Assembly: GCA_964549395.1 (NCBI GenBank)
Contig: CAZJVY010000006.1
Location: 6,972 to 70,971 of the forward strand
From: an uncultured Armatimonadia bacterium
Lineage (GTDB): Bacteria; Armatimonadota; Zipacnadia; Zipacnadales; UBA11051
Length of the DNA stretch: 64,000 bases
Direction of reading: 5' to 3'
Part shown: positions 1-64,000 of the stretch, in pieces
Position numbering within the stretch: the first letter of the stretch is position 1
How the letters are laid out: every line of letters begins with the position of its first letter
Notes under the pieces: generated by a model
Told to the model about the DNA's origin: nothing
What the model saw: only the letters and a program-made list of their open reading frames with translations
Databases searched by the model: none
Program-made: the position numbers and the translations under genes

Positions 1-4
1 CTGT

Positions 5-274
5 GTGAAGCAGATCAAAGCGGCGGACCGGCAGCTCGTCACCCCGACCGAAATGTGCCTCGCGCAGCCGGCAATGCATGTCGTCAATGAGGCGTTCGAG
101 CCGGTGGCCAAGCTCCTCGCGCTGGATGGGGGAATTCTGACACTGGACAGGGATTTCATGGCGGCACAGTTCCCCGACGCCGATGGTGACGGGGCGATTC
201 GGGCCTATATCATGGAGTTCGGCCCCGGCGATACAGTCTTGGTACCCAGCTCCATACGCTACCAGAGACACTAG
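5..274 (+). CDS. hypothetical protein; possibly the 3' part of a gene that begins upstream of the window (the ORF opens with GTG at the window edge)
   Basis: Open frame from position 5 to a stop at 274 with protein-like composition. No recognisable motif. Confidence 0.25.
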   Translation: MKQIKAADRQLVTPTEMCLAQPAMHVVNEAFEPVAKLLALDGGILTLDRDFMAAQFPDADGDGAIRAYIMEFGPGDTVLVPSSIRYQRH

Positions 275-335
275 CCGGACCGACGACACCGTATCCGGAT
301 CGCTGTGGACTGATGGCGCGGCCACCGTTGCGACG

Positions 336-1778
336 TTACGTGGGGTTGCGGTTGCGGATTTGCCTCAGGATGTCCCAGTAAGCGCCGCGCGCTCCGGCGG
401 CGACGGCATCCACCAGTGGCTGGTTGTCATCGTAATCGTAGTCACGGTCATCGCCGCTGCCGCCGAAGAAGAAGCGCTGGTCACCGGCGATAACGTCCGA
501 CAGGAAGCCTGCCGCCTCAGCCGGCGCGCCCAGTGCCGGCGCGATGTAGAACACGGGGGCCAGCAGGTCCTCGTTCCCCTCTGTCTCCCCCCAGAGCGCC
601 GGGTTATCCTCCAGAGGGCCCTCGCTCGCGACGAAGTGGGCCATTCCTGTGCCCGCATAGACCCTCACTCCCAGAGAGATGCCCATGCAGGACGGACCGG
701 CGGCCTTCGCCCCCTCGATGGTCTCCCTGGCGGTCTCTTTCGTCTCGCCCGGCGCGCCGATGAGCAAGTCGAGCATTACCACAATCCCCTGCTCGTGGCA
801 TAGACTGACGGCTTCCGATATGGCGTCATGTGAGAAATCGCGTCCCAGACGCGCCAGCATCTCGTCATTCCCGCTGTCTGCTCCGAAGTTGATCCCCGCG
901 CAGCCCGCACGCCGCATCGCCTCGGCAAGCTCTCCCGAGAACGGATGTGGCGCGAGATATGCATACCACCGCGTCTTCTCTCCCAATCCCCGGCCGGCGA
1001 GTTCCTCGCAGACGGCCAGGGCATGATCCTCGGGAATGTTGAATTCGCTGTCGCACAGGTGATAGACGTCAATCCCTTGACTAAGCAGGTTCTGGACCTC
1101 GTCCGCGACGGCCACCGGCGAGCGCCGCCTCACGCGGTGGCCTTTGCCCAACGGGTCCGCGCAGAAAATGCACTTCCGGTCGCATCCGCGCTTGGTCTCC
1201 AGTCCCATCTGCCCGCCCTCGTTGAAGTAGCGGCGGTTATCTATCATATCGCGCTGCAGAGCGGGGCCGTCCGCGATGTCCGGCCAGGCCGGGGCGTTAC
1301 CTTCGATCCCATCGCCATCGTGCCACAGCAGCCCGGGCACATCCTGCGGGCTCATCTCGCCTCGCAGGGCTTGCAGCAGAAGCGGCACTGCTTCCTCGCC
1401 GTCGCCGAGCACACCGTAGTCAATTCCGGCTGCCCTCATGATGGCTTCCGGTGCCACGCAGAACCCCGCACCTCCTGCCACGACGGGCGCATCGGTGGAC
1501 TGCCGAATGGCGGCCACGACCTGCTGCAGTTCAGGCACGAATGAGTGCGAGCTGAGCAGCATGCAGTTGTCGGTGTTGCGGAATGTGATCCCGACCAACT
1601 GCGGGTCCGTCTCTGTGACGCGCCGCTGCAGCGCACCTGTCGGGTCGGCCTCAAGACACAGGTCCACGATTTCGACTTCCATGCCCCGGCGGCGGCAGGC
1701 CTCGCCCACGTACTCCAGCCCCAGCGGCGCAATCGGCGGCTTGGTCACATTTGAGTTCACCAGCACAATGCGAGACAT
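336..1778 (-). CDS. B12-binding domain / radical SAM protein (class B radical SAM)
   Basis: CDRKCIFC (CX3CX2C) radical SAM cluster motif. N-terminal MSRIVLVNSN...PPIAPLGLEY Rossmann-like B12-binding-type start. Start moved to the ATG at 1778, preceded by a GAGGTGAAG RBS. Confidence 0.7.
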   Translation of the reverse strand: MSRIVLVNSNVTKPPIAPLGLEYVGEACRRRGMEVEIVDLCLEADPTGALQRRVTETDPQLVGITFRNTDNCMLLSSHSFVPELQQVVAAIRQSTDAPVVAGGAGFCVAPEAIMRAAGIDYGVLGDGEEAVPLLLQALRGEMSPQDVPGLLWHDGDGIEGNAPAWPDIADGPALQRDMIDNRRYFNEGGQMGLETKRGCDRKCIFCADPLGKGHRVRRRSPVAVADEVQNLLSQGIDVYHLCDSEFNIPEDHALAVCEELAGRGLGEKTRWYAYLAPHPFSGELAEAMRRAGCAGINFGADSGNDEMLARLGRDFSHDAISEAVSLCHEQGIVVMLDLLIGAPGETKETARETIEGAKAAGPSCMGISLGVRVYAGTGMAHFVASEGPLEDNPALWGETEGNEDLLAPVFYIAPALGAPAEAAGFLSDVIAGDQRFFFGGSGDDRDYDYDDNQPLVDAVAAGARGAYWDILRQIRNRNPT

Positions 1779-2078
1779 TAACCGCTTCACCTCAAGCTTC
1801 GTGCGGCCGTGGAACATCACGCCTACGCCGCACGTCCAACCTGACAGTATGAAGATTTGGTGTCGTCACGGTAACACAGTGGCCGCGTAGGGCCGGACTG
1901 CTGCCTATCCCATTGGTTTGCCGCCGAGCGCCGGCGTACCTGCTTCCGTAGAGGCGCGTCCACAGAGTTCAGGGCGTCAGGCCCCCGGCAGTGCAGACCG
2001 GCGGCATAGAAACGGGATTGCAGGCCCGCAGTCATTGCAGTAAACTGGACTGCAGAAAACGCCAGGGAGATATGACAG

Positions 2079-2501
2079 ATGAAGCACACGGTGCTATTGG
2101 TCGCACTAGTGTTGACCGCATGTGTGGCAGGCTGTGGTGGTGGCGGCGGTGGCGGCGGCTCGACCAATGCTGCGCCCACGGTCACCAGCTTGTCGGTCGT
2201 GCCGAGCCAGTTGGGGTACACGGGCGGCACGGTCACGATCACGGCTCAGGCCACGGACGACAGTCAGGTGGCATCGGTGTCCGCGAGCGTTGCCGGGCCC
2301 TCGGGCACGGAGACGGTAGCTCTGACCGCAGCCGGCAACGACTATGCAGGCACCTATACGGCTGCTGGGAATCTCGGCCCTGGCGCTGCCGCGTATAGTG
2401 TCAGTGTCACAGCTACGGACGACGATGGAGCGACCAGCGATGCGGCCACTGCCGGCTTCACGGTGGCCTCCATCTCCCCCCCCCCCCCCCGGCCCACCTG
2501 A
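2079..2501 (+). CDS. small secreted lipoprotein with poly-Gly linker and Ig-like Thr/Ala-rich domain, C-terminus PPPPRPT
   Basis: Signal peptide with lipobox LTAC, followed by CGGGGGGGG. GGGAGA RBS 8 nt upstream. Ends in a poly-Pro tail encoded by a C15 tract. Confidence 0.55.
   Translation: MKHTVLLVALVLTACVAGCGGGGGGGGSTNAAPTVTSLSVVPSQLGYTGGTVTITAQATDDSQVASVSASVAGPSGTETVALTAAGNDYAGTYTAAGNLGPGAAAYSVSVTATDDDGATSDAATAGFTVASISPPPPRPT
2476..2490 (+). repeat. homopolymeric C15 tract inside the 3' end of the lipoprotein CDS (encodes PPPP)
   Basis: 15 consecutive C counted directly in the sequence (2476-2490). Confidence 0.9.
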
Positions 2502-2702
2502 TATCTGAACGGTTGCATCCCCCTTTGAGGGCCTCCTTTGGCGCACGAGAGCCTGCGTTCTTCCTCGGATCGCGCCTGAACTTGCATGAGCGGTATGCTT
2601 GCGCAACAAAGCGGAGCCATTGGAGTATTCCAACAGGGAAATCACCCACCCCTGACGAACAGTAGCCGGTGAACCGAATCTTGTCCCATCGGAGGAACGT
2701 AG

Positions 2703-5700
2703 ATGCTGGAAAGGTGCGTCGTGAGTTTGCTGGTGGGTTTGCTACTTGTCATGGCAGCTTCCACAGCGGGTGCCAAGAAGTGCAGTCGCTTCGTCACCGC
2801 GCAGATGCGTGCGAACGCGCTGAAGAACATCGAAACACTTGACTGGGCCGCCGGTCAGCAGAAGAGCGCCATTGCCGGAGCCCAAAGCTGGCTGCAGATG
2901 AGTGACGATCAGCTTTGGGAGATGGTACCCTCCCAGGAATTGCCACGCGCCGACATTACCAACAAGGGGGTCCTGTACGAGGGCAAGCGGCCCGGCTGCC
3001 CCAACTGCGGTGAGGCGGCGCTGAAGTATGGCATGAGGTGGTGGAAGTACGACGCGAACAATGCACCGTGGAAGGCGAAATGTCCCAACTGCGGCCAGGT
3101 CTATCCCAAGAACGATTTCTGGGCGTTCTACCAGACGGCGCTGGACGAACACGGCATGTTCCGGCGCGAACTGGGCGACCGTTCTCTGCTTTTCAACGCC
3201 GAGCACCCCGACCCAAACGACCCCTTGCACAAGCTCTATGTGGACGACGGCTACGGAATGGTGGACGAGAAGGGGGATACGCATCACATCATTGCTGCTT
3301 ACTGCCAGTGGGTGCAGTGGCCCAGAATCTACGGGGCCATATCGGCTCTGGCGCAGGCCTACACGCTCACCGGCGACAAGGCGTATGCCCACAAGGCGGC
3401 CGTGCTTCTGGACCGCGTCGCCGACGTGTACCCCGAGATGGATTATCTGCCCCTGCACAAGTTGGGCTTCCAGCACAGCCAGGGCGGCACCGGAGAGGGC
3501 CGCATTGAGGGATGCATCTGGGAGACCGGCGCGGGGCAGAGGTTCGCCCGCACCTACGACCTGATCTACGATGGCATCCAGGACGATGGAGAGCTGGTGG
3601 CGTTCTGCTCGCGGAAGGCGGAGCAGCACAAACTGGGTGATAAGAGCAGCATCGCCGCAATCTGCCGGCACATTGAGGACCATCTGCTGATGGAGATACT
3701 GGCTTCGTGCAGGGATGGCCGCATCAGGGGCAATACCGGCATGACACACGCCTGCCTGGCGAATAGTGCGATAGCCCTGGACAGAGAGAAGATCACGGAG
3801 GAATGGCTGAACTGGCTATTCGATCCATGCTATCCGGGTGAGTATAACCAAAGCAAGGATCCGGTGCCCTGGGTGTTGGTCGAAGGCCTGGACCGTGACG
3901 GAATGGGCGGCGAATGTGGGGGATATGGCTTCATCTGGACCCGCTACATGCAGCAGCTCGTCGAGATCATGTCATCCTACCCGGACTACAAGGCACATGA
4001 CATGGTGGCCGAGTTCCCGAAGCTGAAGCAGAGCTTCCTGGTAGAAGCACGTCTCAACGTGCTGGATTCCACCGTCCCGAACATCGGCGATAGCGGCGCG
4101 ACCGGCACATGGGGCCGGGCGGGTAACGCGGCCACCTTCATGCGGGCCTACAAGCTCTACAGGGACCCTCGCTTCGCCCAAATGGCCTGGCGCGAGCACG
4201 CGGAGTACAAGTCATCACTGCGGCTCCCGGATGACATCTTCGCTCCGGACCCCGATGCTCTCATCCGCGAGGCGGAGAAGGTCGCTCTGGCCGAACCATT
4301 CAAGCTCAAGTGCGACCATCTTGGGCGCTACGGCCAGGCGGTGTTGCAGACTGAGCAGCCTGCAGGCGGCCGTGCCCTGTGGATCCATTACGGCTACAGC
4401 AAGGGGCACTCGCACTGCGACTGCCTCAACATTGGTCTCTACGCAGAGAACATGGACATGCTTCCCGAGCTGGGCTATCCGGAGTACACAGGCTCCTGGC
4501 CCAAGCGGGGAGCCTGGACATCCAATACCATCAGCCACAATACGCTGGTGGTGAATGACACGAGGTCCGGCTACAGCCCCGGCGGCAGAATCAGCCTATT
4601 TGCAGTACAGCCGCCGCTGCGGGTGATGGATGTCAGCTCCCTGACGGCCTATCCCGATATGCAAACCTACCGGCGGACGGTGGCGCTGGTGGACGTCTCG
4701 GACACCGACAGCTACGTGTTCGACGTTTTCCGGGCCCGTGGCGGCAAGAATCATCGTCTCTCCTACCATGGCCCTGCGGAGAATGCGACTGTTGCCGGTC
4801 TGTCGCTGGTCAAGCAGCCGACGGGCACCTTTGCCAGTCCGGACGTGGAGTTCGCCACCCTCGATGGTGAGCAGGCCGATTTCTACAAGAGCAGCGGCTT
4901 CACATACCTGTACGATGTCGAACGCTCGCCTGGCGCTGTGGCTGGCGGGTACACGGTGGACTGGAAGGCCGAGGACCTGCGCGGCCGCATCAAGGAGGGC
5001 ACGGAGCCGCACCTGCGGCTGCACGGCCTGACGGCCTGCGATGCAGTGGCCCTTGCCAGCGGCGACCCGCCCCAGAACAAGTCCGGGAATCCCCGCCGCC
5101 TGCGCTACCTGATCCAGAGCCGCCTGGGTGAGAACATGGAGAGCCAGTTCGTGACCGTACTGGAGCCGTATGACACGACCCCGTTCATCAAACAGGTTCG
5201 CGTCCTGAAAGTCGAGCACGATGCGGACCATAATTCGGTCGCGGCGGTAGCGGTCGAGCTTGCGGACGGCACGACTGACATACTCATCAACTGTGAAGAG
5301 CCGACCCAGGTGACGGTCGAGGGCGGCATCGAGTTCAACGGCCGGATCGGCTTCCTGAGGCTCGTGAATGGGCAGATGAAGCTCATGCGCATGAGCAATG
5401 CCACACTGCTTAGCTACGGCGGCGTCACGCTGGCCGCGGATCAGGCCGCCTACAAGGGCAAGGTCGTCAAGATTGACGCTTCCGACGCGGAGAACAACCT
5501 TGTCTTCCTCGACCCGCCGCTTCCGCAGAAGGCCGATCTCGTAGGCGGGACGATACATTTCGGCAATGCGCTGCCTCTGGACACCAGTTATGAGATACGA
5601 GCCGTGACGCCCGAGGGCATTTCCACGGGCGACATCACGATCATCCACGGCTTCCAGGATAAGGGGGACTTCGCGGCCGGCCATAAGTACCTGGTCAATG

Positions 5701-5747
5701 TCGGGGATGACTACATGGTCCCATGCAGCGTCGGCCTGGACCGCTAG
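2703..5747 (+). CDS. large secreted heparinase II/III-like (polysaccharide lyase-like) protein, paralog 1, with embedded double CPxCG zinc ribbon
   Basis: N-terminal signal peptide. GHSHCDCLNIGLY...LPELGYPEY motif resembling the GHxHxD motif of the heparinase II/III family (from memory). CPNCG-x26-KCPNCGQVYPKNDF zinc ribbon at aa 99-139. GGAGGA RBS. Confidence 0.6.
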   Translation: MLERCVVSLLVGLLLVMAASTAGAKKCSRFVTAQMRANALKNIETLDWAAGQQKSAIAGAQSWLQMSDDQLWEMVPSQELPRADITNKGVLYEGKRPGCPNCGEAALKYGMRWWKYDANNAPWKAKCPNCGQVYPKNDFWAFYQTALDEHGMFRRELGDRSLLFNAEHPDPNDPLHKLYVDDGYGMVDEKGDTHHIIAAYCQWVQWPRIYGAISALAQAYTLTGDKAYAHKAAVLLDRVADVYPEMDYLPLHKLGFQHSQGGTGEGRIEGCIWETGAGQRFARTYDLIYDGIQDDGELVAFCSRKAEQHKLGDKSSIAAICRHIEDHLLMEILASCRDGRIRGNTGMTHACLANSAIALDREKITEEWLNWLFDPCYPGEYNQSKDPVPWVLVEGLDRDGMGGECGGYGFIWTRYMQQLVEIMSSYPDYKAHDMVAEFPKLKQSFLVEARLNVLDSTVPNIGDSGATGTWGRAGNAATFMRAYKLYRDPRFAQMAWREHAEYKSSLRLPDDIFAPDPDALIREAEKVALAEPFKLKCDHLGRYGQAVLQTEQPAGGRALWIHYGYSKGHSHCDCLNIGLYAENMDMLPELGYPEYTGSWPKRGAWTSNTISHNTLVVNDTRSGYSPGGRISLFAVQPPLRVMDVSSLTAYPDMQTYRRTVALVDVSDTDSYVFDVFRARGGKNHRLSYHGPAENATVAGLSLVKQPTGTFASPDVEFATLDGEQADFYKSSGFTYLYDVERSPGAVAGGYTVDWKAEDLRGRIKEGTEPHLRLHGLTACDAVALASGDPPQNKSGNPRRLRYLIQSRLGENMESQFVTVLEPYDTTPFIKQVRVLKVEHDADHNSVAAVAVELADGTTDILINCEEPTQVTVEGGIEFNGRIGFLRLVNGQMKLMRMSNATLLSYGGVTLAADQAAYKGKVVKIDASDAENNLVFLDPPLPQKADLVGGTIHFGNALPLDTSYEIRAVTPEGISTGDITIIHGFQDKGDFAAGHKYLVNVGDDYMVPCSVGLDR

Positions 5748-5782
5748 CACCGCACTTTGCAGTCCTAACGCGATGTTGTCTC

Positions 5783-5817
5783 TTGCCTGTCGAGCAATCG
5801 GCAGGCAATTTGTTTTG
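5783..5817 (+). terminator. candidate intrinsic terminator after heparinase-like gene 1
   Basis: Stem TTGCCTG / CAGGCAA (7 bp, 12-nt loop) followed by TTTGTTTTG. Confidence 0.35.
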
Positions 5818-5961
5818 CGCTGTTAGACAAAAACCGCACGCGAGAACACACTAAGACACAGGTATGTGTGTGTCGTCGAGGCGCAGTACCACGCGCAACG
5901 TATTCCGTGAGAGTCATGCCGCACTCGCCGGCATTGGCATTCGGGAAAGGGGCTTCTGTCT

Positions 5962-7167
5962 ATGGGCCTTTATCGGTACTCAGCGGATGACGGAGATATC
6001 CTGAGAAGTGGCGAGGTCTCAGCGGCCAGCTTGCCGCAGGCCATCAGGAACTTGCAGTGCCGTGGCCTGCGCCTGAATGAAGTCGCCGCAATGAGCCGCG
6101 CAGGCGAGATGTGGGGGCGTCGGCATGAGATCGAGCGGGTGTGGCTGTACCGTCATCTGGCCGATCTGCTGGCCTCCGGCGTGACGCTGTCGGCAGCGCT
6201 GGAGGTGCTCGCCCAGGATGCGCCATGTTCGGCAGACGCAGTTCGCTTGCGCACCATGTCCCAGCTTGTCGCCGGCCAGGGCCTCACGCTGTCGGAGGCG
6301 ATGGAGCAGCACCCAACCCTCATCGGCAGCTACGGAATCGCCGTGGTGCGCTCCGCTGAGCAAGCCAACCGCCTTCCCGAGAGCCTGCGCATGCTCGCCG
6401 CACACCTCGACAACAGCAACCGCATCCGCGAGCGCTCCATGACGCCTATCGTTTACCCCGCCATCATCCTGATATGGATGGGTGTGGTGTTCGTGTTCCT
6501 GACGACCTTCATACTGCCCAAGTTCATGGACCTATTCCTTGAGTTGGGCATGACCCAAGACAAGTTCCCGCTTCCTACGCTCATGGCCATCAGAGTGAGC
6601 AACGCGGCCCCCTTCTTTCTGTTCTGGCTCGTAGTGTTGCTGCTGGCGTTCGCGCTTTTGCGGGTGTTCTTGCGGCGATCGAAGCGGGTACAGCTCGATC
6701 TGGCGATGTGGTCGCTGTGGATGCCCATTTTCGGGCGGCTGAATCGGGACTGTGCAACGGCACGCGTACTTGGCGTGCTGGCCTTGGCACTGGAAGCCGG
6801 AATGCCGCTGGACCGAGCGCTTGAGGCGGCCGGCCCTGCTGCTGAAAACGAACTGATGAATCTAGCGATGCGCAGGGCGGTGGATCGTGCCCGCCGTGGA
6901 TATTCGGCCGGCAAATCAATCGCCGGTGCCGGAATTCTGCCGCCGGCACTTGTCTGGCATTTGCAGACGGCCGAGAAGTCCGGACATCTGGCGGCGACCT
7001 GCCAGGCCGCCGCGGAGACCTACATCGCCCGTGTCGAGATGCACACCGTCCGCACGGCGGCAGTTCTCGAGCCGCTTCTCATCATATTCGTTGGCATATG
7101 CGTCGGCTTCGTCGGCCTCAGCATGTTCCTGCCGTTGGCCGGGATTATCGGAGAGCTGTCATCATAG
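5962..7167 (+). CDS. gspF: type II secretion / type IV pilus platform protein (GspF/PilC family)
   Basis: About 400 aa with three TM segments and two repeated cytoplasmic domains, the typical GspF layout. Immediately upstream of the GspE ATPase. Confidence 0.8.
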   Translation: MGLYRYSADDGDILRSGEVSAASLPQAIRNLQCRGLRLNEVAAMSRAGEMWGRRHEIERVWLYRHLADLLASGVTLSAALEVLAQDAPCSADAVRLRTMSQLVAGQGLTLSEAMEQHPTLIGSYGIAVVRSAEQANRLPESLRMLAAHLDNSNRIRERSMTPIVYPAIILIWMGVVFVFLTTFILPKFMDLFLELGMTQDKFPLPTLMAIRVSNAAPFFLFWLVVLLLAFALLRVFLRRSKRVQLDLAMWSLWMPIFGRLNRDCATARVLGVLALALEAGMPLDRALEAAGPAAENELMNLAMRRAVDRARRGYSAGKSIAGAGILPPALVWHLQTAEKSGHLAATCQAAAETYIARVEMHTVRTAAVLEPLLIIFVGICVGFVGLSMFLPLAGIIGELSS

Positions 7168-7217
7168 ACCAGCACAGATGTCTTCGCGGTAGGTAGCTGC
7201 CGAAGGGAGAAGCTGAA

Positions 7218-8732
7218 ATGTGGTTATTCGAGCCGCTGACATGTGAGCAAACCGTCCCGGGTGACAGGAGGTGGCTGCATCTCTCACCTGACGGTCTGGC
7301 GTTGAGCGAGGCCGGTAAGGTGGCTGGCGACACATCATATGCCCTCGCGGACTACGGCGCAATCTCCGAGGTCCTTCTGCGCGGCGGCCGCCGGGCCAGT
7401 CTGCGGCTCGCCTTCGCCGATCACCGCAACCCGTGGGTAGTGCGTGGAGTGCCGCGACCACATGCAGAATGGGCGCTGCACACGATAAGCGGATATCGTA
7501 AGCTGACACGCTGGGCGCTGAGCGAGGAGGCGAAGGCACCCCTGACGTTTGACAAGATAGCGGCTCGCGTGAACATGTACGCCGATGACATGCCCCTGCT
7601 CGGCAATTTGCTTATCGCCCAGGCGATAGCTCATGCGGCCAGCGACATGGATCTGGAGCCGACGGGAGACGCCTACGCCCTCCGCTACCGCGTTGACGGT
7701 GCGGTGTTCTCCGTGGCCGGGATGCCCAGGACTGCTGCCGAGCGCCTGCTGCGAATGCTGAAGAACCAGGCGAATCTGCAGGCGCACCGCTCCGACATCA
7801 CCCAGGAGGGCCGCATCCGGCTCGCGGCGCAGACCGGTCCGGTTGACCTGCGCGTAACCATCATGCCGGGCATAGCGGGGGAGAAGGTCAACGTCCGTCT
7901 GCTCAACCCCGCTACACAGCTCTTCGGCCTGGATGAGCTGGGCATGAGCGGCCCGCAAGTGGCGCGGATGAAAACGCTCCTGTCTGCACCGACCGGCGCG
8001 GTGGTGCTGTGCGGGCCGGGTGGCGCCGGCAAGACGACAACGATCTACGCCGCACTCACCTACCTGGCGGGCCTGGGGCCCGGACGCGCCATCTCCAGCA
8101 TCGAAGACCCGGTGGAATTCGATCTGGAGGGCGTTTCTCAGACACAGGTCGGTGCCGGGCTGGACTTCGCGAAGGCGCTTGCGGTGTTGCTGCGCCAGGA
8201 TCCGGGGGTGGTGATGGTCGGCGAAATCCGCGACCCCGAAACCGCACAAATCGCCATGCGCGCGGGGATGACCGGCCAGCTGCTGCTCACAACCATGCAT
8301 GCCAGCGGGCCGGAGCTCGTGATCCCGCGCCTGTTCGACCTGGCGGTCGAGCCGTACATGATCAGCTCGGCGTTGGCGGCCATTGTTTCCCAACGGCTGC
8401 TACGCAAGGTGTGCGAAAGCTGCGCTGCAACCTGCACTCCGAGCGCGGAGGAACTGGCCGCTGCAGGGATCACTTCGGAAATGGCCGCGGGCGCTACGTT
8501 CAAGACCGGCAAAGGGTGCCCCGCATGTCATGAGACCGGCTACAAGGGGCGCATCGGCATATTCGACCTGACGGCGATTGACGAAGACACGGCCAATCTG
8601 ATAATGGCGCGCAACATGGCTGCCCTGCGCATGAAGCTGACAAGTGACGGGTTGCGGGCCGCGGCGTTTGAGAAGGTCAAGGCCGGCGTCACCGACATCG
8701 CCGAGGTCATCCGCGTGCTGGGAGTGAGGTAG
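7218..8732 (+). CDS. gspE: GspE/PilB-family secretion ATPase with atypical N-terminal domain
   Basis: Walker A GPGGAGKTTT, Asp box IEDPVEF, Walker B VMVGEIRD, His box LLLTTMHASG, C-terminal tetracysteine CESC...CPACHETGYKGR. Confidence 0.85.
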   Translation: MWLFEPLTCEQTVPGDRRWLHLSPDGLALSEAGKVAGDTSYALADYGAISEVLLRGGRRASLRLAFADHRNPWVVRGVPRPHAEWALHTISGYRKLTRWALSEEAKAPLTFDKIAARVNMYADDMPLLGNLLIAQAIAHAASDMDLEPTGDAYALRYRVDGAVFSVAGMPRTAAERLLRMLKNQANLQAHRSDITQEGRIRLAAQTGPVDLRVTIMPGIAGEKVNVRLLNPATQLFGLDELGMSGPQVARMKTLLSAPTGAVVLCGPGGAGKTTTIYAALTYLAGLGPGRAISSIEDPVEFDLEGVSQTQVGAGLDFAKALAVLLRQDPGVVMVGEIRDPETAQIAMRAGMTGQLLLTTMHASGPELVIPRLFDLAVEPYMISSALAAIVSQRLLRKVCESCAATCTPSAEELAAAGITSEMAAGATFKTGKGCPACHETGYKGRIGIFDLTAIDEDTANLIMARNMAALRMKLTSDGLRAAAFEKVKAGVTDIAEVIRVLGVR

Positions 8733-8734
8733 TA

Positions 8735-8992
8735 ATGCGCCGGATCGCGTCAGACATCTACTGGGGCCTGTACGGCCTTGCTCACTACGTGCAGTTCCTC
8801 GTTCTCGCAGCACTGGTGTTGCTGCCGGTTGCGGCGTTCACCGTAACGACAATGCACATCGGCGCCCCCATGCTGCATGTGCCACTGCTGGTCGCAGCCG
8901 GCCATTTCTTGGTCCTGGGGCTGTTGGGTTACGGCATATACTACCTGCCCGCGCAGCTCGAGAGTAGAGTCGCTTCTCCCGAGGATGAATAG
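8735..8992 (+). CDS. small 2-TM membrane protein of unknown function
   Basis: ATG 3 nt after the gspE stop with a GGGAGTGAGG RBS. Two hydrophobic helices. Confidence 0.4.
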   Translation: MRRIASDIYWGLYGLAHYVQFLVLAALVLLPVAAFTVTTMHIGAPMLHVPLLVAAGHFLVLGLLGYGIYYLPAQLESRVASPEDE

Positions 8993-8994
8993 CA

Positions 8995-9351
8995 ATGCGC
9001 TCTGCCCCTGACGCACCGACAACCTGGGACAAGCTGGCCGACGCGATGCCGACATTCGCGCATTGGTGGGCGGTGCTGGCTGACCTGCCCGGCTATCTGG
9101 TCGAGTGGTGGCCCGTCGGGAGCATGTGGCTGCGCTTTGTTTGCGTGCTTGTGCTGGCCATCGTATTTGTGGCATTGTTCCTGTTATGCGGCATTGGAGG
9201 GCTGGCATGGGCGGGTGCGCCGGTGATATTCCTTGGAATGGGGATGTGGCTCTGGCAGCGCAACGCCCGCACCAGAGCTGACCGCTTCTGGTACTACAGG
9301 TCGGCCCCGCTGAGAAGTGACATAGCCTTCCCGGAGGCCGATGACGAATGA
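8995..9351 (+). CDS. small 2-TM membrane protein of unknown function
   Basis: Starts 3 nt after the previous stop. Trp-rich with two hydrophobic helices. Its stop overlaps the next start (ATGA). Confidence 0.4.
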   Translation: MRSAPDAPTTWDKLADAMPTFAHWWAVLADLPGYLVEWWPVGSMWLRFVCVLVLAIVFVALFLLCGIGGLAWAGAPVIFLGMGMWLWQRNARTRADRFWYYRSAPLRSDIAFPEADDE

Positions 9352-9737
9352 GACGGGGAGCGACACTCATCTCGACATTGGTGGGAATGGCCATCCTGGC
9401 CGCGGTGCTGGGGGCCACGGTACACATCTACTCTCTCGGCAGCCTCGCCGCCGGCGTCGCCGAGAGCCGCAGCATCGCTCTAATGGTTGCTGAGACACAA
9501 CTGGAGACCATGCAGGCGGAAGGATATGCAGCGCTTCCTGCAATCGGCGAGTATCCTCTGCACGTGCCGATGCTTGGCAAACTGCCGGGAGCAGCGGGAA
9601 CGCTCACGGTCGCTCAAGGGCCGGACCCGCAAAGCCGCACGGTCAGTGTGAAGATAGCGTGGCAGCAGCGCCCCGGACGCCCCACTTCAGCCGTCACCCT
9701 CAGCCGCATTATCGCCGCCGGGGGGATGAGCCGATGA
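9348..9737 (+). CDS. minor pseudopilin-like protein (GspI-like; non-canonical N-terminus lacking Glu+5)
   Basis: RRG|ATLISTLVGMAILAAV hydrophobic N-terminal helix. Translationally coupled within the operon. Confidence 0.45.
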   Translation: MRRGATLISTLVGMAILAAVLGATVHIYSLGSLAAGVAESRSIALMVAETQLETMQAEGYAALPAIGEYPLHVPMLGKLPGAAGTLTVAQGPDPQSRTVSVKIAWQQRPGRPTSAVTLSRIIAAGGMSR

Positions 9738-10165
9738 ACCGCAGGGGCATCACGCTGCTGGAGACACTCATCGCAATCGCGGTCTTCACCGTGCTCATCT
9801 CGTTGGTGCTGAGAATGTTCTTTCTCGGTGACAGGGCCATGATGCGCAGCGAGGCCGGGCTGAAAGCGACGTTGGGCCGCGTCGCCCTGCAATCCCAGTT
9901 GCGCAATGATATCTGGATGGCAACGCAGTTCCAGAGTGCCGCCGATGACATGGCAACATTCATCATGCCTGACGGGACTGTTGCGATCTATGCGCCTGCT
10001 GCAGGTGGCAAGGTATCGCGCACCTGCAGCGGCGAGGAGACTCTGTACAAAGGCACCTTGGTGTTCTCGGAGGGCAAGCACGGTCTGATAGCAGTGCTCG
10101 GCCAGGACACCGCCGAGTGGGGCTTCGCAGCCCGGATGCGCAATAAGGCGCGTGAGCGGCGATGA
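9734..10165 (+). CDS. pseudopilin with prepilin-type N-terminal cleavage/methylation motif (GspH/J-like)
   Basis: MNRRG|ITLLETLIAIAVFTVL with Glu at +5. Start placed at ATG 9734, overlapping the previous stop (ATGA). Confidence 0.6.
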   Translation: MNRRGITLLETLIAIAVFTVLISLVLRMFFLGDRAMMRSEAGLKATLGRVALQSQLRNDIWMATQFQSAADDMATFIMPDGTVAIYAPAAGGKVSRTCSGEETLYKGTLVFSEGKHGLIAVLGQDTAEWGFAARMRNKARERR

Positions 10166-10623
10166 GATGCAGCAGGCGAAGAGGAGCGGCATTGCTGCTA
10201 GCGGTGATTCTCGTAGGCACCGCGGCGATGCTGGGCATGGCCGCATACGTGACGACCGTGGCCGTCGGCGCCGCCCGCGTGCAACACCAGCGCGATACGC
10301 TGCAGTGCGTCTATGCGGCGGAGAGCGGCATCGAACTGGCCATGGCGCGCGCCAACCGGGGTGTCATCGCTGATGGGCCGATAGCCGGCAGCGTCGGCAC
10401 CGCGCTCTTCACCGCCCGCGCCGTGCAGACAGACGGCAAGCTGACCATCACCTCCGACGGCATCCAACAGCGCCCCGGACGCGCGCAACTGGTACGCCGC
10501 ATCGAGGTGGTATGCCGCCGTTCGAACGGCACGTACCAGATCAGCCGGTGGCGGACGTTGCCGCCGCCCGAACCCGAAGCGATTGAGCCGGCACCGATTG
10601 GCCCGCAGGAGGAGAACCGATGA
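10162..10623 (+). CDS. minor pseudopilin-like protein (GspK-like, no Glu+5)
   Basis: RRRG|AALLLAVILVGTAAML N-terminal hydrophobic segment. ATGA overlap with neighbours. Confidence 0.45.
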   Translation: MRCSRRRGAALLLAVILVGTAAMLGMAAYVTTVAVGAARVQHQRDTLQCVYAAESGIELAMARANRGVIADGPIAGSVGTALFTARAVQTDGKLTITSDGIQQRPGRAQLVRRIEVVCRRSNGTYQISRWRTLPPPEPEAIEPAPIGPQEENR

Positions 10624-11180
10624 CCTACCGGCGCGGCTTCATGTATGCGGATGTGCTCTGCACGCTGGCCGTCATCGGCCTCATGTACGCCCTGGTGATG
10701 GGCTACGCAACGCGCGCGGTGACGCATACCCGGACTGCGGCATGTGCACACAACATGCACGAAATCGGGGTGGCACTACGCGCGTATGCATTGGACTATG
10801 GCGGCGCCTTTCCGGCGCAGCAATGTGGCCTGGAAGCCCTTTGGGACAAGTATGCGGCAGACAAGGGGATTCTAGTGTGCCCGCAGGTGGAGGTTCTTGC
10901 GAAAACGCAGAAGGACGACGTGCCGCCATCGCGGGTGGCGGGCCGCACTGATTTACTGGTGGACTATGTCTATCGCGGCGGCCTCTATGGCGATGACCTG
11001 CCGTCTCTCCCCGTTGCGATGGACTACCTGGCCCGACAGCACCAGGGCGGCGCGAACGTGTTGTATCTGGATGGGCATGTGCAGTGGCGCGCCTTCCCCG
11101 AGACGCACATCTTCAGCAGGCAAATGCTCACCTCCGGGGCGCTGGACGGAACCCCGCCGCTACGGGGGGATAAGCCATGA
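10620..11180 (+). CDS. prepilin-type N-terminal domain protein, DUF1559 family (H-X9-DG type)
   Basis: RRG|FMYADVL N-terminus. Characteristic C-terminal LYLDGHVQW (DGH) motif. Confidence 0.65.
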   Translation: MTYRRGFMYADVLCTLAVIGLMYALVMGYATRAVTHTRTAACAHNMHEIGVALRAYALDYGGAFPAQQCGLEALWDKYAADKGILVCPQVEVLAKTQKDDVPPSRVAGRTDLLVDYVYRGGLYGDDLPSLPVAMDYLARQHQGGANVLYLDGHVQWRAFPETHIFSRQMLTSGALDGTPPLRGDKP

Positions 11181-11692
11181 AACGCGGCTTCATACTTGTT
11201 GAATTTGCGAGTGCCGTGGCGATCATTGCTATTCTGGCGGCCATCCTGTTTCCGGTCTTCGCGCGAGCCAGGGAGAAGGCCCGCCAATCGAACTGCCTCA
11301 CCAACATGCTGAACGTCGGAGTGAGCCTGCGCCAGTATGCCGCCGACTACTGCGGTGGCTTTCCGCCGAACGATCTCGATTTCACACCCCTACTCCACAA
11401 GTACCTGCCCGACGAGCGGGTGCTCGACTGCCCCAGCACGACTCGCACGTTCGATGGCACCGAAGGCGACTACTCCTACAAGGGCGGCTATCGCGACGAC
11501 GACCGTGGCGACCTGGTTCTGATGATGGAGCGAATCCTCAATGCCCACAACGAGGGCTGCAACTATCTTTGCATAGATGGTCACGCGAGGTGGTTCAAAG
11601 CTTCCTCTCAGTGTGTCCCGTCCGATGTAAAGTCAATGCCCGGGGTTGACACAAGCCCCTTGGGCAATTCATTCGGAGAGTTCACGCCATGA
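11177..11692 (+). CDS. prepilin-type N-terminal cleavage/methylation domain protein, DUF1559 family
   Basis: MKRG|FILVEF...IAILAAILFPVFARAREKARQSNC hallmark N-terminus. C-terminal CIDGHARW. Confidence 0.75.
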   Translation: MKRGFILVEFASAVAIIAILAAILFPVFARAREKARQSNCLTNMLNVGVSLRQYAADYCGGFPPNDLDFTPLLHKYLPDERVLDCPSTTRTFDGTEGDYSYKGGYRDDDRGDLVLMMERILNAHNEGCNYLCIDGHARWFKASSQCVPSDVKSMPGVDTSPLGNSFGEFTP

Positions 11693-12348
11693 AACGGCAG
11701 CATATCATAAGAATAGTCGGCAAGCGCGCATTCTGTCTCGCGGACTTGCTGATAACCATAGCAATGATCGCGATCCTCGCCGCGATTCTGTTTCCGGTAT
11801 TCGCCCGCGCCCGCGAGAAGGCGCGAGCCGCGACGTGCACGAGCAACCTGGTGAATATCGCGCTCGCCCTGCGCAACTATGCCGCAGACAACGACATGCG
11901 CTATCCGCCGCGTGACAATGACCTGTCCCCGCTGTGGCCGGTGTATGTCAACACCCGCCTGACCTTTGCCTGCCCCAGCATATCGGCCGGCAAGCCGATG
12001 GGAATGATGCCGGCGGACGAGCCTCCGCAGCCTCCCACTGGTGGACCGCCACCTCCTCCGGATGTTTCGACTACGCCGCCGCCCGGACCGCCTGTACAGC
12101 AGCCGCCACCAGCGGCCATGCCTCCGCCGGAGGACGCACCTGAGGTGACGCTGGAAACGGGCTATTTCTACGTCAGCGGCTACCGCTACGACCAGTTCAT
12201 ACGCCGGATGCCGCTGTCGGGAGACTCAGGCGCAAGCCGGCACAATGACAGGGCCAATGTGCTCTTCACGGACGGCTCGCTTGGACTGTGGACAAGAGCG
12301 GACTACCTCCGGGCAGGGCTGCAACGCTATGCATGGATGGATGATTGA
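11689..12348 (+). CDS. DUF1559-family prepilin-type protein with proline-rich linker
   Basis: IAILAAILFPVFARAREKARAATC. Pro-rich insert PPQPPTGGPPPPPD...PPPGPP. C-terminal FTDGSLGLW. Confidence 0.7.
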   Translation: MKRQHIIRIVGKRAFCLADLLITIAMIAILAAILFPVFARAREKARAATCTSNLVNIALALRNYAADNDMRYPPRDNDLSPLWPVYVNTRLTFACPSISAGKPMGMMPADEPPQPPTGGPPPPPDVSTTPPPGPPVQQPPPAAMPPPEDAPEVTLETGYFYVSGYRYDQFIRRMPLSGDSGASRHNDRANVLFTDGSLGLWTRADYLRAGLQRYAWMDD

Positions 12349-12914
12349 TGCGAACCGGACGGGCCGCAAACAGGGGATTCAGCGGACTTGAGCTGCTCAT
12401 GGTCATGTTGATACTGACCGGCCTGACGGCGTTCGTTGTGCTGATTGGAGCACAGGCACGCTCCAAGGCGCGTGAGAACAACTGCCTGAGCAATCTGAAG
12501 CAGCTCGCGCACGCTGCGGCGATGTACGCCGCAGATTACGGCGGCCGCTACCCCCGCGACAGCTTCGCCAACGGACTGATGCCTTACATCAAGAATGAGC
12601 AGGTACTGCGCTGCCCCACGCAAGGCGTCTGGCGTGGCTCCTTTGACACTCAAGCCGAGTTGCGCGAAGCCGGGGAGAACTTCAGTTGGTATCGGGACGA
12701 GCAGGGCAAGCTGACGGTCATTGACTATTACTTCGTACCCGGTCTGTGCAGCGATGACCGGCCTGACACGATACTAGCATACGATGACATCCCGGACCGC
12801 CACCCGCACAAGTCCTTCAACATGGTGCGGCTTGACGGCGCGGGCTGGAAGCTGCCGGCCGGACGATGGCCCGGCGTTCCTGCTCAGGTCAAGGAGGTTG
12901 CTGGCAATGAATAG
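12345..12914 (+). CDS. DUF1559-family prepilin-type protein
   Basis: RG|FSGLELLMVMLILTGL...ARSKARENNCLSNLKQL. C-terminal RLDGAGW. Confidence 0.6.
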   Translation: MMRTGRAANRGFSGLELLMVMLILTGLTAFVVLIGAQARSKARENNCLSNLKQLAHAAAMYAADYGGRYPRDSFANGLMPYIKNEQVLRCPTQGVWRGSFDTQAELREAGENFSWYRDEQGKLTVIDYYFVPGLCSDDRPDTILAYDDIPDRHPHKSFNMVRLDGAGWKLPAGRWPGVPAQVKEVAGNE

Positions 12915-13446
12915 ATGTGGATTTACGCTGATAGAACTGCTGGTGGTAATCGCGATTATCGCGATCCTGTCCGCCATGCTGATGCCGTCGTACTCGACCA
13001 CCAATGACCGCAGCCGCGTGGCGGAATGCAACACGAATCTGACCTCGATCTACCTGGGTATCCAGATGTGGGTGGAGGATCACGGGACGCGCCCCGAGAG
13101 TCTGCAGCAGCTCTATGAGAAGGGATACGTGACCGACGAGTCCATCCTGCGCTGTACAAAGACCGGCGCGGAGTACTACTACAATCCGGCCGCGGGGAAG
13201 GACGAGATACTGGCCGCCTGCGTGCATCCCCATACTGAGAGTGGCAAGCGCCCGCACTCGTTCAGGCAATCGTATGCTGCGCTGCTGGGCGGCGGCAGGC
13301 TGGTCGAGATCGGTCGCAAGACCTACTCCTTGCCTGACTACGGCGTTAAGGAAACGCCCGAGGAAGAGGAGAACAGGACACGGATTCCGCCGCCTGGTCC
13401 TCCTCCATCCGCTCCTCCTCCGCCACCCCCACCCCCATCCCCATAG
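12907..13446 (+). CDS. prepilin-type N-terminal cleavage/methylation protein (DUF1559-like) with poly-Pro C-terminus
   Basis: MNRCG|FTLIELLVVIAIIAILSAML. Start at ATG 12907, overlapping the previous stop. Ends PPPGPPPSAPPPPPPPPSP. Confidence 0.6.
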   Translation: MNRCGFTLIELLVVIAIIAILSAMLMPSYSTTNDRSRVAECNTNLTSIYLGIQMWVEDHGTRPESLQQLYEKGYVTDESILRCTKTGAEYYYNPAAGKDEILAACVHPHTESGKRPHSFRQSYAALLGGGRLVEIGRKTYSLPDYGVKETPEEEENRTRIPPPGPPPSAPPPPPPPPSP

Positions 13447-13599
13447 TGCTGTTCTCTTGCAGATGGACAAACGCCGGCCGCTCGCGTGGCCGGCGTTTGC
13501 GTTTGGTGTTTTCCCAATCGTGGAGGCCAAGGCCGCTTGGCCGGCGAAATTGAGCCATCGCGGAAGTCCGATGTACCAGCCGCAGAAGGGGGCAGTCAC

Positions 13600-16500
13600 A
13601 TGCGCATCTGTAGTCTGATCTGTCTGATTATGGGAGGAATACTCATCATGAGCGGACTTGTCTTGGGCGGCGCGGTTGAGGATGAACCGTTGGTGGACTG
13701 GTCACTGTGGGAGAAGTACCGCAAGACGGTCCAGCACCCGGCCGGCTATATCAATGCACAAGACCTGGAAAACGCGCGGGAAAACATCAAACGTTATGAT
13801 TGGGCGCGCGATTTCGCCAAGTCCGCCGAAGACACCGTGCTCCCGCACCTGCAGCGGCTGACGCCGGAGTTCATCGAGAGCATGATACCGACCACGACGT
13901 GCATTCCGTGCTACCAGTGCCCGGCGTGTCACGACAAGGGACTGCCCGGTCACCCCGGTGGGGAATGGAGTTGGTCGCTGGACAACCCCGACGTCATAAC
14001 GTGTCGGCGCTGCGGCACCGTATTCCCCAATGACGAGTACCCGGAGACTATCGTGTTGGAGTGCAAGTCGGAAGCCGGCAAGGGCCAGAAGTTCAGCTTC
14101 TATGGCGCTAAGACTTTCAGGCAGTGGGGCTATCCCAACTACCGCCCCAGCTTCTCTAGCGGCATCAGGGCCCAGAAGATAGGCTGGTGCAAGAGCATGG
14201 TCTACCGCCTCGCGCGAGCCTACGCGCTGACCGGCAAGCCCGAGTACGCCGAGCCCACCAGGCTGCTGCTTCTGCGCTTTGCGGAGGTGTATCCCAACTG
14301 GCTGCTGGTGTCCACGTACGGCGAGATTGCCGACATGGACCCGCACGTGGCGGCCTTCAGCATGGACAGCCTTCCCGAGGATGAACTGGTGCACCCGCCC
14401 AACAAGCCCGACCGCAAGCTCTACAACGGCTCGTGGGCGGGCTGCAGATGCGGCGGCGGAGGCCAGGAGGGCTATGCGACCGGCATGTTCCTATCGGCGT
14501 ACGAGTTGACCTACGACGCCAGGAAGGCCGATGGCACGCCGCTGTACAGCGAGGAGGAACGCATCAAGATCGAGCACGACCTGATCCTGGAAAGCTGTGT
14601 GCACCTCGTCGCCGAGAAGCGGATTAACAACAAATCGGTCGGCAACCGCATCGCAGTGGCGAATGTCGGCATCGCTCTGGGGCATCCCGGCTTCGTGCGC
14701 TTCGGCCTCGAAGGCTGGGACCTGACCATGAATAACTGGTTCCTGGCTGACGGCTGCACGCCCGAATCGCCGGCATACGCGCTGATGAGCCTGGGGGGAG
14801 TATACTCACTAGGACAGTCAATCCGTGGCTACTCCGATCCACCCGGCTACACGGATGAAAACGGCAAGCACATCGAGGGGCTGAACCTCTACGAAGGCAG
14901 GTACAAGCTGGTCTGGCAGCGGATGCTGGAGGGTCTACAGGGCAATCTGGTCTATCCCCCGTATGCCGATTCCTATCGCACCTCGGGCATCGGTACGCGC
15001 TTCGCCGAGTTGCTGGCGGCCAATTACCCCGACAACCCGCAATGCCTGGCACTGCTGAAGGCGTATGCCGGCGATGACCTGGGCAAATGCGACCAGGAAA
15101 CGGCCATCTTCTTCAGGAGGCCGGGCCTGGAAGAGAAGCAAGCCCCACCGCTTCATTTTGACGACAACTTCTTCCCGATACTCTGTCTGGGGCAGGTGCG
15201 CACCGGTGAGGATGGCCGCACATCTCTGGCGCTGTTGAGCGCCACTCACTCGGGCGGACATCATCATGTTGACAGCCTCAACCTGTACTACTGGAAGGAC
15301 GGGCAGGAACTGCTGACAGACCTCGGCTACCTCTGGGATCACCCGAAGGCAGGCATGACCCGTCGCACCTTCTCCCACAACACCGGGATGGTTGACCTCA
15401 AAGAGCAGAAGATGAAGGGACGCGGCGGGCAATTCCACCTCTTCCATACCGGTGACAGCGTCAAGGTGATGGAAGCGTCCTCCAACGCATACGACGGTGC
15501 CGATGTCTACCGCCGCACGGTCGTGCAGATTGACCATGCGCCTGGGAACTCCTACATTGCCGACATCTTCAGGCTGCGTGCCGATGGCTCGCGCGACCTG
15601 GTCTATCACGGGCCTAACAGCGATTACGAAGTCTCCGGCATCCAGTTGCAGCAGGGCGACATAGTCCTCGCCGCCGAGAAGCAGATGCGCTTCGGCGTGC
15701 GCTTCCACGTCACCGGCAAGACGGATGAGATCTACGTGGACGATGTGAGTATCAAGCTTGCCGACGGGCGGGAGCTGGCAGCCAATCCCTCCGCCTCGGA
15801 GTTGAGTGCGAAGGGGCAGCTTGTCGGCTGGGGCCGCTACGGTGGCAGCGGAACGGCGCAATCAGGCCCGAATTCACCCGGACGCACTGACGAGCGCTGC
15901 GCCTACCTGAAAATCACCGGCGGAGAGGATGTCAACCAGGCGCTGATACAGGGCGACACCAACGGCTATACGGGTCCGAACGCCCTGGAAATGCCCCTCG
16001 GCAGCGAGGGAAAAGTGAGCTTCTGGATTCGCGGCAATGCCGCCACCTGCAGTGTCGGATTTGTGACCTGGCCCAACGACCCCAATGACCCCGGTGACCG
16101 TGCCCACATCGGCCTCGCTTCAGTGCCTGTCACCGACCAGTGGGTTCAGCACACATTGGACTTCTCGCTCAAGCGCAGCGGCATGGACCTTGGGAATGTG
16201 AAATCGGCGCACAGTCCGGATAGTTGGAGCGCTGTCTGGAAAGTGGGGGATGCCCTGCTGTTCTCGGCGCACCATTGCGGCCAGCGCGGCGAACTGACAT
16301 ACATCGGCGACGGCTGGGGCCAACGCGACTGGCGCAACACCGACATCGGCGCCACCATTCCGTACATCGTCCGTCGCCACAGGCCCGACAGCGGCGTCTC
16401 AGCCTTCGCTACCGTCTATGAGGCCCACCCGCCGGACGCGGCGCTTGTTAAATCGGCCTATCGTCTCGCAGTGCCGGAAGAGCAGCGCGACAATCTGGTT

Positions 16501-16749
16501 GCGCTTGCAGTCGAGACCGCCACGGGCACGGATATCGTCATAAGCCAATTGGACCCGGCGGAGACTGAGCTGGATACGCCTGCAGGAAGGGTGCAGACGG
16601 ATGCCGCTGTAGCCGTCATTGCCCTGCAGAACGGTCGTGTCGTTTTCAGCGCGGTTGCCGAGGGAGCTGCGTTGCGCCTCAACGGGGCGGACCTTGCGGC
16701 CCAGAGACTGCGCGCGGGTGAAGCCCTGGCGGAGCAAGTAAGCGAATAG
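13600..16749 (+). CDS. large secreted heparinase II/III-like protein, paralog 2, with double zinc ribbon
   Basis: Signal peptide MRICSLICLIMGGILIMSGLVLG with a GAAGGGGG RBS. CPACH...TCRRCGTVFPNDEY ribbon. GGHHHVDSLNLYYW...LTDLGY motif. Confidence 0.6.
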   Translation: MRICSLICLIMGGILIMSGLVLGGAVEDEPLVDWSLWEKYRKTVQHPAGYINAQDLENARENIKRYDWARDFAKSAEDTVLPHLQRLTPEFIESMIPTTTCIPCYQCPACHDKGLPGHPGGEWSWSLDNPDVITCRRCGTVFPNDEYPETIVLECKSEAGKGQKFSFYGAKTFRQWGYPNYRPSFSSGIRAQKIGWCKSMVYRLARAYALTGKPEYAEPTRLLLLRFAEVYPNWLLVSTYGEIADMDPHVAAFSMDSLPEDELVHPPNKPDRKLYNGSWAGCRCGGGGQEGYATGMFLSAYELTYDARKADGTPLYSEEERIKIEHDLILESCVHLVAEKRINNKSVGNRIAVANVGIALGHPGFVRFGLEGWDLTMNNWFLADGCTPESPAYALMSLGGVYSLGQSIRGYSDPPGYTDENGKHIEGLNLYEGRYKLVWQRMLEGLQGNLVYPPYADSYRTSGIGTRFAELLAANYPDNPQCLALLKAYAGDDLGKCDQETAIFFRRPGLEEKQAPPLHFDDNFFPILCLGQVRTGEDGRTSLALLSATHSGGHHHVDSLNLYYWKDGQELLTDLGYLWDHPKAGMTRRTFSHNTGMVDLKEQKMKGRGGQFHLFHTGDSVKVMEASSNAYDGADVYRRTVVQIDHAPGNSYIADIFRLRADGSRDLVYHGPNSDYEVSGIQLQQGDIVLAAEKQMRFGVRFHVTGKTDEIYVDDVSIKLADGRELAANPSASELSAKGQLVGWGRYGGSGTAQSGPNSPGRTDERCAYLKITGGEDVNQALIQGDTNGYTGPNALEMPLGSEGKVSFWIRGNAATCSVGFVTWPNDPNDPGDRAHIGLASVPVTDQWVQHTLDFSLKRSGMDLGNVKSAHSPDSWSAVWKVGDALLFSAHHCGQRGELTYIGDGWGQRDWRNTDIGATIPYIVRRHRPDSGVSAFATVYEAHPPDAALVKSAYRLAVPEEQRDNLVALAVETATGTDIVISQLDPAETELDTPAGRVQTDAAVAVIALQNGRVVFSAVAEGAALRLNGADLAAQRLRAGEALAEQVSE

Positions 16750-16760
16750 CCTTCGCAAAG

Positions 16761-17234
16761 GTGGTCCGGAGATTGGCCGAACAGTACCTGCCCGAATTGC
16801 ATGTTCCGACGCTACGGCTCATGGAGGGCGTAGCACGGGCACATGCCGCCGGCTCGGGGACGATCAGCCTACTTGAGGTGATCGAGCTTTTCCAGCTCGG
16901 CCTCAGCCGAGATGACCAGGCACGGCTCCGGCGTCGAGGCGGCCTGGCCATTACGAAAACGGGCGAACGCGGGGGCACATTCGAGAGCCGTGGAGATGAG
17001 CTAAGGCTAGATGTAGGGGGCCAGGCAATCACGGTGCCTGCCGTGCTCCAGGGCACGTATTGCTCCGATGCCGATGGCACCGAATTAGTCTTTCACACCG
17101 GCGCTACGGTGTATGTCGCCAAGCTTTTGTTTATCGAGATCGGCCTGGCATCTATCCGCGCTGACAGCACGCATATAGACATCCACCTCAGGCCGGGGAT
17201 TCATCAACGCTACCGCCACGCTCCGCCGGAGTAG
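16761..17234 (+). CDS. hypothetical small protein (GTG start), uncertain
   Basis: Non-low-complexity ORF in a convergent intergenic gap. Its stop is followed directly by a terminator-like hairpin with a T4 tail. No RBS and no recognisable motif. Confidence 0.3.
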   Translation: MVRRLAEQYLPELHVPTLRLMEGVARAHAAGSGTISLLEVIELFQLGLSRDDQARLRRRGGLAITKTGERGGTFESRGDELRLDVGGQAITVPAVLQGTYCSDADGTELVFHTGATVYVAKLLFIEIGLASIRADSTHIDIHLRPGIHQRYRHAPPE

Positions 17235-17236
17235 AC

Positions 17237-17262
17237 CCGCAAGTGGGGCGCCTCGCGGTTTT
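17237..17262 (+). terminator. candidate intrinsic terminator between convergent genes
   Basis: CCGCAAG-tggggcgc-CTCGCGG (7-bp stem with one mismatch) followed by TTTT. Confidence 0.35.
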
Positions 17263-17270
17263 GACGGCCG

Positions 17271-18494
17271 CTACATCAAGTCAAGGCAGGCCATGGCTTG
17301 CTTGTTGCGGACGATCAGCTTGCCGTTCGCGATGACCGGTGCCGTCCAACTCTGGCCGCCGAGCGGCTTGATGCGTCCCAGCTCCTGATAGCCGTCGGTT
17401 GACGCATTGACCATTACGACATCTCCCTGCTTGTCGTCCATAACGATCAGCACACCGTCAACTGCGACGAGGCCACCTTTCTGGAAGCCGGCTTGCCTCC
17501 ACATCACCTTCGGATCTCTCGTGTTCAGGCAGACCAGATGCCCCGAATCGCCCGTGCCGTAGACAAAGCGGTTGTAGAACACCGGCGAGCTGAAGTGGGA
17601 GACGATGAACTTCTCGGCCCAGTACTGGTCCGGGCCCTGGGGCGTTATCTCGAATAGTGCGCAGCCGTGATTGTAGCCGCTGGTGATGAAGACGAAGTTG
17701 CCGACCACGATCGGCATCGCGGCGTTCACGTCGTAGTTCGTCTGCCAGGGAACGCTCCACAGCAGCTTGCCATGGGCCGCATCAACGCCGATGAGCGACG
17801 TTGCCATGAATGCCACGTACTGCTTGCGGTCCAATATTGTGGCCACCACCGGCGTGGAGTACCCTGAGCCGTCGCTGCCGCCGCCCGTCCAAATCGTTTC
17901 TCCCGTAGCCTTGTTGAGAACGGCCACGGCCGCATTGGAGCCGCCCGGCAGGATTACCAGCCTGTCACCGTCAACCACCGGCGACCATGCGTAGTCCCAC
18001 TTCGGCCGCTTGCCGCCGAATTCGTTCACCATGTTACGGGACCACAGCTTCGTGCCGTTCTCGGCATTCAGACAGTGGAGAAGGCCGAGACGGCTGAGGG
18101 CGTAGATGCGGCCGTCTGAGAATACCGGCGTGGAACGCGCAAACCCGTAGTTGGGCTTATCGGTATCTTGATAGCTGTATCGCCAGACCTCCTTACCATC
18201 TTCTAGATTGAAGGCCTTGACGATGTCCTGGTCCCCCGCATGGTCTGTGATGAAGACCTTACCCCCGGCCACCGACGGACCCGCGAAGCCGTCGTCACCA
18301 AGTGACACGCGCCACAGGACCTGTGGCGGCCTCTGCCCCCAGTTCTTGTTGATCCCCGTGTCCGGAGCCAGGAAGTTGGCCGTCGGCCCGCCGAATTGAG
18401 GCCAGTCGGCCCCGAGAGCATCAAGGGCCGACAGTACCAGAATGGGTATGATGACCAGCTTGACCCCGCGAATCATCGCAACACCCCTGCGCAA
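17271..18494 (-). CDS. secreted PQQ-like / BamB-like beta-propeller repeat protein
   Basis: Signal peptide then DWPQFGG. Repeated ...G-x-V(Y/F)...DG-x-L-x-A-x-D-x-x-TG-x-x-x-W blades. About 370-aa propeller. Confidence 0.7.
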   Translation of the reverse strand: MRRGVAMIRGVKLVIIPILVLSALDALGADWPQFGGPTANFLAPDTGINKNWGQRPPQVLWRVSLGDDGFAGPSVAGGKVFITDHAGDQDIVKAFNLEDGKEVWRYSYQDTDKPNYGFARSTPVFSDGRIYALSRLGLLHCLNAENGTKLWSRNMVNEFGGKRPKWDYAWSPVVDGDRLVILPGGSNAAVAVLNKATGETIWTGGGSDGSGYSTPVVATILDRKQYVAFMATSLIGVDAAHGKLLWSVPWQTNYDVNAAMPIVVGNFVFITSGYNHGCALFEITPQGPDQYWAEKFIVSHFSSPVFYNRFVYGTGDSGHLVCLNTRDPKVMWRQAGFQKGGLVAVDGVLIVMDDKQGDVVMVNASTDGYQELGRIKPLGGQSWTAPVIANGKLIVRNKQAMACLDLM

Positions 18495-18588
18495 TGATGT
18501 TCAGTTTGCCTGCTTCACCGCTGCAACCATCTTCTGCATAGACGACAGAGCGCCCCCTGATGTTGCAGGAGTTTTCACCCCTGCCGCC

Positions 18589-19794
18589 CTAACGCCCGAA
18601 GCAGTATATGGCGCCGTCGGAGCTTCCAATCACAAGCCTGCCGTCGGCAATGGCCGGACTGGCGGCGATCCTGGCGCCGGCGTTGAACTGCCAGACCTTG
18701 TGCCCCGTCGCCAGATCCAGAGCGTACAGCTTGCCGTCATCGCAGCCGAAGAAAACCCTATTGTCGGCAATTATAGGTGAGGAATCCACCTCATCACCGG
18801 CAGTGAAAACCCATCGCGTAGCGCCGGTGCCACGGTGTAACCTGAAGACCGTGTGATTGCGGGACGAGAAGATGACCGCATCGCCGGCCACTGCGGCCGA
18901 TGAATAGCTTGCGCCACGGTTCCTCGTCACCATTACTTTCCAGATGATCCTCCCATCTGCCAGCCGTACCGAGGCATACTCGCCCCCCATGCCCCCGACG
19001 AACACGCAGCCCGAGCCGTAGGCCGGTGAGGCCGCGAAGTTCGGGCCGATGTCGGCGGCGGTCCTCTGCCTGCCGGTGGCCAGGTCAATCATTCGCACCG
19101 CGCCGTCACATCCGGCGATGACTACGGTGTCGGACACAACGCAGGGGGAGCAGTGAACTTGGGCCTCGGACTTGAAGCTCCAGATCTTGCGACCCGTGGC
19201 CGCAGCCAGCTTGTACAGGTAGTTGTCGTAGGACCCGACCAGCACCGCCCCTGGGGCCGCCGTCGCAGATGACATGATCTTGTCACCTGTCCCGAACTTC
19301 CACACCAGCCGCCCGTTGCTGGCGTCAACTGCATAGAACGTTCCGCCCTCATCACCGATGTACACGCTATCTTCGGCCCGGCACGGTGAGGCACTGATCC
19401 TGTCGTCGGCTAGGAACTTCCACTTCAGCGTCCCATCTGTCACGCGCAATGCCAGCAGGGCGTTGGTCATGGTGCCCACGTAGGCGGTGTCGCCCACAAT
19501 CGCCGCAGTCGACTCGATGGACGAGCCTGTCTCATACGTCCACTGCAACCGCAGCGGGACAGACAGACTCTCCGATGTGTATCCCGACATCCGTGGCCCG
19601 CCACGGAACGAGGCCCAATCCATCGCCGGGGCAGCAATCGCCGCACCGCCGAGCGCCAGGAACAGGGCCAGCACCCCGATCTTACACACCACACGCACGC
19701 TGGACTGTCGTGTCTTCACATACAACGGCCCTACTCCTGCCTGAGAGCCGCGACGAGATTCCCTCGCACGGCGCTGTGTACGGCAATGGCGCAA
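18589..19794 (-). CDS. secreted PQQ-like / BamB-like beta-propeller repeat protein
   Basis: Signal peptide IGVLALFLALGGAAIAAPA then DWASFRGG. Repeated propeller blades. The true start is probably the GTG at 19719, because the Arg-rich N-terminus of the long ORF overlaps the upstream gene. Confidence 0.7.
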   Translation of the reverse strand: MRHCRTQRRARESRRGSQAGVGPLYVKTRQSSVRVVCKIGVLALFLALGGAAIAAPAMDWASFRGGPRMSGYTSESLSVPLRLQWTYETGSSIESTAAIVGDTAYVGTMTNALLALRVTDGTLKWKFLADDRISASPCRAEDSVYIGDEGGTFYAVDASNGRLVWKFGTGDKIMSSATAAPGAVLVGSYDNYLYKLAAATGRKIWSFKSEAQVHCSPCVVSDTVVIAGCDGAVRMIDLATGRQRTAADIGPNFAASPAYGSGCVFVGGMGGEYASVRLADGRIIWKVMVTRNRGASYSSAAVAGDAVIFSSRNHTVFRLHRGTGATRWVFTAGDEVDSSPIIADNRVFFGCDDGKLYALDLATGHKVWQFNAGARIAASPAIADGRLVIGSSDGAIYCFGR

Positions 19795-22700
19795 CTTACT
19801 AACCCGAATAGTAGTATACCCAGCAACACCCCGCTCAGAACATGCCAGTTCACGTGAGCCTGTGCCGACGCCAGGTGCGGCGCAACAGCGAGCAGTGCCA
19901 TGCCCGTACCCAGGAGCAATCCGGCCACCAGCAGGCCGCCGTTCTCCAGCAGCAGTACGCGAACCACTTTCGGGCGGTGGAAGCCCACTGCCAGCATCAG
20001 CGCCAGCTCCGACCTGCGCTCCAGAGCACTGCGCAGCAGCACGGTCACAAGGCCGGCAGTACCCAGCAACAGACCGAGGCCGCCCAGAGCCAGGAACATG
20101 GACAGATACGTGTTCTGTACCCCAATGAACTCGTTGAGTACCTCCCGTGTGGTTCGCACCCGCACTCCCATGTCTCCCAGATTCGTGCGCAGGATTGCGG
20201 CGATGTTGTCCTCACGCCCCGGCGGGACATCAAGCAGGAAGTAGCTTGGAGCACTCACCGACGGGAAGAGCGTGTGGAAACTGTCCTCGGATACCAGGAC
20301 CTCCCGCTGGAAGATGCTCCCTGGAAGCACTCCCACGAATCGCAGACTGACGGGCCTCAAGGTATCCGTCGGGATCTGATACGTCTTGCCCAGCCCCGAA
20401 TGCAGTGTCCACTGCACGCTGGCTGCGTCGCCGAAAGCCGGAATGGTGTCATCCGCTGCAGGCTGCTCCAGGAGGCTCCAGGGCTGGTCGGCGAAGCTGT
20501 CGCTCACAGTGCCCGGTGAGAAACCACCGCGTTGTATCATGGTGTGGGGGACGCCAAGGATGCGCGGGTGACTGGGGCGCGCGATGTTCAGGCAACTGAT
20601 GTCCTCTCCCTGGCTTGCCAGGAAAGACACGACCTTGACATCCGCGAAAGCCGCTTCGTCATCAGCCGAGAAGCCCAGGTTGCTCCGTCCTGCCGGCGTG
20701 CCCAGGTCGAAGGACAATGGGACCGATGAGGTGGCCTGCAGTTCGAAGCCTCCGGTGCCGGAACTCCGGTCCGTGGGGTCCATCCGCGAGAAATCGCGGG
20801 AATTGGCGGCGACGGCCACGATGACGAAGGTGGCGGCGGCGAGCAGGCCTATCACCAGCAGACTGCGGCTTGCGCTTGCCGCGGCGTTCCGTGCCGAGAA
20901 AGCCGGCAAGGAGCGGGTAGCACCCCTCAGGCGCAGTGTGCGGGACAGCAGCAGAGCGGATGCCGCCAGTGCTGCCAGCAGGAGTGCGAAGCCGATTCCG
21001 AAGAAAGCCACCTGCGGCGCGAGCACTCCCACAACCGCTAGCAGGCCCAGAGCAGGCGCTGCAGTCAATGTCAATATGAGTAGGAACACCACCCGTCTGC
21101 TGCTTGGTCGCACCACAGATACGGCCATTCCACGCCACCCGCCAAGGAGTTCCAGAACCTCCAGACGACCGAGGTGCCGTGCACTCCAAAACGTAGTGAG
21201 CAGCCCGATAACCAGACCTGAGACGGCGCCGGTAACGATGCTGCCAGCCGTCACGTGCAGCCACAGGGATGGAGCCGCACCCAGAGCCCCGCTCCACCAG
21301 CTAGTGAGGGCGTGTATGATGCCGGCCGCATACAGCAGCCCTGCCGGGACCCCGGCCGCCATCCCCAGCACGGTCAGGATTGCACCTTCGGCGAAGATTG
21401 CTCTCTTGACGAGAGCAGGGGGCACGCCGGTGGCCAACATGATCCCGACCTGTGACGCCCGCCGGTCAATTGAGAGGCGCAGCAGCATTCCCCCGAGACC
21501 GGCACCGGATAGCACCAGGAACATGCTCAGGCCCAGGAGAAGCTGGCCGAAATCCGAGGTGCCCTGTGCCGCCCTCAGCGCCAGCTTACGCACCGGACGG
21601 AAGACAAGCCCTTCAGCAGGCGGGGGCGTGCGTTTCATCAGCATCTTGGTGAACAGCTTGCCGAACTTGCCCAGTGTGGTATCCGGCGGTGGCACCATGC
21701 GGATTGAGGTCACCCAGTCGGCTTCGGATCCCTGCGGGCCGCTCTGCCACATCGCGCGTGCCGTATCGGGGCTTACAAAGCCTCTGGGAGTTGCCCTGTA
21801 CCTGTCCCAGTACTCCTCATCGCGGTCGGTGATGCGGCTGAAATCCACCGGGAATGGCGGGTCCCATTCGCCGATGCGAGCCGCATCGGTAATGCCCTCG
21901 AAGTCGGGCACCAGGGTGGGATCGGCGGCCGGCCCCGCCATCTCCACTATGCCCGTTACGGTGAGCTCCGTGTGCGCGGTCGGGTATGTGCCATCCTCCG
22001 TCGGGACCATGTATGTCAGGCGCAGGCGGTCGCCTACTGCGGCCTGGAGGTCTTCAGCCGCCCACGTATTGAGCCAGATGCCGCCCGGCTGCGGCCGCTT
22101 GCCGCTCCCGGCGCGCAATGTGAACGGCTGCAGCGGCTTCAGGCCTGCGATCATCGCATAGGCCGACTCCCTGCCACCGACTCCGTCAGCCCTGGTGATG
22201 GCCGTCGCCAGATAGACTGAAGCAGGAGTACTGCGTGCGTCGCAGCCGGCAGCCGCGCGGATTGCCGACTCGACCTGTCCTTCGGAAAGCAGGATGCCGT
22301 CGCCTACGAGTGATATGCAGTTGTGTCGAGCGTCGGGAACCAGCTTCAGTCCGAGGTCGGCGAGCGTGCGACCGCCTACTACCGCGTCAATCAGATCCCT
22401 CGCTGCTTCGGGTTGCGCCTCCGGTGCCACTGACGCGACGAGGACATTCATGGAATCTTGTTTGCCGAGGCGGTCGGCGAGCCACTGCCTGCCAATGAAT
22501 ACATTGCGCGGCGCTGCACTTTGGGCGTCCAGGCGGAAGTCACCCGCTCCTCCTGCAGGCAATATGTACTCGACCTGCACCCTCATCATCGGTGCAACGT
22601 GCTGTTTGTCGCGGCGGGCAAAGAGCGTTTCAGTTGATATCGCGCTCCGCTTGTGCACGGTCAGGAGAAGATAGTCGCCTTCGCGCAGACTGAGATCCCT

Positions 22701-23126
22701 GGCGAGGGCGGCGTTGACGGCACAGGCCCGACCGGAGAGCTCGGGCGTCTGGGGGAGATCGTAGAAGCTCCAGAAGCTGTCCTCTACGCCCCACACACTC
22801 ACATCGGGGACCGTGGCCTCCGTAGCGGGGTTGCGTGCCGCGCCGTTTGATGTGAGTAGAGCGGACAGGTTGCGAATGGACGCCGCTGCCGGTTGCGCGC
22901 GTATGTCATCCGCGAACTGCCGGCGGAGGTACCGGGGTGCCGTCATAGCATAGTCAATCCTACCGAGTCGCGCCAGAGCCGTATCGCGCAGGCTGCCACG
23001 CACCGAATCGCCGATGAGTAGCGAGCCGGTGATGACCGCAGTGGCCACACCGAGCCCGAAGACGACCACAATGCCTGTCTGCCAGTAGTACGCAAGGCTG
23101 CGGGAGATGAGGCTTCTCAGATTCAC
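19731..23126 (-). CDS. ABC transporter permease, MacB/FtsX-like with duplicated FtsX domains and large extracytoplasmic domains
   Basis: 1131 aa with multiple TM clusters. Translationally coupled to the upstream ABC ATPase gene. Confidence 0.65.
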   Translation of the reverse strand: MNLRSLISRSLAYYWQTGIVVVFGLGVATAVITGSLLIGDSVRGSLRDTALARLGRIDYAMTAPRYLRRQFADDIRAQPAAASIRNLSALLTSNGAARNPATEATVPDVSVWGVEDSFWSFYDLPQTPELSGRACAVNAALARDLSLREGDYLLLTVHKRSAISTETLFARRDKQHVAPMMRVQVEYILPAGGAGDFRLDAQSAAPRNVFIGRQWLADRLGKQDSMNVLVASVAPEAQPEAARDLIDAVVGGRTLADLGLKLVPDARHNCISLVGDGILLSEGQVESAIRAAAGCDARSTPASVYLATAITRADGVGGRESAYAMIAGLKPLQPFTLRAGSGKRPQPGGIWLNTWAAEDLQAAVGDRLRLTYMVPTEDGTYPTAHTELTVTGIVEMAGPAADPTLVPDFEGITDAARIGEWDPPFPVDFSRITDRDEEYWDRYRATPRGFVSPDTARAMWQSGPQGSEADWVTSIRMVPPPDTTLGKFGKLFTKMLMKRTPPPAEGLVFRPVRKLALRAAQGTSDFGQLLLGLSMFLVLSGAGLGGMLLRLSIDRRASQVGIMLATGVPPALVKRAIFAEGAILTVLGMAAGVPAGLLYAAGIIHALTSWWSGALGAAPSLWLHVTAGSIVTGAVSGLVIGLLTTFWSARHLGRLEVLELLGGWRGMAVSVVRPSSRRVVFLLILTLTAAPALGLLAVVGVLAPQVAFFGIGFALLLAALAASALLLSRTLRLRGATRSLPAFSARNAAASASRSLLVIGLLAAATFVIVAVAANSRDFSRMDPTDRSSGTGGFELQATSSVPLSFDLGTPAGRSNLGFSADDEAAFADVKVVSFLASQGEDISCLNIARPSHPRILGVPHTMIQRGGFSPGTVSDSFADQPWSLLEQPAADDTIPAFGDAASVQWTLHSGLGKTYQIPTDTLRPVSLRFVGVLPGSIFQREVLVSEDSFHTLFPSVSAPSYFLLDVPPGREDNIAAILRTNLGDMGVRVRTTREVLNEFIGVQNTYLSMFLALGGLGLLLGTAGLVTVLLRSALERRSELALMLAVGFHRPKVVRVLLLENGGLLVAGLLLGTGMALLAVAPHLASAQAHVNWHVLSGVLLGILLFGLVSCAIAVHSAVRGNLVAALRQE

Positions 23127-23839
23127 TGCCGTCCGACCTCTGTCTCTGCGGTATCCACGGGTGCAAGGCTGCCGTCACGCAGTTGCAGGCAGCGGCCGAA
23201 CCGCGACGCCTGCTCCAGGTTGTGGGTGACCATCAGCACTGTAACGCCCTGCTGCTCGGCCAGCTCCAGCAGCAGAGACACGACCGTCTGCCCGGTGTGG
23301 CGGTCGAGGTTGCCCGTCGGTTCATCACACAACAGCAGGTGGGCATCGTTTATCAACGCTCTGGCGACGGCAACTCTCTGGCGCTCCCCTCCCGAAAGCT
23401 GTGCGGGGAAGGCGTCTTGCCGGTCTGCAAGGCCGACGCGCTCGATCAGCCGCGTGGCCCTCGCATCGGCCTCCTTGCCTCCGGCATTCGCCAGCGTGGG
23501 CAGCAACACGTTCTCAACGGCCGTCAACTGGGGCAGCAGATGATGATCCTGGAAGACAAACCCCACTTGCGATGCGCGGAATGAAGCCAGTGCCTTGCCG
23601 TGCAGAGCGGTTACCTCGGTGTCACCGAGGCGTACCCGTCCTGATGTCGGTTTGTCCAGTGCTCCGGTAATGTTGAGTAGCGTGCTCTTGCCTGAACCTG
23701 AGGGCCCCACGACGGCCACGGTCTCACCAACACTGATCTGGCAGGAAACACCGTCCAGCACCGTGAGATCCGGCCCTCCCGCAATCGGGAACCGTTTCGT
23801 GATTTCCTGCAGAACGAGACCCTCTGCCGGACCTGTCAT
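23123..23839 (-). CDS. ABC transporter ATP-binding protein (LolD/MacB-type)
   Basis: Walker A GPSGSGKST, signature LSGGERQRVAVARAL, Walker B LLLCDEPTGNLD. Start placed at MTGPAEG (23839). Confidence 0.85.
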   Translation of the reverse strand: MTGPAEGLVLQEITKRFPIAGGPDLTVLDGVSCQISVGETVAVVGPSGSGKSTLLNITGALDKPTSGRVRLGDTEVTALHGKALASFRASQVGFVFQDHHLLPQLTAVENVLLPTLANAGGKEADARATRLIERVGLADRQDAFPAQLSGGERQRVAVARALINDAHLLLCDEPTGNLDRHTGQTVVSLLLELAEQQGVTVLMVTHNLEQASRFGRCLQLRDGSLAPVDTAETEVGRQ

Positions 23840-25407
23840 AGTAGCTCCTTGCGCAGGGCGAGTGCGGCCGTGGGGCAGGCCTCGGCACATTCGCGGGCCA
23901 CCTTCTCCAGCCCTGCTGCCAGTGTTTCGTTGAACGGTACTCCCACCACTATGTCGAATCCCCTGCCAACGAATGTGAGGCCCAGTCGCTCACGGGCGCT
24001 TTCTGCAATCTGCACGCACAGGCCGCAGGCGATACACTTGCCCGGCTCGTACACCAGGATGGGGTGAGTTGTCTCGCGCTGGAACGTCCGCCGGCCTTCC
24101 TTGTAGCGGGTAACGCTGGCATCGTAGGCGGTTGCCCACTTGCGCAGCTTACAGTCATCCTGCCCTACGCAATCGCAGTGCAGACAGCGCCTTGCCTCGT
24201 GTCCCGCTTCAGCATCGGAGAAGCCTGCTTGCTCGCCGCCAACGGGCGCAACCCGGTCATGCTCGGGAATGCCGGACGCAAACGCGCGCAATTCGTGCTC
24301 CTCTAACCGCCCAATGTGGACGGTATAGGGCCGCCCTGCGCCCCTGGCCTCCTCACCGGCCAGATAGCGGCAGATGGCAACTGCCGCCGACCTGCCGCTG
24401 CCAACAGCGCGCACGGCGTGCCGCGAAGGCGACAGCGCCGAGCCCGCCGCGAACACCTCCGGCGTCTCGGCCATGTGCGAATTGCGGTCAGCCTGCAGGC
24501 CTCTGCCGGACATGCTCAGGCCCAGGTCACCTGCAGCATCCCGCGACATCTCACCCGTTGCTACCAGAATGGCATCGGATTCCCCGCGCAGATCGTCTAT
24601 CGAGACATGCCGACCGACATGGACGCCGGTGCGGAGCTCCGCACCTAGTTGCAGAACGCGCTCTATCTCCGCGCCAAGGACATCGCGCGGCAGGACGTCC
24701 TCGGGAACGCCGTAGCGCAGCATGCCGCCCGGCTCCTCGTGGTCGTCAATGATCGTGCAGCCGTGTCCTGCCTGCATCAAGTAGTATGCAGCCGTGAGAC
24801 CCGCCGGACCGGCGCCGATTATGCCCACGTGCTTGCCGGTCGGCGGGCGGCACTCCGGCCGGTAGGGCTGTGCCGCAGCCAGATCCCAGTCGCCCACGTA
24901 CCGCTTCACCAGGCGTATGCCGACCGGACTATCCAGGTCTCCGCGCCGGCAGCCCTTCTCGCACAGCTCCGGACAGATCCGCCCCAAGGTAGCGGGAAAG
25001 GGAATGTGCTGCTTCACGGTCGCAGCTGCCTCCGCGATGCGCCCTGCGGCAACGAGTCTCAGCATCCTCGGGATGTCCATGTGTGCAGGGCAGATGCTTT
25101 GACAGGGACCTATGCAGTCACCCAGGTGATTCCCCAGCAGCAGCTCCAGCGCGTTGCGTCGTGCCGCCTTGACCTTTTCGCTCTCGCTTTCCACCACCAT
25201 GCCGTCGGTGGCCTCCGTGGCGCAGGCCGGCACCAGCCGCTCAGCCCCGTTCACTCTCACCACACATACCATGCAGGATGTCGGCGGCTTGCAGCCTTGC
25301 ACAAAGCACAGCGTGGGTATCTCGATGCCTAGCTTCCGGGCCGCGTCCAGAACGGTCGCACCCGCTTCGACTTCTACCTCCCGGCCATCTATGGTAAGCT
25401 TCGGCAT
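23836..25407 (-). CDS. FeS-flavoprotein: NuoG-N-terminal-type [2Fe-2S]/[4Fe-4S] domains fused to a GltD-like FAD/NAD(P)-binding domain plus C-terminal ferredoxin (StnA-like)
   Basis: MPKLTIDGREVEV...TLCF [2Fe-2S] start. HLGDCIGPCQSICP His-ligated cluster motif. GIIGAGPAGLTAAYYL dinucleotide fold. C-terminal CIACGLCVQIA. Confidence 0.65.
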   Translation of the reverse strand: MPKLTIDGREVEVEAGATVLDAARKLGIEIPTLCFVQGCKPPTSCMVCVVRVNGAERLVPACATEATDGMVVESESEKVKAARRNALELLLGNHLGDCIGPCQSICPAHMDIPRMLRLVAAGRIAEAAATVKQHIPFPATLGRICPELCEKGCRRGDLDSPVGIRLVKRYVGDWDLAAAQPYRPECRPPTGKHVGIIGAGPAGLTAAYYLMQAGHGCTIIDDHEEPGGMLRYGVPEDVLPRDVLGAEIERVLQLGAELRTGVHVGRHVSIDDLRGESDAILVATGEMSRDAAGDLGLSMSGRGLQADRNSHMAETPEVFAAGSALSPSRHAVRAVGSGRSAAVAICRYLAGEEARGAGRPYTVHIGRLEEHELRAFASGIPEHDRVAPVGGEQAGFSDAEAGHEARRCLHCDCVGQDDCKLRKWATAYDASVTRYKEGRRTFQRETTHPILVYEPGKCIACGLCVQIAESARERLGLTFVGRGFDIVVGVPFNETLAAGLEKVARECAEACPTAALALRKELL

Positions 25408-25410
25408 AGG

Positions 25411-27900
25411 CTATTCAACCATTACCGCATCAACCGGACAGACCTGCCGGCAGGTGTCGCAGCGGATGCACTTCTCGGCATCAATTTCGTGTTGCTGGTA
25501 CGGTTCCATTGCGATGGCCTGCGCCGGGCAGTGCTGGGCACACCTGGTGCAGCCGATGCACTTATCGGTGATGCGATAGGTGATGAGCGCCCGGCATCTC
25601 CCGGCCGGACATCTGCCCTCCAGATGCGCCTCGTACTCATCCCGGAAATAGCGCAGCGTCGTGAGAACGGGGTTCGGCGCGGTCTGACCGAGGCCGCACA
25701 AGCTCGTCGTCTTGACCATCAGCGCCAGTTCTTCCAGCTTCTCGAGGTCGTCCTGTTTGCCCTGGCCGGTGCAGATCCTCTCCATGATGTCCAGCATCCT
25801 GCGCGTGCCCACTCGACAGGGGGTGCACTTGCCGCACGATTCCCGCTGCGTGAACTCCAGGAAGTAGCGGGCGACATCGAGCATGCAGTCGCTGTCATCG
25901 AGGACCACTAGCCCGCCGGATCCCATGATGGCGCCGGCACCCACCAGTTCCTCATAGTCAACAGGCATGCCGGCCAGCTCGGCGGGTATGCAACCGCCGG
26001 AGGGGCCGCCGATCTGCACCGCCTTGAAGCGGCGGCCCTCACCGACACCTCCGCCGATCCGCTCCACAATCTCGCGGATCGTGATGCCCATAGGCACCTC
26101 GATGAGGCCGCCTCGCTTCACTTTTCCCGTTAGGGAGAAGACCTTCGTGCCCTTGCTGTGTCGGGTGCCGAATTCGGTAAATGCCTCCGGGCCGTTGCGG
26201 ATGATGAATGGCACCAGGGCGAGGGTCTCCACGTTATTCACGCATGTGGGGCGGCCCCACAAGCCGCTCTGAGCGGGGTAGGGAGGACGCAGATGTGGGC
26301 TGCCCCGGCGGCCCTCTATCGAGGCTATCAGCCCGGTCTCCTCCCCGCAAACGAACGCCCCCGCACCCTCCATGATGCTCAGACGAAGCCCGAAGTCGCT
26401 GCCGAAGGGATCATCCCCCAGCAGCCCCTGCTCCTCGCATATCTGGATCGCTTCCCATACCCGCCTTACAGCCAGGGCGTACTCGGTTCGTATGTACAGC
26501 AGGCCCTCGCGCGCTCCCACGGCATAGGCCGCGATTGCCATGCCCTCCAGCACCCGGAACGGATACGACTCCAGCAGCATCCGGTCCATGAAGGCCCCGG
26601 GATCGCCCTCGTCCCCGTTGCAGATGATGTACTTCACGTCTCCGGGCGCATCAGCCACCGCTCGCCACTTGGGGCCGGTCGGGAAGCCTGCCCCACCACG
26701 TCCGCGCAGGCCGGATGCGGCCACAGTCTCGATCACCTGGTCCCGCGTCAACTCCGATACGCACGTGCGCAGCGCCTCAAAGCCGTTGTGGTGAAGATAC
26801 TCCCCGATGTCCAGTGGGCCGGCCGTGCCGTGCAGTTCTGTAGCAATGTGCTTCTGCGCGTTCAGAAATGCCGACACGCTGTCGCCGTGTACATCCAGTG
26901 CCTGGCGCGTCACCGGCTTCCAGGACTGGTCGGTGAGAATCTGTTCGAGCGCCTGGTCAACCGTTGTCCTTATCTTGCGAAGCAGCCCGCGCGGCCGGAA
27001 GTGGTGGCGAATGACGGCCTCCGCATCCTCAGGCTGGACGCGTGCATAGAGTGCGGGCGCCTCTCCAGGCACCAGCACCTCGACAAGCGGCGTCTGATGG
27101 CACATGCCCACACATCCGACCGGCTTGACCACGGCCGGCGCTCCCAGTGCGTCCAGCGCCTCCTGCATCGCGACTAGCACATCCATGCTGCCACTGGCAA
27201 TGCAGCACGAGCCCACGCCGATGCGGACTTCCGCCACGCCCTCTGCCGGCGCGTCTGCTGATGCCGGGTGGCGCTCCAGGGCGCCGCGCCGCCGCAGTTC
27301 CAGAAAGTCCGTGACCATCTGCGGGACGCCGTCTGGCGTCAGATGGCCGTATGTCACGCCGTCAATCTGGACCACTGGCGCAAGAGTGCAGCAACCCAGG
27401 CAGTCCACCCGCTGAACGGTGAACAGGCCGTCCTGCGTCGTGTCGGCTCCCTCGTCGAGGCCGAGGTGTCTGCTCAGCGCCTCGCTTATCAGAGACGCGC
27501 CCTTGACGTGGCAGGCCGTGCCGTGGCACACGCTGATCAGATGCCGGCCGACGGGACTGTGCCGGAAGCGCGAATAGAAAGTGGAAACGCCGGTGATGGC
27601 CGCGGGGGTAATCTCCGTAATCTCACAGACGCGGCGCAGGGCTTCCTGCGGCAAGTAGCGATAGTGACCTTGCAGGGCCTGGAGAATGGGGATGACGGCG
27701 TCCAGCTCGCGCCCCAGTTCCTCGACGATCTCATCAACGAAGTCCAGATCGAGCGCTTCCTCGTCAGGGGGTGCATTATCATCGCATGGTACGGGGGCGC
27801 TGTCGAAACCGGCAGGGGCTGAGGTGGACGTATCCGAACACTCGGTAGTCCCTTCAACTGTGTAGCCGTCTGATGCCTCTGGTGGCACGCTTCCATTCAT
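25411..27900 (-). CDS. NuoE-like [2Fe-2S] thioredoxin-like domain fused to NuoF-like FMN/NADH-binding 51-kDa domain with two C-terminal [4Fe-4S] ferredoxin motifs (HydB/StnC/FdhB-like)
   Basis: CHGTAC...CLGCC NuoE motif. Second thioredoxin-like SCCIASGS...GCVGMC. GRGGAGFPTG...CNGDEGDPGAF NuoF signature. SCGKCTPCRVG cluster. CIGCTRCAQHCP and CIRCDTCRQVCP. Confidence 0.75.
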   Translation of the reverse strand: MNGSVPPEASDGYTVEGTTECSDTSTSAPAGFDSAPVPCDDNAPPDEEALDLDFVDEIVEELGRELDAVIPILQALQGHYRYLPQEALRRVCEITEITPAAITGVSTFYSRFRHSPVGRHLISVCHGTACHVKGASLISEALSRHLGLDEGADTTQDGLFTVQRVDCLGCCTLAPVVQIDGVTYGHLTPDGVPQMVTDFLELRRRGALERHPASADAPAEGVAEVRIGVGSCCIASGSMDVLVAMQEALDALGAPAVVKPVGCVGMCHQTPLVEVLVPGEAPALYARVQPEDAEAVIRHHFRPRGLLRKIRTTVDQALEQILTDQSWKPVTRQALDVHGDSVSAFLNAQKHIATELHGTAGPLDIGEYLHHNGFEALRTCVSELTRDQVIETVAASGLRGRGGAGFPTGPKWRAVADAPGDVKYIICNGDEGDPGAFMDRMLLESYPFRVLEGMAIAAYAVGAREGLLYIRTEYALAVRRVWEAIQICEEQGLLGDDPFGSDFGLRLSIMEGAGAFVCGEETGLIASIEGRRGSPHLRPPYPAQSGLWGRPTCVNNVETLALVPFIIRNGPEAFTEFGTRHSKGTKVFSLTGKVKRGGLIEVPMGITIREIVERIGGGVGEGRRFKAVQIGGPSGGCIPAELAGMPVDYEELVGAGAIMGSGGLVVLDDSDCMLDVARYFLEFTQRESCGKCTPCRVGTRRMLDIMERICTGQGKQDDLEKLEELALMVKTTSLCGLGQTAPNPVLTTLRYFRDEYEAHLEGRCPAGRCRALITYRITDKCIGCTRCAQHCPAQAIAMEPYQQHEIDAEKCIRCDTCRQVCPVDAVMVE

Positions 27901-29915
27901 TCGCTGGTTGCTCGGCTGCCTATGCAGTAGAGATGCTTCTCGCCCCGGATGTAGATCCTGCCGTCCACGTAGGCGGGCGTAGCGCGTATCGCCTCAGTGA
28001 TTTTGCCCGTAGAGACGGCCTTGAACTTGCGCGCGGCCTCGAAGATGTGCATGACCCCGCGCGTGTCGGCGATGTAAACATGCTCGCCCACCACGGTCGG
28101 AGACGACACCAAAGACGCCTTCAAGTCCTGCTGCCACAGCTTCTTGCCGTCCTTTGCGTCATAGCACGTAATCAGGCCGTAGCTGGCCGCCACAAACACC
28201 AGCTCACCGTTGCTGACCGGACTGGTGGTATCCGGCAGTCCCTCGCTGGCCGACCAGACTACCTCACCTTTGGTGCCCTTGCCCGGCGCCGGAGGGCGAA
28301 TGGCGAACAGGCCGGCACTCTCGCTACAGGCGAACACCAAGCCGCCCGCATAGCATGGCGTCGAAGCGATATCGCCGCTCAGACATTCGGCGCGCCAGAG
28401 CTCCTCGCCAGTGGCAGCATTGTAGGAGATGACCCAGGGGTCGGCGCTGGTGATGATCTCGTCGCGCTCGGCGGTGTTGACGACAATCGGGCTGGCCCAC
28501 GAGTTGGGGACCGGCCGCTTCGTCCGCCACACGGCCTTCCCATCGCCGGCATCGAGCGCAATCAGCGCCGACAGGCCATCTGCTGCGCTATATCCCTGAT
28601 CGAGCTGTATGATGACAATGTTGCGGTACGTCGCCAGCGAAGACGCATGACCGTACACGTTGTCCGGAGTGCCCAACGTCTTCGCCCACACCTGCTTGCC
28701 TTCCAGATCGAAAGCCGCCACGTCGCCGTTGGCGAATATCGCGAAGACTCGTTGCCCGTCGCACGCCATCGTAGGAGCGGCGAAGCCCGTATCTTCCGAG
28801 ACCTCGGGCGCCTCGTCGTTGGCACTCGCATCAATCAACACCTGGTGTTTCCAGGCCATTTCGCCCGTGTTTGCATCAATGCAGTACACGCCACGGCGCT
28901 TCTCATCGGCGCCGGTCACAAACACTTTCCCATCCCAGAAGGCGGGGGAGCTGTGGCCGGGCAGGGGTATGTCCGCCTTCCACAGCACCCCTTCGCTCTT
29001 GGCACCATCCCAGCGCGTCGGATACCCGCCCGCAGCGATGATGCCTGATGCGGACCCCCGAAATGACGGCCAGTTCCTGGCGCGTTCTTCTGCCGTCGGG
29101 TATGTCCCCTCCAGGTCCGCAGTGCCGCCGGCGGCAGGCGACTGGTCGCCCTTGGGCGGCTTATCCTTCTTCTCGGGCGCCGGCTTCTCGGCAGGTGGAC
29201 TAGGGGGCCCCGGCTCCCCGCGAGGGCCACGGGGACCCGAAATGCCTGCGGGCCCGGGAGGTCCTGGAGGACCCGGAACCGCAGCCGGCGGCGCAGCCTC
29301 GGGGGCCGGTGGTTGCTGCGTCTCTTCCTCAGGAGGCCTGGTGCCGTCGAGTGGCTTCTCACCCGTGTCGGATGCCGCCGCCAGACGTGCAGCCTTGACG
29401 TATTCCGAGGATGCATCATGCCGGGCGAGGACGGCTACAGTAAGAAGGACCCCCGCCATGACAATGCCCAGGATGGCAACCGACCGCCGTGCCAGAGCGG
29501 CCTCAACCCAGAACTCCCGAGCGCGCGAGGGCTGCGGCGCTGGGGCCTTGGCCCGGAATCGCGCAACCACGTGCAGGGATGCCAGCAACACGGCCAGACC
29601 TCCCAGCAGCAGATAGACGCCGGTGATGGCCCGTGCCCGGGTGGTGAAGTACGTGCTGCGTATGTATTCATCCAGTGCACGGATATGCTGCCTGAGCTGG
29701 TCGTTATCCGGCTGCCTGGCCAGCTCCGCCTTAAGCGCATCTATCCGCGCCGGCTGCAAGGGGTCGGCCGCCCGCCCCTGCGCCAGGTTTGCCACCAGCA
29801 AACCGAGCACCACCAGGCAGAAAACGAACGCCAGTGCCGCAGTTGCCAGCGCAGCCTGGTAGTAAAGGTTGTGGCGAGCGATTTCCTCGGCTTCCCCGAG
29901 CGGCTCTTCGCTCAT
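27897..29915 (-). CDS. membrane-anchored (3 TM) PQQ/BamB-like beta-propeller protein with collagen-like GXY linker
   Basis: Three N-terminal hydrophobic helices. GPPGPPGPAGISGPRGPRGEPGPP. NWPSFRGSASG then propeller blades. Confidence 0.65.
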   Translation of the reverse strand: MSEEPLGEAEEIARHNLYYQAALATAALAFVFCLVVLGLLVANLAQGRAADPLQPARIDALKAELARQPDNDQLRQHIRALDEYIRSTYFTTRARAITGVYLLLGGLAVLLASLHVVARFRAKAPAPQPSRAREFWVEAALARRSVAILGIVMAGVLLTVAVLARHDASSEYVKAARLAAASDTGEKPLDGTRPPEEETQQPPAPEAAPPAAVPGPPGPPGPAGISGPRGPRGEPGPPSPPAEKPAPEKKDKPPKGDQSPAAGGTADLEGTYPTAEERARNWPSFRGSASGIIAAGGYPTRWDGAKSEGVLWKADIPLPGHSSPAFWDGKVFVTGADEKRRGVYCIDANTGEMAWKHQVLIDASANDEAPEVSEDTGFAAPTMACDGQRVFAIFANGDVAAFDLEGKQVWAKTLGTPDNVYGHASSLATYRNIVIIQLDQGYSAADGLSALIALDAGDGKAVWRTKRPVPNSWASPIVVNTAERDEIITSADPWVISYNAATGEELWRAECLSGDIASTPCYAGGLVFACSESAGLFAIRPPAPGKGTKGEVVWSASEGLPDTTSPVSNGELVFVAASYGLITCYDAKDGKKLWQQDLKASLVSSPTVVGEHVYIADTRGVMHIFEAARKFKAVSTGKITEAIRATPAYVDGRIYIRGEKHLYCIGSRATSE
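29205..29276 (-). repeat. collagen-like Gly-X-Y triplet repeat (8 triplets) within CDS 27897-29915
   Basis: GPP GPP GPA GIS GPR GPR GEP GPP read directly from the translation (aa 214-237). Confidence 0.8.
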
Positions 29916-31207
29916 GGCGCCTCCTCCGTCAATCCCACGTCGGCCTCTTGACTCCCCGCACGCTCAACGGGACACGACGCATAACAGCGGGCGCAGGCAA
30001 CGCACGTCGCGGGATCGGCCTGGTACTCATCACGACGACGGCGGATTGATGCCCCAACCGTCTTCAGCCCGAGCACCAGCCCAATCCAGGCTCCCAGTAG
30101 CCAGGAGCCGGTGTTGAAACTGCCTCTGATTGCAGCAGCCTCCCGGTAGGCATCCATCGGCGGCGTCGCCTGAATGTGAAATGCCTCGGTGGCCTCCGTC
30201 TTGCCCTCCACAAGCCCCTGTTCCTCCAGCCACAGCCGGTCCGCCAGGCGCACGGCCGGATGAACCTGTGCCAGCAGGGGACTGCCCAGTCGCACCAGCC
30301 CCGCGCCCGCTGCAATGAGCACCGGCAGCAGTAGCAGTGCCGTCGCCAGGCGTGCCTTTGCCGGTTTTCGGTTCACGCTCTCCCCTTGCGGAGTGGGCGG
30401 CCTGATGGCTCCATAGGGGCACGCATCAGCGCACAGATGGCAGTTCACGCACTCAGCCGGGCTGATACTGGCTCGCCAGCGGGCAAGCGGCGACACGATC
30501 TGCAGCAGCGCTCCATAGGGGCACGCATACCGGCAGTACGGCCGCCCCACGACCGTGGCCAACAGCAGCACCGCGACCCCGACGATCAGCATTGCAGCGC
30601 TGCCGCCTAGCCGGAAGAACAGCACGAACGGGTCAAACTGGCAGATGATGAACGCACTGCCCGTCGCAGCGAAGAGCACCGCCGCACCCAGGTAGAGATA
30701 GGGCACGGTAGCCAGCGCGCTATCCAGCCAGCTCGGTACTCTCACAGGCCGGAAGAGCACTACTTCCTGGGCGGCCCCCAGCGGGCACACGGCGGCGCAG
30801 AACACCCGCCCGAAGAAGAGCGCGAACAGCAATGGCAAGAGAAAGAACACGCCCGCCGCCAGGGGCAGCACGTAATCGGCGTTCGAGAGCGCGAGAGACA
30901 CGTTCTGGATCGCGCCTATCGGGCATACGCAGCCGCGGCGGTAGAAGCCGAAGTACAACAGCGAAAACAGCACCAGCACGACCAGTTCGCGCCGCGAACG
31001 TCTTTTCAGAGACAGATAGGCCGCCAGCGCCAGCGCCACGAACAGCACCGCGACGTCCATGTATGACAGGATATCGGGGCGTGGCGACGGCGTGGTGACA
31101 TCGGGAAACCAGTAGCCCTTGCTGAATTCCGGCGGCGGGAATCTCTCAATGGCAAAAACCGCCACCGGAAGACAAAGCAGCAACAGCACCTGGCAGGCAG
31201 CTCTCAA
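29912..31207 (-). CDS. NapH/MauN-like integral-membrane polyferredoxin (4Fe-4S binding)
   Basis: Several TM helices with CX3CP motifs (FCAAVCP, YCRYACP) and two C-terminal CxxCxxCxxxCP ferredoxin motifs. Confidence 0.7.
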   Translation of the reverse strand: MRAACQVLLLLCLPVAVFAIERFPPPEFSKGYWFPDVTTPSPRPDILSYMDVAVLFVALALAAYLSLKRRSRRELVVLVLFSLLYFGFYRRGCVCPIGAIQNVSLALSNADYVLPLAAGVFFLLPLLFALFFGRVFCAAVCPLGAAQEVVLFRPVRVPSWLDSALATVPYLYLGAAVLFAATGSAFIICQFDPFVLFFRLGGSAAMLIVGVAVLLLATVVGRPYCRYACPYGALLQIVSPLARWRASISPAECVNCHLCADACPYGAIRPPTPQGESVNRKPAKARLATALLLLPVLIAAGAGLVRLGSPLLAQVHPAVRLADRLWLEEQGLVEGKTEATEAFHIQATPPMDAYREAAAIRGSFNTGSWLLGAWIGLVLGLKTVGASIRRRRDEYQADPATCVACARCYASCPVERAGSQEADVGLTEEAP

Positions 31208-31222
31208 TATCCGTCTCCCGGT

Positions 31223-31798
31223 CTATTCCTTGGTTCGCAGCAGATACGGCTTGTTTGCCGGCACGCGAACGATGGCATCCGATGGGCATACGTTCGCGAT
31301 GGCGCACTGATTGCAGTTGATGCAGCGGTCATGCCGAATCTGCAGGATGAGCGAGCCGTTCCCGTAATCCCGGCACCCCTTCACGCAGGCTCCGCAGCCG
31401 ATGCACTTGGACTCGTCTATCACGTACTGGTAATAGGGATCCTCAATGAAGCTGCGGCTGATCGCATTGGTGGGGCATCGCTGGTTCTCGGCGCCTTCGG
31501 TGTCATCCGCGCGCTTCTCGGCTAGATAGCCGAAGCAGAGGTCGCAGTACCCGCACATTGCGTACTCGTGCACGCACTTGACTGCCGAGGGGTTCAACAC
31601 ACATGCCGTGGCGCACTTCCCGCATTGCGTGCATTTGGCGGGGTCCACCTGCCACACGTACTCATTGGCGTTCCCCCGAGACACCAGCGCCCCGAGCAAC
31701 CCACCGGTGAACAGCAGACCGGCGCCTCGCGCGGCCTGGGTCAGGAACTCGCGCCGGGTCATCGTCTCGCGCTCGTCTGTGGAAGGCTCTAGGGACAT
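31223..31798 (-). CDS. Tat-exported NapG/MauM-like ferredoxin with four [4Fe-4S] motifs
   Basis: Twin-arginine motif TRREFL. CTQCGKCATAC, CGYCDLC...CP, CIGCGACVKGC, CINCNQCAIANVCP. Confidence 0.7.
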   Translation of the reverse strand: MSLEPSTDERETMTRREFLTQAARGAGLLFTGGLLGALVSRGNANEYVWQVDPAKCTQCGKCATACVLNPSAVKCVHEYAMCGYCDLCFGYLAEKRADDTEGAENQRCPTNAISRSFIEDPYYQYVIDESKCIGCGACVKGCRDYGNGSLILQIRHDRCINCNQCAIANVCPSDAIVRVPANKPYLLRTKE

Positions 31799-32019
31799 TG
31801 CTCTCCTTCGCTTGCGCCAGCCCGTTTCGCCGATAGTGCCTGCGGCAGATGGCAGGCCTCAAAAGCGCCACAACCCCGGCAGATGCCCTGGTTGATGCAT
31901 TCTTCGCTGTTGCGGGTCATCAGCGCGCCGACGCCGCCGCCCAACAGCAACGCAACGCCATACCTGCCGATATCGCGCAGGAATTCACGCCTGGTCATTC
32001 TGCCCGGCTTCTCCAGCAT
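31789..32019 (-). CDS. tiny Tat-signal Cys-rich periplasmic protein (mature part about 40 aa, 6 Cys)
   Basis: MTRREFL Tat motif then CINQGICRGCGAFEACH...EQCP. Overlaps the next gene start by 10 nt. Confidence 0.45.
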   Translation of the reverse strand: MLEKPGRMTRREFLRDIGRYGVALLLGGGVGALMTRNSEECINQGICRGCGAFEACHLPQALSAKRAGASEGEQCP

Positions 32020-32045
32020 CGCGACCTTTCTCCTGGGAACGCCTG

Positions 32046-33062
32046 CTACTTTCGGGCAAACACCTTCACGGTACCCGCCGCCGGGTCCATCACGTAAATG
32101 CGCCCCTCACCGTCCACGGCCAGATCCAGGCCCGCCGCTTTCGGCGAGAAATCGTCCGGCACGGCGACTACACTCTCGAGCGTGCCGTCGCGGTTATGTA
32201 CCTTCACGCGCGGCAGGCCCTTCTCGCTGGTGACTATCCTGCCGTCCGCCAAAACCGCGATATCAGTGGGGTTACAGCAGCCGCAGAAGCCGTCAATCTC
32301 CTGTGATGGCTTGCCCCATGTTGACTTGAGAGTCCCATCCGCCGCGTATGTCCCGACCGCGTGGCGGCCGGGATTGTTGACGATGAGCGTCTGCTCCGGC
32401 CCCAAGGCCACATCGAGATGCGGACTGGGCAGCAGCAGGCCCGGCACACCCTTGCCCTCATCCTTCTCGCCGATCCTGCCCAGCAAGTCGCCGGACTTGC
32501 TGTAGTGCAATACGACGCGGTTTCCGGCATCCCCGACCCAGACATCCTCACCTGAGACAACCAGGCTGGTCAGGTAGGCGTTCTCACCCGGCAGTGTCCA
32601 GCCGGCCTGCACATTGCCCTTGGTGTCGTATGCGACTATCCCCGTGCGCAGGCCGATCCACTCAGTCTCGTCTTCGCCCAGCGCAATTGCGTACGGCGGC
32701 TCAGGCAGTTGACGCTGATAGTTGCAGTGGCCCTGTGCATCGAACACGCGGAGGCCGCTGTCGCCGACCGCATAGAGACTTGCCGCCTCACCGAATGTCA
32801 CCGCGATCCCGCGCGGCTCGTCAAAGCCGGTCGCGATTTGGCTGACTTGCTGGTACTTGACGAGCGCCGGGTCAACCTGCCGCAGTGCGCTCATGTCATC
32901 ATTCGACTGCCGCACGGCGCTTTCGGTATGAGAGCGGATTTCGGAGCGGCTGAGTTCGTAGCAGCCACTGACGGCCACTAGCAGCGATAGAAGAGCGACA
33001 CGCCCAGGCTTCAGGGCCGGGCCGGACTTACTGGCGAGTTGTGAGCCGGTACGCCTGCTCAT
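32046..33062 (-). CDS. NHL-repeat (6-bladed beta-propeller) lipoprotein
   Basis: Lipobox LLVAVSGC. Repeated DG-x-x-Y/V-x-D blades with a CGCCNPTD motif. Confidence 0.5.
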   Translation of the reverse strand: MSRRTGSQLASKSGPALKPGRVALLSLLVAVSGCYELSRSEIRSHTESAVRQSNDDMSALRQVDPALVKYQQVSQIATGFDEPRGIAVTFGEAASLYAVGDSGLRVFDAQGHCNYQRQLPEPPYAIALGEDETEWIGLRTGIVAYDTKGNVQAGWTLPGENAYLTSLVVSGEDVWVGDAGNRVVLHYSKSGDLLGRIGEKDEGKGVPGLLLPSPHLDVALGPEQTLIVNNPGRHAVGTYAADGTLKSTWGKPSQEIDGFCGCCNPTDIAVLADGRIVTSEKGLPRVKVHNRDGTLESVVAVPDDFSPKAAGLDLAVDGEGRIYVMDPAAGTVKVFARK

Positions 33063-33063
33063 A

Positions 33064-34638
33064 TCAGGTTCCCGTCACGTCAACACAGACCATGCTGGTC
33101 AAATCGCGGGCCAGCAACCGGCCGCCAACGATGACCAGCGGGCCCCATGGCTCCGACCCGCTGAGTATCTTCGCCCTCCCGAGCTCCTTATACCCGCCCG
33201 GGCCGGCCTCCACCATCACCAGCTCGCCGGCGTCGCTCATCACGTAGATCTTGCCGTCGGCGATGATGTACGGATTGATGCCGAAACGAGCCGTGCCGCT
33301 TCGCCAGATCGTCTTGCCGCTCAGGTCAATGCAGGAGAGTTCCTTGCTGGGTATGACCCCGTAGATGTGGTCATTGTACAGGATCGGCGTTTGCTGGTGC
33401 GAGCCGAACACTTCAGCGGAAAGCCGCTGCGCGATGGATGCATTGGAGCCGCTGATGCGGATGAATGCCGCCCCCGCGCCGTAGCCGCCGCAGACGAAGA
33501 TGCGGCCGTCGCCGATCGGTACGGCTGACGGGACGTTGGCCGTCTTGACGGTCCACTCGCTGGTCTCCCATGCTAGCGAGCCGTCGCCTGCCGAGACCCC
33601 CACAACGCCGCCGCTGGCCGGATAGACGTACGTCTTCTTGCCGCCAAGGCTGATCGGTACAATCGAGGAATGGGTCATCTGCCAGCCGCGCGGATTGGGC
33701 GTTCGCCAGACTTCCTTGCCCGTCGCCAGGTCCACAGCGACCATCAGCGCGCTGCCGCCCGGCGCGAGAATGACCCGATTGCCGTCAATCAGCGGACACT
33801 GCCCGGCATACCAGGAGGGCACCTGGGCGCCGTACTGGCTGACCATGTCAATCTTCCACTGCACGCTGCCGCCGGCCGTGTCGCAGCACATCACGTGGCA
33901 TTTCGGCCCCAGGCTTACAACATACTTGCCGGTAACCGCAGGGACTGTGCGCGACATGCCATGGTTGCGCTTAACCTCAACCGGATACGACTGCGACCAG
34001 ATCTGTTTGCCGTCAGACAGGGACAGGCAGAGCAGTTCGTCGGCCCCGTTGGCGTGGTCGTAGTCCAGCAGATACACGCGTCCATCGAGCACCGCTGGTG
34101 CCGCATATCCCTCACCAAGCTGGCGCGACCACAGCTTGCGCGGCCGGCCTGCACCCCAGCTATCGGCCAGCGAGATGCGTTCTTTGCTTATGTTGTCGAA
34201 ATCGGCGCCCCTGAAGCGCAGCCAGGCACCAGTAGGAGCGCCGGCACCGGCGGAAGGCGTCGAACCTGCCGTCCCCGCCGCAGATGCCGCTGTGGTTGCC
34301 GCCGCACCCGCACCGGACACAGCAGGCCCCGACGTGGCGGTAGCGGGACCGGCAGCAGGTTGTGATGATGTCGCCTGTCCCGTGACTGCTGCGCGGTCTG
34401 GCAGCCGAGGCAGGACATCGCTTACCTGCGGGGCAGTCCTCAGCCACAACACAACGGCCGCTATCCCGATTGCGGCGACAACCGCCGGTATGCCGACCGT
34501 CACCAACAGATTCGCGCGTCTCCGCCCCTTCTTGCGCCGCACAGGCGCCAGGGATGCCGTATCTGCGGTCCGGCGGCTGCTGCCAAGACGTACAGATGAA
34601 GGTGTGCGACGACTCAACGACCCCGGCCGCTTCTCCAT
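33064..34638 (-). CDS. single-TM-anchored PQQ/BamB-like beta-propeller protein with Ala/Thr/Ser-rich linker
   Basis: TM helix LLVTVGIPAVVAAIGIAAVVLWL. Low-complexity linker. AWLRFRGADFDN then propeller blades. Confidence 0.65.
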   Translation of the reverse strand: MEKRPGSLSRRTPSSVRLGSSRRTADTASLAPVRRKKGRRRANLLVTVGIPAVVAAIGIAAVVLWLRTAPQVSDVLPRLPDRAAVTGQATSSQPAAGPATATSGPAVSGAGAAATTAASAAGTAGSTPSAGAGAPTGAWLRFRGADFDNISKERISLADSWGAGRPRKLWSRQLGEGYAAPAVLDGRVYLLDYDHANGADELLCLSLSDGKQIWSQSYPVEVKRNHGMSRTVPAVTGKYVVSLGPKCHVMCCDTAGGSVQWKIDMVSQYGAQVPSWYAGQCPLIDGNRVILAPGGSALMVAVDLATGKEVWRTPNPRGWQMTHSSIVPISLGGKKTYVYPASGGVVGVSAGDGSLAWETSEWTVKTANVPSAVPIGDGRIFVCGGYGAGAAFIRISGSNASIAQRLSAEVFGSHQQTPILYNDHIYGVIPSKELSCIDLSGKTIWRSGTARFGINPYIIADGKIYVMSDAGELVMVEAGPGGYKELGRAKILSGSEPWGPLVIVGGRLLARDLTSMVCVDVTGT

Positions 34639-34884
34639 TTGTGCCCCACAATGCAGGGCAGCCCCGTTGGCTGACTGCCCTCGAGTTGGCTACTGTGTAC
34701 AGATATGCTATGCAATGTCTGCCATGGTGTCAAGCTCAAGGCACCTTGGCGGCCCTTCAGTCGGAAGCTACCCTCCCCTCTTAGGCAAGAAGGTGCGCCA
34801 GATAGGTCTCTAAGGGGGGCCCACTGGGTCAAATGACGCCCCATTTACCGCCCAGGTTCACACCCTTAACGGCTCAAGACGGAT

Positions 34885-34902
34885 ATGTTTCACGTGAAAC
34901 AT
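34885..34902. promoter_or_regulatory. perfect 18-bp palindrome ATGTTTCACGTGAAACAT in a divergent intergenic region (candidate operator)
   Basis: The left half is the exact reverse complement of the right half. Sits in an AT-richer stretch and is followed by a TTGAC-like hexamer. Confidence 0.4.
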
Positions 34903-35057
34903 TTATTGACCGAACCGCTGCAAGCAGCCTATCAACCGCTCACAGAGGAAAGGCAGGCCCCAAAGGCGAAGAAATGCGCGAACGTAAGCGACGGAACACG
35001 GGGCGGTGGCGAAGTCTGAAGAATGCCTCAACGGATCGTTCGGAGAGCGAAGAACCC

Positions 35058-35912
35058 ATGTATGCGACAGTGGTAATCGCCCGCAGCAGCGCCGGCACCT
35101 CCGAGCGCGCTGCCATCGAGGAGGAACTGGGCGGTCTGTGTGTCGCTCGCGGCCTCGACACGGTGCTGGTGCCGGACCTCTACCACGTGGCCGACCGGAG
35201 CCACATCTGGGAGGTGCTTGCAGCGCTACCCGGGCCGATTGTGGTTTTTGGCCGGCTGTATCCGCGCCCCCTGGAGTGGCTGCTGCGGTCTCACGGTGTC
35301 GGAGAGGACGGCCTGCGTGCATTTGACCTGGGGGCCTATGAGGATGCCCGTAGTGCCCTGAGGGCGGCTTTGCCGGGACAGCCGCAGGAGCCCGGTATCG
35401 CACCGGGCCGCCTTCAGGAGCTGCAGGAAGCTGTTGCGCCGCGCTGGTACCCGCTGGTGGATCGGTCGCGCTGCACCAACTGCCGGCACTGCCTCCAGTT
35501 CTGCATCTTCGGCGTCTATGAGCTTGATGAGGCGGGCCATGTCACGACGAAGAGCCCCGACAACTGCAAGCCGGGCTGTCCGGCGTGCGCTCGCGTTTGC
35601 CCCAACTCGGCGATCATGTTCCCCCTGCACGCGGATGACGAGGCAATCGCCGGCGCTCCTGGCAAGTTCGTAACCATGGACGCAGCGGCCCGCCGCATGT
35701 ACTACCTGCGCACCGGCGCGCGGTGCCCGAAGTGCGGCCTGGACGCAGCAGCGCCTCCAGCGGCGGGACGGGGAGGCGAGAAGTGCGCCGAATGCGGGCG
35801 GCGTCTGCCAGATTCCCACGCGACACCGGCGGAAGCGCCGCGTTCCGAGGTTCTGGACGAGATTGATGCTCTCATCAACGAGCTCGACAATCTCGCCCAT
35901 GGGAGTCAGTAG
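35058..35912 (+). CDS. 4Fe-4S dicluster ferredoxin-domain protein with C-terminal CxxC...CxxC ribbon
   Basis: CTNCRHCLQFC and CKPGCPACARVCP, then CPKCG...CAECG. Start at ATG 35058 with a GGAGAG RBS. Upstream ORF extension is Arg-rich low complexity. Confidence 0.5.
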   Translation: MYATVVIARSSAGTSERAAIEEELGGLCVARGLDTVLVPDLYHVADRSHIWEVLAALPGPIVVFGRLYPRPLEWLLRSHGVGEDGLRAFDLGAYEDARSALRAALPGQPQEPGIAPGRLQELQEAVAPRWYPLVDRSRCTNCRHCLQFCIFGVYELDEAGHVTTKSPDNCKPGCPACARVCPNSAIMFPLHADDEAIAGAPGKFVTMDAAARRMYYLRTGARCPKCGLDAAAPPAAGRGGEKCAECGRRLPDSHATPAEAPRSEVLDEIDALINELDNLAHGSQ

Positions 35913-37427
35913 ATGCCAGGCACCGACGGTGTCCCGATCGTGCTCACCGCCGACCGCACGCTGATGGTCCACTACCGCGTTCTGTTGGACGGTATGGTCG
36001 CCTGCAGCCAGACCACCACAACCCCCTGGCAGATCATGGACAAGGTTCTGATGCCCAGAGCGCCGCACCCGGATGGCCGGGCCGCGTTCGCGCCTCTGGG
36101 GCTGCGGCGGATCGAGGCGGCACTGCTTGCCGGCGGCTTCCAGCACAGCGACGTGGCGGTCGTGGACGATAGCCATCTGTCGGATGTCATCGGGCCTGCC
36201 ACCAGGGCAGTAGCGGTCAGTTCGGGCGAGCCGACGGGGCTGGGCATGAGCAGCTCGACGATGGCGGCGGTCGCCGGCGGCACGATCCAGCCGCAGTTGA
36301 TGTTCGAGCGATTGCTCGGTCGCATCCGCGAGTTGGTGACTGCTCGTGCCCCGCAGGCGAAAGTCGTTCTCGGCGGCTCCGGCGCCTGGCAATTGGCCGA
36401 TGATGCACCTACGCGGCGGAAGCTGGGCATTGACCACGTCGTTGTCGGCTATGCAGAGGGCAACGCGCCGGACGTGTTCGAGTCACTGCTCGAGGGCGAT
36501 GACCTGCCTGAGGTGATGGCGGGCGAGGGCGTGCGGGGAGACGCCATACCTGCAATCCGGGGGGCGAGCGCGATGGGAGCGGTCGAGATCAGTCGCGGCT
36601 GCGGCCTCGGGTGTGACTTCTGCACCATCGCACAGACGCCGATGATGCATCTGCCGCCCGAAACCATCATCGCCGACGCGGAGACTAACGTTGTAGCCGG
36701 AATGACAAGCATCGCGGCGCTCAGCGAGGACTTCTTCAGATACGGCGGCAGCGGCACGCACTGCGATCCCGAGGCCGTCCTGGACCTACTCAGACGGCTG
36801 AGGAAGATTGAGGGATTGCGCCTGATCCAGATTGACCACGCCAACATCTCGAGCATCGCGCAGTATGGTGATGTGGAGTTGGCGCTGGTGCATCGGCTCC
36901 TGGTAGGCGAGAAAGCGCGCAGATCCGCGTGGGTGAATGTGGGAGTCGAGACGGCGTCCGGGGCGCTTCTGGAGGCCAACGGCGGCAGGCCGAAGATGAT
37001 GGGCATACAGCTTGATGAATGGGGTGATATGTGCGCCCGGCAGTTGCGGCGGCTGTGCAGGGCAGGATTCATCCCCATGGCAAGCCTGGTTGTCGGCCTG
37101 CCGGGCGAGACCGATGATGACGTGCAGCGGACGCACGCCTGGGTGCGATCACTGCTGGGGGAGCGTCTGGCGGTGTTCCCGGTGCTTCATGCGCCGATTC
37201 GGGGCCAACCGCGGCGTACCTTGACGGACTTGAGCCGGGCCCAGTGGGCGCTGATCCGGGAGTGTTACCGGCTCAACTTCAAGTGGGTGCCGCGCATGTA
37301 CTGGGACAGCCAGACGGGTGCGGGTGTGCCCCTCAGGAAGCGTCTCCTGCTGCAATTGTTGGCCAACGTTCAGGCGGCACAGTGGCGGGTGCTGCTGGCT
37401 CGCCACGAGCGGAGGGCCGCGACGTGA
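35913..37427 (+). CDS. radical SAM protein with N-terminal B12-binding-like domain (hopanoid-associated HpnJ-like candidate)
   Basis: GCGLGCDFC CX3CX2C motif. Stop overlaps the shc start. Lies in a hopanoid gene context. Confidence 0.6.
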   Translation: MPGTDGVPIVLTADRTLMVHYRVLLDGMVACSQTTTTPWQIMDKVLMPRAPHPDGRAAFAPLGLRRIEAALLAGGFQHSDVAVVDDSHLSDVIGPATRAVAVSSGEPTGLGMSSSTMAAVAGGTIQPQLMFERLLGRIRELVTARAPQAKVVLGGSGAWQLADDAPTRRKLGIDHVVVGYAEGNAPDVFESLLEGDDLPEVMAGEGVRGDAIPAIRGASAMGAVEISRGCGLGCDFCTIAQTPMMHLPPETIIADAETNVVAGMTSIAALSEDFFRYGGSGTHCDPEAVLDLLRRLRKIEGLRLIQIDHANISSIAQYGDVELALVHRLLVGEKARRSAWVNVGVETASGALLEANGGRPKMMGIQLDEWGDMCARQLRRLCRAGFIPMASLVVGLPGETDDDVQRTHAWVRSLLGERLAVFPVLHAPIRGQPRRTLTDLSRAQWALIRECYRLNFKWVPRMYWDSQTGAGVPLRKRLLLQLLANVQAAQWRVLLARHERRAAT

Positions 37428-39307
37428 TCGAGCGACAGAAGCTTGAGGATGCCTTGCGCCTGGCCCGCGAACGCCTCCTGGCGGCCCGTCTTGGCGACGG
37501 CTACTGGGAAGGCCGCCTTTGCTCCTCCGCACTGGCCACCGCAACCGCGATCAGCGCCCTTGCACTGGCGGGAGAGCCGCAGGATGAGGCGATAGTGGCG
37601 CGGGGCATCCGCTGGCTGGAGGCAACACAGAACGCTGACGGCGGTTGGGGGGATACGCCGGACAGTCCCAGCAACCTGGCGACATCCCTGCTGGCGGTTT
37701 CTGCTCTTCGTATCGCCGCAGACATCGCGCAGTCGGACAGTGCGCTTGCGAAGGCAAACAGGTATGTTTCCGGAATGGCAGGAGAAGGGCCGAGTGAACG
37801 AGTAGCCGGAATCAAGGCGGCATACGGGTCGGATCGCACGTTCGCCGTGCCGATTCTAGTCAACTGCGCACTGGCCGGCCTGGTGCCCTGGGACGGCATA
37901 CCCGCGCTGCCGTTTGAGTTGGCCGCACTGCCACAGGGCCTCTACCGCTTTGCAGGGCTGTCGGTGGTCAGCTATGCCCTGCCTGCCTTAATCGCGGTCG
38001 GCCTGGCACTGGACCATTTCACGCCGCCGACAGGCCCACTGGTTCGCCTCATTCGGCGGCTGGTCAACACCGGCATAAGGCGCAAGCTGGAGGCGCTACA
38101 GCCAGAGCATGGGGGATTTCTGGAGGCAACACCGCTTACAGCCTTCGTGGCCATGAGCATCACGGCCGCGTATGGAGCGCAGGAGCCGGTCGTACGGAAA
38201 TGCCTGGAGTTCCTGCGTGCTTCGGTGCGAGCCGACGGCAGTTGGCCGATTGACACGAACCTGTCCGTGTGGGTAACGACGGCCGCCCTGAACGCTTTGG
38301 CTAAGTCAGGCGGCTTGTCGCCGGATGAAGTGGAGCGGACTTGCGCCTGGATTCGGACCGGGCAGTATGGGCACGTCCACCCTTTCACAGGAGCACGACC
38401 CGGCGGATGGGGATGGACGCATCTTGCCGGCGGCGTGCCGGATGCCGACGATACCTCCGCCGCAATCCTGGCGCTGGTGAAGACAGGCGATATGGCCGCA
38501 GTGCCGGCTGGTGTCACATGGCTGGCGAGGTTGCAGAACCCGGACGGCGGCTGGCCGACGTTCTGCCGGGGCTGGGGGCGGCTGCCGTTCGACCGGAGCT
38601 GTCCGGACATAACGGCTCATGCACTGCGCGCACTGCACGCGGCGGCTAGTATGGAGCCGCTTCCCGAGCTGGTAACCTGTGTGGCGCGGGGGATGCGATA
38701 CCTGCTGCGGCAGCAACAGGCTGACGGGTCGTGGCTGCCGTTGTGGTTCGGGAATCAGGCCGCTCCCGGCCGGGCGAATCCCGTACTGGGCACTGCGCGG
38801 GTGCTGATGGCACTTGCGGAATGGGACCCGACAGGCGACCTCGCGACGCGTGGGCTGGAGCACCTGGGGGATATGGAGAGCCAAGACGCGGCACCTGCAG
38901 CGTCCCGGAGAATCGCCGCTTGGACGCGAACGGGTGCAGGAGGCCTGCCGTTTGTGTTGCGGAGGGGGCCTCAATTGCGGACGGCGCTGGCGGAGGCGAT
39001 TACCTACCTGGGGCAGGCCCAGAACCCCGACGGGGGATGGGGAGGCGCGGCCGGGGTGGCTTCCTCGGTCGAGGAGACTGCACTTGCGGTATCAGCATTG
39101 TCGGCTTGGCCACAGGAGACGCGCCAGTCGCTCACCAATGGCGTTTCGTATTTGCTAACGCGGATCGAGAATGGAACCTGGACGCAAGCCACGCCGATCG
39201 GCGTGTACTTCGCCAGACTTTGGTATTCGGAGGAGCTATACCCGGTTATCTGGACAGTGGAGGCGCTCGGGCGGGCCCTGCGGGCGTCTGAACAACTCGG
39301 GTCATAG
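37424..39307 (+). CDS. shc: squalene-hopene cyclase
   Basis: DADDTSAA (DxDDTA catalytic motif), multiple QW/DGGWG repeats. About 628 aa from the GTG at 37424, which overlaps the previous stop (GTGA). Confidence 0.85.
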   Translation: MIERQKLEDALRLARERLLAARLGDGYWEGRLCSSALATATAISALALAGEPQDEAIVARGIRWLEATQNADGGWGDTPDSPSNLATSLLAVSALRIAADIAQSDSALAKANRYVSGMAGEGPSERVAGIKAAYGSDRTFAVPILVNCALAGLVPWDGIPALPFELAALPQGLYRFAGLSVVSYALPALIAVGLALDHFTPPTGPLVRLIRRLVNTGIRRKLEALQPEHGGFLEATPLTAFVAMSITAAYGAQEPVVRKCLEFLRASVRADGSWPIDTNLSVWVTTAALNALAKSGGLSPDEVERTCAWIRTGQYGHVHPFTGARPGGWGWTHLAGGVPDADDTSAAILALVKTGDMAAVPAGVTWLARLQNPDGGWPTFCRGWGRLPFDRSCPDITAHALRALHAAASMEPLPELVTCVARGMRYLLRQQQADGSWLPLWFGNQAAPGRANPVLGTARVLMALAEWDPTGDLATRGLEHLGDMESQDAAPAASRRIAAWTRTGAGGLPFVLRRGPQLRTALAEAITYLGQAQNPDGGWGGAAGVASSVEETALAVSALSAWPQETRQSLTNGVSYLLTRIENGTWTQATPIGVYFARLWYSEELYPVIWTVEALGRALRASEQLGS

Positions 39308-39538
39308 ATGAGTCATAGAGCAAGCCCAGAGATGCCTACAAGATGGGTGCGATGATGGAGATCTGGCGGACTGGCACGCACCTGCAGTCAGACCGTCGCA
39401 TCCAGCGCAATTGACACCGCGGCCGGACAGGTTGTCCGTGGGCAGTTGTTGAACATGGGGCAGGGGACGTGCTACCCTAGTATGAGGACGGCCAATAGTA
39501 GCCGTGAGCATACCGTTGAGGGAGTATAACTTGAGATT

Positions 39539-41299
39539 ATGAGCACTAAGCCCGGCGCCGGGCCGCTACTTATCAGTGACGGCGCGGAAGACATCAAGTC
39601 GGTGCCACAGGATGCCGCCACGCGCGCGGCCATCCGCCGGCGTGCTTGCGATTTGGCCGGCAGCCCTGGACCGAACGGGCCGCCGGTATTTGATGCTCTG
39701 CAGTCCGTGGGGCGGCAGATACTGCAAGGTCTGTCATTGCCGGACAGGTTCCTGGGTTTCGCGATGGTCGCTGCGGATAACGCCGCCTGGGCTGGGGCGT
39801 TCCGAGCGGTGCCGTTTCAGCGCCGGCTGCTGCTGTTGCCGAAGTGTCTGAGCGACCGGGCCCATTGCGAGGGCTGGTATGACTCCGTCGGGCTGCACTG
39901 CGCCGGATGTGGCAGGTGCGTCATATCGGGTCTGAAGCAGCAGGCCGAGGAACTCGGGTACGATGTGGTTGTGGCCGAAGGCACCTCATCGGTGCTGATG
40001 AAGGTGGTGGAGGGCGAGGCGGACGCGATCGTGGGAGTGGCGTGCCTGGACTCACTGCAGCAGTCATTCCAGAGCATTGCGGAGCTCGGCATTCCTCATC
40101 AGGCCATCCCCCTGCTCAATGATGGGTGCAAGGATACGACCGCGGAAGTGGAACTTGTCGCAGAGATGATTGCAGCCCAAGCCGATGAGGGGCCGACAGT
40201 CCAACGCAGCTATCTGCCACTTCTGCGCGAGACGGGCAGCATCTTTGACATGGAGGCATTGACGGATGCGCTTGCTTCCTGCGTCTGTGCGCCGAGCGGG
40301 GACGGGGCTGACCAGGGCCAGTTGGCGGCGACGGACGCGATAGCCCGTGATTGGCTGCAGCGCGGCGGCAAGCGTTTGCGTCCGTTCATCACTTTGTCTG
40401 CCTATGCGGTGGGCAAGCACGGTATGGCCGCATTGTCTCCGGATGCTGAACTGCCGGCCCTGATTCCTCCCGCGATCCGGCGCATCGCGGTGGCGATAGA
40501 GGCACTGCACAAAGCGTCTCTGGTGCACGACGACATCGAGGACGATGATCCCTACCGCTACGGGCAGCCGACGCTGCACCGCACGCATGGGATCGGTCAG
40601 GCAATCAATATCGGGGATTATCTGGTGGGTCTTGGGTACCGTCTGATCTGCGCCCAGGCGTCGGAGTTGGGCGCCGAGTGCATCGCCGACATTCTGGGAC
40701 ATCTGTCGGCTGCGCACCTGCAGTTGTGCTGCGGTCAGGGCGCGGAGCTAATGTGGAGTCGCCGTCGGGGCGGAGAGTTGCGCCCGCTTCACGCCCTGCA
40801 GATCGGCCGCCTGAAGACCGCGCCGGCGTTCGAAGTGGCCTTGTACGCGGGCTTGCGCGCGGCCGAGGCCGGCATTGACGACAGCGTTGTACGCAGTTTC
40901 TCGACATACATCGGTGAGGGCTACCAGATTCGCAACGACTTGAGCGACTGGGATGCCGACGGGGGCAACAAGGTGTCGCTGGGCCAGGACGTGCTCGCCT
41001 CGCGTCCGACCGTGCTGCGCGCATTCGCGCTGGAGGCCGGCGCGGGGAACACGCTCGCGGCACTGCTGGATGCGTCCCCGAACGGGGATGAGGAGAGCGG
41101 TGTTGTTGACCAGGCGCGGAGGCTCTATACGGACACCGGCGCTTTCGAGAAGGCCGAGTTGTTGTATGTGCGGCTGCGGGAGCGGTCGCTGGCGCTGGCC
41201 GACACCGTATCAGATCCTCCGCTGCAGGACCTGCTGCGCTTGCTGGCGCGTATTGTCCTGCCGGAGCGGAACCCGACCCTTGGGGCTGAGCGCCCGTGA
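39539..41299 (+). CDS. polyprenyl synthetase (trans-isoprenyl diphosphate synthase) fused to about 260-aa N-terminal Cys-containing domain of unknown function
   Basis: First aspartate-rich motif LVHDDIEDDD, second RNDLSDWD. N-domain has CEGW...CAGCGRC. Confidence 0.7.
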   Translation: MSTKPGAGPLLISDGAEDIKSVPQDAATRAAIRRRACDLAGSPGPNGPPVFDALQSVGRQILQGLSLPDRFLGFAMVAADNAAWAGAFRAVPFQRRLLLLPKCLSDRAHCEGWYDSVGLHCAGCGRCVISGLKQQAEELGYDVVVAEGTSSVLMKVVEGEADAIVGVACLDSLQQSFQSIAELGIPHQAIPLLNDGCKDTTAEVELVAEMIAAQADEGPTVQRSYLPLLRETGSIFDMEALTDALASCVCAPSGDGADQGQLAATDAIARDWLQRGGKRLRPFITLSAYAVGKHGMAALSPDAELPALIPPAIRRIAVAIEALHKASLVHDDIEDDDPYRYGQPTLHRTHGIGQAINIGDYLVGLGYRLICAQASELGAECIADILGHLSAAHLQLCCGQGAELMWSRRRGGELRPLHALQIGRLKTAPAFEVALYAGLRAAEAGIDDSVVRSFSTYIGEGYQIRNDLSDWDADGGNKVSLGQDVLASRPTVLRAFALEAGAGNTLAALLDASPNGDEESGVVDQARRLYTDTGAFEKAELLYVRLRERSLALADTVSDPPLQDLLRLLARIVLPERNPTLGAERP

Positions 41300-42219
41300 C
41301 GGCGGGCTACCTGCAGTGGCTGGATGCGCTGCTGGAGAGAGGGGCGCAGTCCCTCAGCGAAGCGTTCCGGCAGGTTCAGGTCGGCTACGTCACATCCCCG
41401 CAGTTGCCGGACGGCGGATTCCCCGGACGTGATGGCGGCCCCGACATCTATTACACCGATTTCGGCCTGCGCGTGGTGAGCCTTTTAGATCCGAGTAACG
41501 AGGCCGTGCGCCGGGCGGCTCCATTCGTGCGCGCTGCAGCCGACGGGGTGCAGAACATTGTTGAGTGCTTCTGCCTGCTCAATTGCAGCCGCATGTTGGC
41601 GCGATGCGGGGTCCGAGTGGGCCTCGATACAGAGAGCATTTCACGTATCATCAACGGGCAGCGGCTGGCGGCGGGCGGCTTCGCGCGACCCGGTGGCACC
41701 GGCATCAGCGCCTATAACACCTATATCGGCGGTCTCTGCTATGAGGTGCTGTGTGAAGACACGCGCCAAGTCGCAGCGGCCGCTTCAGCCCTTGGCAGCC
41801 TGCAGGGGGCAGGCGGAGGCTTCAAAGAGCAGCCTGGTGAAGGCTGCGAGCAGACCAGCGCCACGGCAGCGGCCATCGGGTTCCTGCAGATGACGGGGCG
41901 CTGTTCGCGCCAACAGGCGGCGGCAGCGACGGGCTTCCTTCAACTCATGCAATGTGCCGACGGCGGTTTCCTGGCCCACGAACACGCGCCCTGCAGCGAT
42001 CTTCTGTCCACCTTCACGGGCCTGGTCACGCTGGCAGCCCTGGATGCGCTGGAGCGTGTTGACCTGCCCGCTGCAGCCCGGTTCGTCAGAGACGCAGCGC
42101 GTCCGGACGGCGGATTCGCGGCATTCCCGTCTGACGATGTCGGCGATATTGAGTACACGTATTACGGCTTGGCCTGCCTGGCGATATTGCGGTCTGCAGG
42201 CGGCTCGAAGGCGGATTAG
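41296..42219 (+). CDS. prenyltransferase / squalene oxidase (SQCY) repeat protein, half-size alpha/alpha-toroid
   Basis: Repeated G/DGGF(A/P) motifs spaced about 48 aa apart (PDGGFPG, AAGGFAR, AGGGFKE, ADGGFLA, PDGGFAA). GTG start overlapping the previous stop. Confidence 0.55.
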   Translation: MTAGYLQWLDALLERGAQSLSEAFRQVQVGYVTSPQLPDGGFPGRDGGPDIYYTDFGLRVVSLLDPSNEAVRRAAPFVRAAADGVQNIVECFCLLNCSRMLARCGVRVGLDTESISRIINGQRLAAGGFARPGGTGISAYNTYIGGLCYEVLCEDTRQVAAAASALGSLQGAGGGFKEQPGEGCEQTSATAAAIGFLQMTGRCSRQQAAAATGFLQLMQCADGGFLAHEHAPCSDLLSTFTGLVTLAALDALERVDLPAAARFVRDAARPDGGFAAFPSDDVGDIEYTYYGLACLAILRSAGGSKAD

Positions 42220-42310
42220 ATGGTCGGAGAGAATAGTGCCTGCAGGAAGTCATGAGCGTCAGACACGGCATTCTCCGGGGGTCGCCGCCGGCGTTGCGGC
42301 TTGAGCACTC

Positions 42311-43603
42311 ATGAGGATCATCCACTTTGCTGCGGGAGCGGGGCAGATGTACTGCGGGGCTTGCACCCGCGACTTCGTGCTGGCCCGCGGCCTGATCTCC
42401 CGTGGGCACGATGTGTCAGTCCTGCCGCTCTACACGCCACTGCGCACGGATAGCGCCGAGCCATTCGTGGCAGGTCGCGTGTTCCTCGGCGGCATCAACG
42501 CGTGGCTACAGCAGCAGTCGGCGCTGTTCCGCTATACTCCGGCCTGGCTGGACCGTATCTTTGACTCCCCCGGACTATTGTGGCTGGCATCCGGGTTGGC
42601 CGTCAAGACCAGGCCTCGTGACTTGGGAGCGATGACAGTGTCGGTGCTGGCCGGCACGGAGGGTCGTCAGGTCAAGGAATTCCGCAAGCTCATCAGTCAT
42701 CTGCAGGCCATGCCGCCGCCGGACCTGTTCATCATCACCAACACATTGCTGTCAGGCTTCGCCCAGGAGCTGAAGCGACATTTTGCCGTACCTCTGATCT
42801 GCGGAGTGCAAGGCGAGGATGCCTTCCTTACGGCAATGCCGGAGCCGCACCGGGACAGAGCGCGCGAACTGATGCAGCGCAACTCCGCGTTTATTGACCT
42901 TTTCATCTCGCCGACGCCAGACTACGCGCGGGAAATGGCCGCTTACCTGAGCGTCCCACACGACCGGATGCGGGTGGTGCGCACCGGCATAGTGGCGGAG
43001 GACTATGCCCTCGACGTTCCCCGCGTACGCGAGCCGTTCACCATCGGCTATCTGTCCGTCATTACGCCGGCGAAAGGGCTGGACATCCTGGTGGAGGCAT
43101 GGCGGCTGTTGGCACAGAAAGGCGATAGAGACATAAGGTTGCGCGTCGCCGGCCGCGTGCTGGATAGGGGCCATTGGCGAGGGATACTGAACGCAGTCCG
43201 GAGGGCGACTCTAGCGGCCAGATTCGAATACTGTGGTGAGGTGGACTTCGCCGGCAAGGTGGACTTCCTGCGGCGCTGCAGTGCCTTCTCGGTGCCCGGC
43301 AGGTGCATAGAGCATCGGGGACTGGCGACTATGGAGGCGCTAGCGTGCGGCGTTCCCGTAGTTGTGCCCGATGCGGGTGTCTTCCCGGAGATGATATCGC
43401 GGACGGGCGGCGGTCTGTTGGTGCCGCCGGACGACGCACGGGCGCTGGCTGAGAAGATGATGCTGCTCATGAGTGACCCGGAGAACGCCGACCGTATGGG
43501 GCGCGAGGGAGCTCGAGGGATAGCGGCCCACTACCACGCCGAGCGGTCCGTGGAAGACATGCTGGGGGCGATTGAGGCGGCAATGGATCAGCGGCAGATG
43601 TAG
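42311..43603 (+). CDS. glycosyltransferase family 4 (GT-B, group 1)
   Basis: C-terminal EALACGVPVVVPDAGVFPEMI (E-x7-E). Rossmann GT-B layout. Confidence 0.75.
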   Translation: MRIIHFAAGAGQMYCGACTRDFVLARGLISRGHDVSVLPLYTPLRTDSAEPFVAGRVFLGGINAWLQQQSALFRYTPAWLDRIFDSPGLLWLASGLAVKTRPRDLGAMTVSVLAGTEGRQVKEFRKLISHLQAMPPPDLFIITNTLLSGFAQELKRHFAVPLICGVQGEDAFLTAMPEPHRDRARELMQRNSAFIDLFISPTPDYAREMAAYLSVPHDRMRVVRTGIVAEDYALDVPRVREPFTIGYLSVITPAKGLDILVEAWRLLAQKGDRDIRLRVAGRVLDRGHWRGILNAVRRATLAARFEYCGEVDFAGKVDFLRRCSAFSVPGRCIEHRGLATMEALACGVPVVVPDAGVFPEMISRTGGGLLVPPDDARALAEKMMLLMSDPENADRMGREGARGIAAHYHAERSVEDMLGAIEAAMDQRQM

Positions 43604-43627
43604 TCCAGCGGGCGGCGCGCCACCTGG

Positions 43628-44881
43628 CTACAGGCCGATGGCTACAGCGCTGATCTTGTGCAGGGCGCGGTAGAAGCCATCGAAGACCTCCACGACGCGC
43701 CTCGCAGTCGCAACTTCCTGACCTTTCCTCCACGTGCCGGAAAGTTGGCCGGCGGCCAAGGTGGCTTCCACCTCCTCCGTCGTCAAGATGTCGGGGGCCA
43801 ATCTGGGAACGATATCGAGAGGATCCTCGATCTTCTCGTGTTGGAGAAGCTCCCAGAATGCGGCCAGTGGTTGGCGGAAGAAGGTGTTCCTGACCCGGTT
43901 CAGTTCCCACGGGATGAGGATTGACGTGTCGAAGTAGGACGGCGCGTTGGCCAGGAAGTAGATACGACCCTTGGTCAGTCGCGCGTACTTGGCGCCGTCG
44001 AAGACCGTCATCGCCAGGTCAACAGGCTGTCGGCTCAATGCCTGCTGCCATTGCGCCGGTGAGGTGCAGGCGGCACCAGGTATGATGGTGATGGCGTCGG
44101 CCAGACGGAGGCCGACTGTCCTTACTGCATCAAAGAGACGCTCCTCGAAATCCGACAGCGCCGGGTCGGAATACAACTCAGGAATCTCGTAGTGCCGCTC
44201 AACTATGTCAAGAGCCTCTGCGAACACGCTTACGTTCGGGAACATGACGGCGGCTCGGCGTAGGGCGTCTATCTTGCCGACGAGAGTTTGATGCCCGAGA
44301 ATGGCAAGGGCCGATTGGACCGGCGGGGGGAAGTAGTGCATCAGGCGACTGTGAAGCGGATATTTGTTTTCGTAAGCGCCGAGGTTAATGGCCGGGTCAA
44401 TCGCGCGGTTGTACGGGCCGTAGTATGCCAGGAACTTCGACAGATTGTACCGTTCATCTTTCGCGTCCCAGGGCCGGCTCGCCAGGGCTTGCGTGACGCG
44501 TGCCAGTCTTTCGGGCTGCGCGGTGTCGTAGAATGTCCACTGCTTGTACTCGGGATGATAGAGCTGGGGCAGCGTGAGTTCGCTCCACGTCAGGCTGACG
44601 CCGGGAAGGTGTTCGAGCCTGCGCGTCCATTCGGGGTGTGCCCTGCAAAGCTCCAAATGCATTTCGCCTACTGCGGCGGAGACGCGGCACCAGTCGTCTG
44701 CCGTCATGCCGTCGGCGCAGATCAGCCGGTAGTCGAAATCGCTCATGCCGGGGATGAGATCCTCAAAGGCCCATTTCCCGGCGATACCCTCCACTTCAGG
44801 AGCCACTGAACGGCATCGCTCGTAGTAGAGCGTGATGAACTCGGCAAAGTCGTTGCGGGGAGCAGGCTCGAAGATCATCAC
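43628..44881 (-). CDS. hypothetical protein with possible nucleotidyltransferase-fold motif
   Basis: IPGMSDFDYRLI matches the hG[GS]...DhD minimal nucleotidyltransferase pattern. Last gene of the minus-strand sugar-modification operon. Confidence 0.4.
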   Translation of the reverse strand: MMIFEPAPRNDFAEFITLYYERCRSVAPEVEGIAGKWAFEDLIPGMSDFDYRLICADGMTADDWCRVSAAVGEMHLELCRAHPEWTRRLEHLPGVSLTWSELTLPQLYHPEYKQWTFYDTAQPERLARVTQALASRPWDAKDERYNLSKFLAYYGPYNRAIDPAINLGAYENKYPLHSRLMHYFPPPVQSALAILGHQTLVGKIDALRRAAVMFPNVSVFAEALDIVERHYEIPELYSDPALSDFEERLFDAVRTVGLRLADAITIIPGAACTSPAQWQQALSRQPVDLAMTVFDGAKYARLTKGRIYFLANAPSYFDTSILIPWELNRVRNTFFRQPLAAFWELLQHEKIEDPLDIVPRLAPDILTTEEVEATLAAGQLSGTWRKGQEVATARRVVEVFDGFYRALHKISAVAIGL

Positions 44882-44938
44882 CGTTCCCAGTTTCGTATGG
44901 TGGACTGACCGCAGAACGGCCCTGTCAAAGTGACATCT

Positions 44939-46099
44939 CTACTTCAGCGCGGCTATCGCTTCTCTCAGCGCCCAGGCGACGTATTCCAGGTCCTCGTACG
45001 GCGTGTCGGGGAAGATGGGGAGTTGGAAGACCTGCTCGCACGCCTTCTCCGCAATCGGGCAGTCGCTCTTGTCGTAGTCAATCTTCTCGAAGGCCTCCCA
45101 GCTCCAGGCAAGCGGATAGCACTTGGAGGTGCCGACCTGATAGGTTTCCTGGAGGTGCTTGCGCAGGTCCGCCTCCGAGCAGCCGACCTTGTCGGTATCC
45201 AGCCGGACGGCATACATGTGGCTGGCGTGATTCGGGCCGTGGCCGACCGGCCTGATGATTTCGTCAATATCGCTGAGCAGATCGTTCATCTTCAGCATCC
45301 GCTCGCGGCGCTCGGCGACAACCCTATCGAGCTTGGCCAGTTGGGTTAGGCCGACGGCGTACTGCGGCTTGGTCATGCGGTAGTTGAAGCCGACGGTGAC
45401 GACGCGTAGCGTAGGACCGTACACATAGCCGAAAGTCTTGCGCTGGCGCACCTGCTCGGCGAAGTCGGGGTCATCGGTGGTGACCGCGCCACCCTCGCCG
45501 AGAGTGGTCATGTTCTTATTGCTCTGGAAGCTGTAGCAGGACGCCTTGCCCCGTCCGCCGACCGGTTTCCCCTCGTATAGTCCGCCCGGCATGTGGGCGG
45601 CATCATAGATGATGGGGATGCCCGTCTCCCTGCTGATCTCGTCAAATGCGTCGAGGTCACAGGCCAGGCCGGTATAGTGGACGGGGATGATGGCCCGGGT
45701 CCGGTCGGTGATTTTGGCTCTCACCTTCTCCGGGTGGAGGTTCATGGTAGCCTGGTCAATGTCGGCGAAGACCACCTTCGCGCCGCGTGCCGCTGCACAG
45801 GTCGCCGAGCAGACGAAGGTGAGGGGGGTGGTGATGACCTCGTCGCCCGGCCCGATGCCGAGGACCATCATGCACAGGTCCAGGCCCGTGCCGCAGCTAT
45901 TGACGGCCACGGCATGTTTGGCGCCCTCATGCTGTGCGAAGGCATTCTGGAAATCCGTCTCCTCGGGGAGAGGAAAGAATGTGCCCTCCGGCGTGGCGGC
46001 GCTGCTTATCACCCGCATGGCGGCGTCAACGTCGTCCTGCTCATACAGACCACCCATCGCCTTGAATGGAACCGGGTGGATGTTCATGTCATCGCACAC
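44939..46099 (-). CDS. DegT/DnrJ/EryC1/StrS-family PLP-dependent sugar aminotransferase
   Basis: Typical family layout including the SFQSNKNMTTLGEGG lysine region. Confidence 0.8.
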   Translation of the reverse strand: MCDDMNIHPVPFKAMGGLYEQDDVDAAMRVISSAATPEGTFFPLPEETDFQNAFAQHEGAKHAVAVNSCGTGLDLCMMVLGIGPGDEVITTPLTFVCSATCAAARGAKVVFADIDQATMNLHPEKVRAKITDRTRAIIPVHYTGLACDLDAFDEISRETGIPIIYDAAHMPGGLYEGKPVGGRGKASCYSFQSNKNMTTLGEGGAVTTDDPDFAEQVRQRKTFGYVYGPTLRVVTVGFNYRMTKPQYAVGLTQLAKLDRVVAERRERMLKMNDLLSDIDEIIRPVGHGPNHASHMYAVRLDTDKVGCSEADLRKHLQETYQVGTSKCYPLAWSWEAFEKIDYDKSDCPIAEKACEQVFQLPIFPDTPYEDLEYVAWALREAIAALK

Positions 46100-46120
46100 T
46101 CCTTGAGGTGACCATTTCGC

Positions 46121-47329
46121 CTACGCCGACGTCTGAGGCAGCTCGCCGGCCTTGCGTGTCTCATTGGGCCGAAAATCGGGCACCTCGATTTGCTCACCGG
46201 TTTCCGCCGAAGCGCCCGCCAGTATGCCCGGTGCCTGTACCTCGGCGGCGCGGTAGATATTGTTGAACGGCTCGGTATCGTTGATGATGCAGTTGACGAA
46301 GTCCTCTGCGGGGTAGTAGTCCAGGCCCCCGTGTCCGCTGGCGAGCGCGGCGGCAGGCACCGGCTGGAAGGCGGTGTGTCCCCACATCACCGGCACGCGG
46401 GTCTGCATGTAGCGCCCGGCCAGCCACCATGCGCCGGGGTCATCACGGGCGCCCGTACCGGTGCGCGCGGTCTCCATGTCGCCGCCGGTGCCCACCAGAT
46501 GGTACCAGTGCGCCGGTTGCGCGGTCGGGAAGTTGAAGCCACATACCAGGCGGATGACGGTATCCTTCTCGGTGTGCATGAGCGCCACCTGAAGATCCGA
46601 GCCGGACAGGAACTCGTGGTAGTAGCTGGCTTCGCGCCTCGTGCCCATGCAGAACACCCGCTTGACGCGATCATCCAGCACGCGCAGCAGGGGGCTGAGG
46701 TCGTGGGTGTGGTACTTGATGGGTGAGCCGAGGTTACAGTAGCGGCTCCTGACCGCCTTCGGGTTGCCTTTGGCTTCTTCCGAACCCATCTTGCGGCCGG
46801 TTTCACTGTCCACCCACAGGACGTAGTCGGGCATGCCGTGCAGGTACTGGCCTTCGGCAAGGAGCACCTTGCCGAGCTCCCCTCGCTCGATCATGTCGCG
46901 CCATGCGAACACCCAGGGCGACCAGGCGACCTGTTCGGCAAGCTCGAACTTGAGGCCCGTCCGCTCGACGGTGGTTACCAGTCGCCACACGTCGTCCATT
47001 TCGTAGCACATGGGCACTTCGGCGATGGCGTGCTTGCCGGCCTCCAGCGCGCGGACGCTCAACTCCGCCAGGGCTTCCGGTTCGGCGATGACGGCGACTG
47101 CATCCATGTCGGCTTCGGCAAGCATCTCGTCATAGTCACGGAAGCCCCGCACGTCCGGATCCTCGGCGCGCTCCAGTCCCTGCTCCACCAGCGGCCCAAT
47201 TCTGTCACAGACGGCCGTCAGCCGACAGTATGGTACTAGCTTCAGCGTGTTGATCCAGCCCCGACCTCGTCCGCCCATACCGACTATGCCGATCTTAACC
47301 TCGTCCATCGTGTCCCTCGCTTCGCTCAT
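46121..47329 (-). CDS. Gfo/Idh/MocA-family NAD(P)-dependent oxidoreductase
   Basis: KIGIVGMGGRG Rossmann start. The family's EKP-like motif appears as EAGKHAIAEVPM. Confidence 0.75.
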   Translation of the reverse strand: MSEARDTMDEVKIGIVGMGGRGRGWINTLKLVPYCRLTAVCDRIGPLVEQGLERAEDPDVRGFRDYDEMLAEADMDAVAVIAEPEALAELSVRALEAGKHAIAEVPMCYEMDDVWRLVTTVERTGLKFELAEQVAWSPWVFAWRDMIERGELGKVLLAEGQYLHGMPDYVLWVDSETGRKMGSEEAKGNPKAVRSRYCNLGSPIKYHTHDLSPLLRVLDDRVKRVFCMGTRREASYYHEFLSGSDLQVALMHTEKDTVIRLVCGFNFPTAQPAHWYHLVGTGGDMETARTGTGARDDPGAWWLAGRYMQTRVPVMWGHTAFQPVPAAALASGHGGLDYYPAEDFVNCIINDTEPFNNIYRAAEVQAPGILAGASAETGEQIEVPDFRPNETRKAGELPQTSA

Positions 47330-48246
47330 TTGTCCTTGAGATAACCGCGCATGTCCAATCCGAGTTCTCTCGCCTGTCTGGGTGCCCTGTCCCGATACAT
47401 CTCGACTATTTCGTGAACCGTCGCCCCTGCTACCTCATATCCCAGGTCGGTGACGATCTTCTTGTAGTGGGTGATGATCCCCTCGAGCGTCTGGCGTCTG
47501 AAGTCGGCCGGGTCGCCGTACTCAAAGATATTGTGTGTCACGGTATGGATGAGTTTGACCGGGACATCCTCCGCAATCTGCCTGCGGGCCGACTTGTCTA
47601 TGGTGTAGAAGTGGTTCTTGGCGTCAACAAGCTCCACGCGCAGGTCCTGGGGGTGTTTGCCTCCCCACATCCTGCTCTCCCAGTCTATCGTACCCGGTAC
47701 CTCAACGAAGTCCATGTCGCCGACCAGGCAGCGGTGATATGGATGCGTGTAGTGCATGAACAGCGGTGCTCCGGCCCATATTGAGGCACATTCGGGCAGA
47801 ATACGACCCGGAATAGAGCAGGTGCCGTGGGTGAAGCCGTTGCTGACCAGGATGGAATATGTGTAGTCGTTGGCGGAACCGTAGCCCATGCAGAGCGCTT
47901 GCGGACGCGTTCCCATGACCTGCGCAAAGCGGTCCGCGGCTTCTGCTATGATTTCCTCTTGCACGTCCGGGCCATAGATGCCAAGGAATGGGGAGTAGCC
48001 CTGAGCGGCGGCGTGAAGGTGTAGGCCGACCTCGTGTCCAGCCTCGCGCAGTTCATTATACAAACGCGGATGGGCCTCTAGGTCGGTCGCGATGACATAG
48101 AATGTCCCCCGCCAGCCCTCCGCCTCAAGCACATCGCGCAGGCCGCAGGTGGCGCGCTCTCCGAGAGCAGCGTCGTTGAGGGCCGGATCGGTGGCCTCAC
48201 AGTCGGTACTCAGGTTGAAGTAGATGGTGTGGTCCGTATTCGCCAT
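47326..48246 (-). CDS. polysaccharide deacetylase-like (CE4-like) protein
   Basis: GHEVGLHLH His motif and an Asp-rich N-terminal motif. Divergent from the canonical family. Confidence 0.45.
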   Translation of the reverse strand: MANTDHTIYFNLSTDCEATDPALNDAALGERATCGLRDVLEAEGWRGTFYVIATDLEAHPRLYNELREAGHEVGLHLHAAAQGYSPFLGIYGPDVQEEIIAEAADRFAQVMGTRPQALCMGYGSANDYTYSILVSNGFTHGTCSIPGRILPECASIWAGAPLFMHYTHPYHRCLVGDMDFVEVPGTIDWESRMWGGKHPQDLRVELVDAKNHFYTIDKSARRQIAEDVPVKLIHTVTHNIFEYGDPADFRRQTLEGIITHYKKIVTDLGYEVAGATVHEIVEMYRDRAPRQARELGLDMRGYLKDK

Positions 48247-48275
48247 GGCTGTCCCCTTCCGTCGTGGATTGTAGC

Positions 48276-49466
48276 CTAGTCATGCGCCTCGCCGCGCAGG
48301 ACCTTCTGCACCGCCGCAAACACCTCGTCCACCTCGATCTGCTGCATGCAGATATTGCTCCCATGTACGCAGCGGGCGTGTTTCTGATTGAAGACGGTAA
48401 GACACGGACTGCAGGGCAGGTGCCTGCAGACGACAACATTCCTGTGACCGACCGGTTTGTGCGTCCATGCTGTCGGCCCCAGCAGGACGACTACAGGAGC
48501 GCCGGCGATAGAGGCCAGGATCATCGGGCCGGTATCGCAACTGACCATGCAACTGACCAGCCGGCTGACGGCGGCCAGCTCGGCCAGCGTTGTCTGGCCT
48601 GCGAGGCTCACGACCGTGCCGCCGTTGCCGTCAACGCTCTCGACTATGGAGGCGACATATTCCACATCGCCGGGGCCGCCGGTGATCGCCACCTGTGCGC
48701 CCAATTCCCGCACGCAACGCTGGGCCAGAAGGGCGAACTTGTCCTTGTTCCATCGTCGCGGCGGCGCGCTGAAGGCACTGACATTGGGGTTCAATAGGAT
48801 GATGGGCCTGGTCTCGTCCAGGCCGTTCCTGCTCAGTACTTCGTGTCCCCGGCGCATGTCGTCTTCGGAAAGCTGTACCCCCGGGATAGGTCTTTCGGGC
48901 TGGGCACCGCACACCTTGGCGATGCCGTCGTAGAACATGTCAATCATCTGCAAGTGGATTGAGTAGTGCATTCGATCCGTGAGCAGGTTGCCCCGGTACA
49001 TGGAGGGGCTGTGGAAACCGGCGCGGCGTGGGGCACCGGTCAGATAGCTGAGGATCATGGTGAAGCGGGCGAAGTAATCGAGGTCCACCACCAGATCGTA
49101 GCGGTTGGCCCGCAGCTTCCTGAGAATGCGGATGGCAGAGACAACAAATGCCCACGCGGAGCGCCCGGACACGAGGCACAACTCATCAACATGGCCGGCT
49201 AGCTCGACGGCCGGCTTGAACTGCTCGAAGGTCAGGAAGTCCACCTGCACGCCGGGCAGGAGCTGCTTCAGCGACCTGGTGACCGCGGAGGTGAGCAGTA
49301 TCGTGCCGAGGCCGAGCAGCTTGATGACCAAGACGCGCCTGGGTGGCGTGCCATCATTGGGGCGTCCCCTGCGCAGAAGCGACTTCACAGAGTTCACCAC
49401 TGAGAGCAGCCAACACCCGGCCACACCCAGGGTGTTGTCAAGCAGACGCATCGCGGTGACGTTCAT
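48276..49466 (-). CDS. glycosyltransferase family 9 (heptosyltransferase-like)
   Basis: VLVIKLLGLGTILLTSAV N-terminal motif. GT-B fold with a C-terminal G-x-D-T/S-G-P-M-I-L-A region. Confidence 0.65.
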   Translation of the reverse strand: MNVTAMRLLDNTLGVAGCWLLSVVNSVKSLLRRGRPNDGTPPRRVLVIKLLGLGTILLTSAVTRSLKQLLPGVQVDFLTFEQFKPAVELAGHVDELCLVSGRSAWAFVVSAIRILRKLRANRYDLVVDLDYFARFTMILSYLTGAPRRAGFHSPSMYRGNLLTDRMHYSIHLQMIDMFYDGIAKVCGAQPERPIPGVQLSEDDMRRGHEVLSRNGLDETRPIILLNPNVSAFSAPPRRWNKDKFALLAQRCVRELGAQVAITGGPGDVEYVASIVESVDGNGGTVVSLAGQTTLAELAAVSRLVSCMVSCDTGPMILASIAGAPVVVLLGPTAWTHKPVGHRNVVVCRHLPCSPCLTVFNQKHARCVHGSNICMQQIEVDEVFAAVQKVLRGEAHD

Positions 49467-49484
49467 GCCGCTGCTGTCCCCACC

Positions 49485-49973
49485 TCACTGCGGTGATTCC
49501 TCATCGTCGCGTGCCCTGATGACCTCCAGCAGCCGTGACGTTGAATTCCCGCTCAGGTACGGCCCGATCACGACTTCGCCTCCGAGCGCTTCGACGACGG
49601 CGGTCTCCTTCATGTCTTCTTTTTGATAGTCGCCGCCCTTGACGTGGATGTGGGGCCGGACCGCCTCGATGGTCTTCACCGGGTCGAGCTCGTCGAAGAT
49701 GATGACGAAATCCACGGCGGGCAAGGCGGCGATTATGCGCGCTCGCTCGTCCTCGGGTATAACCGGCCGGCCAGCGCCCTTGAGCTTGCGCACGGAGGCG
49801 TCGCTGTTGATACCGACGACCAGCGCATCCCCGAGACTGCGCGAGAAGTTCAGCAGGCTGATATGCCCCAGGTGCAGCAGGTCGAAGCAGCCATTGGTGA
49901 ACACGATGCGCGTCGCGTCGTCGAGACTGTCCCGTAATGCCCCGAATGTCTCCCGGCCAACGATCAGGCCCAT
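49485..49973 (-). CDS. D-glycero-beta-D-manno-heptose-1-phosphate adenylyltransferase (RfaE domain II / cytidylyltransferase-like)
   Basis: VFTNGCFDLLHLGHISLL (HxGH nucleotidyltransferase motif). Start chosen at MGLIVGRE, giving about 163 aa. Confidence 0.7.
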   Translation of the reverse strand: MGLIVGRETFGALRDSLDDATRIVFTNGCFDLLHLGHISLLNFSRSLGDALVVGINSDASVRKLKGAGRPVIPEDERARIIAALPAVDFVIIFDELDPVKTIEAVRPHIHVKGGDYQKEDMKETAVVEALGGEVVIGPYLSGNSTSRLLEVIRARDDEESPQ

Positions 49974-50165
49974 GCCGTCACACCCGCTCTCAGCAAACCC
50001 ACCAGTTGTCCGCACAGCCCTATTCCACGCCATGGCTGCACTGACCTGCCGCTCGCGAGGGGCCTGGAAGCATGCGGAGGCAGGTGCTCTGTGTACCTGC
50101 AGGGAAGTTCGCTAGGAGAACTAAGGGCAACCCATCGAAGAGCAGCCATAGGAGGTTTCTCCCCG

Positions 50166-53100
50166 ATGAAGAATGTGGCCAGTGCCCTGATGGTCAGCGT
50201 CCTGCTCTCGCTCGTCACTGCGGCGACGGATGCTGCGGGAGAGCTGAAGTGCATCCAGCAGCCGACTTTTTGGATTGTCGGGCAGTGGACGCGGATCATG
50301 ATTGAGACGCCCGCGGACAGCGGTCAGCTTGAGGTCACACACCCGCAGGAGTTGCAGCTCATTGACCGCCGGCCTTACAAGCCCGGCGACACGATGCAGC
50401 GTTTCTACTTTAGGGCTATTGAGCCGTTGTCGGCAGGGGAGGTAACGTTCCGGTCGGGGCAATACGCTCTATCGCTGCCCATCCGTGTAATGGCGTGGAA
50501 AGAGGTGCTGACCGAGCGCTGCGAACGGGAAGTGAACCCCGGTTACACTTGGGCCGGCACGATAAAGCTGCCGCGGCTGTTCCCGATTGAGAGCGAGGAT
50601 GAGCCAAAGAGCGGCCTGAGCTACCTGACACGTGAGGAGTTGAATAACCAACGAGAGGGGTTCGCCCACGACCAGAAAGCGGAGGCCCAGCGGCGGGTGG
50701 GGGAGGTGGAGGACCTACACAAGCTGTTCTACTCCCTGCCGGAGAGCACCATCCCCCGTGCCGTGTACGTCAACAACCCCGTGTACCGGCCGGAGGATGC
50801 TGAGCCGGCGAAGGGTTGCCCGATATGCGGCACCAAGGTCTTCGAGGGCCGCTCGGCATTCTATCCGTGGGTGCTGGACCGTGAGAACCATCCGTTTAAG
50901 CTGCAATGCCCGGAGTGCGGGCGGTGGTTCCCTAGCAATGACTTCGGCGCGGGCGACATGACCGGCGGGGAGTTCCCGGATGATGGTTGGGGGTACTTCG
51001 ACGAGAAGGGGCGGCCGTACTCATTTGTCGGCTATTACGTGTTACAGAACTATCGCGGCGGGGAGCGCCGCACCGAGCTGTTCTCGCGTTACTACCTGGC
51101 CTGTGGTGACCGGCGCTGGGCGCGCGCGACGGCGGTCCTGCTGTTTCGCGTTGCCGAGCAGTACCTGAACCTGGCGCTCAACATCAACCAGCGGGAGAGG
51201 TACATGCGCGACAACCTGTGGCGGGGTGCAATCCCGCCACAGGGCACGCCACCGCCCAGCTATTCCTCATACTTCTCCCCCGGCTTCTACCTGGATGCCG
51301 TGTGGTCCATCGGGCTTGAGAGGTTCTACGCCGAGGCGTTCGAGAGAATCTGGGACTACTTCGATGAGGAAGACCCGGAGTTGCTGAAGTTTCTGCAGGA
51401 CAACTACCATCCCGAGATGCAGACCATGCAGGATGTGAAAAGCTTCATCGAGACGGGCTACTTCCGCACCGTAGCGCAGGGCGTTCTGGATTATAGCGTG
51501 GCCGGCAACGGGCCGACGGAGCATGCCATGGCCATGAGGCTGGCGCGCTTCCTGAATACTCCGCACTCCATCGAGCTTGTTGACTGGGTCTTCAACAACC
51601 CCAGGCACGGCATGCGCTACTACCTGTCCAACAACTTCTTCATTGATGGTTCGGGCTACGAATCGCCCGGCTACAACAACGCTCACTACGGGAGCACGGT
51701 GGACCTTGCCGACATGCTAACGCGACTGACTGAGTTGCGGCCGCAGCAGTACGCGCAGGCAGGCTTCCCGCTGTTGGCTGATAGCCCCAAGTTCAAGTAC
51801 ATGTTCGACCACAACATCGACCTCAGCCTCATCAGCCGCACCTATGCCAATGTGGGTGATGATGGCGATCTCGCCTACACCGATCCCCTGCCTTTGAAGT
51901 CGGGGGCTTCGTTAGTGACCAACAAGTGGGTGAATGCCTTCGAGAGATGGCCGGAGGAAGTCAACTATGCGAGGGCTTTGTGGGACAGCACGACCAATGC
52001 TCCCAGCAGGTATCTGACCGACCCGGAATTGCGTGCCAAGGTGACCGAGATAGTGGAGCGCGAGGGGCCATATCTCAATCTACCCAGCCAGGTGCTGGAC
52101 GGATATGGGCATGTCATCCTGCGCAGCGGCGAAGGCGACGACCAACGGGCGCTGTGGATGAGATACGGGACGATGTACGGACATGCCCACCACGATTGCT
52201 TGACCATCGGCTTCGAGGCCCTGCAGCGCACTTTGCTGCCTGAACAGGGCTACAACCGGGGGCCGGACTACCGCACTGAGTGGGACATGAACTGGGCGAT
52301 TCACTACTGCGGCAGGATTGTGGGTGCGGCAGGAGAGCCGGCCAATGAGTGGGGCCGGCAGGGACGAGGTGGCGGCAGCTTGCGGCTGTTCGGTGACGGT
52401 GGCTGGGTGAAGATGGCGACGGCCGGACGCCGGCTCTGCAATGAGCTTGACCCGCCGGAACTGATGGAGCTGACCGACGATCTGGCCCTGGAGCGGACCA
52501 TCGCGCTGGTGGATGTGGATGCCCAGCACTCGTATGCGGTAAGCATGTTCCGTCTCACCGGCGGGACCGATCACTATTGGAGCTTCCACGGCCCGCGCGG
52601 CGCCGCCGAGGCAAGCGGCCTGCAGTTGACCGCGCAGAACGGCGGCACGCTCGCCGGGCCGGACGTGCCGTACGGGCAGAAGTGGAACTCGGAATGGAGC
52701 CAGCAGCACTTCCATCTGCTGACCTTCCCCTTCCTCTACGATGTGCGGCGAGCACGGCCTGTTGAGCCGTGGAGCGTGCGCTGGGACCTGGAGAACTACC
52801 CGGACGTGCACCTGCACCTGCATTCACTGCAGCCTGCCGGTGCGGAGGTGTCGCTATCCAAGGGCAAGCCCCCTGGGGGTGGCAAGCCGTACGAGTTGGT
52901 GTGGGTGGTGCAGCACAATTCTGGCACTGAGCCGCTGGACAGCGTGTTTGTCGAAGTTATGGAAGCGTATGAAGGAGAGCCGGTCATCTCCGAAGTGCGG
53001 CGTCTCGAGGTGAGCGGCAACAAGGGCGGTCAACCACCCGTCGCGTTCCAGGTTATGTGCGGTGGCCGGACGGACACGATCATCCATTCAGCCGACCCGG

Positions 53101-53768
53101 CAGGGACGGTGATAACCGGCAACGGCATCGCGATGCAGGGGTCGTTCGGCGTGTGGTCGGAAGAAGGCGGCACAGTGAAGCGGGCGTTCCTAGTTGGCGG
53201 CACGCGGATAGCGAAGGGTGAGACGGAACATGCGACTGCAGCGCCGGCATGGAGCGGCAAGATCGTGGCGGCCGACTTCGCGGCGTGCAAGATCCAGGTA
53301 TCACCTGCACCTGATGAGCCGGTGAAGCTGGTGGGGCGGTACGCGCGGATTACCAATGAGGTCGGCAGTGACACCACGCACCTCATCAAGGGGGCCAAGC
53401 CGGTAGCGGGTGGCGTCGAACTGGTGCTCGAGCTGGACCCGAGGATCGGGGAAGGGCCGGTCGGCGCAGTACATGCAGATGGCGTGCAGTCGGCGGTGCG
53501 TTTGCAGTTCGGCGGTCTCTACTACAGGGGCAAGACACTGAGCAATGAGGACCATTCCGCGCTCTACAAGCTCAGTGGGGTGAAGGATTCCCGGGCTTAC
53601 GTCAGCATTTCGACGGACCCGCAGGCGACAGAGGACGGCCTACGCCGGCAATTCGCCGACAGGGATGGGGATGGCACGCCCCGGTTCCTGATCTACGACT
53701 ACGGACCAGGCGATGTGGTGACAGTGCCCAGTATCATTTCCATATCCCACGGTGGCACTGAGGGGTAG
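50166..53768 (+). CDS. large secreted heparinase II/III-like protein, paralog 3, with double zinc ribbon
   Basis: Signal peptide MKNVASALMVSVLLSLVTAATDAAG with an AGGAGG RBS. GCPICGTK...QCPECGRWFPSNDF ribbon. GHAHHDCLTIGFE...LPEQGY motif. Confidence 0.6.
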   Translation: MKNVASALMVSVLLSLVTAATDAAGELKCIQQPTFWIVGQWTRIMIETPADSGQLEVTHPQELQLIDRRPYKPGDTMQRFYFRAIEPLSAGEVTFRSGQYALSLPIRVMAWKEVLTERCEREVNPGYTWAGTIKLPRLFPIESEDEPKSGLSYLTREELNNQREGFAHDQKAEAQRRVGEVEDLHKLFYSLPESTIPRAVYVNNPVYRPEDAEPAKGCPICGTKVFEGRSAFYPWVLDRENHPFKLQCPECGRWFPSNDFGAGDMTGGEFPDDGWGYFDEKGRPYSFVGYYVLQNYRGGERRTELFSRYYLACGDRRWARATAVLLFRVAEQYLNLALNINQRERYMRDNLWRGAIPPQGTPPPSYSSYFSPGFYLDAVWSIGLERFYAEAFERIWDYFDEEDPELLKFLQDNYHPEMQTMQDVKSFIETGYFRTVAQGVLDYSVAGNGPTEHAMAMRLARFLNTPHSIELVDWVFNNPRHGMRYYLSNNFFIDGSGYESPGYNNAHYGSTVDLADMLTRLTELRPQQYAQAGFPLLADSPKFKYMFDHNIDLSLISRTYANVGDDGDLAYTDPLPLKSGASLVTNKWVNAFERWPEEVNYARALWDSTTNAPSRYLTDPELRAKVTEIVEREGPYLNLPSQVLDGYGHVILRSGEGDDQRALWMRYGTMYGHAHHDCLTIGFEALQRTLLPEQGYNRGPDYRTEWDMNWAIHYCGRIVGAAGEPANEWGRQGRGGGSLRLFGDGGWVKMATAGRRLCNELDPPELMELTDDLALERTIALVDVDAQHSYAVSMFRLTGGTDHYWSFHGPRGAAEASGLQLTAQNGGTLAGPDVPYGQKWNSEWSQQHFHLLTFPFLYDVRRARPVEPWSVRWDLENYPDVHLHLHSLQPAGAEVSLSKGKPPGGGKPYELVWVVQHNSGTEPLDSVFVEVMEAYEGEPVISEVRRLEVSGNKGGQPPVAFQVMCGGRTDTIIHSADPAGTVITGNGIAMQGSFGVWSEEGGTVKRAFLVGGTRIAKGETEHATAAPAWSGKIVAADFAACKIQVSPAPDEPVKLVGRYARITNEVGSDTTHLIKGAKPVAGGVELVLELDPRIGEGPVGAVHADGVQSAVRLQFGGLYYRGKTLSNEDHSALYKLSGVKDSRAYVSISTDPQATEDGLRRQFADRDGDGTPRFLIYDYGPGDVVTVPSIISISHGGTEG

Positions 53769-53797
53769 TGCGGTGAAGCGGAAGATGGGCACGCCGG

Positions 53798-55903
53798 ATG
53801 TCTACAATCGGAAAGGCGATGGGAAGCATGTTTGAGGAGCTCTACAAGCTGTTACGGGCGGAGATATCCGGCGAGAACGCCAAGAACATGGCGACGGATA
53901 TCTGGCTGCACGACTGCACCTGCTCATTCGCCGAGTACGCCAAGTCGGCGCGATACTGCGTGGACAGACTAAGAGAAGCCAGTGCCAGCGAGGCCGAGAT
54001 AATCGCTTTTCCTGCAACCGGCAAGGCGAAGTACGGAGCCTACAGGCTGCAGAGAGCATGGGACGGCCATGACGCAGAACTGCACATAGTGCAGCCGGGC
54101 GCTCAGGCCAGGCGACTGCTGTCATACCGCGACAACCCGTACGTGCTCTGCCGGGGCAGCGCCGCCACTGCGAGGGGGGGCATTGGGGCCGAGGTCGTCA
54201 TCCTGGAGGGAGGCGCCAAGGATGCCGATTACAAGCGCACCAACGTAAAGGGCAAGATTATCTTGACGGGCAGCGCACCTCGCGCCATCCAGAAGCTGGC
54301 AGCCAAGCACGGGGCCATTGGCATTGTCACCGACATCATGGCGACCAATCCGCTTGTGCGCCCTACCCCGATGGACCTGCCTGATGCGCACCTGTGGCAG
54401 ACGATGGAGCCGGATGGGAAGCTGTTCGCGTTCGTGCTTTCGCCGCGTGAGGGCAAGCAGCTTCGCGACATGGTGGCCGCACAGCAGAAGAAGAACCGGC
54501 CGGTGACGCTACGCGCATTTGTTGATACGAGAATATACGATGGCAAGTACGAGATGGTGAGTGCCAGCATCAAGGGGCGGCGCACGGACCAGGAGGTCGC
54601 CTTGGTAGCCCACCTCTACGAGCCCGGATGCAATGACAATGCTTCGGGCGTGTCGGTGTGTCTGGAGATAGTCCGCGCGCTGAATGCCCTCATCAAGGCC
54701 GGCAAGCTGCCACGGCCCTACCGGACGATCCGCGTCTGGCTGGTACATGAATTCCAGTCCTTGCAGGCCCTGGCCTACGCGCGGCCCGAGGACATGGAGC
54801 GGGTCATCGCCGCCGCCAACGTGGACTTCGTGGGGCAGGAGCAGAGCCTGTGCGGCAGTCACCTGATGTATCAGACCTGTCCGGGCGCGCTGCCATCGTT
54901 CATTGACCACGTCCTGCTCGAACTCATTGAGGACTTCCGGGGCACCTTCTACACGTGGGGCAACGACGCGAGCACCGAGCGGTACTTTGCGACACTGCAA
55001 ACGCCGTTCTGGATGAACGACAACTTCATATCCGACCCCTCCATAGGCGTTCCCAGCGTTGCCTTGATCCAGTGGCCGGACAAGTTCTATCATACCGATC
55101 ATGACACACCGGACAAGGTGGTCCCCGATTCGCTGGCCCGCGTTGCCGCACTGGCGGGCAGCTTCGTTTATCGCATAGCCAACGCGCGCACGCCGCAGGT
55201 TCTGGATTTCGCGGAGGCCGTCGCCGACCGCACCGGCGAGTTCCTCCGAGCGGCCGTTGACAAGGAAATGGCGAACCTAGTGGCTCTCGTCAGCAGTACA
55301 GACAACGAAGCGCAGGGCGGGAAGAAGAAGGGCTCTGATGTTGCCAAGCAGTTCGCCGAGACGTGGCGCGAGGTGCATGAGAAGATTGACTACGAGCGCG
55401 ACCGGCAGCTTGCCGCGTTGGACTCCCTGAGTGTGCTGCTGTCGGAACGGGAAATGAAGGCGGCAGGGGACAGCATGGCAGAGGCTAGGGCCGAGATTGA
55501 CGGAGCCGCCCGGACATGGCACCAGCGGGCGGAGCGGAGAGTGGCAGCGGTGGCCAAAGAGCGCGGTCTGGCGGTCGCCGGGCCGGCGGAGAAGAAGCCA
55601 CTCACCGCCGCGGAGAAGCGTGCAGCCGCCATTGTGCCGTACCGCAAGCTGCGCGGCATTGTCTCGAACGCCGAACTGCCGAAGAAGGCCCAGGAGGCGA
55701 TCCAGAAGGCAAGCAAGGGCGGCATCCCGCGTTTGATGCTCTACTGGGTGGACGGCAAGCGGTCGGTGCTCGACATCTGCCGCCTGACCAGGCTCGAAGG
55801 CGACGGCAAGCCGGTTGAGCCGGCACGGGCCATTCGTTGGGCGGAGGCGATGAAGCAGGCAGGGGTCGTGGGTCTGAGACGGCGTCCTGCATCCCGAGCT
55901 TGA
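53798..55903 (+). CDS. M28-family peptidase-like protein with PA-domain insertion and Ala/Lys-rich C-terminal extension
   Basis: CNDNASG (compare M28 GADDNASG). PA-like segment VKGKIILTGSAPRA...GAIGIV. Conserved HTDHDTPDKV motif. Confidence 0.5.
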   Translation: MSTIGKAMGSMFEELYKLLRAEISGENAKNMATDIWLHDCTCSFAEYAKSARYCVDRLREASASEAEIIAFPATGKAKYGAYRLQRAWDGHDAELHIVQPGAQARRLLSYRDNPYVLCRGSAATARGGIGAEVVILEGGAKDADYKRTNVKGKIILTGSAPRAIQKLAAKHGAIGIVTDIMATNPLVRPTPMDLPDAHLWQTMEPDGKLFAFVLSPREGKQLRDMVAAQQKKNRPVTLRAFVDTRIYDGKYEMVSASIKGRRTDQEVALVAHLYEPGCNDNASGVSVCLEIVRALNALIKAGKLPRPYRTIRVWLVHEFQSLQALAYARPEDMERVIAAANVDFVGQEQSLCGSHLMYQTCPGALPSFIDHVLLELIEDFRGTFYTWGNDASTERYFATLQTPFWMNDNFISDPSIGVPSVALIQWPDKFYHTDHDTPDKVVPDSLARVAALAGSFVYRIANARTPQVLDFAEAVADRTGEFLRAAVDKEMANLVALVSSTDNEAQGGKKKGSDVAKQFAETWREVHEKIDYERDRQLAALDSLSVLLSEREMKAAGDSMAEARAEIDGAARTWHQRAERRVAAVAKERGLAVAGPAEKKPLTAAEKRAAAIVPYRKLRGIVSNAELPKKAQEAIQKASKGGIPRLMLYWVDGKRSVLDICRLTRLEGDGKPVEPARAIRWAEAMKQAGVVGLRRRPASRA

Positions 55904-55909
55904 GGCAGC

Positions 55910-56818
55910 TTGAACGATGGGCTCCGACCAGGAAGCAAGGCGGATAGCATGGGAGGGTCGCGTCGGTCAGAGGTGAGAGCGCTGGACATAGACATGAGCA
56001 TCGGCGGCATGGTATGGACGCTTGGGGAGATGACCGGGCTCTACGAGCAGATCGCCTGGTTCGCCGAGCGCGATTTCACCGGGATCAGCTTTCACACACA
56101 GCCGGACCTCAGCCAGGAATGGGCGACTTTTGATGTCCGCAAGGCGTCACGTGACGACAGGGAGAGGCTAGATGACGCCTTGGCGCCATTCAAGGAAGCC
56201 AGCATTCACGGCGAGTCGTTCGTGTGTGACATATTGCTGGAGAGCCCGAATGATCTGGTGCGCCGCGCGTCGGTGGAGTCTCTGCGGCAGACGATCGAGT
56301 TGGCTGCGGAAGTCGGTGTGGCCGTTGTGACTTTGCACAAGGGCAAGGCTGGTGCGCAATGGGCCCCGCAGGCGCTTCGAGATGCGTTCGCCCGCACGCT
56401 GGACGAGTTGGGGCAGATGACGGCAGGAACGGGGGTGACGGCCGCCATCGAGAACGAACCCGGCGTCAAGCCGGACTACGACCTGATCATGCAGGCCGAT
56501 GCGTCGGTCGGCGTCACCATTGACGTTGGCCACATCTGCATGAATGACGGGGAAGGCTACCGCGAGTTCGGGACGATCGGGAACCTGATACGGCATCTGG
56601 GGGATCGGGTGGCGCACGTCCATGTGCACGACTACGACGGTAAGCAGGATCACCTCGCCGTCGGCAGCGGCCTTGTGGATTGGCGCGACGTGTTGGGGGC
56701 GCTGGTTGACACCGGCTACAGCGGCATGCTGTGCATGGAGTACAGTCCTACGCTTACCACGCCGCAGGACTATGTGGATGGCCGTAAACGGCTGCAGGAT
56801 ACTCTGGGGGGCCTGTAA
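55910..56818 (+). CDS. sugar phosphate isomerase/epimerase (xylose-isomerase-like TIM barrel)
   Basis: AIENEPG...DVGH...HVHVHD metal-binding pattern typical of the family. Confidence 0.7.
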   Translation: MNDGLRPGSKADSMGGSRRSEVRALDIDMSIGGMVWTLGEMTGLYEQIAWFAERDFTGISFHTQPDLSQEWATFDVRKASRDDRERLDDALAPFKEASIHGESFVCDILLESPNDLVRRASVESLRQTIELAAEVGVAVVTLHKGKAGAQWAPQALRDAFARTLDELGQMTAGTGVTAAIENEPGVKPDYDLIMQADASVGVTIDVGHICMNDGEGYREFGTIGNLIRHLGDRVAHVHVHDYDGKQDHLAVGSGLVDWRDVLGALVDTGYSGMLCMEYSPTLTTPQDYVDGRKRLQDTLGGL

Positions 56819-56823
56819 GCCCT

Positions 56824-57549
56824 ATGCAGAGGATACTGGTTGCGGCGGACATCCATGCGAATCTGCCGGCCTTTGAGGCGGTGGTGGATGGGGCAGGGCG
56901 TGTGGATGCGTGCATTGTCCTGGGTGATGTTGTGGGCTACGGGCCGCATCCTGCGGAGTGTATCAGTTTACTGAGCGAACTCGTTCACGAACTGCCTACA
57001 TGGGCGATTCTCGGCAACCACGACACGTGTGCACTGGAATATGCCGGCTCGTGGCAAGGCGGCGTAGTGGGGAATGGTGCGGAATGGGATGCATGGACTG
57101 CAGCGCAACTGGATGACGCCGCCGCTACCTTTCTCCGGCAACAGCCGCCGGACATTGCGGCGACCTTCCATGGAACCCCTACATACCTGTGCCACCACCA
57201 GTCGCCCCTCAGCAGCCACGTTGACGATGCCACAGTCGCCGAGGAATTGGAGACGTGGGAGCACGCGGAGGGCACGGCGTTGGTTCTGTTCGGCCATTTT
57301 CACCGACAGATTGACTGGCTGGTAGGGGACACGCGCATGGTCAACTCCGGAAGCGTCGGTCAACCGCGGGGGAATGACCCGACGGCGGCGTTCGCCATCT
57401 GGGAGCCGGCCGGGATCAGGTTCCAACGGGTGGCCTATGACGTTGACCGCACGGTAGCCGCACTGGCCGATATGCCCATGGCACCGCGCTATCGAGAGAC
57501 GTGGGAGATCAACTACCGCCGGGGCATAGTGGACCTCAGCAGGGAATGA
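56824..57549 (+). CDS. metallophosphoesterase (calcineurin-like)
   Basis: AADIHAN, LGDVVGYG, GNHD and LFGHFH motifs. Confidence 0.75.
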   Translation: MQRILVAADIHANLPAFEAVVDGAGRVDACIVLGDVVGYGPHPAECISLLSELVHELPTWAILGNHDTCALEYAGSWQGGVVGNGAEWDAWTAAQLDDAAATFLRQQPPDIAATFHGTPTYLCHHQSPLSSHVDDATVAEELETWEHAEGTALVLFGHFHRQIDWLVGDTRMVNSGSVGQPRGNDPTAAFAIWEPAGIRFQRVAYDVDRTVAALADMPMAPRYRETWEINYRRGIVDLSRE

Positions 57550-57641
57550 GCGACAGCAGAATGGGCATGTGCGCGGGCCGTTATGACCTTGCCTTCCACT
57601 GATGCCCAATCCATCCGCGCCATCTCCTGTGTGCTCTGTGC

Positions 57642-58703
57642 TCAGAAATCATTGAATGCCTGTACGACCTGCCCCGTCTTTATTGACTCCCATGCGGCAG
57701 AAGCAACCGCGATGGATTTTGCGCTGTCCAGGACGCTGGCGTATGGTTCGAGGTCATTGTCGAGGCAGTCCTGGAAGTGGCGCATATAGCGGATGACGCT
57801 GGCGCCCAGCCCGTAGGCGCTGAGATCGGTCTCCGGCTCGATATCAGCTACGAAGGGCTTGTGATCCGCGAGCTTGTCGAATACCACGCGCACCTGCCCC
57901 GGTTCATTGTCAGTGAAGCCGGTCTGCAGGCTGCCTTTGCTGGCGTAGATGCCGATCTGCATCATCGGCATGGGGGGATGGACGATGCCGTACAGCCCCG
58001 ACACCCGCCCGATGACGCCCGACTTGAACTTGACGTTGATGAAGAAGTTGTCCTCGAGCGGATAGCCCTCGGTAAGGTTGCCCTTGATGGCGTTGGCATG
58101 TACCGTATCCACATCTCCGGCGAAGGCGCGAATGGCCGCTATCGAGTGGACGCAGCCGCCATACAGGAAGTCCTGCGGCACGGTCAGCCGCCACGGGGTG
58201 AACTCGAAGACTGCACGCAGGTCGTGTACGTAGTGGCTCTCGACGGCGATAAGCTCGCCCAGGTCGCCGTCGTCGAAGAGCTTCTTGGCCATGCGGAATT
58301 GCCGGTCGAAGAGCATCGTCTCCCCGACGAGGAACTTGACGCCCTTCTCGCGCACGAGTTGGACAAGCTTCTGCGCATCTTGCAGGGATGCCACCATCGG
58401 CTTGGTGCAGACGACGTGCTTACCGGCTTCCAGGGCGGCGACGCAGTGTTCGGCGTGCAGGTAGTCGGGTGTGAAAACACAGACCACGTCCACATCATCG
58501 CGCTGGGCAAGCTCGCGGTAATCGAGCGTTCCGAAGGGGATGCGGAATTGCTGAATGCATCTGTCCAGCACCTCCTGTCGGCGGGCGCAGACCGCGGTGA
58601 TGTCATAACGCAGATCGGGCTCGTCCTTGAGAAGGACGAAGGTCGAAGCCATGTTCGTCGGCGACATGCCGACGATGCCGAGACGAATGGTGTCCTTTGT
58701 CAC
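57642..58703 (-). CDS. Gfo/Idh/MocA-family oxidoreductase
   Basis: RLGIVGMS Rossmann N-terminus. EAGKHVVCTKPM motif. Confidence 0.75.
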   Translation of the reverse strand: MTKDTIRLGIVGMSPTNMASTFVLLKDEPDLRYDITAVCARRQEVLDRCIQQFRIPFGTLDYRELAQRDDVDVVCVFTPDYLHAEHCVAALEAGKHVVCTKPMVASLQDAQKLVQLVREKGVKFLVGETMLFDRQFRMAKKLFDDGDLGELIAVESHYVHDLRAVFEFTPWRLTVPQDFLYGGCVHSIAAIRAFAGDVDTVHANAIKGNLTEGYPLEDNFFINVKFKSGVIGRVSGLYGIVHPPMPMMQIGIYASKGSLQTGFTDNEPGQVRVVFDKLADHKPFVADIEPETDLSAYGLGASVIRYMRHFQDCLDNDLEPYASVLDSAKSIAVASAAWESIKTGQVVQAFNDF

Positions 58704-58743
58704 CGTGCTATTCCTTCCTTTCAGGGCATAGGCTCAGGTTGTA

Positions 58744-60027
58744 CTACTGGCGGCCTGCCATGTGAGCTTCCAGCTTGGCCTTCAGTTCGGCCGCCTTCGC
58801 CGGCTCCCGATCGAGGACGTTGTGCCGCTCGCCGGGGTCAACGGCGAGATTGTAAAGCTCGTAGCTTCGCGTTCCGGCTACCGGATTCAGGTTCATGATG
58901 AGCTTCCATTCGAGCGTGCGCACACACCAGATGCGGCGCTCGTCGCCGGTGATAGCCTGCCAGCCGGCCGGCATCGTTTCCGCGTAGGCCTCCTCACGGA
59001 AGACATCGGTATCGCCATCAATGAGCGGCAGCGTCGAGGTGCCGTCATGGGGCAGTGTCAGCTCCAGGCCGAGAATGTCAAACAGCGTCGGCATTACGTC
59101 AATCTGCGAGATTTGCTGCGTGACTACCTTGCCTGCCGGCAGGCGCTTCGGGTAGTGCATGATGAGCGGGACGCGCAGGCACTCGTCATAGAGGGTGCCC
59201 TTCAGGTTGCAGGAAGTGTGGCCGACGTGCCCGCGCTCCAGCAACTCCTCGCCATGGTCCGAGATGATGACGATCAGCGTGTCGTCGAGTTGGTCCAGCT
59301 CCTCCAGCTTGGCGATCCAGCGGCCGACCATGTCGTCGAATACCCGCAACTCTCCATCATATAGCGCACGTATTCCGGGGGCGTCCTCAGGCTCGAACTC
59401 GACGACGGCGGTAGTGCGCTTGTGGGCGTCGTCGCCATCGCCGATGGGATCCTTGCGGCCGGCTTCCATGGCGGATTGCACATCGGGAGGGTGCAGGATC
59501 ATGCGCGTCCTGACGGTGTCCATGCGCGCAAGTGTGTCCGCGCCTGGCTGGAAGCCGCCATCCACGAACAGATCGTAGTACTCCTGGGGCGGGTCATAGG
59601 GAAGATGCGTCGGATAGGGCTGGGCGAAGTAGAACCACTGCCTGTCGCGATTGTGCTCCATGTACTGCTCGAGCCCCTCAGCGTCGCGCTCAAACCCAAG
59701 CGGCCGCCACCGGGTGACCAGCTCTCCGTCTATGAGGAAGCCGTTGTCTTCCAGGACATGCAAGGGCGTGTGGTGGCCCTTCCACAGTTCTCCGCTTATC
59801 CAGGGGTCGTAGTGAGCGGGGCTCATCAGGCCGTGTGTTGCCGTGGTCTGTCCGGTGATGATGGACACTACGGGCGGAAACGTATGCGTGGACACGGCGA
59901 TGCAGTTTTCGAAGCGGACGCCCTCGCGGGCAAGGCGGTCGCAGTGGGGCGTGGTGGGCTTCGCATAGCCATAGCACGACATGTGCGCGGGTCGCACGGC
60001 GTCCTCAAGTATGACCAGAATGTTCAT
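58744..60027 (-). CDS. sulfatase-like hydrolase/transferase (alkaline-phosphatase superfamily)
   Basis: N-terminal NILVILED...CYGY...TPHCDRLA layout. The canonical CxPxR FGly motif is not obvious. Confidence 0.6.
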   Translation of the reverse strand: MNILVILEDAVRPAHMSCYGYAKPTTPHCDRLAREGVRFENCIAVSTHTFPPVVSIITGQTTATHGLMSPAHYDPWISGELWKGHHTPLHVLEDNGFLIDGELVTRWRPLGFERDAEGLEQYMEHNRDRQWFYFAQPYPTHLPYDPPQEYYDLFVDGGFQPGADTLARMDTVRTRMILHPPDVQSAMEAGRKDPIGDGDDAHKRTTAVVEFEPEDAPGIRALYDGELRVFDDMVGRWIAKLEELDQLDDTLIVIISDHGEELLERGHVGHTSCNLKGTLYDECLRVPLIMHYPKRLPAGKVVTQQISQIDVMPTLFDILGLELTLPHDGTSTLPLIDGDTDVFREEAYAETMPAGWQAITGDERRIWCVRTLEWKLIMNLNPVAGTRSYELYNLAVDPGERHNVLDREPAKAAELKAKLEAHMAGRQ

Positions 60028-60045
60028 TCCGCAATGCCTCCGTCA

Positions 60046-61062
60046 TCATCCCGCCGAAGGAGCACCGTCTTCTTCGTGCCGCCAGACATTGCTGGGTCTG
60101 TCTGCGTATTTCATCGCCTGGGCTACGATGTCCACTCCGACCTCATCGCTCCAGGCCTGCAGAAGCGCCCGTGTCAACGGGCCGGGCACATGCTTCATCG
60201 CAACGTGATTCACCCGCGACAGCGGCAACATGCAGTATGATGAGGTGGTCCAGAAGCCCTCGTCGGCACCATACACATCGTACAGCGTCAGGTCCCGCTC
60301 CACCACCGGGATGCCCAGCTTGCCGGCGAGGTCAATGACGACCCGGCGGCTGATGCCTTCGAGAATGTTGCGGCTCGTAGCCGTGTAGAGCACCCCATCG
60401 GACGCAACGAAGAAGTTGGCGCCCGTGCCCTCGGTCACGTAGCCTTCGGTATCCAGCAGCAGGGCGAAGGCGTTCGGGTCAACCATCTTGGCCTCGAGCT
60501 TGGCCATGAAGTAGTGCAGGCGGAACCGCGTCTTGCCGCGCGGGTCCACGCATCCCGGCGGCACGTTGCGGGTATTTGACACTATCGCAGCCTTGCCCTC
60601 AGTGTAGCAATGAGCGTACTCGTCATAGGGCAGAGGGCTGACGTAGGCAATCACCGTGGGCTTGCCCTGCTTGCCGCTCATGATCGGATGTGGGAAGCCA
60701 AGCCCGGGTGTCACCTCTGCGCATACCCAGCAGTCATCATCCTCAGGGAAGTTGGCGATGTTGGCCTCGATGACCTGGTTGATGACATCGGCCATCTCAT
60801 CCTGTGTGACAAGCGGCTCGATACCCACATAGCGCATGGACTTCTCCAGGCGCTGGAGATGGTCCTTGAGCCGGAAGACCTCGTGCTTGAAGGTGCGCAC
60901 GGCCTCCATGAACACCGCACTATACATGAACCCGATATCGAAGATGGAGACCCGCGCCTCCGCCTCGGGCACCAGTTTGCCGTTCAGATACACCAATGTC
61001 TCCATAGTTGTCATCCTCCATCCGAATCGTGAGTGAGGCGTGTCTATCGCACTTGCCGGCAC
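60046..61062 (-). CDS. class IV aminotransferase (branched-chain / D-amino-acid aminotransferase family)
   Basis: YLNGKLVPEAEARVSIFD start and a conserved class-IV layout. The true start may be the downstream Met (METLVYL). Confidence 0.75.
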   Translation of the reverse strand: MPASAIDTPHSRFGWRMTTMETLVYLNGKLVPEAEARVSIFDIGFMYSAVFMEAVRTFKHEVFRLKDHLQRLEKSMRYVGIEPLVTQDEMADVINQVIEANIANFPEDDDCWVCAEVTPGLGFPHPIMSGKQGKPTVIAYVSPLPYDEYAHCYTEGKAAIVSNTRNVPPGCVDPRGKTRFRLHYFMAKLEAKMVDPNAFALLLDTEGYVTEGTGANFFVASDGVLYTATSRNILEGISRRVVIDLAGKLGIPVVERDLTLYDVYGADEGFWTTSSYCMLPLSRVNHVAMKHVPGPLTRALLQAWSDEVGVDIVAQAMKYADRPSNVWRHEEDGAPSAG

Positions 61063-61065
61063 GAC

Positions 61066-61929
61066 TCACGTACTTCTCGGTGCTCCCTTCACGTCAGGCG
61101 GAGCGCTATCCACAAGGTCAATGATCTCCCTGGCCCAGATAGTCCGCCGCGTCGAGCAGTATTCCAACAGCTTCTCCAATGTCGTGAACTCGTCGGCCAG
61201 ATACATGCAGATGGGATGCGCCAGGATGGTCGCGAGGCCGCCGTGCTGCTCGATTGCCTGGGCCTGTTTGAGCACCAGCTCGCCCCACTGCTCTATCGTG
61301 TAGGAGACGGCCCCGAAGGCATCGGCTCCGTAGCTGCGCCGGTTGGCGGCCTCAACAAACTCCCTCGTGCGGTGAGCATGATAGAGGTGATCATGGTCGG
61401 GAATGACGTTCATGGGGTGTGAGATCAGTCCGTTTTGTATGCGTTCGGGCCAGAGATTGTCGGCGGATATCTCGTCGGAGATGAGCTTGAGCCCGTAGTG
61501 TGCCAGTAGCGGGTAGGTGTTGGGGTCCACCTTGTAGCTGTGCGCCCGCCAGGAGATGGGCCGGTAGCCGATCTTCTTCTCGCACACTCTGACATTCGTC
61601 CGAATGTCCCACGCCTGGTAGAAACGCGGCCCGTTCCAGTTGCCCGTGCGTTCGCCGTACCAGTCGAACCAGGGCCGAGGCTGCCGGGCGCGGTAGCCGT
61701 GGCCCCCGACTTCCACCAAAGGTGATCTGACAACCGGCTCCAGGTCCTTCCACTCCTCGACGAAGCATTTGCCGCAGACATAGAGGGTCGTCTTGACACC
61801 GTACTGCTCCAGCAAGGCGAGATAGCGCTGTGCCACCTTGACCTCGGTGTCTCCGGGCACCGTCAGGTAGCGTTGGTCGTTACAGCGCAGCGACATGTGA
61901 TGGACGTCGCCGGTCAGGCAGATCATCAC
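61066..61929 (-). CDS. polysaccharide deacetylase-like / hypothetical hydrolase
   Basis: LTGDVHH and VGGHGY His motifs are weakly CE4-like. Confidence 0.4.
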   Translation of the reverse strand: MMICLTGDVHHMSLRCNDQRYLTVPGDTEVKVAQRYLALLEQYGVKTTLYVCGKCFVEEWKDLEPVVRSPLVEVGGHGYRARQPRPWFDWYGERTGNWNGPRFYQAWDIRTNVRVCEKKIGYRPISWRAHSYKVDPNTYPLLAHYGLKLISDEISADNLWPERIQNGLISHPMNVIPDHDHLYHAHRTREFVEAANRRSYGADAFGAVSYTIEQWGELVLKQAQAIEQHGGLATILAHPICMYLADEFTTLEKLLEYCSTRRTIWAREIIDLVDSAPPDVKGAPRST

Positions 61930-62004
61930 GTCTCCTCCAGGTGGATATGCGACACGTTCGGCCGCGATGTTGCCGGTCGGGTGACCTAGATCCCTGTCTG
62001 TCGC

Positions 62005-63981
62005 CTACCCGCTGCCATACGTTTCGTATGCGAATCTGGTCACGAATACAGTGTCGTGGCCCTTCTCAAGGCGCGTTATGCCGATCTCGCCGCCTGGCTC
62101 GACCCCGGTGTAGTCGTCCGTCACCACCTGGTAGAAGCGTTGCATTGCCGTGCCCCATTCGTCGCATACCGGTACGGACTGCAGTTGCCGTAGCGGGCCG
62201 AGCATGTGAGGGCTGGCCGGGTCGCCGGCATACACCTTGAAGGCGGACCTCTTATGATCGAGTACGGGCGGTGGCTCCACGGTTATGCCGCTGCCGTCCA
62301 CGTGCCTGACGAGCAGCCAATTGTTCATCAGGTGGGGATGGCCGTCGAGTCGCAGCAAGTAGCGGCCGCCGCCGAGTGCCTCCACACTGCGGATCGTGAA
62401 AGATGAGCGGTCCTCACGATGCTGGACGATCAGCGTCTGGCCGGCCAGTACTTCCCCCTTGACCGTCTCCCAGCCGTCCGGCGACGAGGCGCCGGCCTCG
62501 ATGAGCATGGTGTCTGCAGTGTCGTCAAAGTCCAGCAGGCGGCCGGTCAGCGCCGGCGCGCCCTTCAGCTCCAGTTCGAACTTGTCAGCTTTCAGATAGC
62601 TGCCTCCGGCCAGGAGCAGACTCGCCTTGCCATCTCGCGGAAATGATACCACGGCGAGGTCCGTGTCAGTGGCAATCGTATGCCCGCTGTCCTGTACTTG
62701 AACCACCGGCGGCGTATCCGGCCCCCCGTAGGCGATGACATAGTCAGTGCCGTGGATTGTGTCCACAGCCAGCCCCACAACGTAATCGTCGTCGGTGTGC
62801 AAGTCGAGCCGACGGACGCTCCGGACAAATGCCTCCTTCTCATACGGCTCGATGACCGCGACAAACTTGTCAATGCGAGGCGTGTTGAGCCTGCGCACGC
62901 ACAGGACTTTCATGCGGCGGTTGAGGTCCAGGTTCCTGAAATCCCGCTGTGCCGGCGCATCGCCCACGAACACCTGACTACCCGGCTCGTCCGCCATCCA
63001 CAAGCGCATGAAAACGTCTTCGTGAATGAGCGGCTGTTGGGCCGGCTGGCCTCGGTAGTCGTCAATTCGGGACCACACGGCGCGCCAGGAGCCGGTTGAC
63101 GTTCCGGTCGCGAGCTGCTTGATGTTCTTAGCGCCGAACCCCTCGGCGCAGCGGAACGTCCAGCCGCTGTGGTCGTAGAGATTAGTCTCGGGATCGGCCA
63201 GTGACTTCAAGTTGATGCCGTCTGCCTCGAAACTCAGGCCGTGAGAGTGAAAATAGTAGTCGTGGATGTCGCCGCCTCGACCTCGCGCTATGTCAATAAC
63301 GTACTGATGCTCCTCGGATGGCAGCATCAGCAGCACCTGGCGGCTGAACTCGCCGTTCTGCGTCTCGCCGAAGCGCGCCCAGTCGGCCTGGTCATACTCC
63401 GCCGTGTCAGCGACCTGGCACGTAGGGCTGCAGATGAAGTTGCGGCGCAGATCGCCGCGAATCTCCCGCGTGCCGTTTGGGTCGCCGTTCACCTTCCGCA
63501 GAGTCAGGCAGTTGTGCGCGGGGAATGTCTGAATCCAGTTGATGGTGAGGAAATGCCCCGAGCTGAGATATCCCAGGTCGGATGCCAATTCCTGCCCGCA
63601 CGCATGTACCATCAAGGTCTGGGCCGGCGGGTGGTAATGCCCTGTCTTCTTGGTGAAATCGAGGCAAGCCACGGTTTGCTTGGCGACCTGCCCGCCACGT
63701 AGTATCGCCTTGCGGCGGTCGTGCAGCAGCATGGGCGGCAGCGGCACATTGCGGTTGAAGCTAATCGCGACCTCTCCGCCTTGCTGCCGCTCGATATTGT
63801 AGTACTTCCGCTCTTCCTCGGGAATGCCCCCGCCGTACTTCTCAATGAAGCGCAACTGCACCGTATTCCGGCTTGCGGCGTAGTAGTTGGAGTCCTCCCA
63901 CGGTATATACAGATCGTCCTCAGTAGTTGCGTAGTAGGGCATCTTGAGGGCGCACCACTGGTACACGGGCATGCGGAACAT
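62005..63981 (-). CDS. heparinase II/III-like protein, divergent paralog 4 (no zinc ribbon; may extend beyond the window at its 5' end)
   Basis: GHYHPP...ELASDLGYL region aligns with the GHxHxD...LxxLGY region of the other three paralogs. There is no in-frame stop between the first ATG and the window edge. Confidence 0.5.
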   Translation of the reverse strand: MFRMPVYQWCALKMPYYATTEDDLYIPWEDSNYYAASRNTVQLRFIEKYGGGIPEEERKYYNIERQQGGEVAISFNRNVPLPPMLLHDRRKAILRGGQVAKQTVACLDFTKKTGHYHPPAQTLMVHACGQELASDLGYLSSGHFLTINWIQTFPAHNCLTLRKVNGDPNGTREIRGDLRRNFICSPTCQVADTAEYDQADWARFGETQNGEFSRQVLLMLPSEEHQYVIDIARGRGGDIHDYYFHSHGLSFEADGINLKSLADPETNLYDHSGWTFRCAEGFGAKNIKQLATGTSTGSWRAVWSRIDDYRGQPAQQPLIHEDVFMRLWMADEPGSQVFVGDAPAQRDFRNLDLNRRMKVLCVRRLNTPRIDKFVAVIEPYEKEAFVRSVRRLDLHTDDDYVVGLAVDTIHGTDYVIAYGGPDTPPVVQVQDSGHTIATDTDLAVVSFPRDGKASLLLAGGSYLKADKFELELKGAPALTGRLLDFDDTADTMLIEAGASSPDGWETVKGEVLAGQTLIVQHREDRSSFTIRSVEALGGGRYLLRLDGHPHLMNNWLLVRHVDGSGITVEPPPVLDHKRSAFKVYAGDPASPHMLGPLRQLQSVPVCDEWGTAMQRFYQVVTDDYTGVEPGGEIGITRLEKGHDTVFVTRFAYETYGSG

Positions 63982-64000
63982 GTTGATTGAGCCGGCCGCT

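Follow-up and report, generated by a model that had tools for sequence, protein, structure and literature searches.

The run of fifteen cytosines (C15) at the 3' end of a small lipoprotein gene, in the 64,000-nucleotide stretch of DNA analysed here (the window), probably reflects a real homogenisation, specific to this lineage, of the codons that encode a conserved polyproline tail. The tract would be prone to slippage without being an evolved switch, and changes in its length would have only cosmetic effects on the last residues of the protein. We hold this reading with moderate confidence.

The C15 tract and the lipoprotein gene

Fifteen consecutive C were found at 2476-2490, exactly as an earlier note on this DNA had described, within the final 26 nt of an ORF and beginning in its codon 133 of 140. 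The ORF ends ATC TCC CCC CCC CCC CCC CGG CCC ACC TGA and the protein ...ISPPPPRPT*, with the tract made up of the last two bases of Ser133 (TCC), four CCC codons (P134-P137) and the first base of Arg138 (CGG). This codon reading agrees with the claim, made in the same note, that the run encodes the PPPP of a C-terminal PPPPRPT.

Homopolymers are normally avoided in coding DNA, and G/C runs of 10 or more are prone to slippage. The runners-up in the 64-kb window are one G7 and thirteen runs of 6. No other homopolymer of at least 8 was found in the window, in the extra 2.8 kb of an overlapping JGI contig (L002) or in ~37 kb from four related MAGs, a survey that covers a small part of the genome. 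The number of G/C runs in the window drops ~4.6-fold with each added base (x0.22), and extrapolation of this run-length decay gives ~2e-5 expected G/C runs of 15 or more, so that C15 is not a chance outcome of the 63 % G+C composition. The tract is unusual, and its unusualness alone does not establish a function. A role of the complementary G15 as a minus-strand promoter or 5' element was considered and rejected: the overlapping minus-strand ORFs are without coding bias (GC3 0.61), and the nearest minus-strand gene starts at 1820, ~655 nt off, with the lipoprotein gene in between.

Table 1. Positions of the features of the window discussed in the text.
Feature	Position	Strand	Remarks
C15 homopolymer	2476-2490	+	flanked by T 2475 and G 2491
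Gene for 140-aa lipoprotein	2079-2501	+	ORF; GC3 0.74; dN/dS ~0.31 against L001
GGT/GGC triplet repeat, polyGly linker after predicted lipid-anchored Cys	2124-2159	+	TRF periods 9 and 12
Overlapping stops, CC TGA TAT C TGA	TGA 2499-2501 (3n), TGA 2506-2508 (3n+2)	+	cap 3 or 5 residues past the tract
Open 3n+1 frame, 55-aa extension	2492-2665	+	TAG 2663-2665; read with 13, 16 or 19 C
T2SS F protein	5962-7167		inside cluster 2703-16749
T2SS/T4P E ATPase	7218-8732		inside cluster 2703-16749
Four DUF1559/N-methyl pseudopilin-like genes	10620-13446		inside cluster 2703-16749

The ORF is a real gene, under purifying selection and with a normal GC3. Its dN/dS of ~0.31 was obtained against a 55 %-identical homologue (P0002, locus L001, from an ENA metagenome), and its GC3 of 0.74 compares with 0.70-0.83 in the window ORFs having family matches. 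The encoded protein has the N-terminus MKHTVLLVALVLTACVAGC-GGGGGGGG and is laid out as a signal peptide, a lipobox VAGC (Cys19), a Gly8 linker, an Ig-like beta-sandwich (residues ~31-130) and a Pro-rich tail (residues 131-140, SISPPPPRPT). As in bacterial lipoproteins, a lipobox with its invariant Cys comes directly after the signal peptide (MKHTVLLVALVLTACVAGC-GGG), and the (A/V)GC-GGG motif holds the sole invariant column of a 50-member family alignment, that of the Cys. The lipobox with Cys19 supports the label of lipoprotein given to the gene earlier. The product would be a lipid-anchored protein, possibly at the surface, with the lipidation predicted from the sequence.

An AlphaFold2 model built with a 50-sequence family alignment gave a confident beta-sandwich, with a pLDDT of 98 over residues 31-130. 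The mean pLDDT over residues 131-140 was 95, and the Pro-rich tail is therefore modelled with confidence and not as disordered. Searches of the PDB, by Foldseek and with a sequence profile, returned generic Ig/FnIII/BIg domains only, e.g. RbmA and SiiE, and the fold, PDB and NCBIfam searches with the lipoprotein yielded no function assignment. The Pfam Big_7 profile (PF17957) scored 22.0 bits, below its gathering cut-off of 24.1, and is matched by 24 of the 50 relatives at E ≤ 0.01; a search of NCBIfam found no family covering the protein. With the BIg/Big_7 domains of the SiiE adhesin (PDB 2yn3/2yn5) the lipoprotein shares the same beta-sandwich fold, with weak sequence matches. SiiE-type BIg domains belong to multi-domain surface proteins with Pro-rich linkers, whereas here a stand-alone single-domain lipoprotein with a near-invariant PPPPP(x1-5) C-terminus stays below Pfam gathering scores and has no named NCBIfam family.

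The GGT/GGC repeat that encodes the polyGly linker could be a second potential slippage site, with in-frame changes only. Among the homologues the Gly count at this position ranges from 3 to 12, and such in-frame slippage may be behind this variation in linker length across the family.

The polyproline tail in the family and its codons

An exhaustive HMMER search with a two-sequence profile returned 702 proteins at E ≤ 1e-3. Dozens of them are proteins of 138-165 aa that share the layout of the lipoprotein, and others are long proteins with 2-21 tandem matches to the family profile. A word-index search with the family profile returned 11 proteins, being swamped by the low-complexity words GGGGG and PPPPP. 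Family members (P0009-P0158) come from WS1, Planctomycetes and Armatimonadota MAGs, and at least one from an anaerobic-digester metagenome. As a by-product, the search delineates a widespread, unnamed family of small lipoproteins, with a polyGly linker, one Ig-like domain and a PPPPP tail, which is fit for curation.

Among 50 aligned single-domain members, the lipobox Cys is fully conserved and G20-G22, P135, P136 and P139 are nearly invariant. The consensus ends ...FTVxxxxxPPPPPxx, and the near-invariant C-terminus of the single-domain proteins is PPPPP followed by 1-5 residues, with typical ends PPPPPAF, PPPPPEL, PPPPPL and PPPQPT (the last in P0118). Judged from this alignment, the polyproline tail is a conserved protein feature of the family, a point that the earlier note had missed. 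Since the tail prolines are near-invariant across the family, C15 encodes something that the protein is selected to have. The product of the 15 C frame is family-typical both in its tail and in its length (140 aa, against 138-165 aa in the homologues).

We compared the DNA of homologues from ten loci, which represent seven distinct genes (L001, L008, L009-L015) at a locus G+C of 0.44-0.70. All ten encode their Pro-rich tails in mixed codons, for example ACG CCG CCG CCT CCA CCG or CCG CCG CCG CCG CCC, and the longest homopolymer anywhere in these genes is at most 5, which marks the homopolymer as lineage-specific. Mixed codons are also used in the further polyPro runs of the window (P5 and P8, in pseudopilin-like genes). 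The share of CCC among the proline codons of the window is 0.295, and with the codon usage of the window the probability of TCC + 4xCCC + CGN is ~1e-3 per S-PPPP-R site. By this comparison the homopolymeric encoding is a derived state, a lineage-specific homogenisation of codons.

The usual encoding of polyproline in this genome is illustrated by the pseudopilin-like ORF 12784-13446, which ends PPP..PPP..PPPPPPPP (~13384-13443) in mixed CCT/CCG/CCA/CCC codons, with a CCACCC hexamer repeat detected by TRF. This end is the strongest C>G stretch of the window (C/G = 4.1).

Reading frames and tract length

Tract lengths from 9 to 21 were simulated in silico. With 15 C (3n) the protein ends ...ISPPPPRPT* after 140 aa, and with 14 C (3n+2) it ends ...ISPPPPGPPDI*, as had been claimed. 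With 16 C (3n+1) it continues as ...ISPPPPPAHLISERL... to 195 aa, that is for 55 extra residues, in line with the claim that the stop is bypassed for about 50 further codons. The three stops are listed in Table 1. In all three frames the signal peptide, the lipid anchor and the whole domain are kept. No off-frame meets an early stop that truncates the domain, so the product is not lost, and a classical on/off translational switch is unsupported because the tract lies downstream of the entire folded domain.

A hidden coding region in the 3n+1 extension was considered and rejected. The extension has a GC1/2/3 of 0.58/0.56/0.58, its GC3 being at the level of GC1 and GC2, and it shows no codon-position bias; it is to all appearances accidentally open non-coding DNA. 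The first residues of this frame, PPPPP-AHLI (window 2492-2503, codons CCG GCC CAC CTG ATA), resemble PPPPP-AFQL* in the 55 %-identical homologue (L001 1081-1098, codons CCG GCT TTC CAG TTA). The likeness could go back to an earlier 1-nt slip at the tract, or be a coincidence. As evidence for a past frameshift or for a one-base assembly error it was set aside: it is too short, tails vary widely within the family, and the PPPQPT of P0118 is equally close to the tail read with 15 C.

The JGI contig Ga0116202_10007251 (L002, 6.5 kb) overlaps positions 1-3703 of the window and also carries C15, at its positions 5284-5298. The two contigs differ by 16 SNPs, and 12 of the 15 that fall within ORFs are synonymous, which marks them as real strain polymorphisms and the contigs as different assemblies. 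Every one of the 16 is confined to 173-1635, and the 2068 nt of 1636-3703 are identical; this contrast is compatible with a recombination boundary, with a recent sweep or with a contig chimeric between strains. Around the tract the contigs may therefore stand for a single haplotype, or even stem from shared reads. With no SNPs in 1636-3703, the agreement on C15 speaks against an invented tract and says little on its stability. The JGI metagenome contigs were also scanned with a variable-gap pattern, GGCCTCCATCT-N{3,32}-GGCCCACCTGATA, which catches any tract length. Only Ga0116202_10007251 matched and no tract-length variants were seen among these contigs; the only other tract copy found is therefore C15, on a haplotype identical to the window from 1636 to 3703.

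The tract is internal to its contig, with flanks that are unique and syntenic in both contigs. The second assembly does not differ, no contig end or chimeric junction falls at the tract, and the expected frame is unbroken. An assembly or sequencing artefact that invented the tract, which the earlier note had considered, is very unlikely in view of this internal position, the unique flanks, the C15 of the second contig and a frame that agrees with the PPPP of the family.

In the codon homogenisation that we favour, the usual mixed CCN proline codons would have become uniform CCC in this Armatimonadota-like lineage. Synonymous drift would have made a seed run, which then may have grown by in-frame slippage. 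The homopolymer would be a by-product of coding for PPPP and not an evolved on/off switch. From general knowledge of G/C runs, C15 is expected to be prone to slippage. Length changes would toggle the last few residues only, or add an unselected 55-aa tail; they are confined to the tail because the signal peptide, the lipid anchor and the beta-sandwich are all upstream, and tract-length variants would presumably be functionally near-neutral. As a counterpoint, a 15-mer may have persisted because mutability was selected, and the tails of the two terminating frames (RPT, GPPDI) remain Pro-rich and family-like, as those of a tolerated or evolved switch would.

Phase variation, length error and polarity as alternatives

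C-terminal phase variation, for which the term C-terminal sequence switching is also used, is known from eight genes of Helicobacter canadensis that carry (G)10-14 tracts at their 3' ends, with tract lengths in reads that spread ~3 nt to either side (Snyder et al. 2010, PMC2823697), and from four genes of Neisseria gonorrhoeae, NGK_1211, ispH, mafB and pilin (Zelewska et al. 2016, PMC5320596). Classical translational switches are 5'-proximal, as the poly-G of Neisseria pilC and the A7 tract of Listeria inlA (PMC5320596, PMC2831843). C15 resembles the C-terminal systems in being a long SSR at the 3' end, a G/C homopolymer in the last few per cent of the coding sequence of an envelope protein, and in that its three frames lead to alternative short C-termini or a long extension without loss of the protein (RPT*, GPPDI*, +55 aa). 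It differs from them in encoding a conserved polyPro motif, which by itself explains C-rich codons at this site, and in its host, an uncultured environmental Armatimonadota-like bacterium and not a host-adapted pathogen. A wider repertoire of SSR-controlled contingency genes, as expected of an organism with such switches, was not seen: no other homopolymer of at least 8 accompanies C15 in the sequence surveyed. Whereas the H. canadensis tracts varied in reads, C15 is a candidate by its anatomy and has the same length in two assemblies. With pilC and inlA it shares the presumed mechanism, frameshifts through slipped-strand mispairing at a mononucleotide run; those tracts, however, are near the 5' end and switch the gene off via premature stops, whereas C15 comes after the whole domain and the protein is made in every frame. 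Of the phase or length switch proposed in the earlier note, the anatomy, which fits C-terminal phase variation, holds, and an on/off switch does not, as there is no truncating frame. As a case of C-terminal phase variation, C15 is a weak candidate at best.

In an evolved contingency locus, slippage at C15 would stochastically switch an exposed tail among three forms, namely PPPPRPT, PPPPGPPDI and a basic extension of 55 aa. The protein would be retained while an antigenic or phage-receptor epitope, or else a contact surface, is diversified. The length of 15 exceeds the at least 10 of the H. canadensis C-terminal phase-variable genes (PMC2823697), the 3'-terminal position gives three frames with three different tails and none truncated, the product is a predicted lipid-anchored and possibly a surface protein, and the homopolymeric encoding is unique among the homologues with DNA and improbable by codon usage. 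We nevertheless consider such a locus unlikely, since no length variation was seen (both assemblies have C15 and the pattern scan was without variants), the 64 kb and the loci from relatives contain no other long SSR that would hint at a contingency repertoire, the 3n+1 product results from the translation of non-coding DNA, and the switches documented in the papers cited here are those of pathogens and other host-associated species, while the bacterium here is uncultured and environmental. If the tract length really varies, C-terminal phase variation would extend from host-adapted pathogens to an uncultured environmental phylum, and a conserved polyPro tail would have been co-opted as a mutable element. 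Another reading is that the assembled length is off by 1-3 bases through Illumina or assembler error, the annotated C-terminus then being slightly wrong; in its extreme form the whole tract is an artefact. Long G/C homopolymers are known to cause difficulties in short-read consensus, the two contigs are SNP-free around the tract and may have overlapping read sets, and the PPPPPAHLI... of the 3n+1 frame is loosely like the PPPPPAFQL* of a homologue. This reading is still rather improbable, given an equal length in the 73 kb NCBI contig and in the 6.5 kb JGI contig with its 16 SNPs, and a product of 140 aa with 15 C whose tail is like that of a family member (P0118, ...PPPQPT). Against the wholly artefactual form stand, besides the internal position and the unique, syntenic flanks, the prolines that the family requires exactly there and the length of the tract: metagenome assemblers typically use k-mers longer than 15, and a 15-mer hence makes no false join by itself. 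To return to the homogenised codons that we prefer, if the tract is invariant then a 3'-end homopolymer can be mere homogenised coding of a conserved polyPro motif, and without evidence from reads such runs should be neither labelled a phase switch in annotation nor 'corrected' as errors.

The tract could also act on the genes that follow. The spacer 2502-2702 contains a Shine-Dalgarno-like GGAGGA, followed by the ATG at 2703 of a heparinase II/III-like gene, and the 3n+1 stop lies 37 nt before this ATG. C15 with its C-rich flank would, in this proposal, be a Rho-loading (rut-like) site, and tract length would tune the expression of a downstream polysaccharide-lyase/T2SS-like cluster: ribosomes in the 3n and 3n+2 frames would stop at 2501 and 2508 and leave ~200 nt untranslated, and those in 3n+1 would translate to 2665 and suppress polarity. 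The 78-nt stretch 2460-2537 has a C/G of 2.5, at the 99.8th percentile of the window, though this C excess is almost entirely the tract itself. There is no intrinsic terminator or stable structure between the lipoprotein and heparinase-like genes, and the 3n+1 frame ends just ahead of GGAGGA and the ATG. However, the heparinase-like orthologue of related MAGs is preceded by other genes and not by such a lipoprotein gene, and the polarity itself is purely inferred; we regard this proposal as very improbable. Just as improbable is a coupling through the one repeat, in which slippage at C15 would toggle an exposed polyPro tail and, in 3n+1, relieve Rho-type polarity downstream.

A structured RNA element at the tract was rejected: no terminator-like site, promoter or Rfam match was found in 1700-2900, and the 261-nt stretch 2460-2720 has no unusual RNA fold (z = +1.45). 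The related MAGs, four of Armatimonadota type, were obtained by a search of species-representative genomes with the neighbouring heparinase-like protein as query. The lipoprotein gene is absent upstream of the heparinase-like orthologue in 4 of 4, and hence no orthologous tract was found in them. The upstream neighbours of the heparinase II/III-like orthologues differ (L004 1-483, L005 1-2582, L006 1-159), that in L005 being formate-tetrahydrofolate-ligase-like. These differing neighbours indicate that the lipoprotein and heparinase-like genes are not an evolutionarily linked unit, and that the lipoprotein gene is a lineage-specific insertion between the radical-SAM and heparinase-like genes.

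Within the cluster 2703-16749, heparinase II/III-like proteins (2703-5747 and 13486-16749) bracket the secretion-type genes listed in Table 1, an arrangement suggestive of a pairing between polysaccharide-lyase-like proteins and a secretion or pilus system.

Follow-up and report, generated by a model that had tools for sequence, protein, structure and literature searches.

Paralogous polysaccharide-lyase-fold proteins with a putative structural zinc ribbon beside a probably unrelated type II secretion-like operon

The stretch of 64,000 nucleotides analyzed here (the window) carries a set of large proteins, P1 to P4, that the initial annotation took to be secreted heparinase II/III-like enzymes, three of them with an embedded zinc ribbon. 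The locus raises the question of what these proteins are, what a zinc ribbon might be doing in such an enzyme, and whether there is a link to the type II secretion system (T2SS)-like operon that lies between P1 and P2. The answer that we consider likely is that P1 to P4 are paralogs in a large, biochemically uncharacterized family of polysaccharide-lyase-fold proteins, that the ribbon is a structural staple, and that the position of the T2SS-like operon is accidental. The features on which this reading is built are collected in Table 1; the three complete open reading frames lie at the positions first given and encode 1,014, 1,049, and 1,200 amino acids.

Table 1. Positions of the features discussed, in window coordinates
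Feature	Position	Strand	Basis or description
P1	2703..5747	+	1,014 aa, polysaccharide-lyase-fold protein
Probable Sec signal peptide of P1	2703..2774	+	MLERCVVSLLVGLLLVMAASTAGA before KKCSRF; Kyte-Doolittle maximum 3.1 over 12 residues (heuristic only)
P1 ribbon	2997..3119	+	C99-P-N-C102, 24 residues, C127-P-N-C130-GQV-YPKNDF; translation
P1 toroid-domain catalytic candidates N344, E404, Y408, D463	3732..4091	+	Family-wide conservation and profile alignment
P1 beta-domain catalytic/metal block H569-x-H571, E589, Y592/Y595, H612-N613	4407..4541	+	HMMER alignment
Terminator-like hairpin, 36 nt past the P1 stop codon	5783..5808	+	11-bp stem, then TTTGTTTT
T2SS/type-IV-pilus-like operon: gspF, gspE, two small membrane ORFs, about 8 pilin-like genes	5962..13446	+	Pfam T2SSF, T2SSE, N_methyl, DUF1559
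Terminator-like hairpin between last pilin gene and P2	13468..13499	+	14-bp stem, 10 G-C pairs
P2, 1,049-aa paralog	13600..16749	+	Pfam PF07940, 34.9 bits
P2 ribbon variant	13909..14040	+	CYQCPACH, 24 residues, CRRCGTVFPNDEY; translation and orthologs
P3, 1,200-aa paralog	50166..53768	+	BLASTP versus P1, 1e-61, full length
P3 ribbon	50817..50945	+	CPICG, 26 residues between knuckles, CPECGRWFPSNDF; sequence comparison, translation
Genes downstream of P4: polysaccharide deacetylase, class IV aminotransferase, sulfatase (N-sulphoglucosamine-sulphohydrolase C-terminal domain), Gfo/Idh/MocA oxidoreductase	57642..61929	-	Pfam
P4, a paralog truncated by the window edge, with its C-terminal 658 aa inside	62005..64000	-	Frame open to edge

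The four proteins were found by BLASTP to belong to one family, as proposed at the outset: P1 matches P3 over its full length and P2 at 1e-19, and P4 matches the others at 1e-10 to 1e-15, the value for P1 being 1e-15. All four share a GHxHxD...LGY block. P1 consists, in order, of a probable signal peptide, N-terminal helices, the ribbon insert, an (alpha/alpha)6 toroid, a beta-sandwich, and a C-terminal beta domain, to which P3 adds a beta-rich N-terminal domain of approximately 150 amino acids and a C-terminal extension. Pfam and NCBIfam searches with P3 and P4 gave no direct match, and their paralogy was therefore established through BLASTP and through orthologs; the P4 orthologs P0281 to P0284 carry PF07940. 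The closest orthologs of P1, in loci L003 and L004, are 77 to 79% identical and come from Armatimonadota/Ca. Zipacnadia metagenome-assembled genomes. At 1,000 to 1,200 amino acids the proteins are large, not giant as first described, since there are relatives of 2,000 to 4,000 amino acids. The description of P4 as a copy without a ribbon was likewise an artifact of the window edge, its frame being open to base 64000; orthologs of P4 (P0274 to P0284; 986 to 1,142 amino acids) have an N-terminal CPIH-x21-PWKxxCxxC...YYPNPDYPDDG segment, and the toroid and ribbon of P4 itself are expected beyond that base. For P2, a GTG at 13486 was rejected as the start codon and the ATG at 13600 favored, because the terminator-like hairpin upstream of P2 overlaps the GTG.

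The heparinase II/III-like reading was borne out by Pfam, in which P1 and P2 scored 50.8 and 34.9 bits, respectively, with PF07940 (Hepar_II_III_C; gathering cut-off, 24 bits). An AlphaFold model of P1 (pLDDT 92.6, pTM 0.90) has an (alpha/alpha)6 toroid followed by an antiparallel beta-sandwich, and Foldseek matched it to PL17, PL40, PL39, PL15, PL12, PL21, PL35, and PL33 at E values of 1e-24 to 1e-11. The solved structures nearest to P1 to P4 are those of PL40, PL17, and PL39, with P1 showing only 12 to 18% identity to any solved lyase. The PL40 ulvan lyase Uly1040 (PDB 9vtk; PMC12915356) is 16% identical to P1, and the two sequences align (E = 4e-10) over the beta domain only. P1 differs from Uly1040 in having a ribbon and conserved-coil insertion (approximately residues 85 to 195) at a site occupied in Uly1040 by fewer residues (64 to 133), some of them disordered, in carrying about 100 extra C-terminal residues, and in the residue after Asn344, which is Thr in P1, Trp in Uly1040 and PL40, and His in PL17. 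The best sequence matches in the PDB were PL17 oligoalginate lyases (Alg17c, 4nei; AlgL17, 9irq; AlyA3, 7bm6; profile E = 4e-11), which share with P1 the common fold and the conserved HxH...D...HN metal block. However, the PL17 enzymes are without the ribbon insert, P1 reaches 31.5 bits with the PL17 equivalog NF042990 (NCBIfam) against a cut-off of 1400, and neither the PL17 Asn201-His202 pair nor Tyr450, the proposed base, is found in P1, where Thr follows Asn344, Trp599 replaces Tyr450, and Glu594 replaces Arg438. The PL39 alginate lyase Dp0100 (6jph) and the PL15 enzymes Atu3025 and exoHep (3a0o, 6lja) are 12 to 16% identical, and their extra N-terminal domains differ and contain no Cys4 site. 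The taxonomic range differs too. PL40 occurs mostly in Bacteroidota (PMC12915356), whereas the P1 family, which at 50% identity makes up approximately 2,500 sequence clusters, spans Armatimonadota, Latescibacterota, Gemmatimonadota, Planctomycetota, Lentisphaerota, Poribacteria, and WS1 and extends to Paenibacillus (Firmicutes) and an actinomycete (Actinobacteria).

In the toroid domain, the candidate catalytic residues are conserved across the family at 93% (N344), 91% (E404), and 100% (Y408 and D463). Profile alignment placed Y408 on Y365 of Atu3025 and Y305 of Uly1040, E404 on E301 of Uly1040, and D463 on D358 of Uly1040; an ungapped extrapolation put N344 within one residue of Uly1040 N245. 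These alignments have marginal E values (0.065 to 0.22), with only lyases matched and the register falling on known catalytic residues. In the beta domain, HMMER aligned H569, H571, and Y595 with Uly1040 H485, H487, and Y511, and the same block with the PL17 HGH...D...HN motif. Family-wide conservation of H569, H571, Y592, H612, and N613 is 92 to 99% (H569, 99%; H571, 98%), E589 and Y595 stay below 90%, and P3 is without the H612/N613 pair, having A721 and A722 at the equivalent positions. Residues conserved at 93 to 100% align with each element of PL39/PL40-type machinery, that is, the His base, Asp, His, and metal tetrad, the Tyr acid, and the Asn neutralizer, the roles being those described in PMC12915356, with PMC4765187 as a further source. 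Going by these aligned residues, the predicted reaction is a beta-elimination in which the carboxylate would be neutralized by Asn344, the C5 proton would be abstracted by His569, activated via an Asp463-His571-metal tetrad as described for PL39 and PL40, and the leaving glycosidic oxygen would be protonated by Tyr408. The same fold could serve a non-lytic purpose, with P1 to P4 acting as polymer-level uronate C5-epimerases or the like that remodel a self-made envelope or exopolysaccharide instead of degrading foreign glycans. We regard this as quite unlikely, since the six best structural neighbors apart from DS-epi1 are all lyases, the whole PL39/PL40 tetrad and the Tyr acid are conserved, and the match to C5-epim_C falls far under its cut-off. 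The carbohydrate-binding modules and surface-anchoring domains of relatives, which are typical of degradative enzymes, and the sulfatase downstream of P4 also tell against this alternative.

P1 and P2 do bracket the gspF, gspE, and pilin genes on the same strand, and from this arrangement a cargo or substrate relationship had been suggested. Within the operon, the small plus-strand ORFs at 9348-9737 and 9659-10165 have prepilin-type N termini; minus-strand ORFs at 8750-9427 and 9614-10246 were rejected as genes. If P1 and P2 were cargo or substrates of the adjacent machine, the three units would form one functional secretion module, a reading with which their immediate adjacency, the signal-peptide-like N termini of P1 to P3, as T2SS cargo needs, and the occurrence of pilin-like genes near P1 orthologs at 5 of 71 related loci would agree. 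The two terminator-like hairpins with the longest stems in the region, however, fall precisely at the junctions of P1 with gspF and of the pilin genes with P2, and across the same 71 loci GspE was never found and GspF only once. Even the P1 orthologs of 77 to 79% identity in L003 and L004 are without these two genes. Among the closest relatives, in L045, L004, and L021, orthologs of P2 (67 to 74% identity) adjoin those of P1 with an HtrA protease between them and no T2SS. In addition, the window yielded no secretin, and 16 orthologs have no signal peptide. The 71 loci show no conserved genomic association with the secretion genes, the hairpins speak against shared transcription, the cargo reading is very unlikely, and we take the location of the operon to be a local accident of gene order.

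The Sec signal peptides ascribed to P1, P2, and P3 hold as hydrophobic N termini, and their assignment to Sec stands as a heuristic one. Orthologs from Latescibacterota begin right at the equivalent of KK(R/C)SRFV, and 16 orthologs from Latescibacterota and Gemmatimonadota, all of which keep the C4 ribbon, have a stop codon 18 to 201 nucleotides upstream that leaves no room for a signal peptide. This indicates that the module functions in the cytoplasm as well. The window is rich in genes for Fe-S, radical-SAM, and flavin proteins, from which the host would probably be an anaerobe, and thiols outside the cytoplasm would in that case remain reduced. The initial surprise at a zinc ribbon in an exported enzyme loses force in light of the C4 orthologs without signal peptides, the approximately 30% of family members that have no cysteine in the segment, and the likely anaerobic host. 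CBM_4_9, Big_2, FIMAH, and LRR_5 domains occur in relatives of 1,900 to 4,000 amino acids, which are taken to be extracellular and carbohydrate active. P1 to P4 themselves would most likely act outside the cytoplasm on a glycan that contains uronic acid and is possibly sulfated.

The ribbon had been described as a strictly conserved CPxCG...CPxCG insertion. The conserved pattern is CxxC...CxxC-x3-[FY]PxND[FY], with cysteines 99, 102, 127, and 130 in P1, 107, 110, 135, and 138 in P2, and 218, 221, 248, and 251 in P3, and it is not strictly CPxCG, P2 having CPACH and CRRCG. P2 also has an extra upstream cysteine, and its CYQCPAC...CxxC pattern is kept in three orthologs. The cysteines are retained in 118 of 120 close homologs, and a census of 137 domain copies from the wider family found CCCC ligands in 91, CHCG in 3, and no cysteine in approximately 40; judged from these sequences, the conservation is far beyond chance. 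Conservation is higher still in the PWK and PxNDF motifs (P135, 100%; N137, 99%; D138, 97%; F139, 95%; W123, 95%). In the full model of P1, a beta-hairpin (residues 115 to 117 and 121 to 126; pLDDT 79 to 93) lies between the knuckles, giving the zinc-ribbon arrangement of a beta-hairpin framed by two CxxC or CxxH knuckles, which are conserved in homologs. The likeness to classical zinc ribbons, such as the C-terminal ribbon of RPA12 and TFIIS and the C+/C- pairs of ribosomal proteins, extends to the spacing of the two CxxC knuckles (22 to 26 residues) and to the existence of cysteine-containing and cysteine-free versions of the same segment across lineages. Unlike those ribbons, the P1 type is embedded in a carbohydrate-active enzyme; its metal binding is putative and its structural match is not significant. 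Modeled alone with AlphaFold (residues 84 to 146, 23-sequence alignment), the ribbon reached a pLDDT of 61.6, and this value, set against 79 to 93 in the whole protein, fits an integrated element better than an autonomous domain. A Foldseek search with the isolated model returned nothing below E = 1 (best, 1.1).

The nonsignificant matches at the top of that search were mostly zinc ribbons and zinc fingers, including RPA12, Brf1, T4 primase, and Sir2 Zn modules, and one JGI annotation names a homolog as a predicted RNA-binding Zn-ribbon protein. Zinc ribbons being typical of such proteins, one could imagine a functional zinc finger with a second, regulatory activity in nucleic acid binding, protein binding, or redox sensing. 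That would be exceedingly improbable in a family of which about 30% keeps the segment without any ligands and whose members have predicted signal peptides or belong to surface-protein giants, and for a ribbon that is not confidently folded alone and was seen in no other architecture: a search of 5.8 billion proteins with only the N-terminal module (residues 60 to 200) as query gave 21 proteins of 88 to 239 amino acids, several of them labeled partial, and revealed no further architecture. The ribbon is a genuine, conserved insertion of structural character, and it does not point to secretion-system cargo or to nucleic acid binding. We propose that the four-cysteine segment is a putative zinc-ribbon-like staple inside the insertion, which lies between two N-terminal helices of the toroid; it would brace a beta-hairpin displaying two near-invariant motifs, PWK and PxNDF, after which comes a near-invariant VDDGxG loop. 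Zinc would presumably occupy the site, and the ribbon may contact the active site.

Approximately 30% of the family has the ribbon scaffold without any cysteine, in segments that align residue for residue with the others (for example, GSPVTG...PWKIVDPSSGYKFPTNDF). Elsewhere in the domain, cysteine content has a median of 0.0% in these forms versus 0.75% in C4 forms (Mann-Whitney p = 6e-10), and besides the ligand positions themselves no columns switched along with cysteine loss. The metal would then be facultative, with lineages that avoid cysteine altogether keeping the scaffold with S/T/D/S at the four sites and other lineages using C-H-C-C ligands. Exported proteins in oxidizing compartments usually pair their cysteines, and it might be that in exported forms the four cysteines make two disulfides that lock the same knuckle-hairpin, with zinc bound only in the cytoplasmic orthologs. 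The survival of the scaffold after complete ligand loss, which implies that folding does not depend on the metal itself, speaks for this. We nonetheless think it unlikely. P1 and P2 have 16 further cysteines each, mostly unconserved, which is unusual for folding in an oxidizing compartment; the gene content noted above (Fe-S, radical-SAM, flavoproteins) points to an anaerobic host; and the C-H-C-C form of the P4 subfamily and the CHCG forms suit metal ligation, not disulfides. The staple as a putative metal site is the reading that we retain, and the ribbon offers a clean natural experiment in which, within one scaffold and across compartments and lifestyles, a structural Cys4 metal site is kept, turned into C-H-C-C, or swapped for polar residues.

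A search of a literature library gave no relevant paper pairing a zinc ribbon with a polysaccharide lyase or Armatimonadota with heparinase. The finding does not indicate a new kind of biological system. A more far-reaching proposal, which we put forward only tentatively, is that P1 to P4 stand for a polysaccharide-lyase family that is new, or for a deep PL40-like subfamily that is, with a new specificity and with, as its hallmark, a ribbon-braced N-terminal cap that places the invariant PWK, PxNDF, and VDDGxG residues in the substrate pocket; the same enzyme would be used in the cytoplasm, in the periplasm, and at the cell surface, and the redox chemistry of each compartment would decide whether the metal staple is retained or lost. 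Should P1 to P4 be active lyases with a specificity of their own, they would add a widespread carbohydrate-active family without a solved structure and would provide a handle on the acidic glycans eaten by these mostly uncultured phyla. With respect to substrate, recurring DegT, deacetylase, isochorismatase, and S9 neighbors were set aside as a clue, since they come from a single, closely related Latescibacterota/Gemmatimonadota synteny block and are not independent evidence. The set of genes downstream of P4 fits the breakdown of a sulfated, N-substituted acidic glycan.

The four ORFs of the initial annotation were found where it had placed them, and they encode distant paralogs: P1 and P3 align over their full length at 26% identity (BLASTP, 1e-61), P1 and P2 match at 1e-19, and P4 matches P1 to P3 at 1e-10 to 1e-15. 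A GHxHxD...LGY block is common to all four. The cysteine motif near the N terminus, the ribbon, reads CPNCG-x22-CPNCGQVYPKNDF in P1, CPICG-x24-CPECGRWFPSNDF in P3, and CPACH-x22-CRRCGTVFPNDEY in P2, which has an additional Cys upstream that is kept in its orthologs as CYQCPAC. Because of this P2 variant, the strictly conserved CPxCG originally described must be rewritten as CxxC-x(22-26)-CxxC-x3-[FY]PxND[FY]. The feature itself is real and conserved, with all four Cys kept in 118 of 120 close homologs. The reported lack of a ribbon in the fourth copy is an artifact of the window edge. The P4 alignment covers the C-terminal 60% of P1, and its orthologs (56 to 66% identity) are mostly ~990 to 1,140 aa long and carry an N-terminal part, TCPIHPF...PWKLVCKHCK...YYPNPDYPDDG, that is a Cys-His-Cys-Cys version of the P1 to P3 element. 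Since the P4 frame is also open at the edge, its N terminus must lie beyond base 64000. P2 has a ~150-aa beta-rich insertion in the beta-sandwich region relative to P1, P3, and P4, at residues ~745 to 900; it has no Pfam match and may be a carbohydrate-binding module.

Features of the window discussed in the text
Feature	Coordinates	Strand	Remarks
NuoF-like Fe-S flavoprotein/ferredoxin-domain genes; B12-binding and other radical-SAM enzymes	23836-31798, 336-1820, 34833-37427	-, -, +	
P1	2703-5747	+	1014 aa
Terminator-like hairpin	5783-5808		P1/gspF boundary, 36 nt past P1; 11-bp stem
T2SS-like operon	5962-13446	+	GspF, GspE, two small membrane ORFs, ~8 pilin-like proteins
Minus-strand ORFs, probably spurious	8750-9427, 9614-10246	-	
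Small ORFs	8735-10165	+	
Prepilin-type N terminus	9348-9737	+	GATLISTLV
Prepilin-type N terminus	within 9659-10165	+	GITLLETLIAI
Terminator-like hairpin	13468-13499		pilin/P2 boundary, 22 nt past last pilin gene; 14-bp stem
P2	13600-16749	+	1049 aa
P2 insertion	~15830-16300		
Squalene-hopene-cyclase-like gene, then DUF116-polyprenyl synthetase fusion and prenyltransferase-toroid protein	37244-42219	+	
P3	50166-53768	+	1200 aa
Xylose-isomerase-like TIM barrel gene adjacent to calcineurin-like phosphoesterase gene	55910-57549	+	beside P3
Polysaccharide deacetylase, class IV aminotransferase, sulfatase, Gfo/Idh/MocA oxidoreductase	57642-61929	-	downstream of P4, same strand
P4	62005-63981	-	frame open to the window's last base

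The heparinase II/III-like assignment was right, as P1 and P2 both score above the cutoff of Pfam Hepar_II_III_C. When the PDB was searched by sequence, PL17 alginate lyases and the PL40 ulvan lyase Uly1040 were matched in their beta domains only. The assignment can be narrowed to a family that resembles PL40, PL39, and PL17 and has no solved structure. In Uly1040, the carboxylate is neutralized by Asn245/Trp246, the base is His485, activated by Asp358, His487, and Mn2+, the acid is Tyr305, and Glu301 and Tyr511 position the substrate; its tetrad is the same in PL39 (PMC12915356). P1 H569, H571, and Y595 fall on Uly1040 H485, H487, and Y511 in the HMMER alignment. A sub-profile of the (alpha/alpha)6 toroid (P1 residues 325 to 480 plus 21 relatives), run against the PDB, matched only lyases, at marginal E values of 0.065 to 0.22; in this marginal register, P1 E404, Y408, and D463 fall on Uly1040 E301, Y305, and D358, and Y408 also falls on the catalytic Tyr365 of the PL15 lyase Atu3025. 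Ungapped extrapolation puts P1 N344 at most one residue from Uly1040 N245. Because the aligned candidate residues are 93 to 100% conserved among ~150 cluster representatives (31 to 45% identity), the family is predicted to have PL39/PL40-type beta-elimination machinery. P3 lacks the H612/N613 pair. Membership in PL17 was ruled out by an NCBIfam equivalog score of 31.5 bits against a cutoff of 1400; the positions of PL17 Tyr450 and Arg438 (roles in PMC4765187) are Trp and Glu in P1.

An exhaustive search returned 2,502 cluster representatives at E values of ≤1e-3 and 824 at ≤1e-30, many of them within proteins of 2,000 to 4,000 aa. The close homologs (56 to 79% identity, ~1,000 aa) come from Armatimonadota, Latescibacterota, Gemmatimonadota, and Planctomycetota, as well as from Lentisphaerota, Poribacteria, WS1, and Myxococcales MAGs, and are frequently multicopy within one genome. 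In the wider family, the ligand positions are CCCC in 91 of 137 domain copies, CHCG in 3, and Cys-free in ~40, with S-T-D-S the most frequent pattern. The Cys-less copies, which include Paenibacillus and Phytoactinopolyspora proteins, align with the four-Cys (C4) copies residue for residue, as in GSPVTGKEIDKYGNYPY..PWKIVDPSSGYKFPTNDFGAYY; their median domain Cys content is 0.0%, versus 0.75% in C4 copies (P = 6e-10, not corrected for kinship).

In the full model of P1, a helix and a beta-hairpin (115-117/121-126) lie between the two knuckles (C99/C102 and C127/C130) at a pLDDT of 79 to 93, and the segment modeled alone is poorly confident (61.6). Foldseek on this isolated, low-confidence model gave nothing significant, the top of the list being mostly zinc modules of RPA12, Brf1, primase, ATCase, and Sir2. 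In these models, the ribbon behaves as part of the whole fold rather than as a domain that stands on its own. Weak N-terminal HMMER matches (P1 6-62 to Uly1040 8-64 and P1 216-315 to Uly1040 133-226) would put the ribbon, together with the conserved coil that follows it, in an insertion that separates two toroid helices; in our assignment, the insert proper spans P1 residues ~85 to 195. The corresponding stretch of Uly1040 is shorter and partly disordered, with loops 85-91 and 102-109 unresolved. W123, K124, P135, N137, D138, F139, and D181-G185 are 90 to 100% conserved among the ~150 representatives, more than the cysteines and equal to the catalytic residues. We favor a reading in which the ribbon serves as a structural staple with facultative metal ligands; selection would then keep constant the hairpin and the PWK/PxNDF/VDDGxG residues that it presents. 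A literature search found no paper that connects zinc ribbons with polysaccharide lyases.

Hydrophobic N termini that would fit Sec signal peptides are present in P1 to P3 and in 85 of 114 close orthologs. Sixteen P1 orthologs from Latescibacterota and Gemmatimonadota (61 to 68% identity; L001, L002, L012, L022, L025, L028, L038, L040, L041, L046, L047, L050, L051, L053, L060, and L063, gene start near 10001) begin with MSxGKKRSRFV and have no signal peptide, because an in-frame stop lies 18 to 201 nt upstream. They keep the C4 ribbon and seem to be cytoplasmic counterparts of an enzyme that other phyla export. The giant relatives, some with C4 and some with Cys-less ribbons, have domains characteristic of surface proteins: CBM_4_9, Big_2, FIMAH, LRR_5, and He_PIG. 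Together, these N termini and domains indicate that the same enzyme serves in three places: the cytoplasm, the periplasm, and the cell surface. Two observations suggest an anaerobic host that would keep thiols outside its cytoplasm reduced: among the genes of the window are those for B12-radical-SAM enzymes, for a NuoF-like Fe-S flavoprotein, and for several proteins with ferredoxin domains, and P1 and P2 have 16 nonribbon cysteines each. In such a host, a Cys4 site would pose no chemical problem for the exported forms. The Fe-S gene cluster also holds a glutamate-synthase-small-subunit-like Fe-S flavoprotein and interleaved PQQ-type beta-propeller proteins.

The proposed cargo relationship to the T2SS-like operon between P1 and P2 is not supported. 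In a tblastn survey of 71 related loci, each taken with flanks of at most 10 kb, GspE is found in 0, GspF in 1, and pilin-like genes in 5, and in the window hairpins stand at both operon boundaries. These are the two longest stems among the region's terminator-like sites, whose total is not above that of shuffled sequence. The downstream hairpin overlaps the alternative GTG at 13486, which makes the ATG at 13600 the probable start of P2. Within the operon, the minus-strand ORFs are probably spurious and the plus strand holds small ORFs, two with prepilin-type N termini, so nothing interrupts the run from gspF to the pilin genes. The window yielded neither a secretin nor a prepilin peptidase. 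At L045, L004, and L021, P2 orthologs (67 to 74%) lie 2 to 5 kb from P1 orthologs, with an HtrA protease and more Hepar_II_III_C paralogs nearby and no T2SS. Paralog clustering is conserved; the T2SS neighborhood is not.

The sulfatase downstream of P4 has a C-terminal SGSH_C (N-sulphoglucosamine sulphohydrolase) domain; together, the P4-downstream genes would tentatively fit a sulfated, N-substituted acidic glycan and may form a locus for sulfated-glycan use. A role on a self-polysaccharide, or as an epimerase, is a possible alternative, given that a glycan biosynthesis cluster adjoins P3. The TIM barrel and phosphoesterase encoded by separate genes beside P3 occur in L045 as a single 505-aa fusion protein (14625-16142, minus strand) close to the P1 ortholog; the pair may be a partner that recurs, or its presence may be coincidental.

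The P1-type proteins (~1,000 aa) of L003 to L071 are 56 to 79% identical over at least eight phyla, and single Armatimonadota MAGs hold three to four copies. Conservation this high is unusual over such a range of phyla, which suggests that the genes were transferred horizontally and then expanded locally. P0116, a 1586-aa protein from a Verrucomicrobiota MAG, has a complete P1-like module (57% identity) behind an N-terminal protein kinase domain (PF00069/PF07714); the module could be what this Ser/Thr kinase uses as its sensor domain. The squalene-hopene-cyclase-like gene and its neighbors make up a cluster of isoprenoid or hopanoid type that has no connection with the lyase and ribbon.

What the first reader, a model, noticed from the sequence alone, without database searches (positions are those of the whole stretch)
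5962..13446. T2SS/T4P-like operon with three minor pseudopilins and five tandem DUF1559 prepilin paralogs; no secretin, GspC/L/M or prepilin peptidase in cis
Thirteen genes run from gspF to the last pseudopilin, with nine ATGA/GTGA-type overlapping junctions (9348, 9734, 10162, 10620, 11177, 11689, 12345, 12907). The five DUF1559-type genes share the N-terminal motif (G)FTLIELLVVIAIIAILAAILFPVFARAREKAR and a C-terminal D-G-H/S-x-x-W signature. Two of them end in long poly-Pro tracts. The secretin, the inner-membrane GspC/L/M and the peptidase are absent from this locus. Two unknown small 2-TM proteins sit in their place. GspE has a non-canonical 130-aa N-terminal domain.
Basis: partly seen in the sequence, partly recalled or inferred. 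Interest (0 to 1): 0.5.

Follow-up and report, generated by a model that had tools for sequence, protein, structure and literature searches.

The report
Stripped-down Armatimonadota pilus/secretion filament operon
A conserved 12-gene operon from an Armatimonadota bacterium encodes a pared-down type II-secretion / type IV-pilus-like filament machine whose motor ATPase has a PH-like domain where the usual docking domain sits. It is a lineage-specific variant of a well-known machine, not a new kind of system.

Summary
The operon is real and tightly packed (5962-13446, + strand), with hairpin terminators on both sides. It holds 12 genes, not 13: gspF, gspE, two small hairpin membrane proteins and eight proteins with class III (prepilin) signals. 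Eight junctions overlap, not nine. Only three of the five "DUF1559" genes pass the Pfam cut-off, and only over the N-terminal ~40 profile positions. A fourth is borderline. The fifth (p5) belongs to a separate, better conserved small-pilin family and is probably the major subunit. No secretin, GspC/L/M or prepilin peptidase lies in the 64-kb window or within ±10 kb of the operon in six relatives with Pfam-annotated flanks.

Verdict: a new variant of a known kind (a type IV filament machine, T2SS-like parts in a Com-like layout). Its function, secretion or pilus, is unproven. Interest is moderate.

The parts
5783..5808 (+). Terminator-like hairpin (11-bp stem followed by TTTGTTTT) after the upstream heparinase-like gene. 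It marks the 5' boundary of the operon.
5962..7167 (+). gspF/pilC-like inner-membrane platform protein (401 aa)
   Evidence: PF00482, two stretches, 124.7 bits. TIGR02120 GspF is the best NCBIfam match at 198 bits, below its equivalog cut-off. PilC 3jc8 E=8e-27.
7218..8732 (+). gspE/pilB-like assembly ATPase (504 aa). Residues 1-~126 form a PH/PTB-like N-domain. Residues 127-499 form the T2SSE core with Walker A GPGGAGKTT and a CxxC...CxxC motif.
8735..8992 (+). tm1: 85-aa hydrophobic hairpin membrane protein with an acidic C-terminal tail (...RVASPEDE). Its start lies 2 nt after the gspE stop.
   Evidence: No Pfam or NCBIfam hit. Orthologs follow gspE in the related loci examined, some overlapping its stop by 4 nt. 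Hydropathy and tail motif.
8995..9351 (+). tm2: 118-aa paralog of tm1 with the canonical tail ...DIAFPEADDE. Its presence varies: found in the window, L008 and L011; absent in L001, L002, L012, L013 and L014.
9348..9737 (+). m1: 129-aa class III signal protein (MRRG|ATLIS, no Glu5), weakly GspI-like
   Evidence: TIGR01707 24.9 bits, below its cut-off; PF02501 E=0.037. Orthologs 54-69% identical. A profile search found nothing in the PDB.
9734..10165 (+). m2: 143-aa prepilin-type protein (MNRRG|ITLLE, Glu5 present)
   Evidence: N_methyl 24.7 bits, above GA. Only the N-terminal helix matches pilins in the PDB.
10162..10623 (+). m3: 153-aa class III-like protein with no Glu5 (RRRG|AALLL). It carries a PilX_N/GspK-like 'QCVYAAESGIE' motif and is the putative tip or initiator subunit.
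   Evidence: Sequence. The motif is conserved as AEAG/AESG in all orthologs. No profile hit.
10620..11180 (+). p1: 186-aa HX9DG/DUF1559-type pilin-like protein with a degenerate signal (RRG|FMYAD, Asp5)
   Evidence: PF07596 24.4 bits and TIGR04294 28.2 bits, both above their cut-offs.
11177..11692 (+). p2: 171-aa HX9DG/DUF1559-type pilin (KRG|FILVE)
11689..12348 (+). p3: 219-aa HX9DG/DUF1559-type pilin with an internal Pro-rich insert. The signal has Ala at -1 and Asp5 (KRA|FCLAD).
   Evidence: PF07596 33.0 bits; TIGR04294 19.0 bits, exactly at its cut-off.
12348..12914 (+). p4: ~188-aa DUF1559-like pilin (NRG|FSGLE). The start is ATG 12348 (TGATG overlap) or TTG 12345.
   Evidence: PF07596 22.6 bits, just below GA 23.3. 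Junction. Orthologs 40-53% identical.
12907..13446 (+). p5: 179-aa canonical prepilin (NRCG|FTLIELLVVIAIIAIL) with a C-terminal poly-Pro tail. It is the best conserved gene of the cassette and the putative major subunit.
   Evidence: N_methyl 35.6 bits, no DUF1559 hit. 67-83% identity to orthologs against 58-71% for GspE. It forms a discrete family: ~64 clusters with E<=1e-25, then a gap to 1e-12.
13468..13499 (+). Terminator-like hairpin (14-bp stem, 10 GC pairs) 22 nt after the p5 stop. It marks the 3' boundary of the operon.
13600..16749 (+). Recurrent neighbour, not part of the operon: an exported heparinase II/III-like protein (hepB). It is a candidate cargo only.
   Evidence: PF07940 34.8 bits. 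Homologs 33-35% identical lie directly 3' of the operon in L002/L010, L011 and L014.

Best explanation
This is a self-contained, Armatimonadota-specific type IV filament cassette. Its parts look T2SS-like and its layout looks Com-like.

Shown:
- A GspF-type platform, a GspE/PilB-type assembly ATPase and eight class III signal proteins are co-transcribed with translational coupling. The whole set is conserved in order across the lineage.

Inferred mechanism:
- A prepilin peptidase encoded elsewhere matures the eight subunits.
- m1-m2-m3 prime assembly. m3 lacks Glu5, as GspK and PilX do.
- p5 is the bulk subunit of a short filament or endopilus.
- The four HX9DG/DUF1559 pilins p1-p4 act as low-abundance or adaptor subunits.
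- The ATPase has lost the N1E/T2SSE_N domain that normally links it to GspL/PilM. It carries a PH/PTB-like domain instead.
- I propose that this domain binds the conserved cytoplasmic φ-x-[Y/F]-P-E tail of the small hairpin membrane protein(s) encoded directly after gspE. That contact would tether the motor to the platform without GspL/M.
- The output is most likely movement of exported proteins across or onto the outer envelope, for example the neighbouring heparinase II/III-like enzymes. This would happen either through a secretin encoded elsewhere or without one.
For: - Components: E and F profiles and eight class III ORFs. GspE keeps Walker A/B and the tetracysteine motif.
- Operon structure: six ATGA overlaps plus two other overlaps and two 2-nt gaps, with flanking hairpins.
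- Conservation: the same gene order is seen in L001/L013, L002/L010, L008/L009, L011, L012 and L014. It is also seen in the deep relatives L004, L017 and L018.
- Paralogs: each pilin paralog has a 1:1 ortholog.
- Rarity: the N-domain family has only 24 representatives at the 50% identity level in 1.84e9 proteins. The 22 single-stretch matches all lie at the N-terminus, and the full-length ones are 485-516 aa.
- Tail motif: present in 12 of the 13 small membrane proteins examined, including the deep relatives (LEYPP, LDYEP, IRYRE).
- Pilin fold: the p2 model is a pilin fold with EpsG among the top hits.
- Major subunit: p5 is the most conserved gene, as the major pseudopilin GspG is in T2SSs (my own knowledge).
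- Missing parts: no secretin, GspC/L/M or peptidase in the window or in ±10 kb of six relatives.
- Cell envelope: a GT9 heptosyltransferase in the window hints at a cell with LPS and two membranes.
Against: - The PH-domain/tail contact is pure inference. No complex model or covariation test could be run.
- The membrane topology of the small proteins is unproven. They have ~60 hydrophobic residues, which could be two or three helices. With three helices the tail would be periplasmic.
- In the window, tm1 lacks the aromatic residue of the motif (VASPE).
- m1-m3 fail every GspI/J/K cut-off.
- The link to cargo is weak. Four paralogs of the heparinase-like family lie in this one window, so adjacency could be chance or inherited synteny. 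L001/L013 and L012 lack that neighbour.
- The rest of the genome could not be searched for a secretin or a peptidase.
Confidence: 0.55

Rival explanations
1. This is a conventional multi-locus T2SS. The operon holds only the E, F and pseudopilin genes. The secretin GspD, GspC/L/M and GspO sit elsewhere in the genome and complete an ordinary secretion machine.
For: - GspF and GspE score best against the T2SS profiles, and m1 is weakly GspI-like.
- Peptidases are often shared between systems or encoded apart. T2SSs were detected computationally in Armatimonadetes (Denise et al. 2019, PMC6668835).
- The organism probably has two membranes (GT9 heptosyltransferase), so an outer-membrane conduit is needed if the filament or its cargo must exit.
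Against: - The GspE N1 domain that binds GspL is replaced by an unrelated PH-like fold in every member of the clade. This argues against a GspL partner.
- None of six annotated related loci has any of C, D, L, M or O within ±10 kb.
Confidence: 0.2
2. This is a surface type IV pilus or Com-like (pseudo)pilus used for adhesion, DNA uptake or motility, not for protein secretion.
For: - The layout (ATPase, platform, then pilins; no secretin or peptidase in cis) matches ComG operons, which place their pilins at the locus edge (PMC6668835).
- The Pro-rich tails on p5 and the Pro-rich inserts in p3 and p4 orthologs look like surface-exposed linkers.
- PilB scores are as good as GspE scores.
Against: - There is no PilT-type retraction ATPase and no PilMNOPQ in cis.
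- The putative major subunit p5 is unusually conserved (67-83%). Surface pilins usually diverge fast (my own knowledge).
- ComG profile hits are weak and cover only the N-terminal helix.
- Armatimonadota probably have two membranes, so a surface pilus would still need an outer-membrane pore.
Confidence: 0.2
3. This is a decaying or non-functional remnant. The degenerate signals (Asp5, Ala-1, missing Glu5) and low-complexity Pro tracts would indicate pseudogenised pilin paralogs.
For: p1, p3 and p4 have non-canonical class III motifs. Several profile scores fall below their cut-offs.
Against: - All 12 ORFs are intact and translationally coupled.
- Every gene has a position-conserved ortholog at 40-83% identity in at least seven species-level lineages, and the same 'degenerate' residues are conserved among them.
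- The ATPase catalytic motifs are intact.
Confidence: 0.03

Closest known systems
Type II secretion system (Gsp/Pul/Eps) of Proteobacteria
   Different: There is no GspC, D, L, M or O in cis. The GspE N1E domain is replaced by a PH/PTB-like fold. Two small hairpin membrane proteins are present instead. There are eight pilin-like genes rather than five. Pilin genes lie at the 3' edge and the order is F then E. No pseudopilin reaches the NCBIfam equivalog cut-offs.
ComG competence pseudopilus operon of monoderms (ComGA-GG)
   Same: A single operon holds the ATPase, the platform and a run of pilins at the locus edge. Secretin and peptidase are not in the operon. There are no PilMNO or GspLM proteins.
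   Different: The order is platform then ATPase. ComG profile hits are weak and cover the N-terminal helix only. The host probably has two membranes. The pilins are of the HX9DG/DUF1559 type, and the ATPase has a PH-like N-domain.
DUF1559 (Pfam PF07596, SBP_bac_10) / H-X9-DG (TIGR04294) prepilin-type paralog families of Planctomycetota, Verrucomicrobiota and Armatimonadota
   Same: p1-p3 pass PF07596. p1 and p3 pass TIGR04294. All share the AILFPVFARAREKAR-type helix and the H-X9-DG C-terminal strand. They have thousands of homologs.
   Different: They are short (171-219 aa) and match only the first ~40 positions of the 268-position Pfam model. They sit as single-copy, orthologous members inside an E/F operon, not as dispersed paralogs. 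P. limnophila, for example, has 68 paralogs of unknown function (PMC10632474).
Atypical reduced T2SSs (Chlamydiae; Bacteroidetes) and the essential T2SS-like operon Plim_0410-0401 of Planctopirus limnophila
   Same: These are T2SS-related E/F loci that lack GspL/M and recognisable minor pilins, or that are followed by lineage-specific unknown genes (PMC6668835; PMC10632474).
   Different: No sequence comparison with those loci was made here. The PH-like ATPase N-domain and the tail-motif membrane proteins are not reported for them in the papers I read.

Membership tests
T2SS (Gsp) | GspE-family hexameric ATPase core (Walker A/B, His/Asp boxes, CxxC...CxxC) | tested here: met
   PF00437 292 bits. 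TIGR02533 347.8 bits, below its 630 equivalog cut-off. EpsE 4pht E=6e-74. Motifs read in the sequence.
T2SS (Gsp) | GspE N1E domain that binds cytoplasmic GspL | tested here: not met
   The alignment to TIGR02533 starts at residue 119, at model position 101. There is no PF05157 hit. Residues 1-135 are modelled as a PH/PTB-like fold.
T2SS (Gsp) | GspF polytopic platform with two T2SSF repeats | tested here: met
   PF00482, two stretches, 124.7 bits. TIGR02120 198 bits, below its 424 cut-off.
T2SS (Gsp) | Major pseudopilin GspG | tested here: inconclusive
T2SS (Gsp) | Minor pseudopilins GspH/I/J/K | tested here: inconclusive
   m1 scores 24.9 bits on the GspI profile against 44.35. m2 matches only in the N-terminal helix. 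m3 has no hit. m3 lacks Glu5 and has an AE(A/S)G motif like GspK/PilX; that reading rests on the sequence and my own knowledge.
T2SS (Gsp) | Assembly platform proteins GspC, GspL, GspM | tested here: not met
   They are absent from all ORFs of the 64-kb window and from ±10 kb in six related loci. The rest of the genome was not searched.
T2SS (Gsp) | Outer-membrane secretin GspD | tested here: not met
   No PF00263 hit in the window or in the related loci (same calls). Whether one lies elsewhere in the genome cannot be tested with these tools.
T2SS / T4P | Prepilin peptidase (GspO/PilD, Peptidase_A24) | tested here: not met
   Absent in cis (same calls). It is expected in trans, which cannot be tested here.
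DUF1559 / SBP_bac_10 (PF07596) | Score at or above the Pfam gathering cut-off of 23.3 bits | tested here: inconclusive
   p1 24.4, p2 26.4 and p3 33.0 pass. p4 22.6 fails. p5 has no hit. All matches cover only profile positions ~2-41 of 268.
H-X9-DG prepilin-associated domain (TIGR04294) | Score at or above 19 bits; H-X9-DG motif near the C-terminus | tested here: inconclusive
   p1 scores 28.2 and p3 scores 19.0. p2 has the motif H124-X9-D134G135 by eye and it is nearly invariant in the family alignment, but no hit was reported. In p4 the spacing is off (H-X8/X10-DG). p5 has H-X10-GG.
Type IV pilin / class III signal (N_methyl PF07963, TIGR02532) | G|F-x-x-x-E followed by a hydrophobic helix | tested here: met
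   p5 scores 35.6 and m2 scores 24.7, both above GA 21.2. The other six show the pattern with substitutions (Asp5, no Glu5, Ala-1) and fall below the cut-off. The p2 model is a pilin fold.
T4aP | PilMNOPQ alignment complex and PilT retraction ATPase | tested here: not met
   None in the window or in the related loci.
ComG pseudopilus | ComGA/ComGB/ComGC-GG equivalog profiles | tested here: not met
   ComGA 182 vs 300, ComGB 108.8 vs 240, ComGC 36 vs 75, ComGE no more than 25 vs 49 bits.

The most novel reading that the evidence does not exclude
The cassette may be a distinct, previously unclassified branch of the type IV filament superfamily. In this reading the motor ATPase is tethered to the membrane by a PH/PTB-like domain that binds a φ-x-[Y/F]-P-E tail of a mini hairpin membrane protein. 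That would be a new motor-to-platform coupling that replaces GspL/M or PilM/N. The cassette would also be the dedicated, possibly secretin-independent, assembly machine for HX9DG/DUF1559 pilin-like proteins, giving the first functional handle on that very large orphan family.
Probability: 0.25. Interest if true: 0.7.

Novelty: new variant of a known kind. Interest (0 to 1): 0.45.

Why it matters
DUF1559/HX9DG prepilin-type proteins form very large paralog families in Planctomycetota and Armatimonadota. P. limnophila has 68, two of them essential (PMC10632474), and no function is known. Only four papers in the held library mention DUF1559 at all.

Here four such proteins are fixed, orthologous members of a compact operon with an E/F motor and platform. 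That ties the family to a specific assembly machine and offers a small, tractable system for asking what these pilins do.

An ATPase that swaps its GspL-binding domain for a PH/PTB-like fold, next to mini membrane proteins with a conserved tail motif, would show a new way of coupling the motor to the membrane in type IV filament machines, if the contact is confirmed. If it is not, the locus remains an ordinary lineage-specific T2SS/T4P variant.

Tried and rejected
- An exact look-up of the window's GspE found nothing. The closest entry, P0001, differs at a few residues.
- The first genome scan, using the 12-sequence N-domain alignment, failed for lack of a conserved stretch. It was repeated with seven closer sequences.
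- Profile searches of m1, m2 and m3 against PDB sequences gave only chance hits or N-terminal-helix hits. GspI/J/K identity could therefore not be established.
- The GspE and GspF comparisons with the PDB could not separate T2SS from T4P.
- Rfam found no riboswitch or other RNA family in the 214-nt leader or anywhere in the window. The sigma-70 promoter scan found no more sites than shuffled sequence and none upstream of gspF.
- Literature searches for H-X9-DG, for PH domain plus GspE, and for Armatimonadota pilins returned nothing relevant.
- The AFDB50 fold library was unavailable.
- Cluster and contig look-ups did not return the name of the 73-kb NCBI source contig.
- Recent tandem duplication of the five pilins was considered and rejected. 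Each has its own ortholog in every lineage.
- Horizontal acquisition was considered and rejected. GC is 0.61-0.63 across the operon, like the flanks.
- The GTG start at 13486 for hepB was considered and rejected. It lies inside the terminator hairpin. ATG 13600 gives a signal peptide.

Full report
**1. What is in the sequence**

Between 5962 and 13446 on the + strand there are 12 ORFs with high third-position GC. In order they are:
- gspF (5962-7167)
- gspE (7218-8732)
- two small hydrophobic proteins: tm1 (8735-8992) and tm2 (8995-9351)
- three short class III signal proteins: m1 (9348-9737), m2 (9734-10165) and m3 (10162-10623)
- five pilin-like proteins: p1 (10620-11180), p2 (11177-11692), p3 (11689-12348), p4 (12348-12914) and p5 (12907-13446)

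The mechanical ORF list gives longer N-terminal extensions for m2 and p5. The ATGA-overlap starts at 9734 and 12907 place the class III motif right at the N-terminus and match all orthologs.

The junctions are six ATGA overlaps, one TGATG/TTGA, one ATGAATAG and two 2-nt gaps. So there are eight overlaps, not nine, and 12 genes, not 13.

Two strong hairpins bracket the unit. One lies at 5783-5808 after the upstream gene. The other lies at 13468-13499, 22 nt after the p5 stop. A motif scan of all six frames finds class III signal-like N-termini only in these eight ORFs.

**2. Family assignments**

- GspF: PF00482, 124.7 bits.
- GspE: PF00437, 292 bits, covering residues 127-499.
- NCBIfam ranks GspF and GspE first, but GspE (347.8 bits) and PilB (340 bits) nearly tie, and all scores fall below the equivalog cut-offs. 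PDB searches tie as well: EpsE 252.9 vs PilB 252.3 bits.
- GspE keeps Walker A (GPGGAGKTT), Walker B and the CxxC...CxxC motif.
- PF07596 (DUF1559) passes its 23.3-bit cut-off in p1 (24.4), p2 (26.4) and p3 (33.0). p4 just fails (22.6) and p5 gives no hit. Every match covers only the first ~40 of 268 profile positions.
- TIGR04294 (H-X9-DG) passes in p1 and reaches its cut-off exactly in p3. p2 has the motif by eye, and it is nearly invariant in a 64-sequence family alignment.
- p5 is a canonical prepilin (N_methyl 35.6 bits) without DUF1559.
- m1 is only weakly GspI-like (24.9 vs 44.35 bits). m2 matches only through its N-terminal helix. m3 has no hit.
- m3 lacks Glu5 and has a conserved 'YAAE(S/A)G(I/V)E' motif that recalls GspK/PilX N-termini. 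The sequence shows the motif; the comparison is from my own knowledge.

**3. What is absent**

Every substantial ORF in the 64-kb window was scanned against Pfam. There is no secretin, no Peptidase_A24, no GspC/L/M, no PilMNOPQ and no PilT.

The surroundings contain heparinase II/III-like proteins, radical-SAM enzymes, PQQ-type β-propellers, an FtsX/ABC pair, Fe-S flavoproteins and a sugar/LPS cluster. That cluster includes a GT9 heptosyltransferase, which hints at a cell with two membranes and LPS.

**4. Relatives and conservation**

The GspE search splits cleanly into three groups:
- 11 clusters at 55-100% identity that cover the full length, 504-505 aa apart from one partial sequence.
- Two clusters at 38-39% identity that also cover the N-domain. 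Both of these groups come from Armatimonadota MAGs where a source names them.
- Thousands of ordinary GspE/PilB proteins that align only over the C-terminal ~74% and carry PF05157 at their N-terminus.

A genome scan with the N-domain found six GTDB species: Ca. Zipacnadia, several 'uncultured Armatimonadia', and Armatimonadetes UBA11051.

In all of these, and in contigs found through exact protein look-ups, the operon has the same order. Identities to the window are F 55-66%, E 58-71%, m1-m3 41-76%, p1-p4 40-72% and p5 67-83%. Each of the five pilins has its own ortholog. They are therefore old, individually maintained genes, not recent tandem copies.

Three deep relatives keep the plan F-E-small membrane protein-m1-m2-m3-(3-5 DUF1559 pilins)-p5-like pilin. 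In these, GspE is ~38% identical or was detected only by the N-domain profile.

None of the six loci with precomputed Pfam annotation has a secretin, GspC/L/M or a peptidase within ±10 kb.

tm2 is variable. It is present in the window, L008 and L011, and absent in L001, L002, L012, L013 and L014.

**5. The two unusual features**

A profile of this domain finds only 24 representatives (E ≤ 1e-3) in 1.84 billion cluster representatives. The 22 matches that form a single stretch all lie at the N-terminus, and the full-length ones are 485-516 aa. So this is a small, lineage-restricted ATPase subfamily. I found no report of a PH-like domain on a T2SS/T4P ATPase in the held literature. That search does not prove absence.

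(b) The small membrane proteins. They have no database match. Each has ~60 contiguous hydrophobic residues, which I interpret as a helical hairpin. They share a C-terminal motif: YY.P.P[LM][DE]..[VA]A[FY]PE in the close clade, and LEYPP, LDYEP or IRYRE in the deep relatives. In the window, tm1 has VASPE and tm2 has IAFPE. In the related loci examined, the gene follows gspE directly or overlaps its stop codon.

**6. Mechanism (inference)**

PTB and FERM-F3 domains typically bind short aromatic/proline motifs in the cytoplasmic tails of membrane proteins (my own knowledge). In canonical systems the N-terminal domain of the ATPase contacts GspL or PilM.

I therefore propose that the PH/PTB-like domain docks onto the φ-x-[Y/F]-P-E tail of tm1/tm2. 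That would tether the hexamer next to GspF and make GspL/M unnecessary. This was not tested. It also needs the tail to be cytoplasmic, which is unproven.

The filament itself would be primed by m1-m3 and built mainly of p5. Three observations favour p5 as the major subunit: its canonical signal, its fixed position as the last gene, and its being the most conserved gene. It forms a discrete family of ~64 clusters with a sharp E-value gap to everything else. High conservation of the major subunit is what one sees for periplasmic GspG rather than for surface pilins (my own knowledge). That tilts me towards an endopilus or secretion role, but only slightly.

A heparinase II/III-like exported protein lies directly 3' of the operon in four of the seven close lineages: the window, L002/L010, L011 and L014. 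It is a candidate cargo. However, the window alone holds four paralogs of that family, so the link is weak.

**7. Comparison with known systems**

The parts are T2SS-like and the layout is Com-like. The pilins sit at the locus edge, and secretin and peptidase are not in the operon; Denise et al. 2019 describe these layout patterns (PMC6668835). That paper reports T2SSs detected in Armatimonadetes. It also notes reduced 'generic' systems, such as the chlamydial one, that lack GspLM and minor pilins. In Planctopirus limnophila, an essential operon of T2SS-annotated genes is followed by six phylum-specific unknown genes, and that genome has 68 DUF1559 paralogs of unknown function (PMC10632474).

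The locus fails several T2SS membership tests (N1E domain; C, L, M and D in cis). It also fails the ComG and T4aP profile tests. I therefore file it only as a type IV filament superfamily member of unresolved subtype.

**8. Verdict**

This is a new variant of a known kind. The PH-like ATPase domain, the tail-motif membrane proteins and the fixed set of HX9DG pilins are of interest to specialists and can be tested. The overall biology, an E/F-driven pilin filament, is familiar. Interest 0.45.

Noticed in passing
window 2703-5747 (+), 13600-16749 (+), 50091-53768 (+), 62005-63981 (-): Four paralogs of a large exported heparinase II/III-like family lie in one 64-kb window. At least hepA and the 50091 ORF carry an N-terminal CxxC...CxxC zinc ribbon. 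Only the first two reach the Pfam Hepar_II_III_C threshold. Two of them flank the pilin operon.
   Followed up: partly
L002 14140-14560 (also L010): There is a partial duplication of the p3 N-terminus (MADLLLTVGTIAILAAILFPVFARS...) just upstream of the p3 ortholog. It suggests a local rearrangement or an assembly artefact in that relative.
   Followed up: no
window 17271-34638 (- strand): This cluster holds four PQQ_2/BamB-like β-propeller proteins, a 1131-aa FtsX-type permease with its ABC ATPase, a fused NuoE/NuoF-like Fe-S flavoprotein (829 aa), a Fer2_4/Fer4_20 oxidoreductase and several 4Fe-4S proteins. It looks like an unusual redox module.
   Followed up: no
window 336-1820 (-) and 35913-37427 (+): Two B12-binding radical SAM enzymes lie at either end of the region that contains the pilin operon and the redox cluster.
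   Followed up: no
window 39539-41299 (+): A single 586-aa ORF fuses DUF116 to a polyprenyl synthetase. It is followed by a prenyltransferase alpha-alpha toroid protein (41296-42219).
   Followed up: no
window 42311-50033: This is a sugar/LPS-type cluster: GT4, DegT aminotransferase, GFO/IDH oxidoreductase, polysaccharide deacetylase, GT9 heptosyltransferase and a cytidylyltransferase. It is consistent with an outer membrane that carries LPS.
   Followed up: partly
L001, L002, L007 upstream of gspF: In relatives the operon is preceded by purF-purM, an FHA-GAF-HATPase kinase, an SH3-amidase_3 and an MR_MLE enzyme. In the window that synteny is replaced by hepA and a radical SAM gene, so the cassette has moved as a unit.
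   Followed up: partly
window 12907-13446 and orthologs; p3 and p4 orthologs: The Pro-rich low-complexity tracts vary in length and position between orthologs. They form the p5 C-terminal tail in most lineages but not in L001/L013, and internal inserts in p3 and in some p4 orthologs. Their role is unknown.
   Followed up: partly
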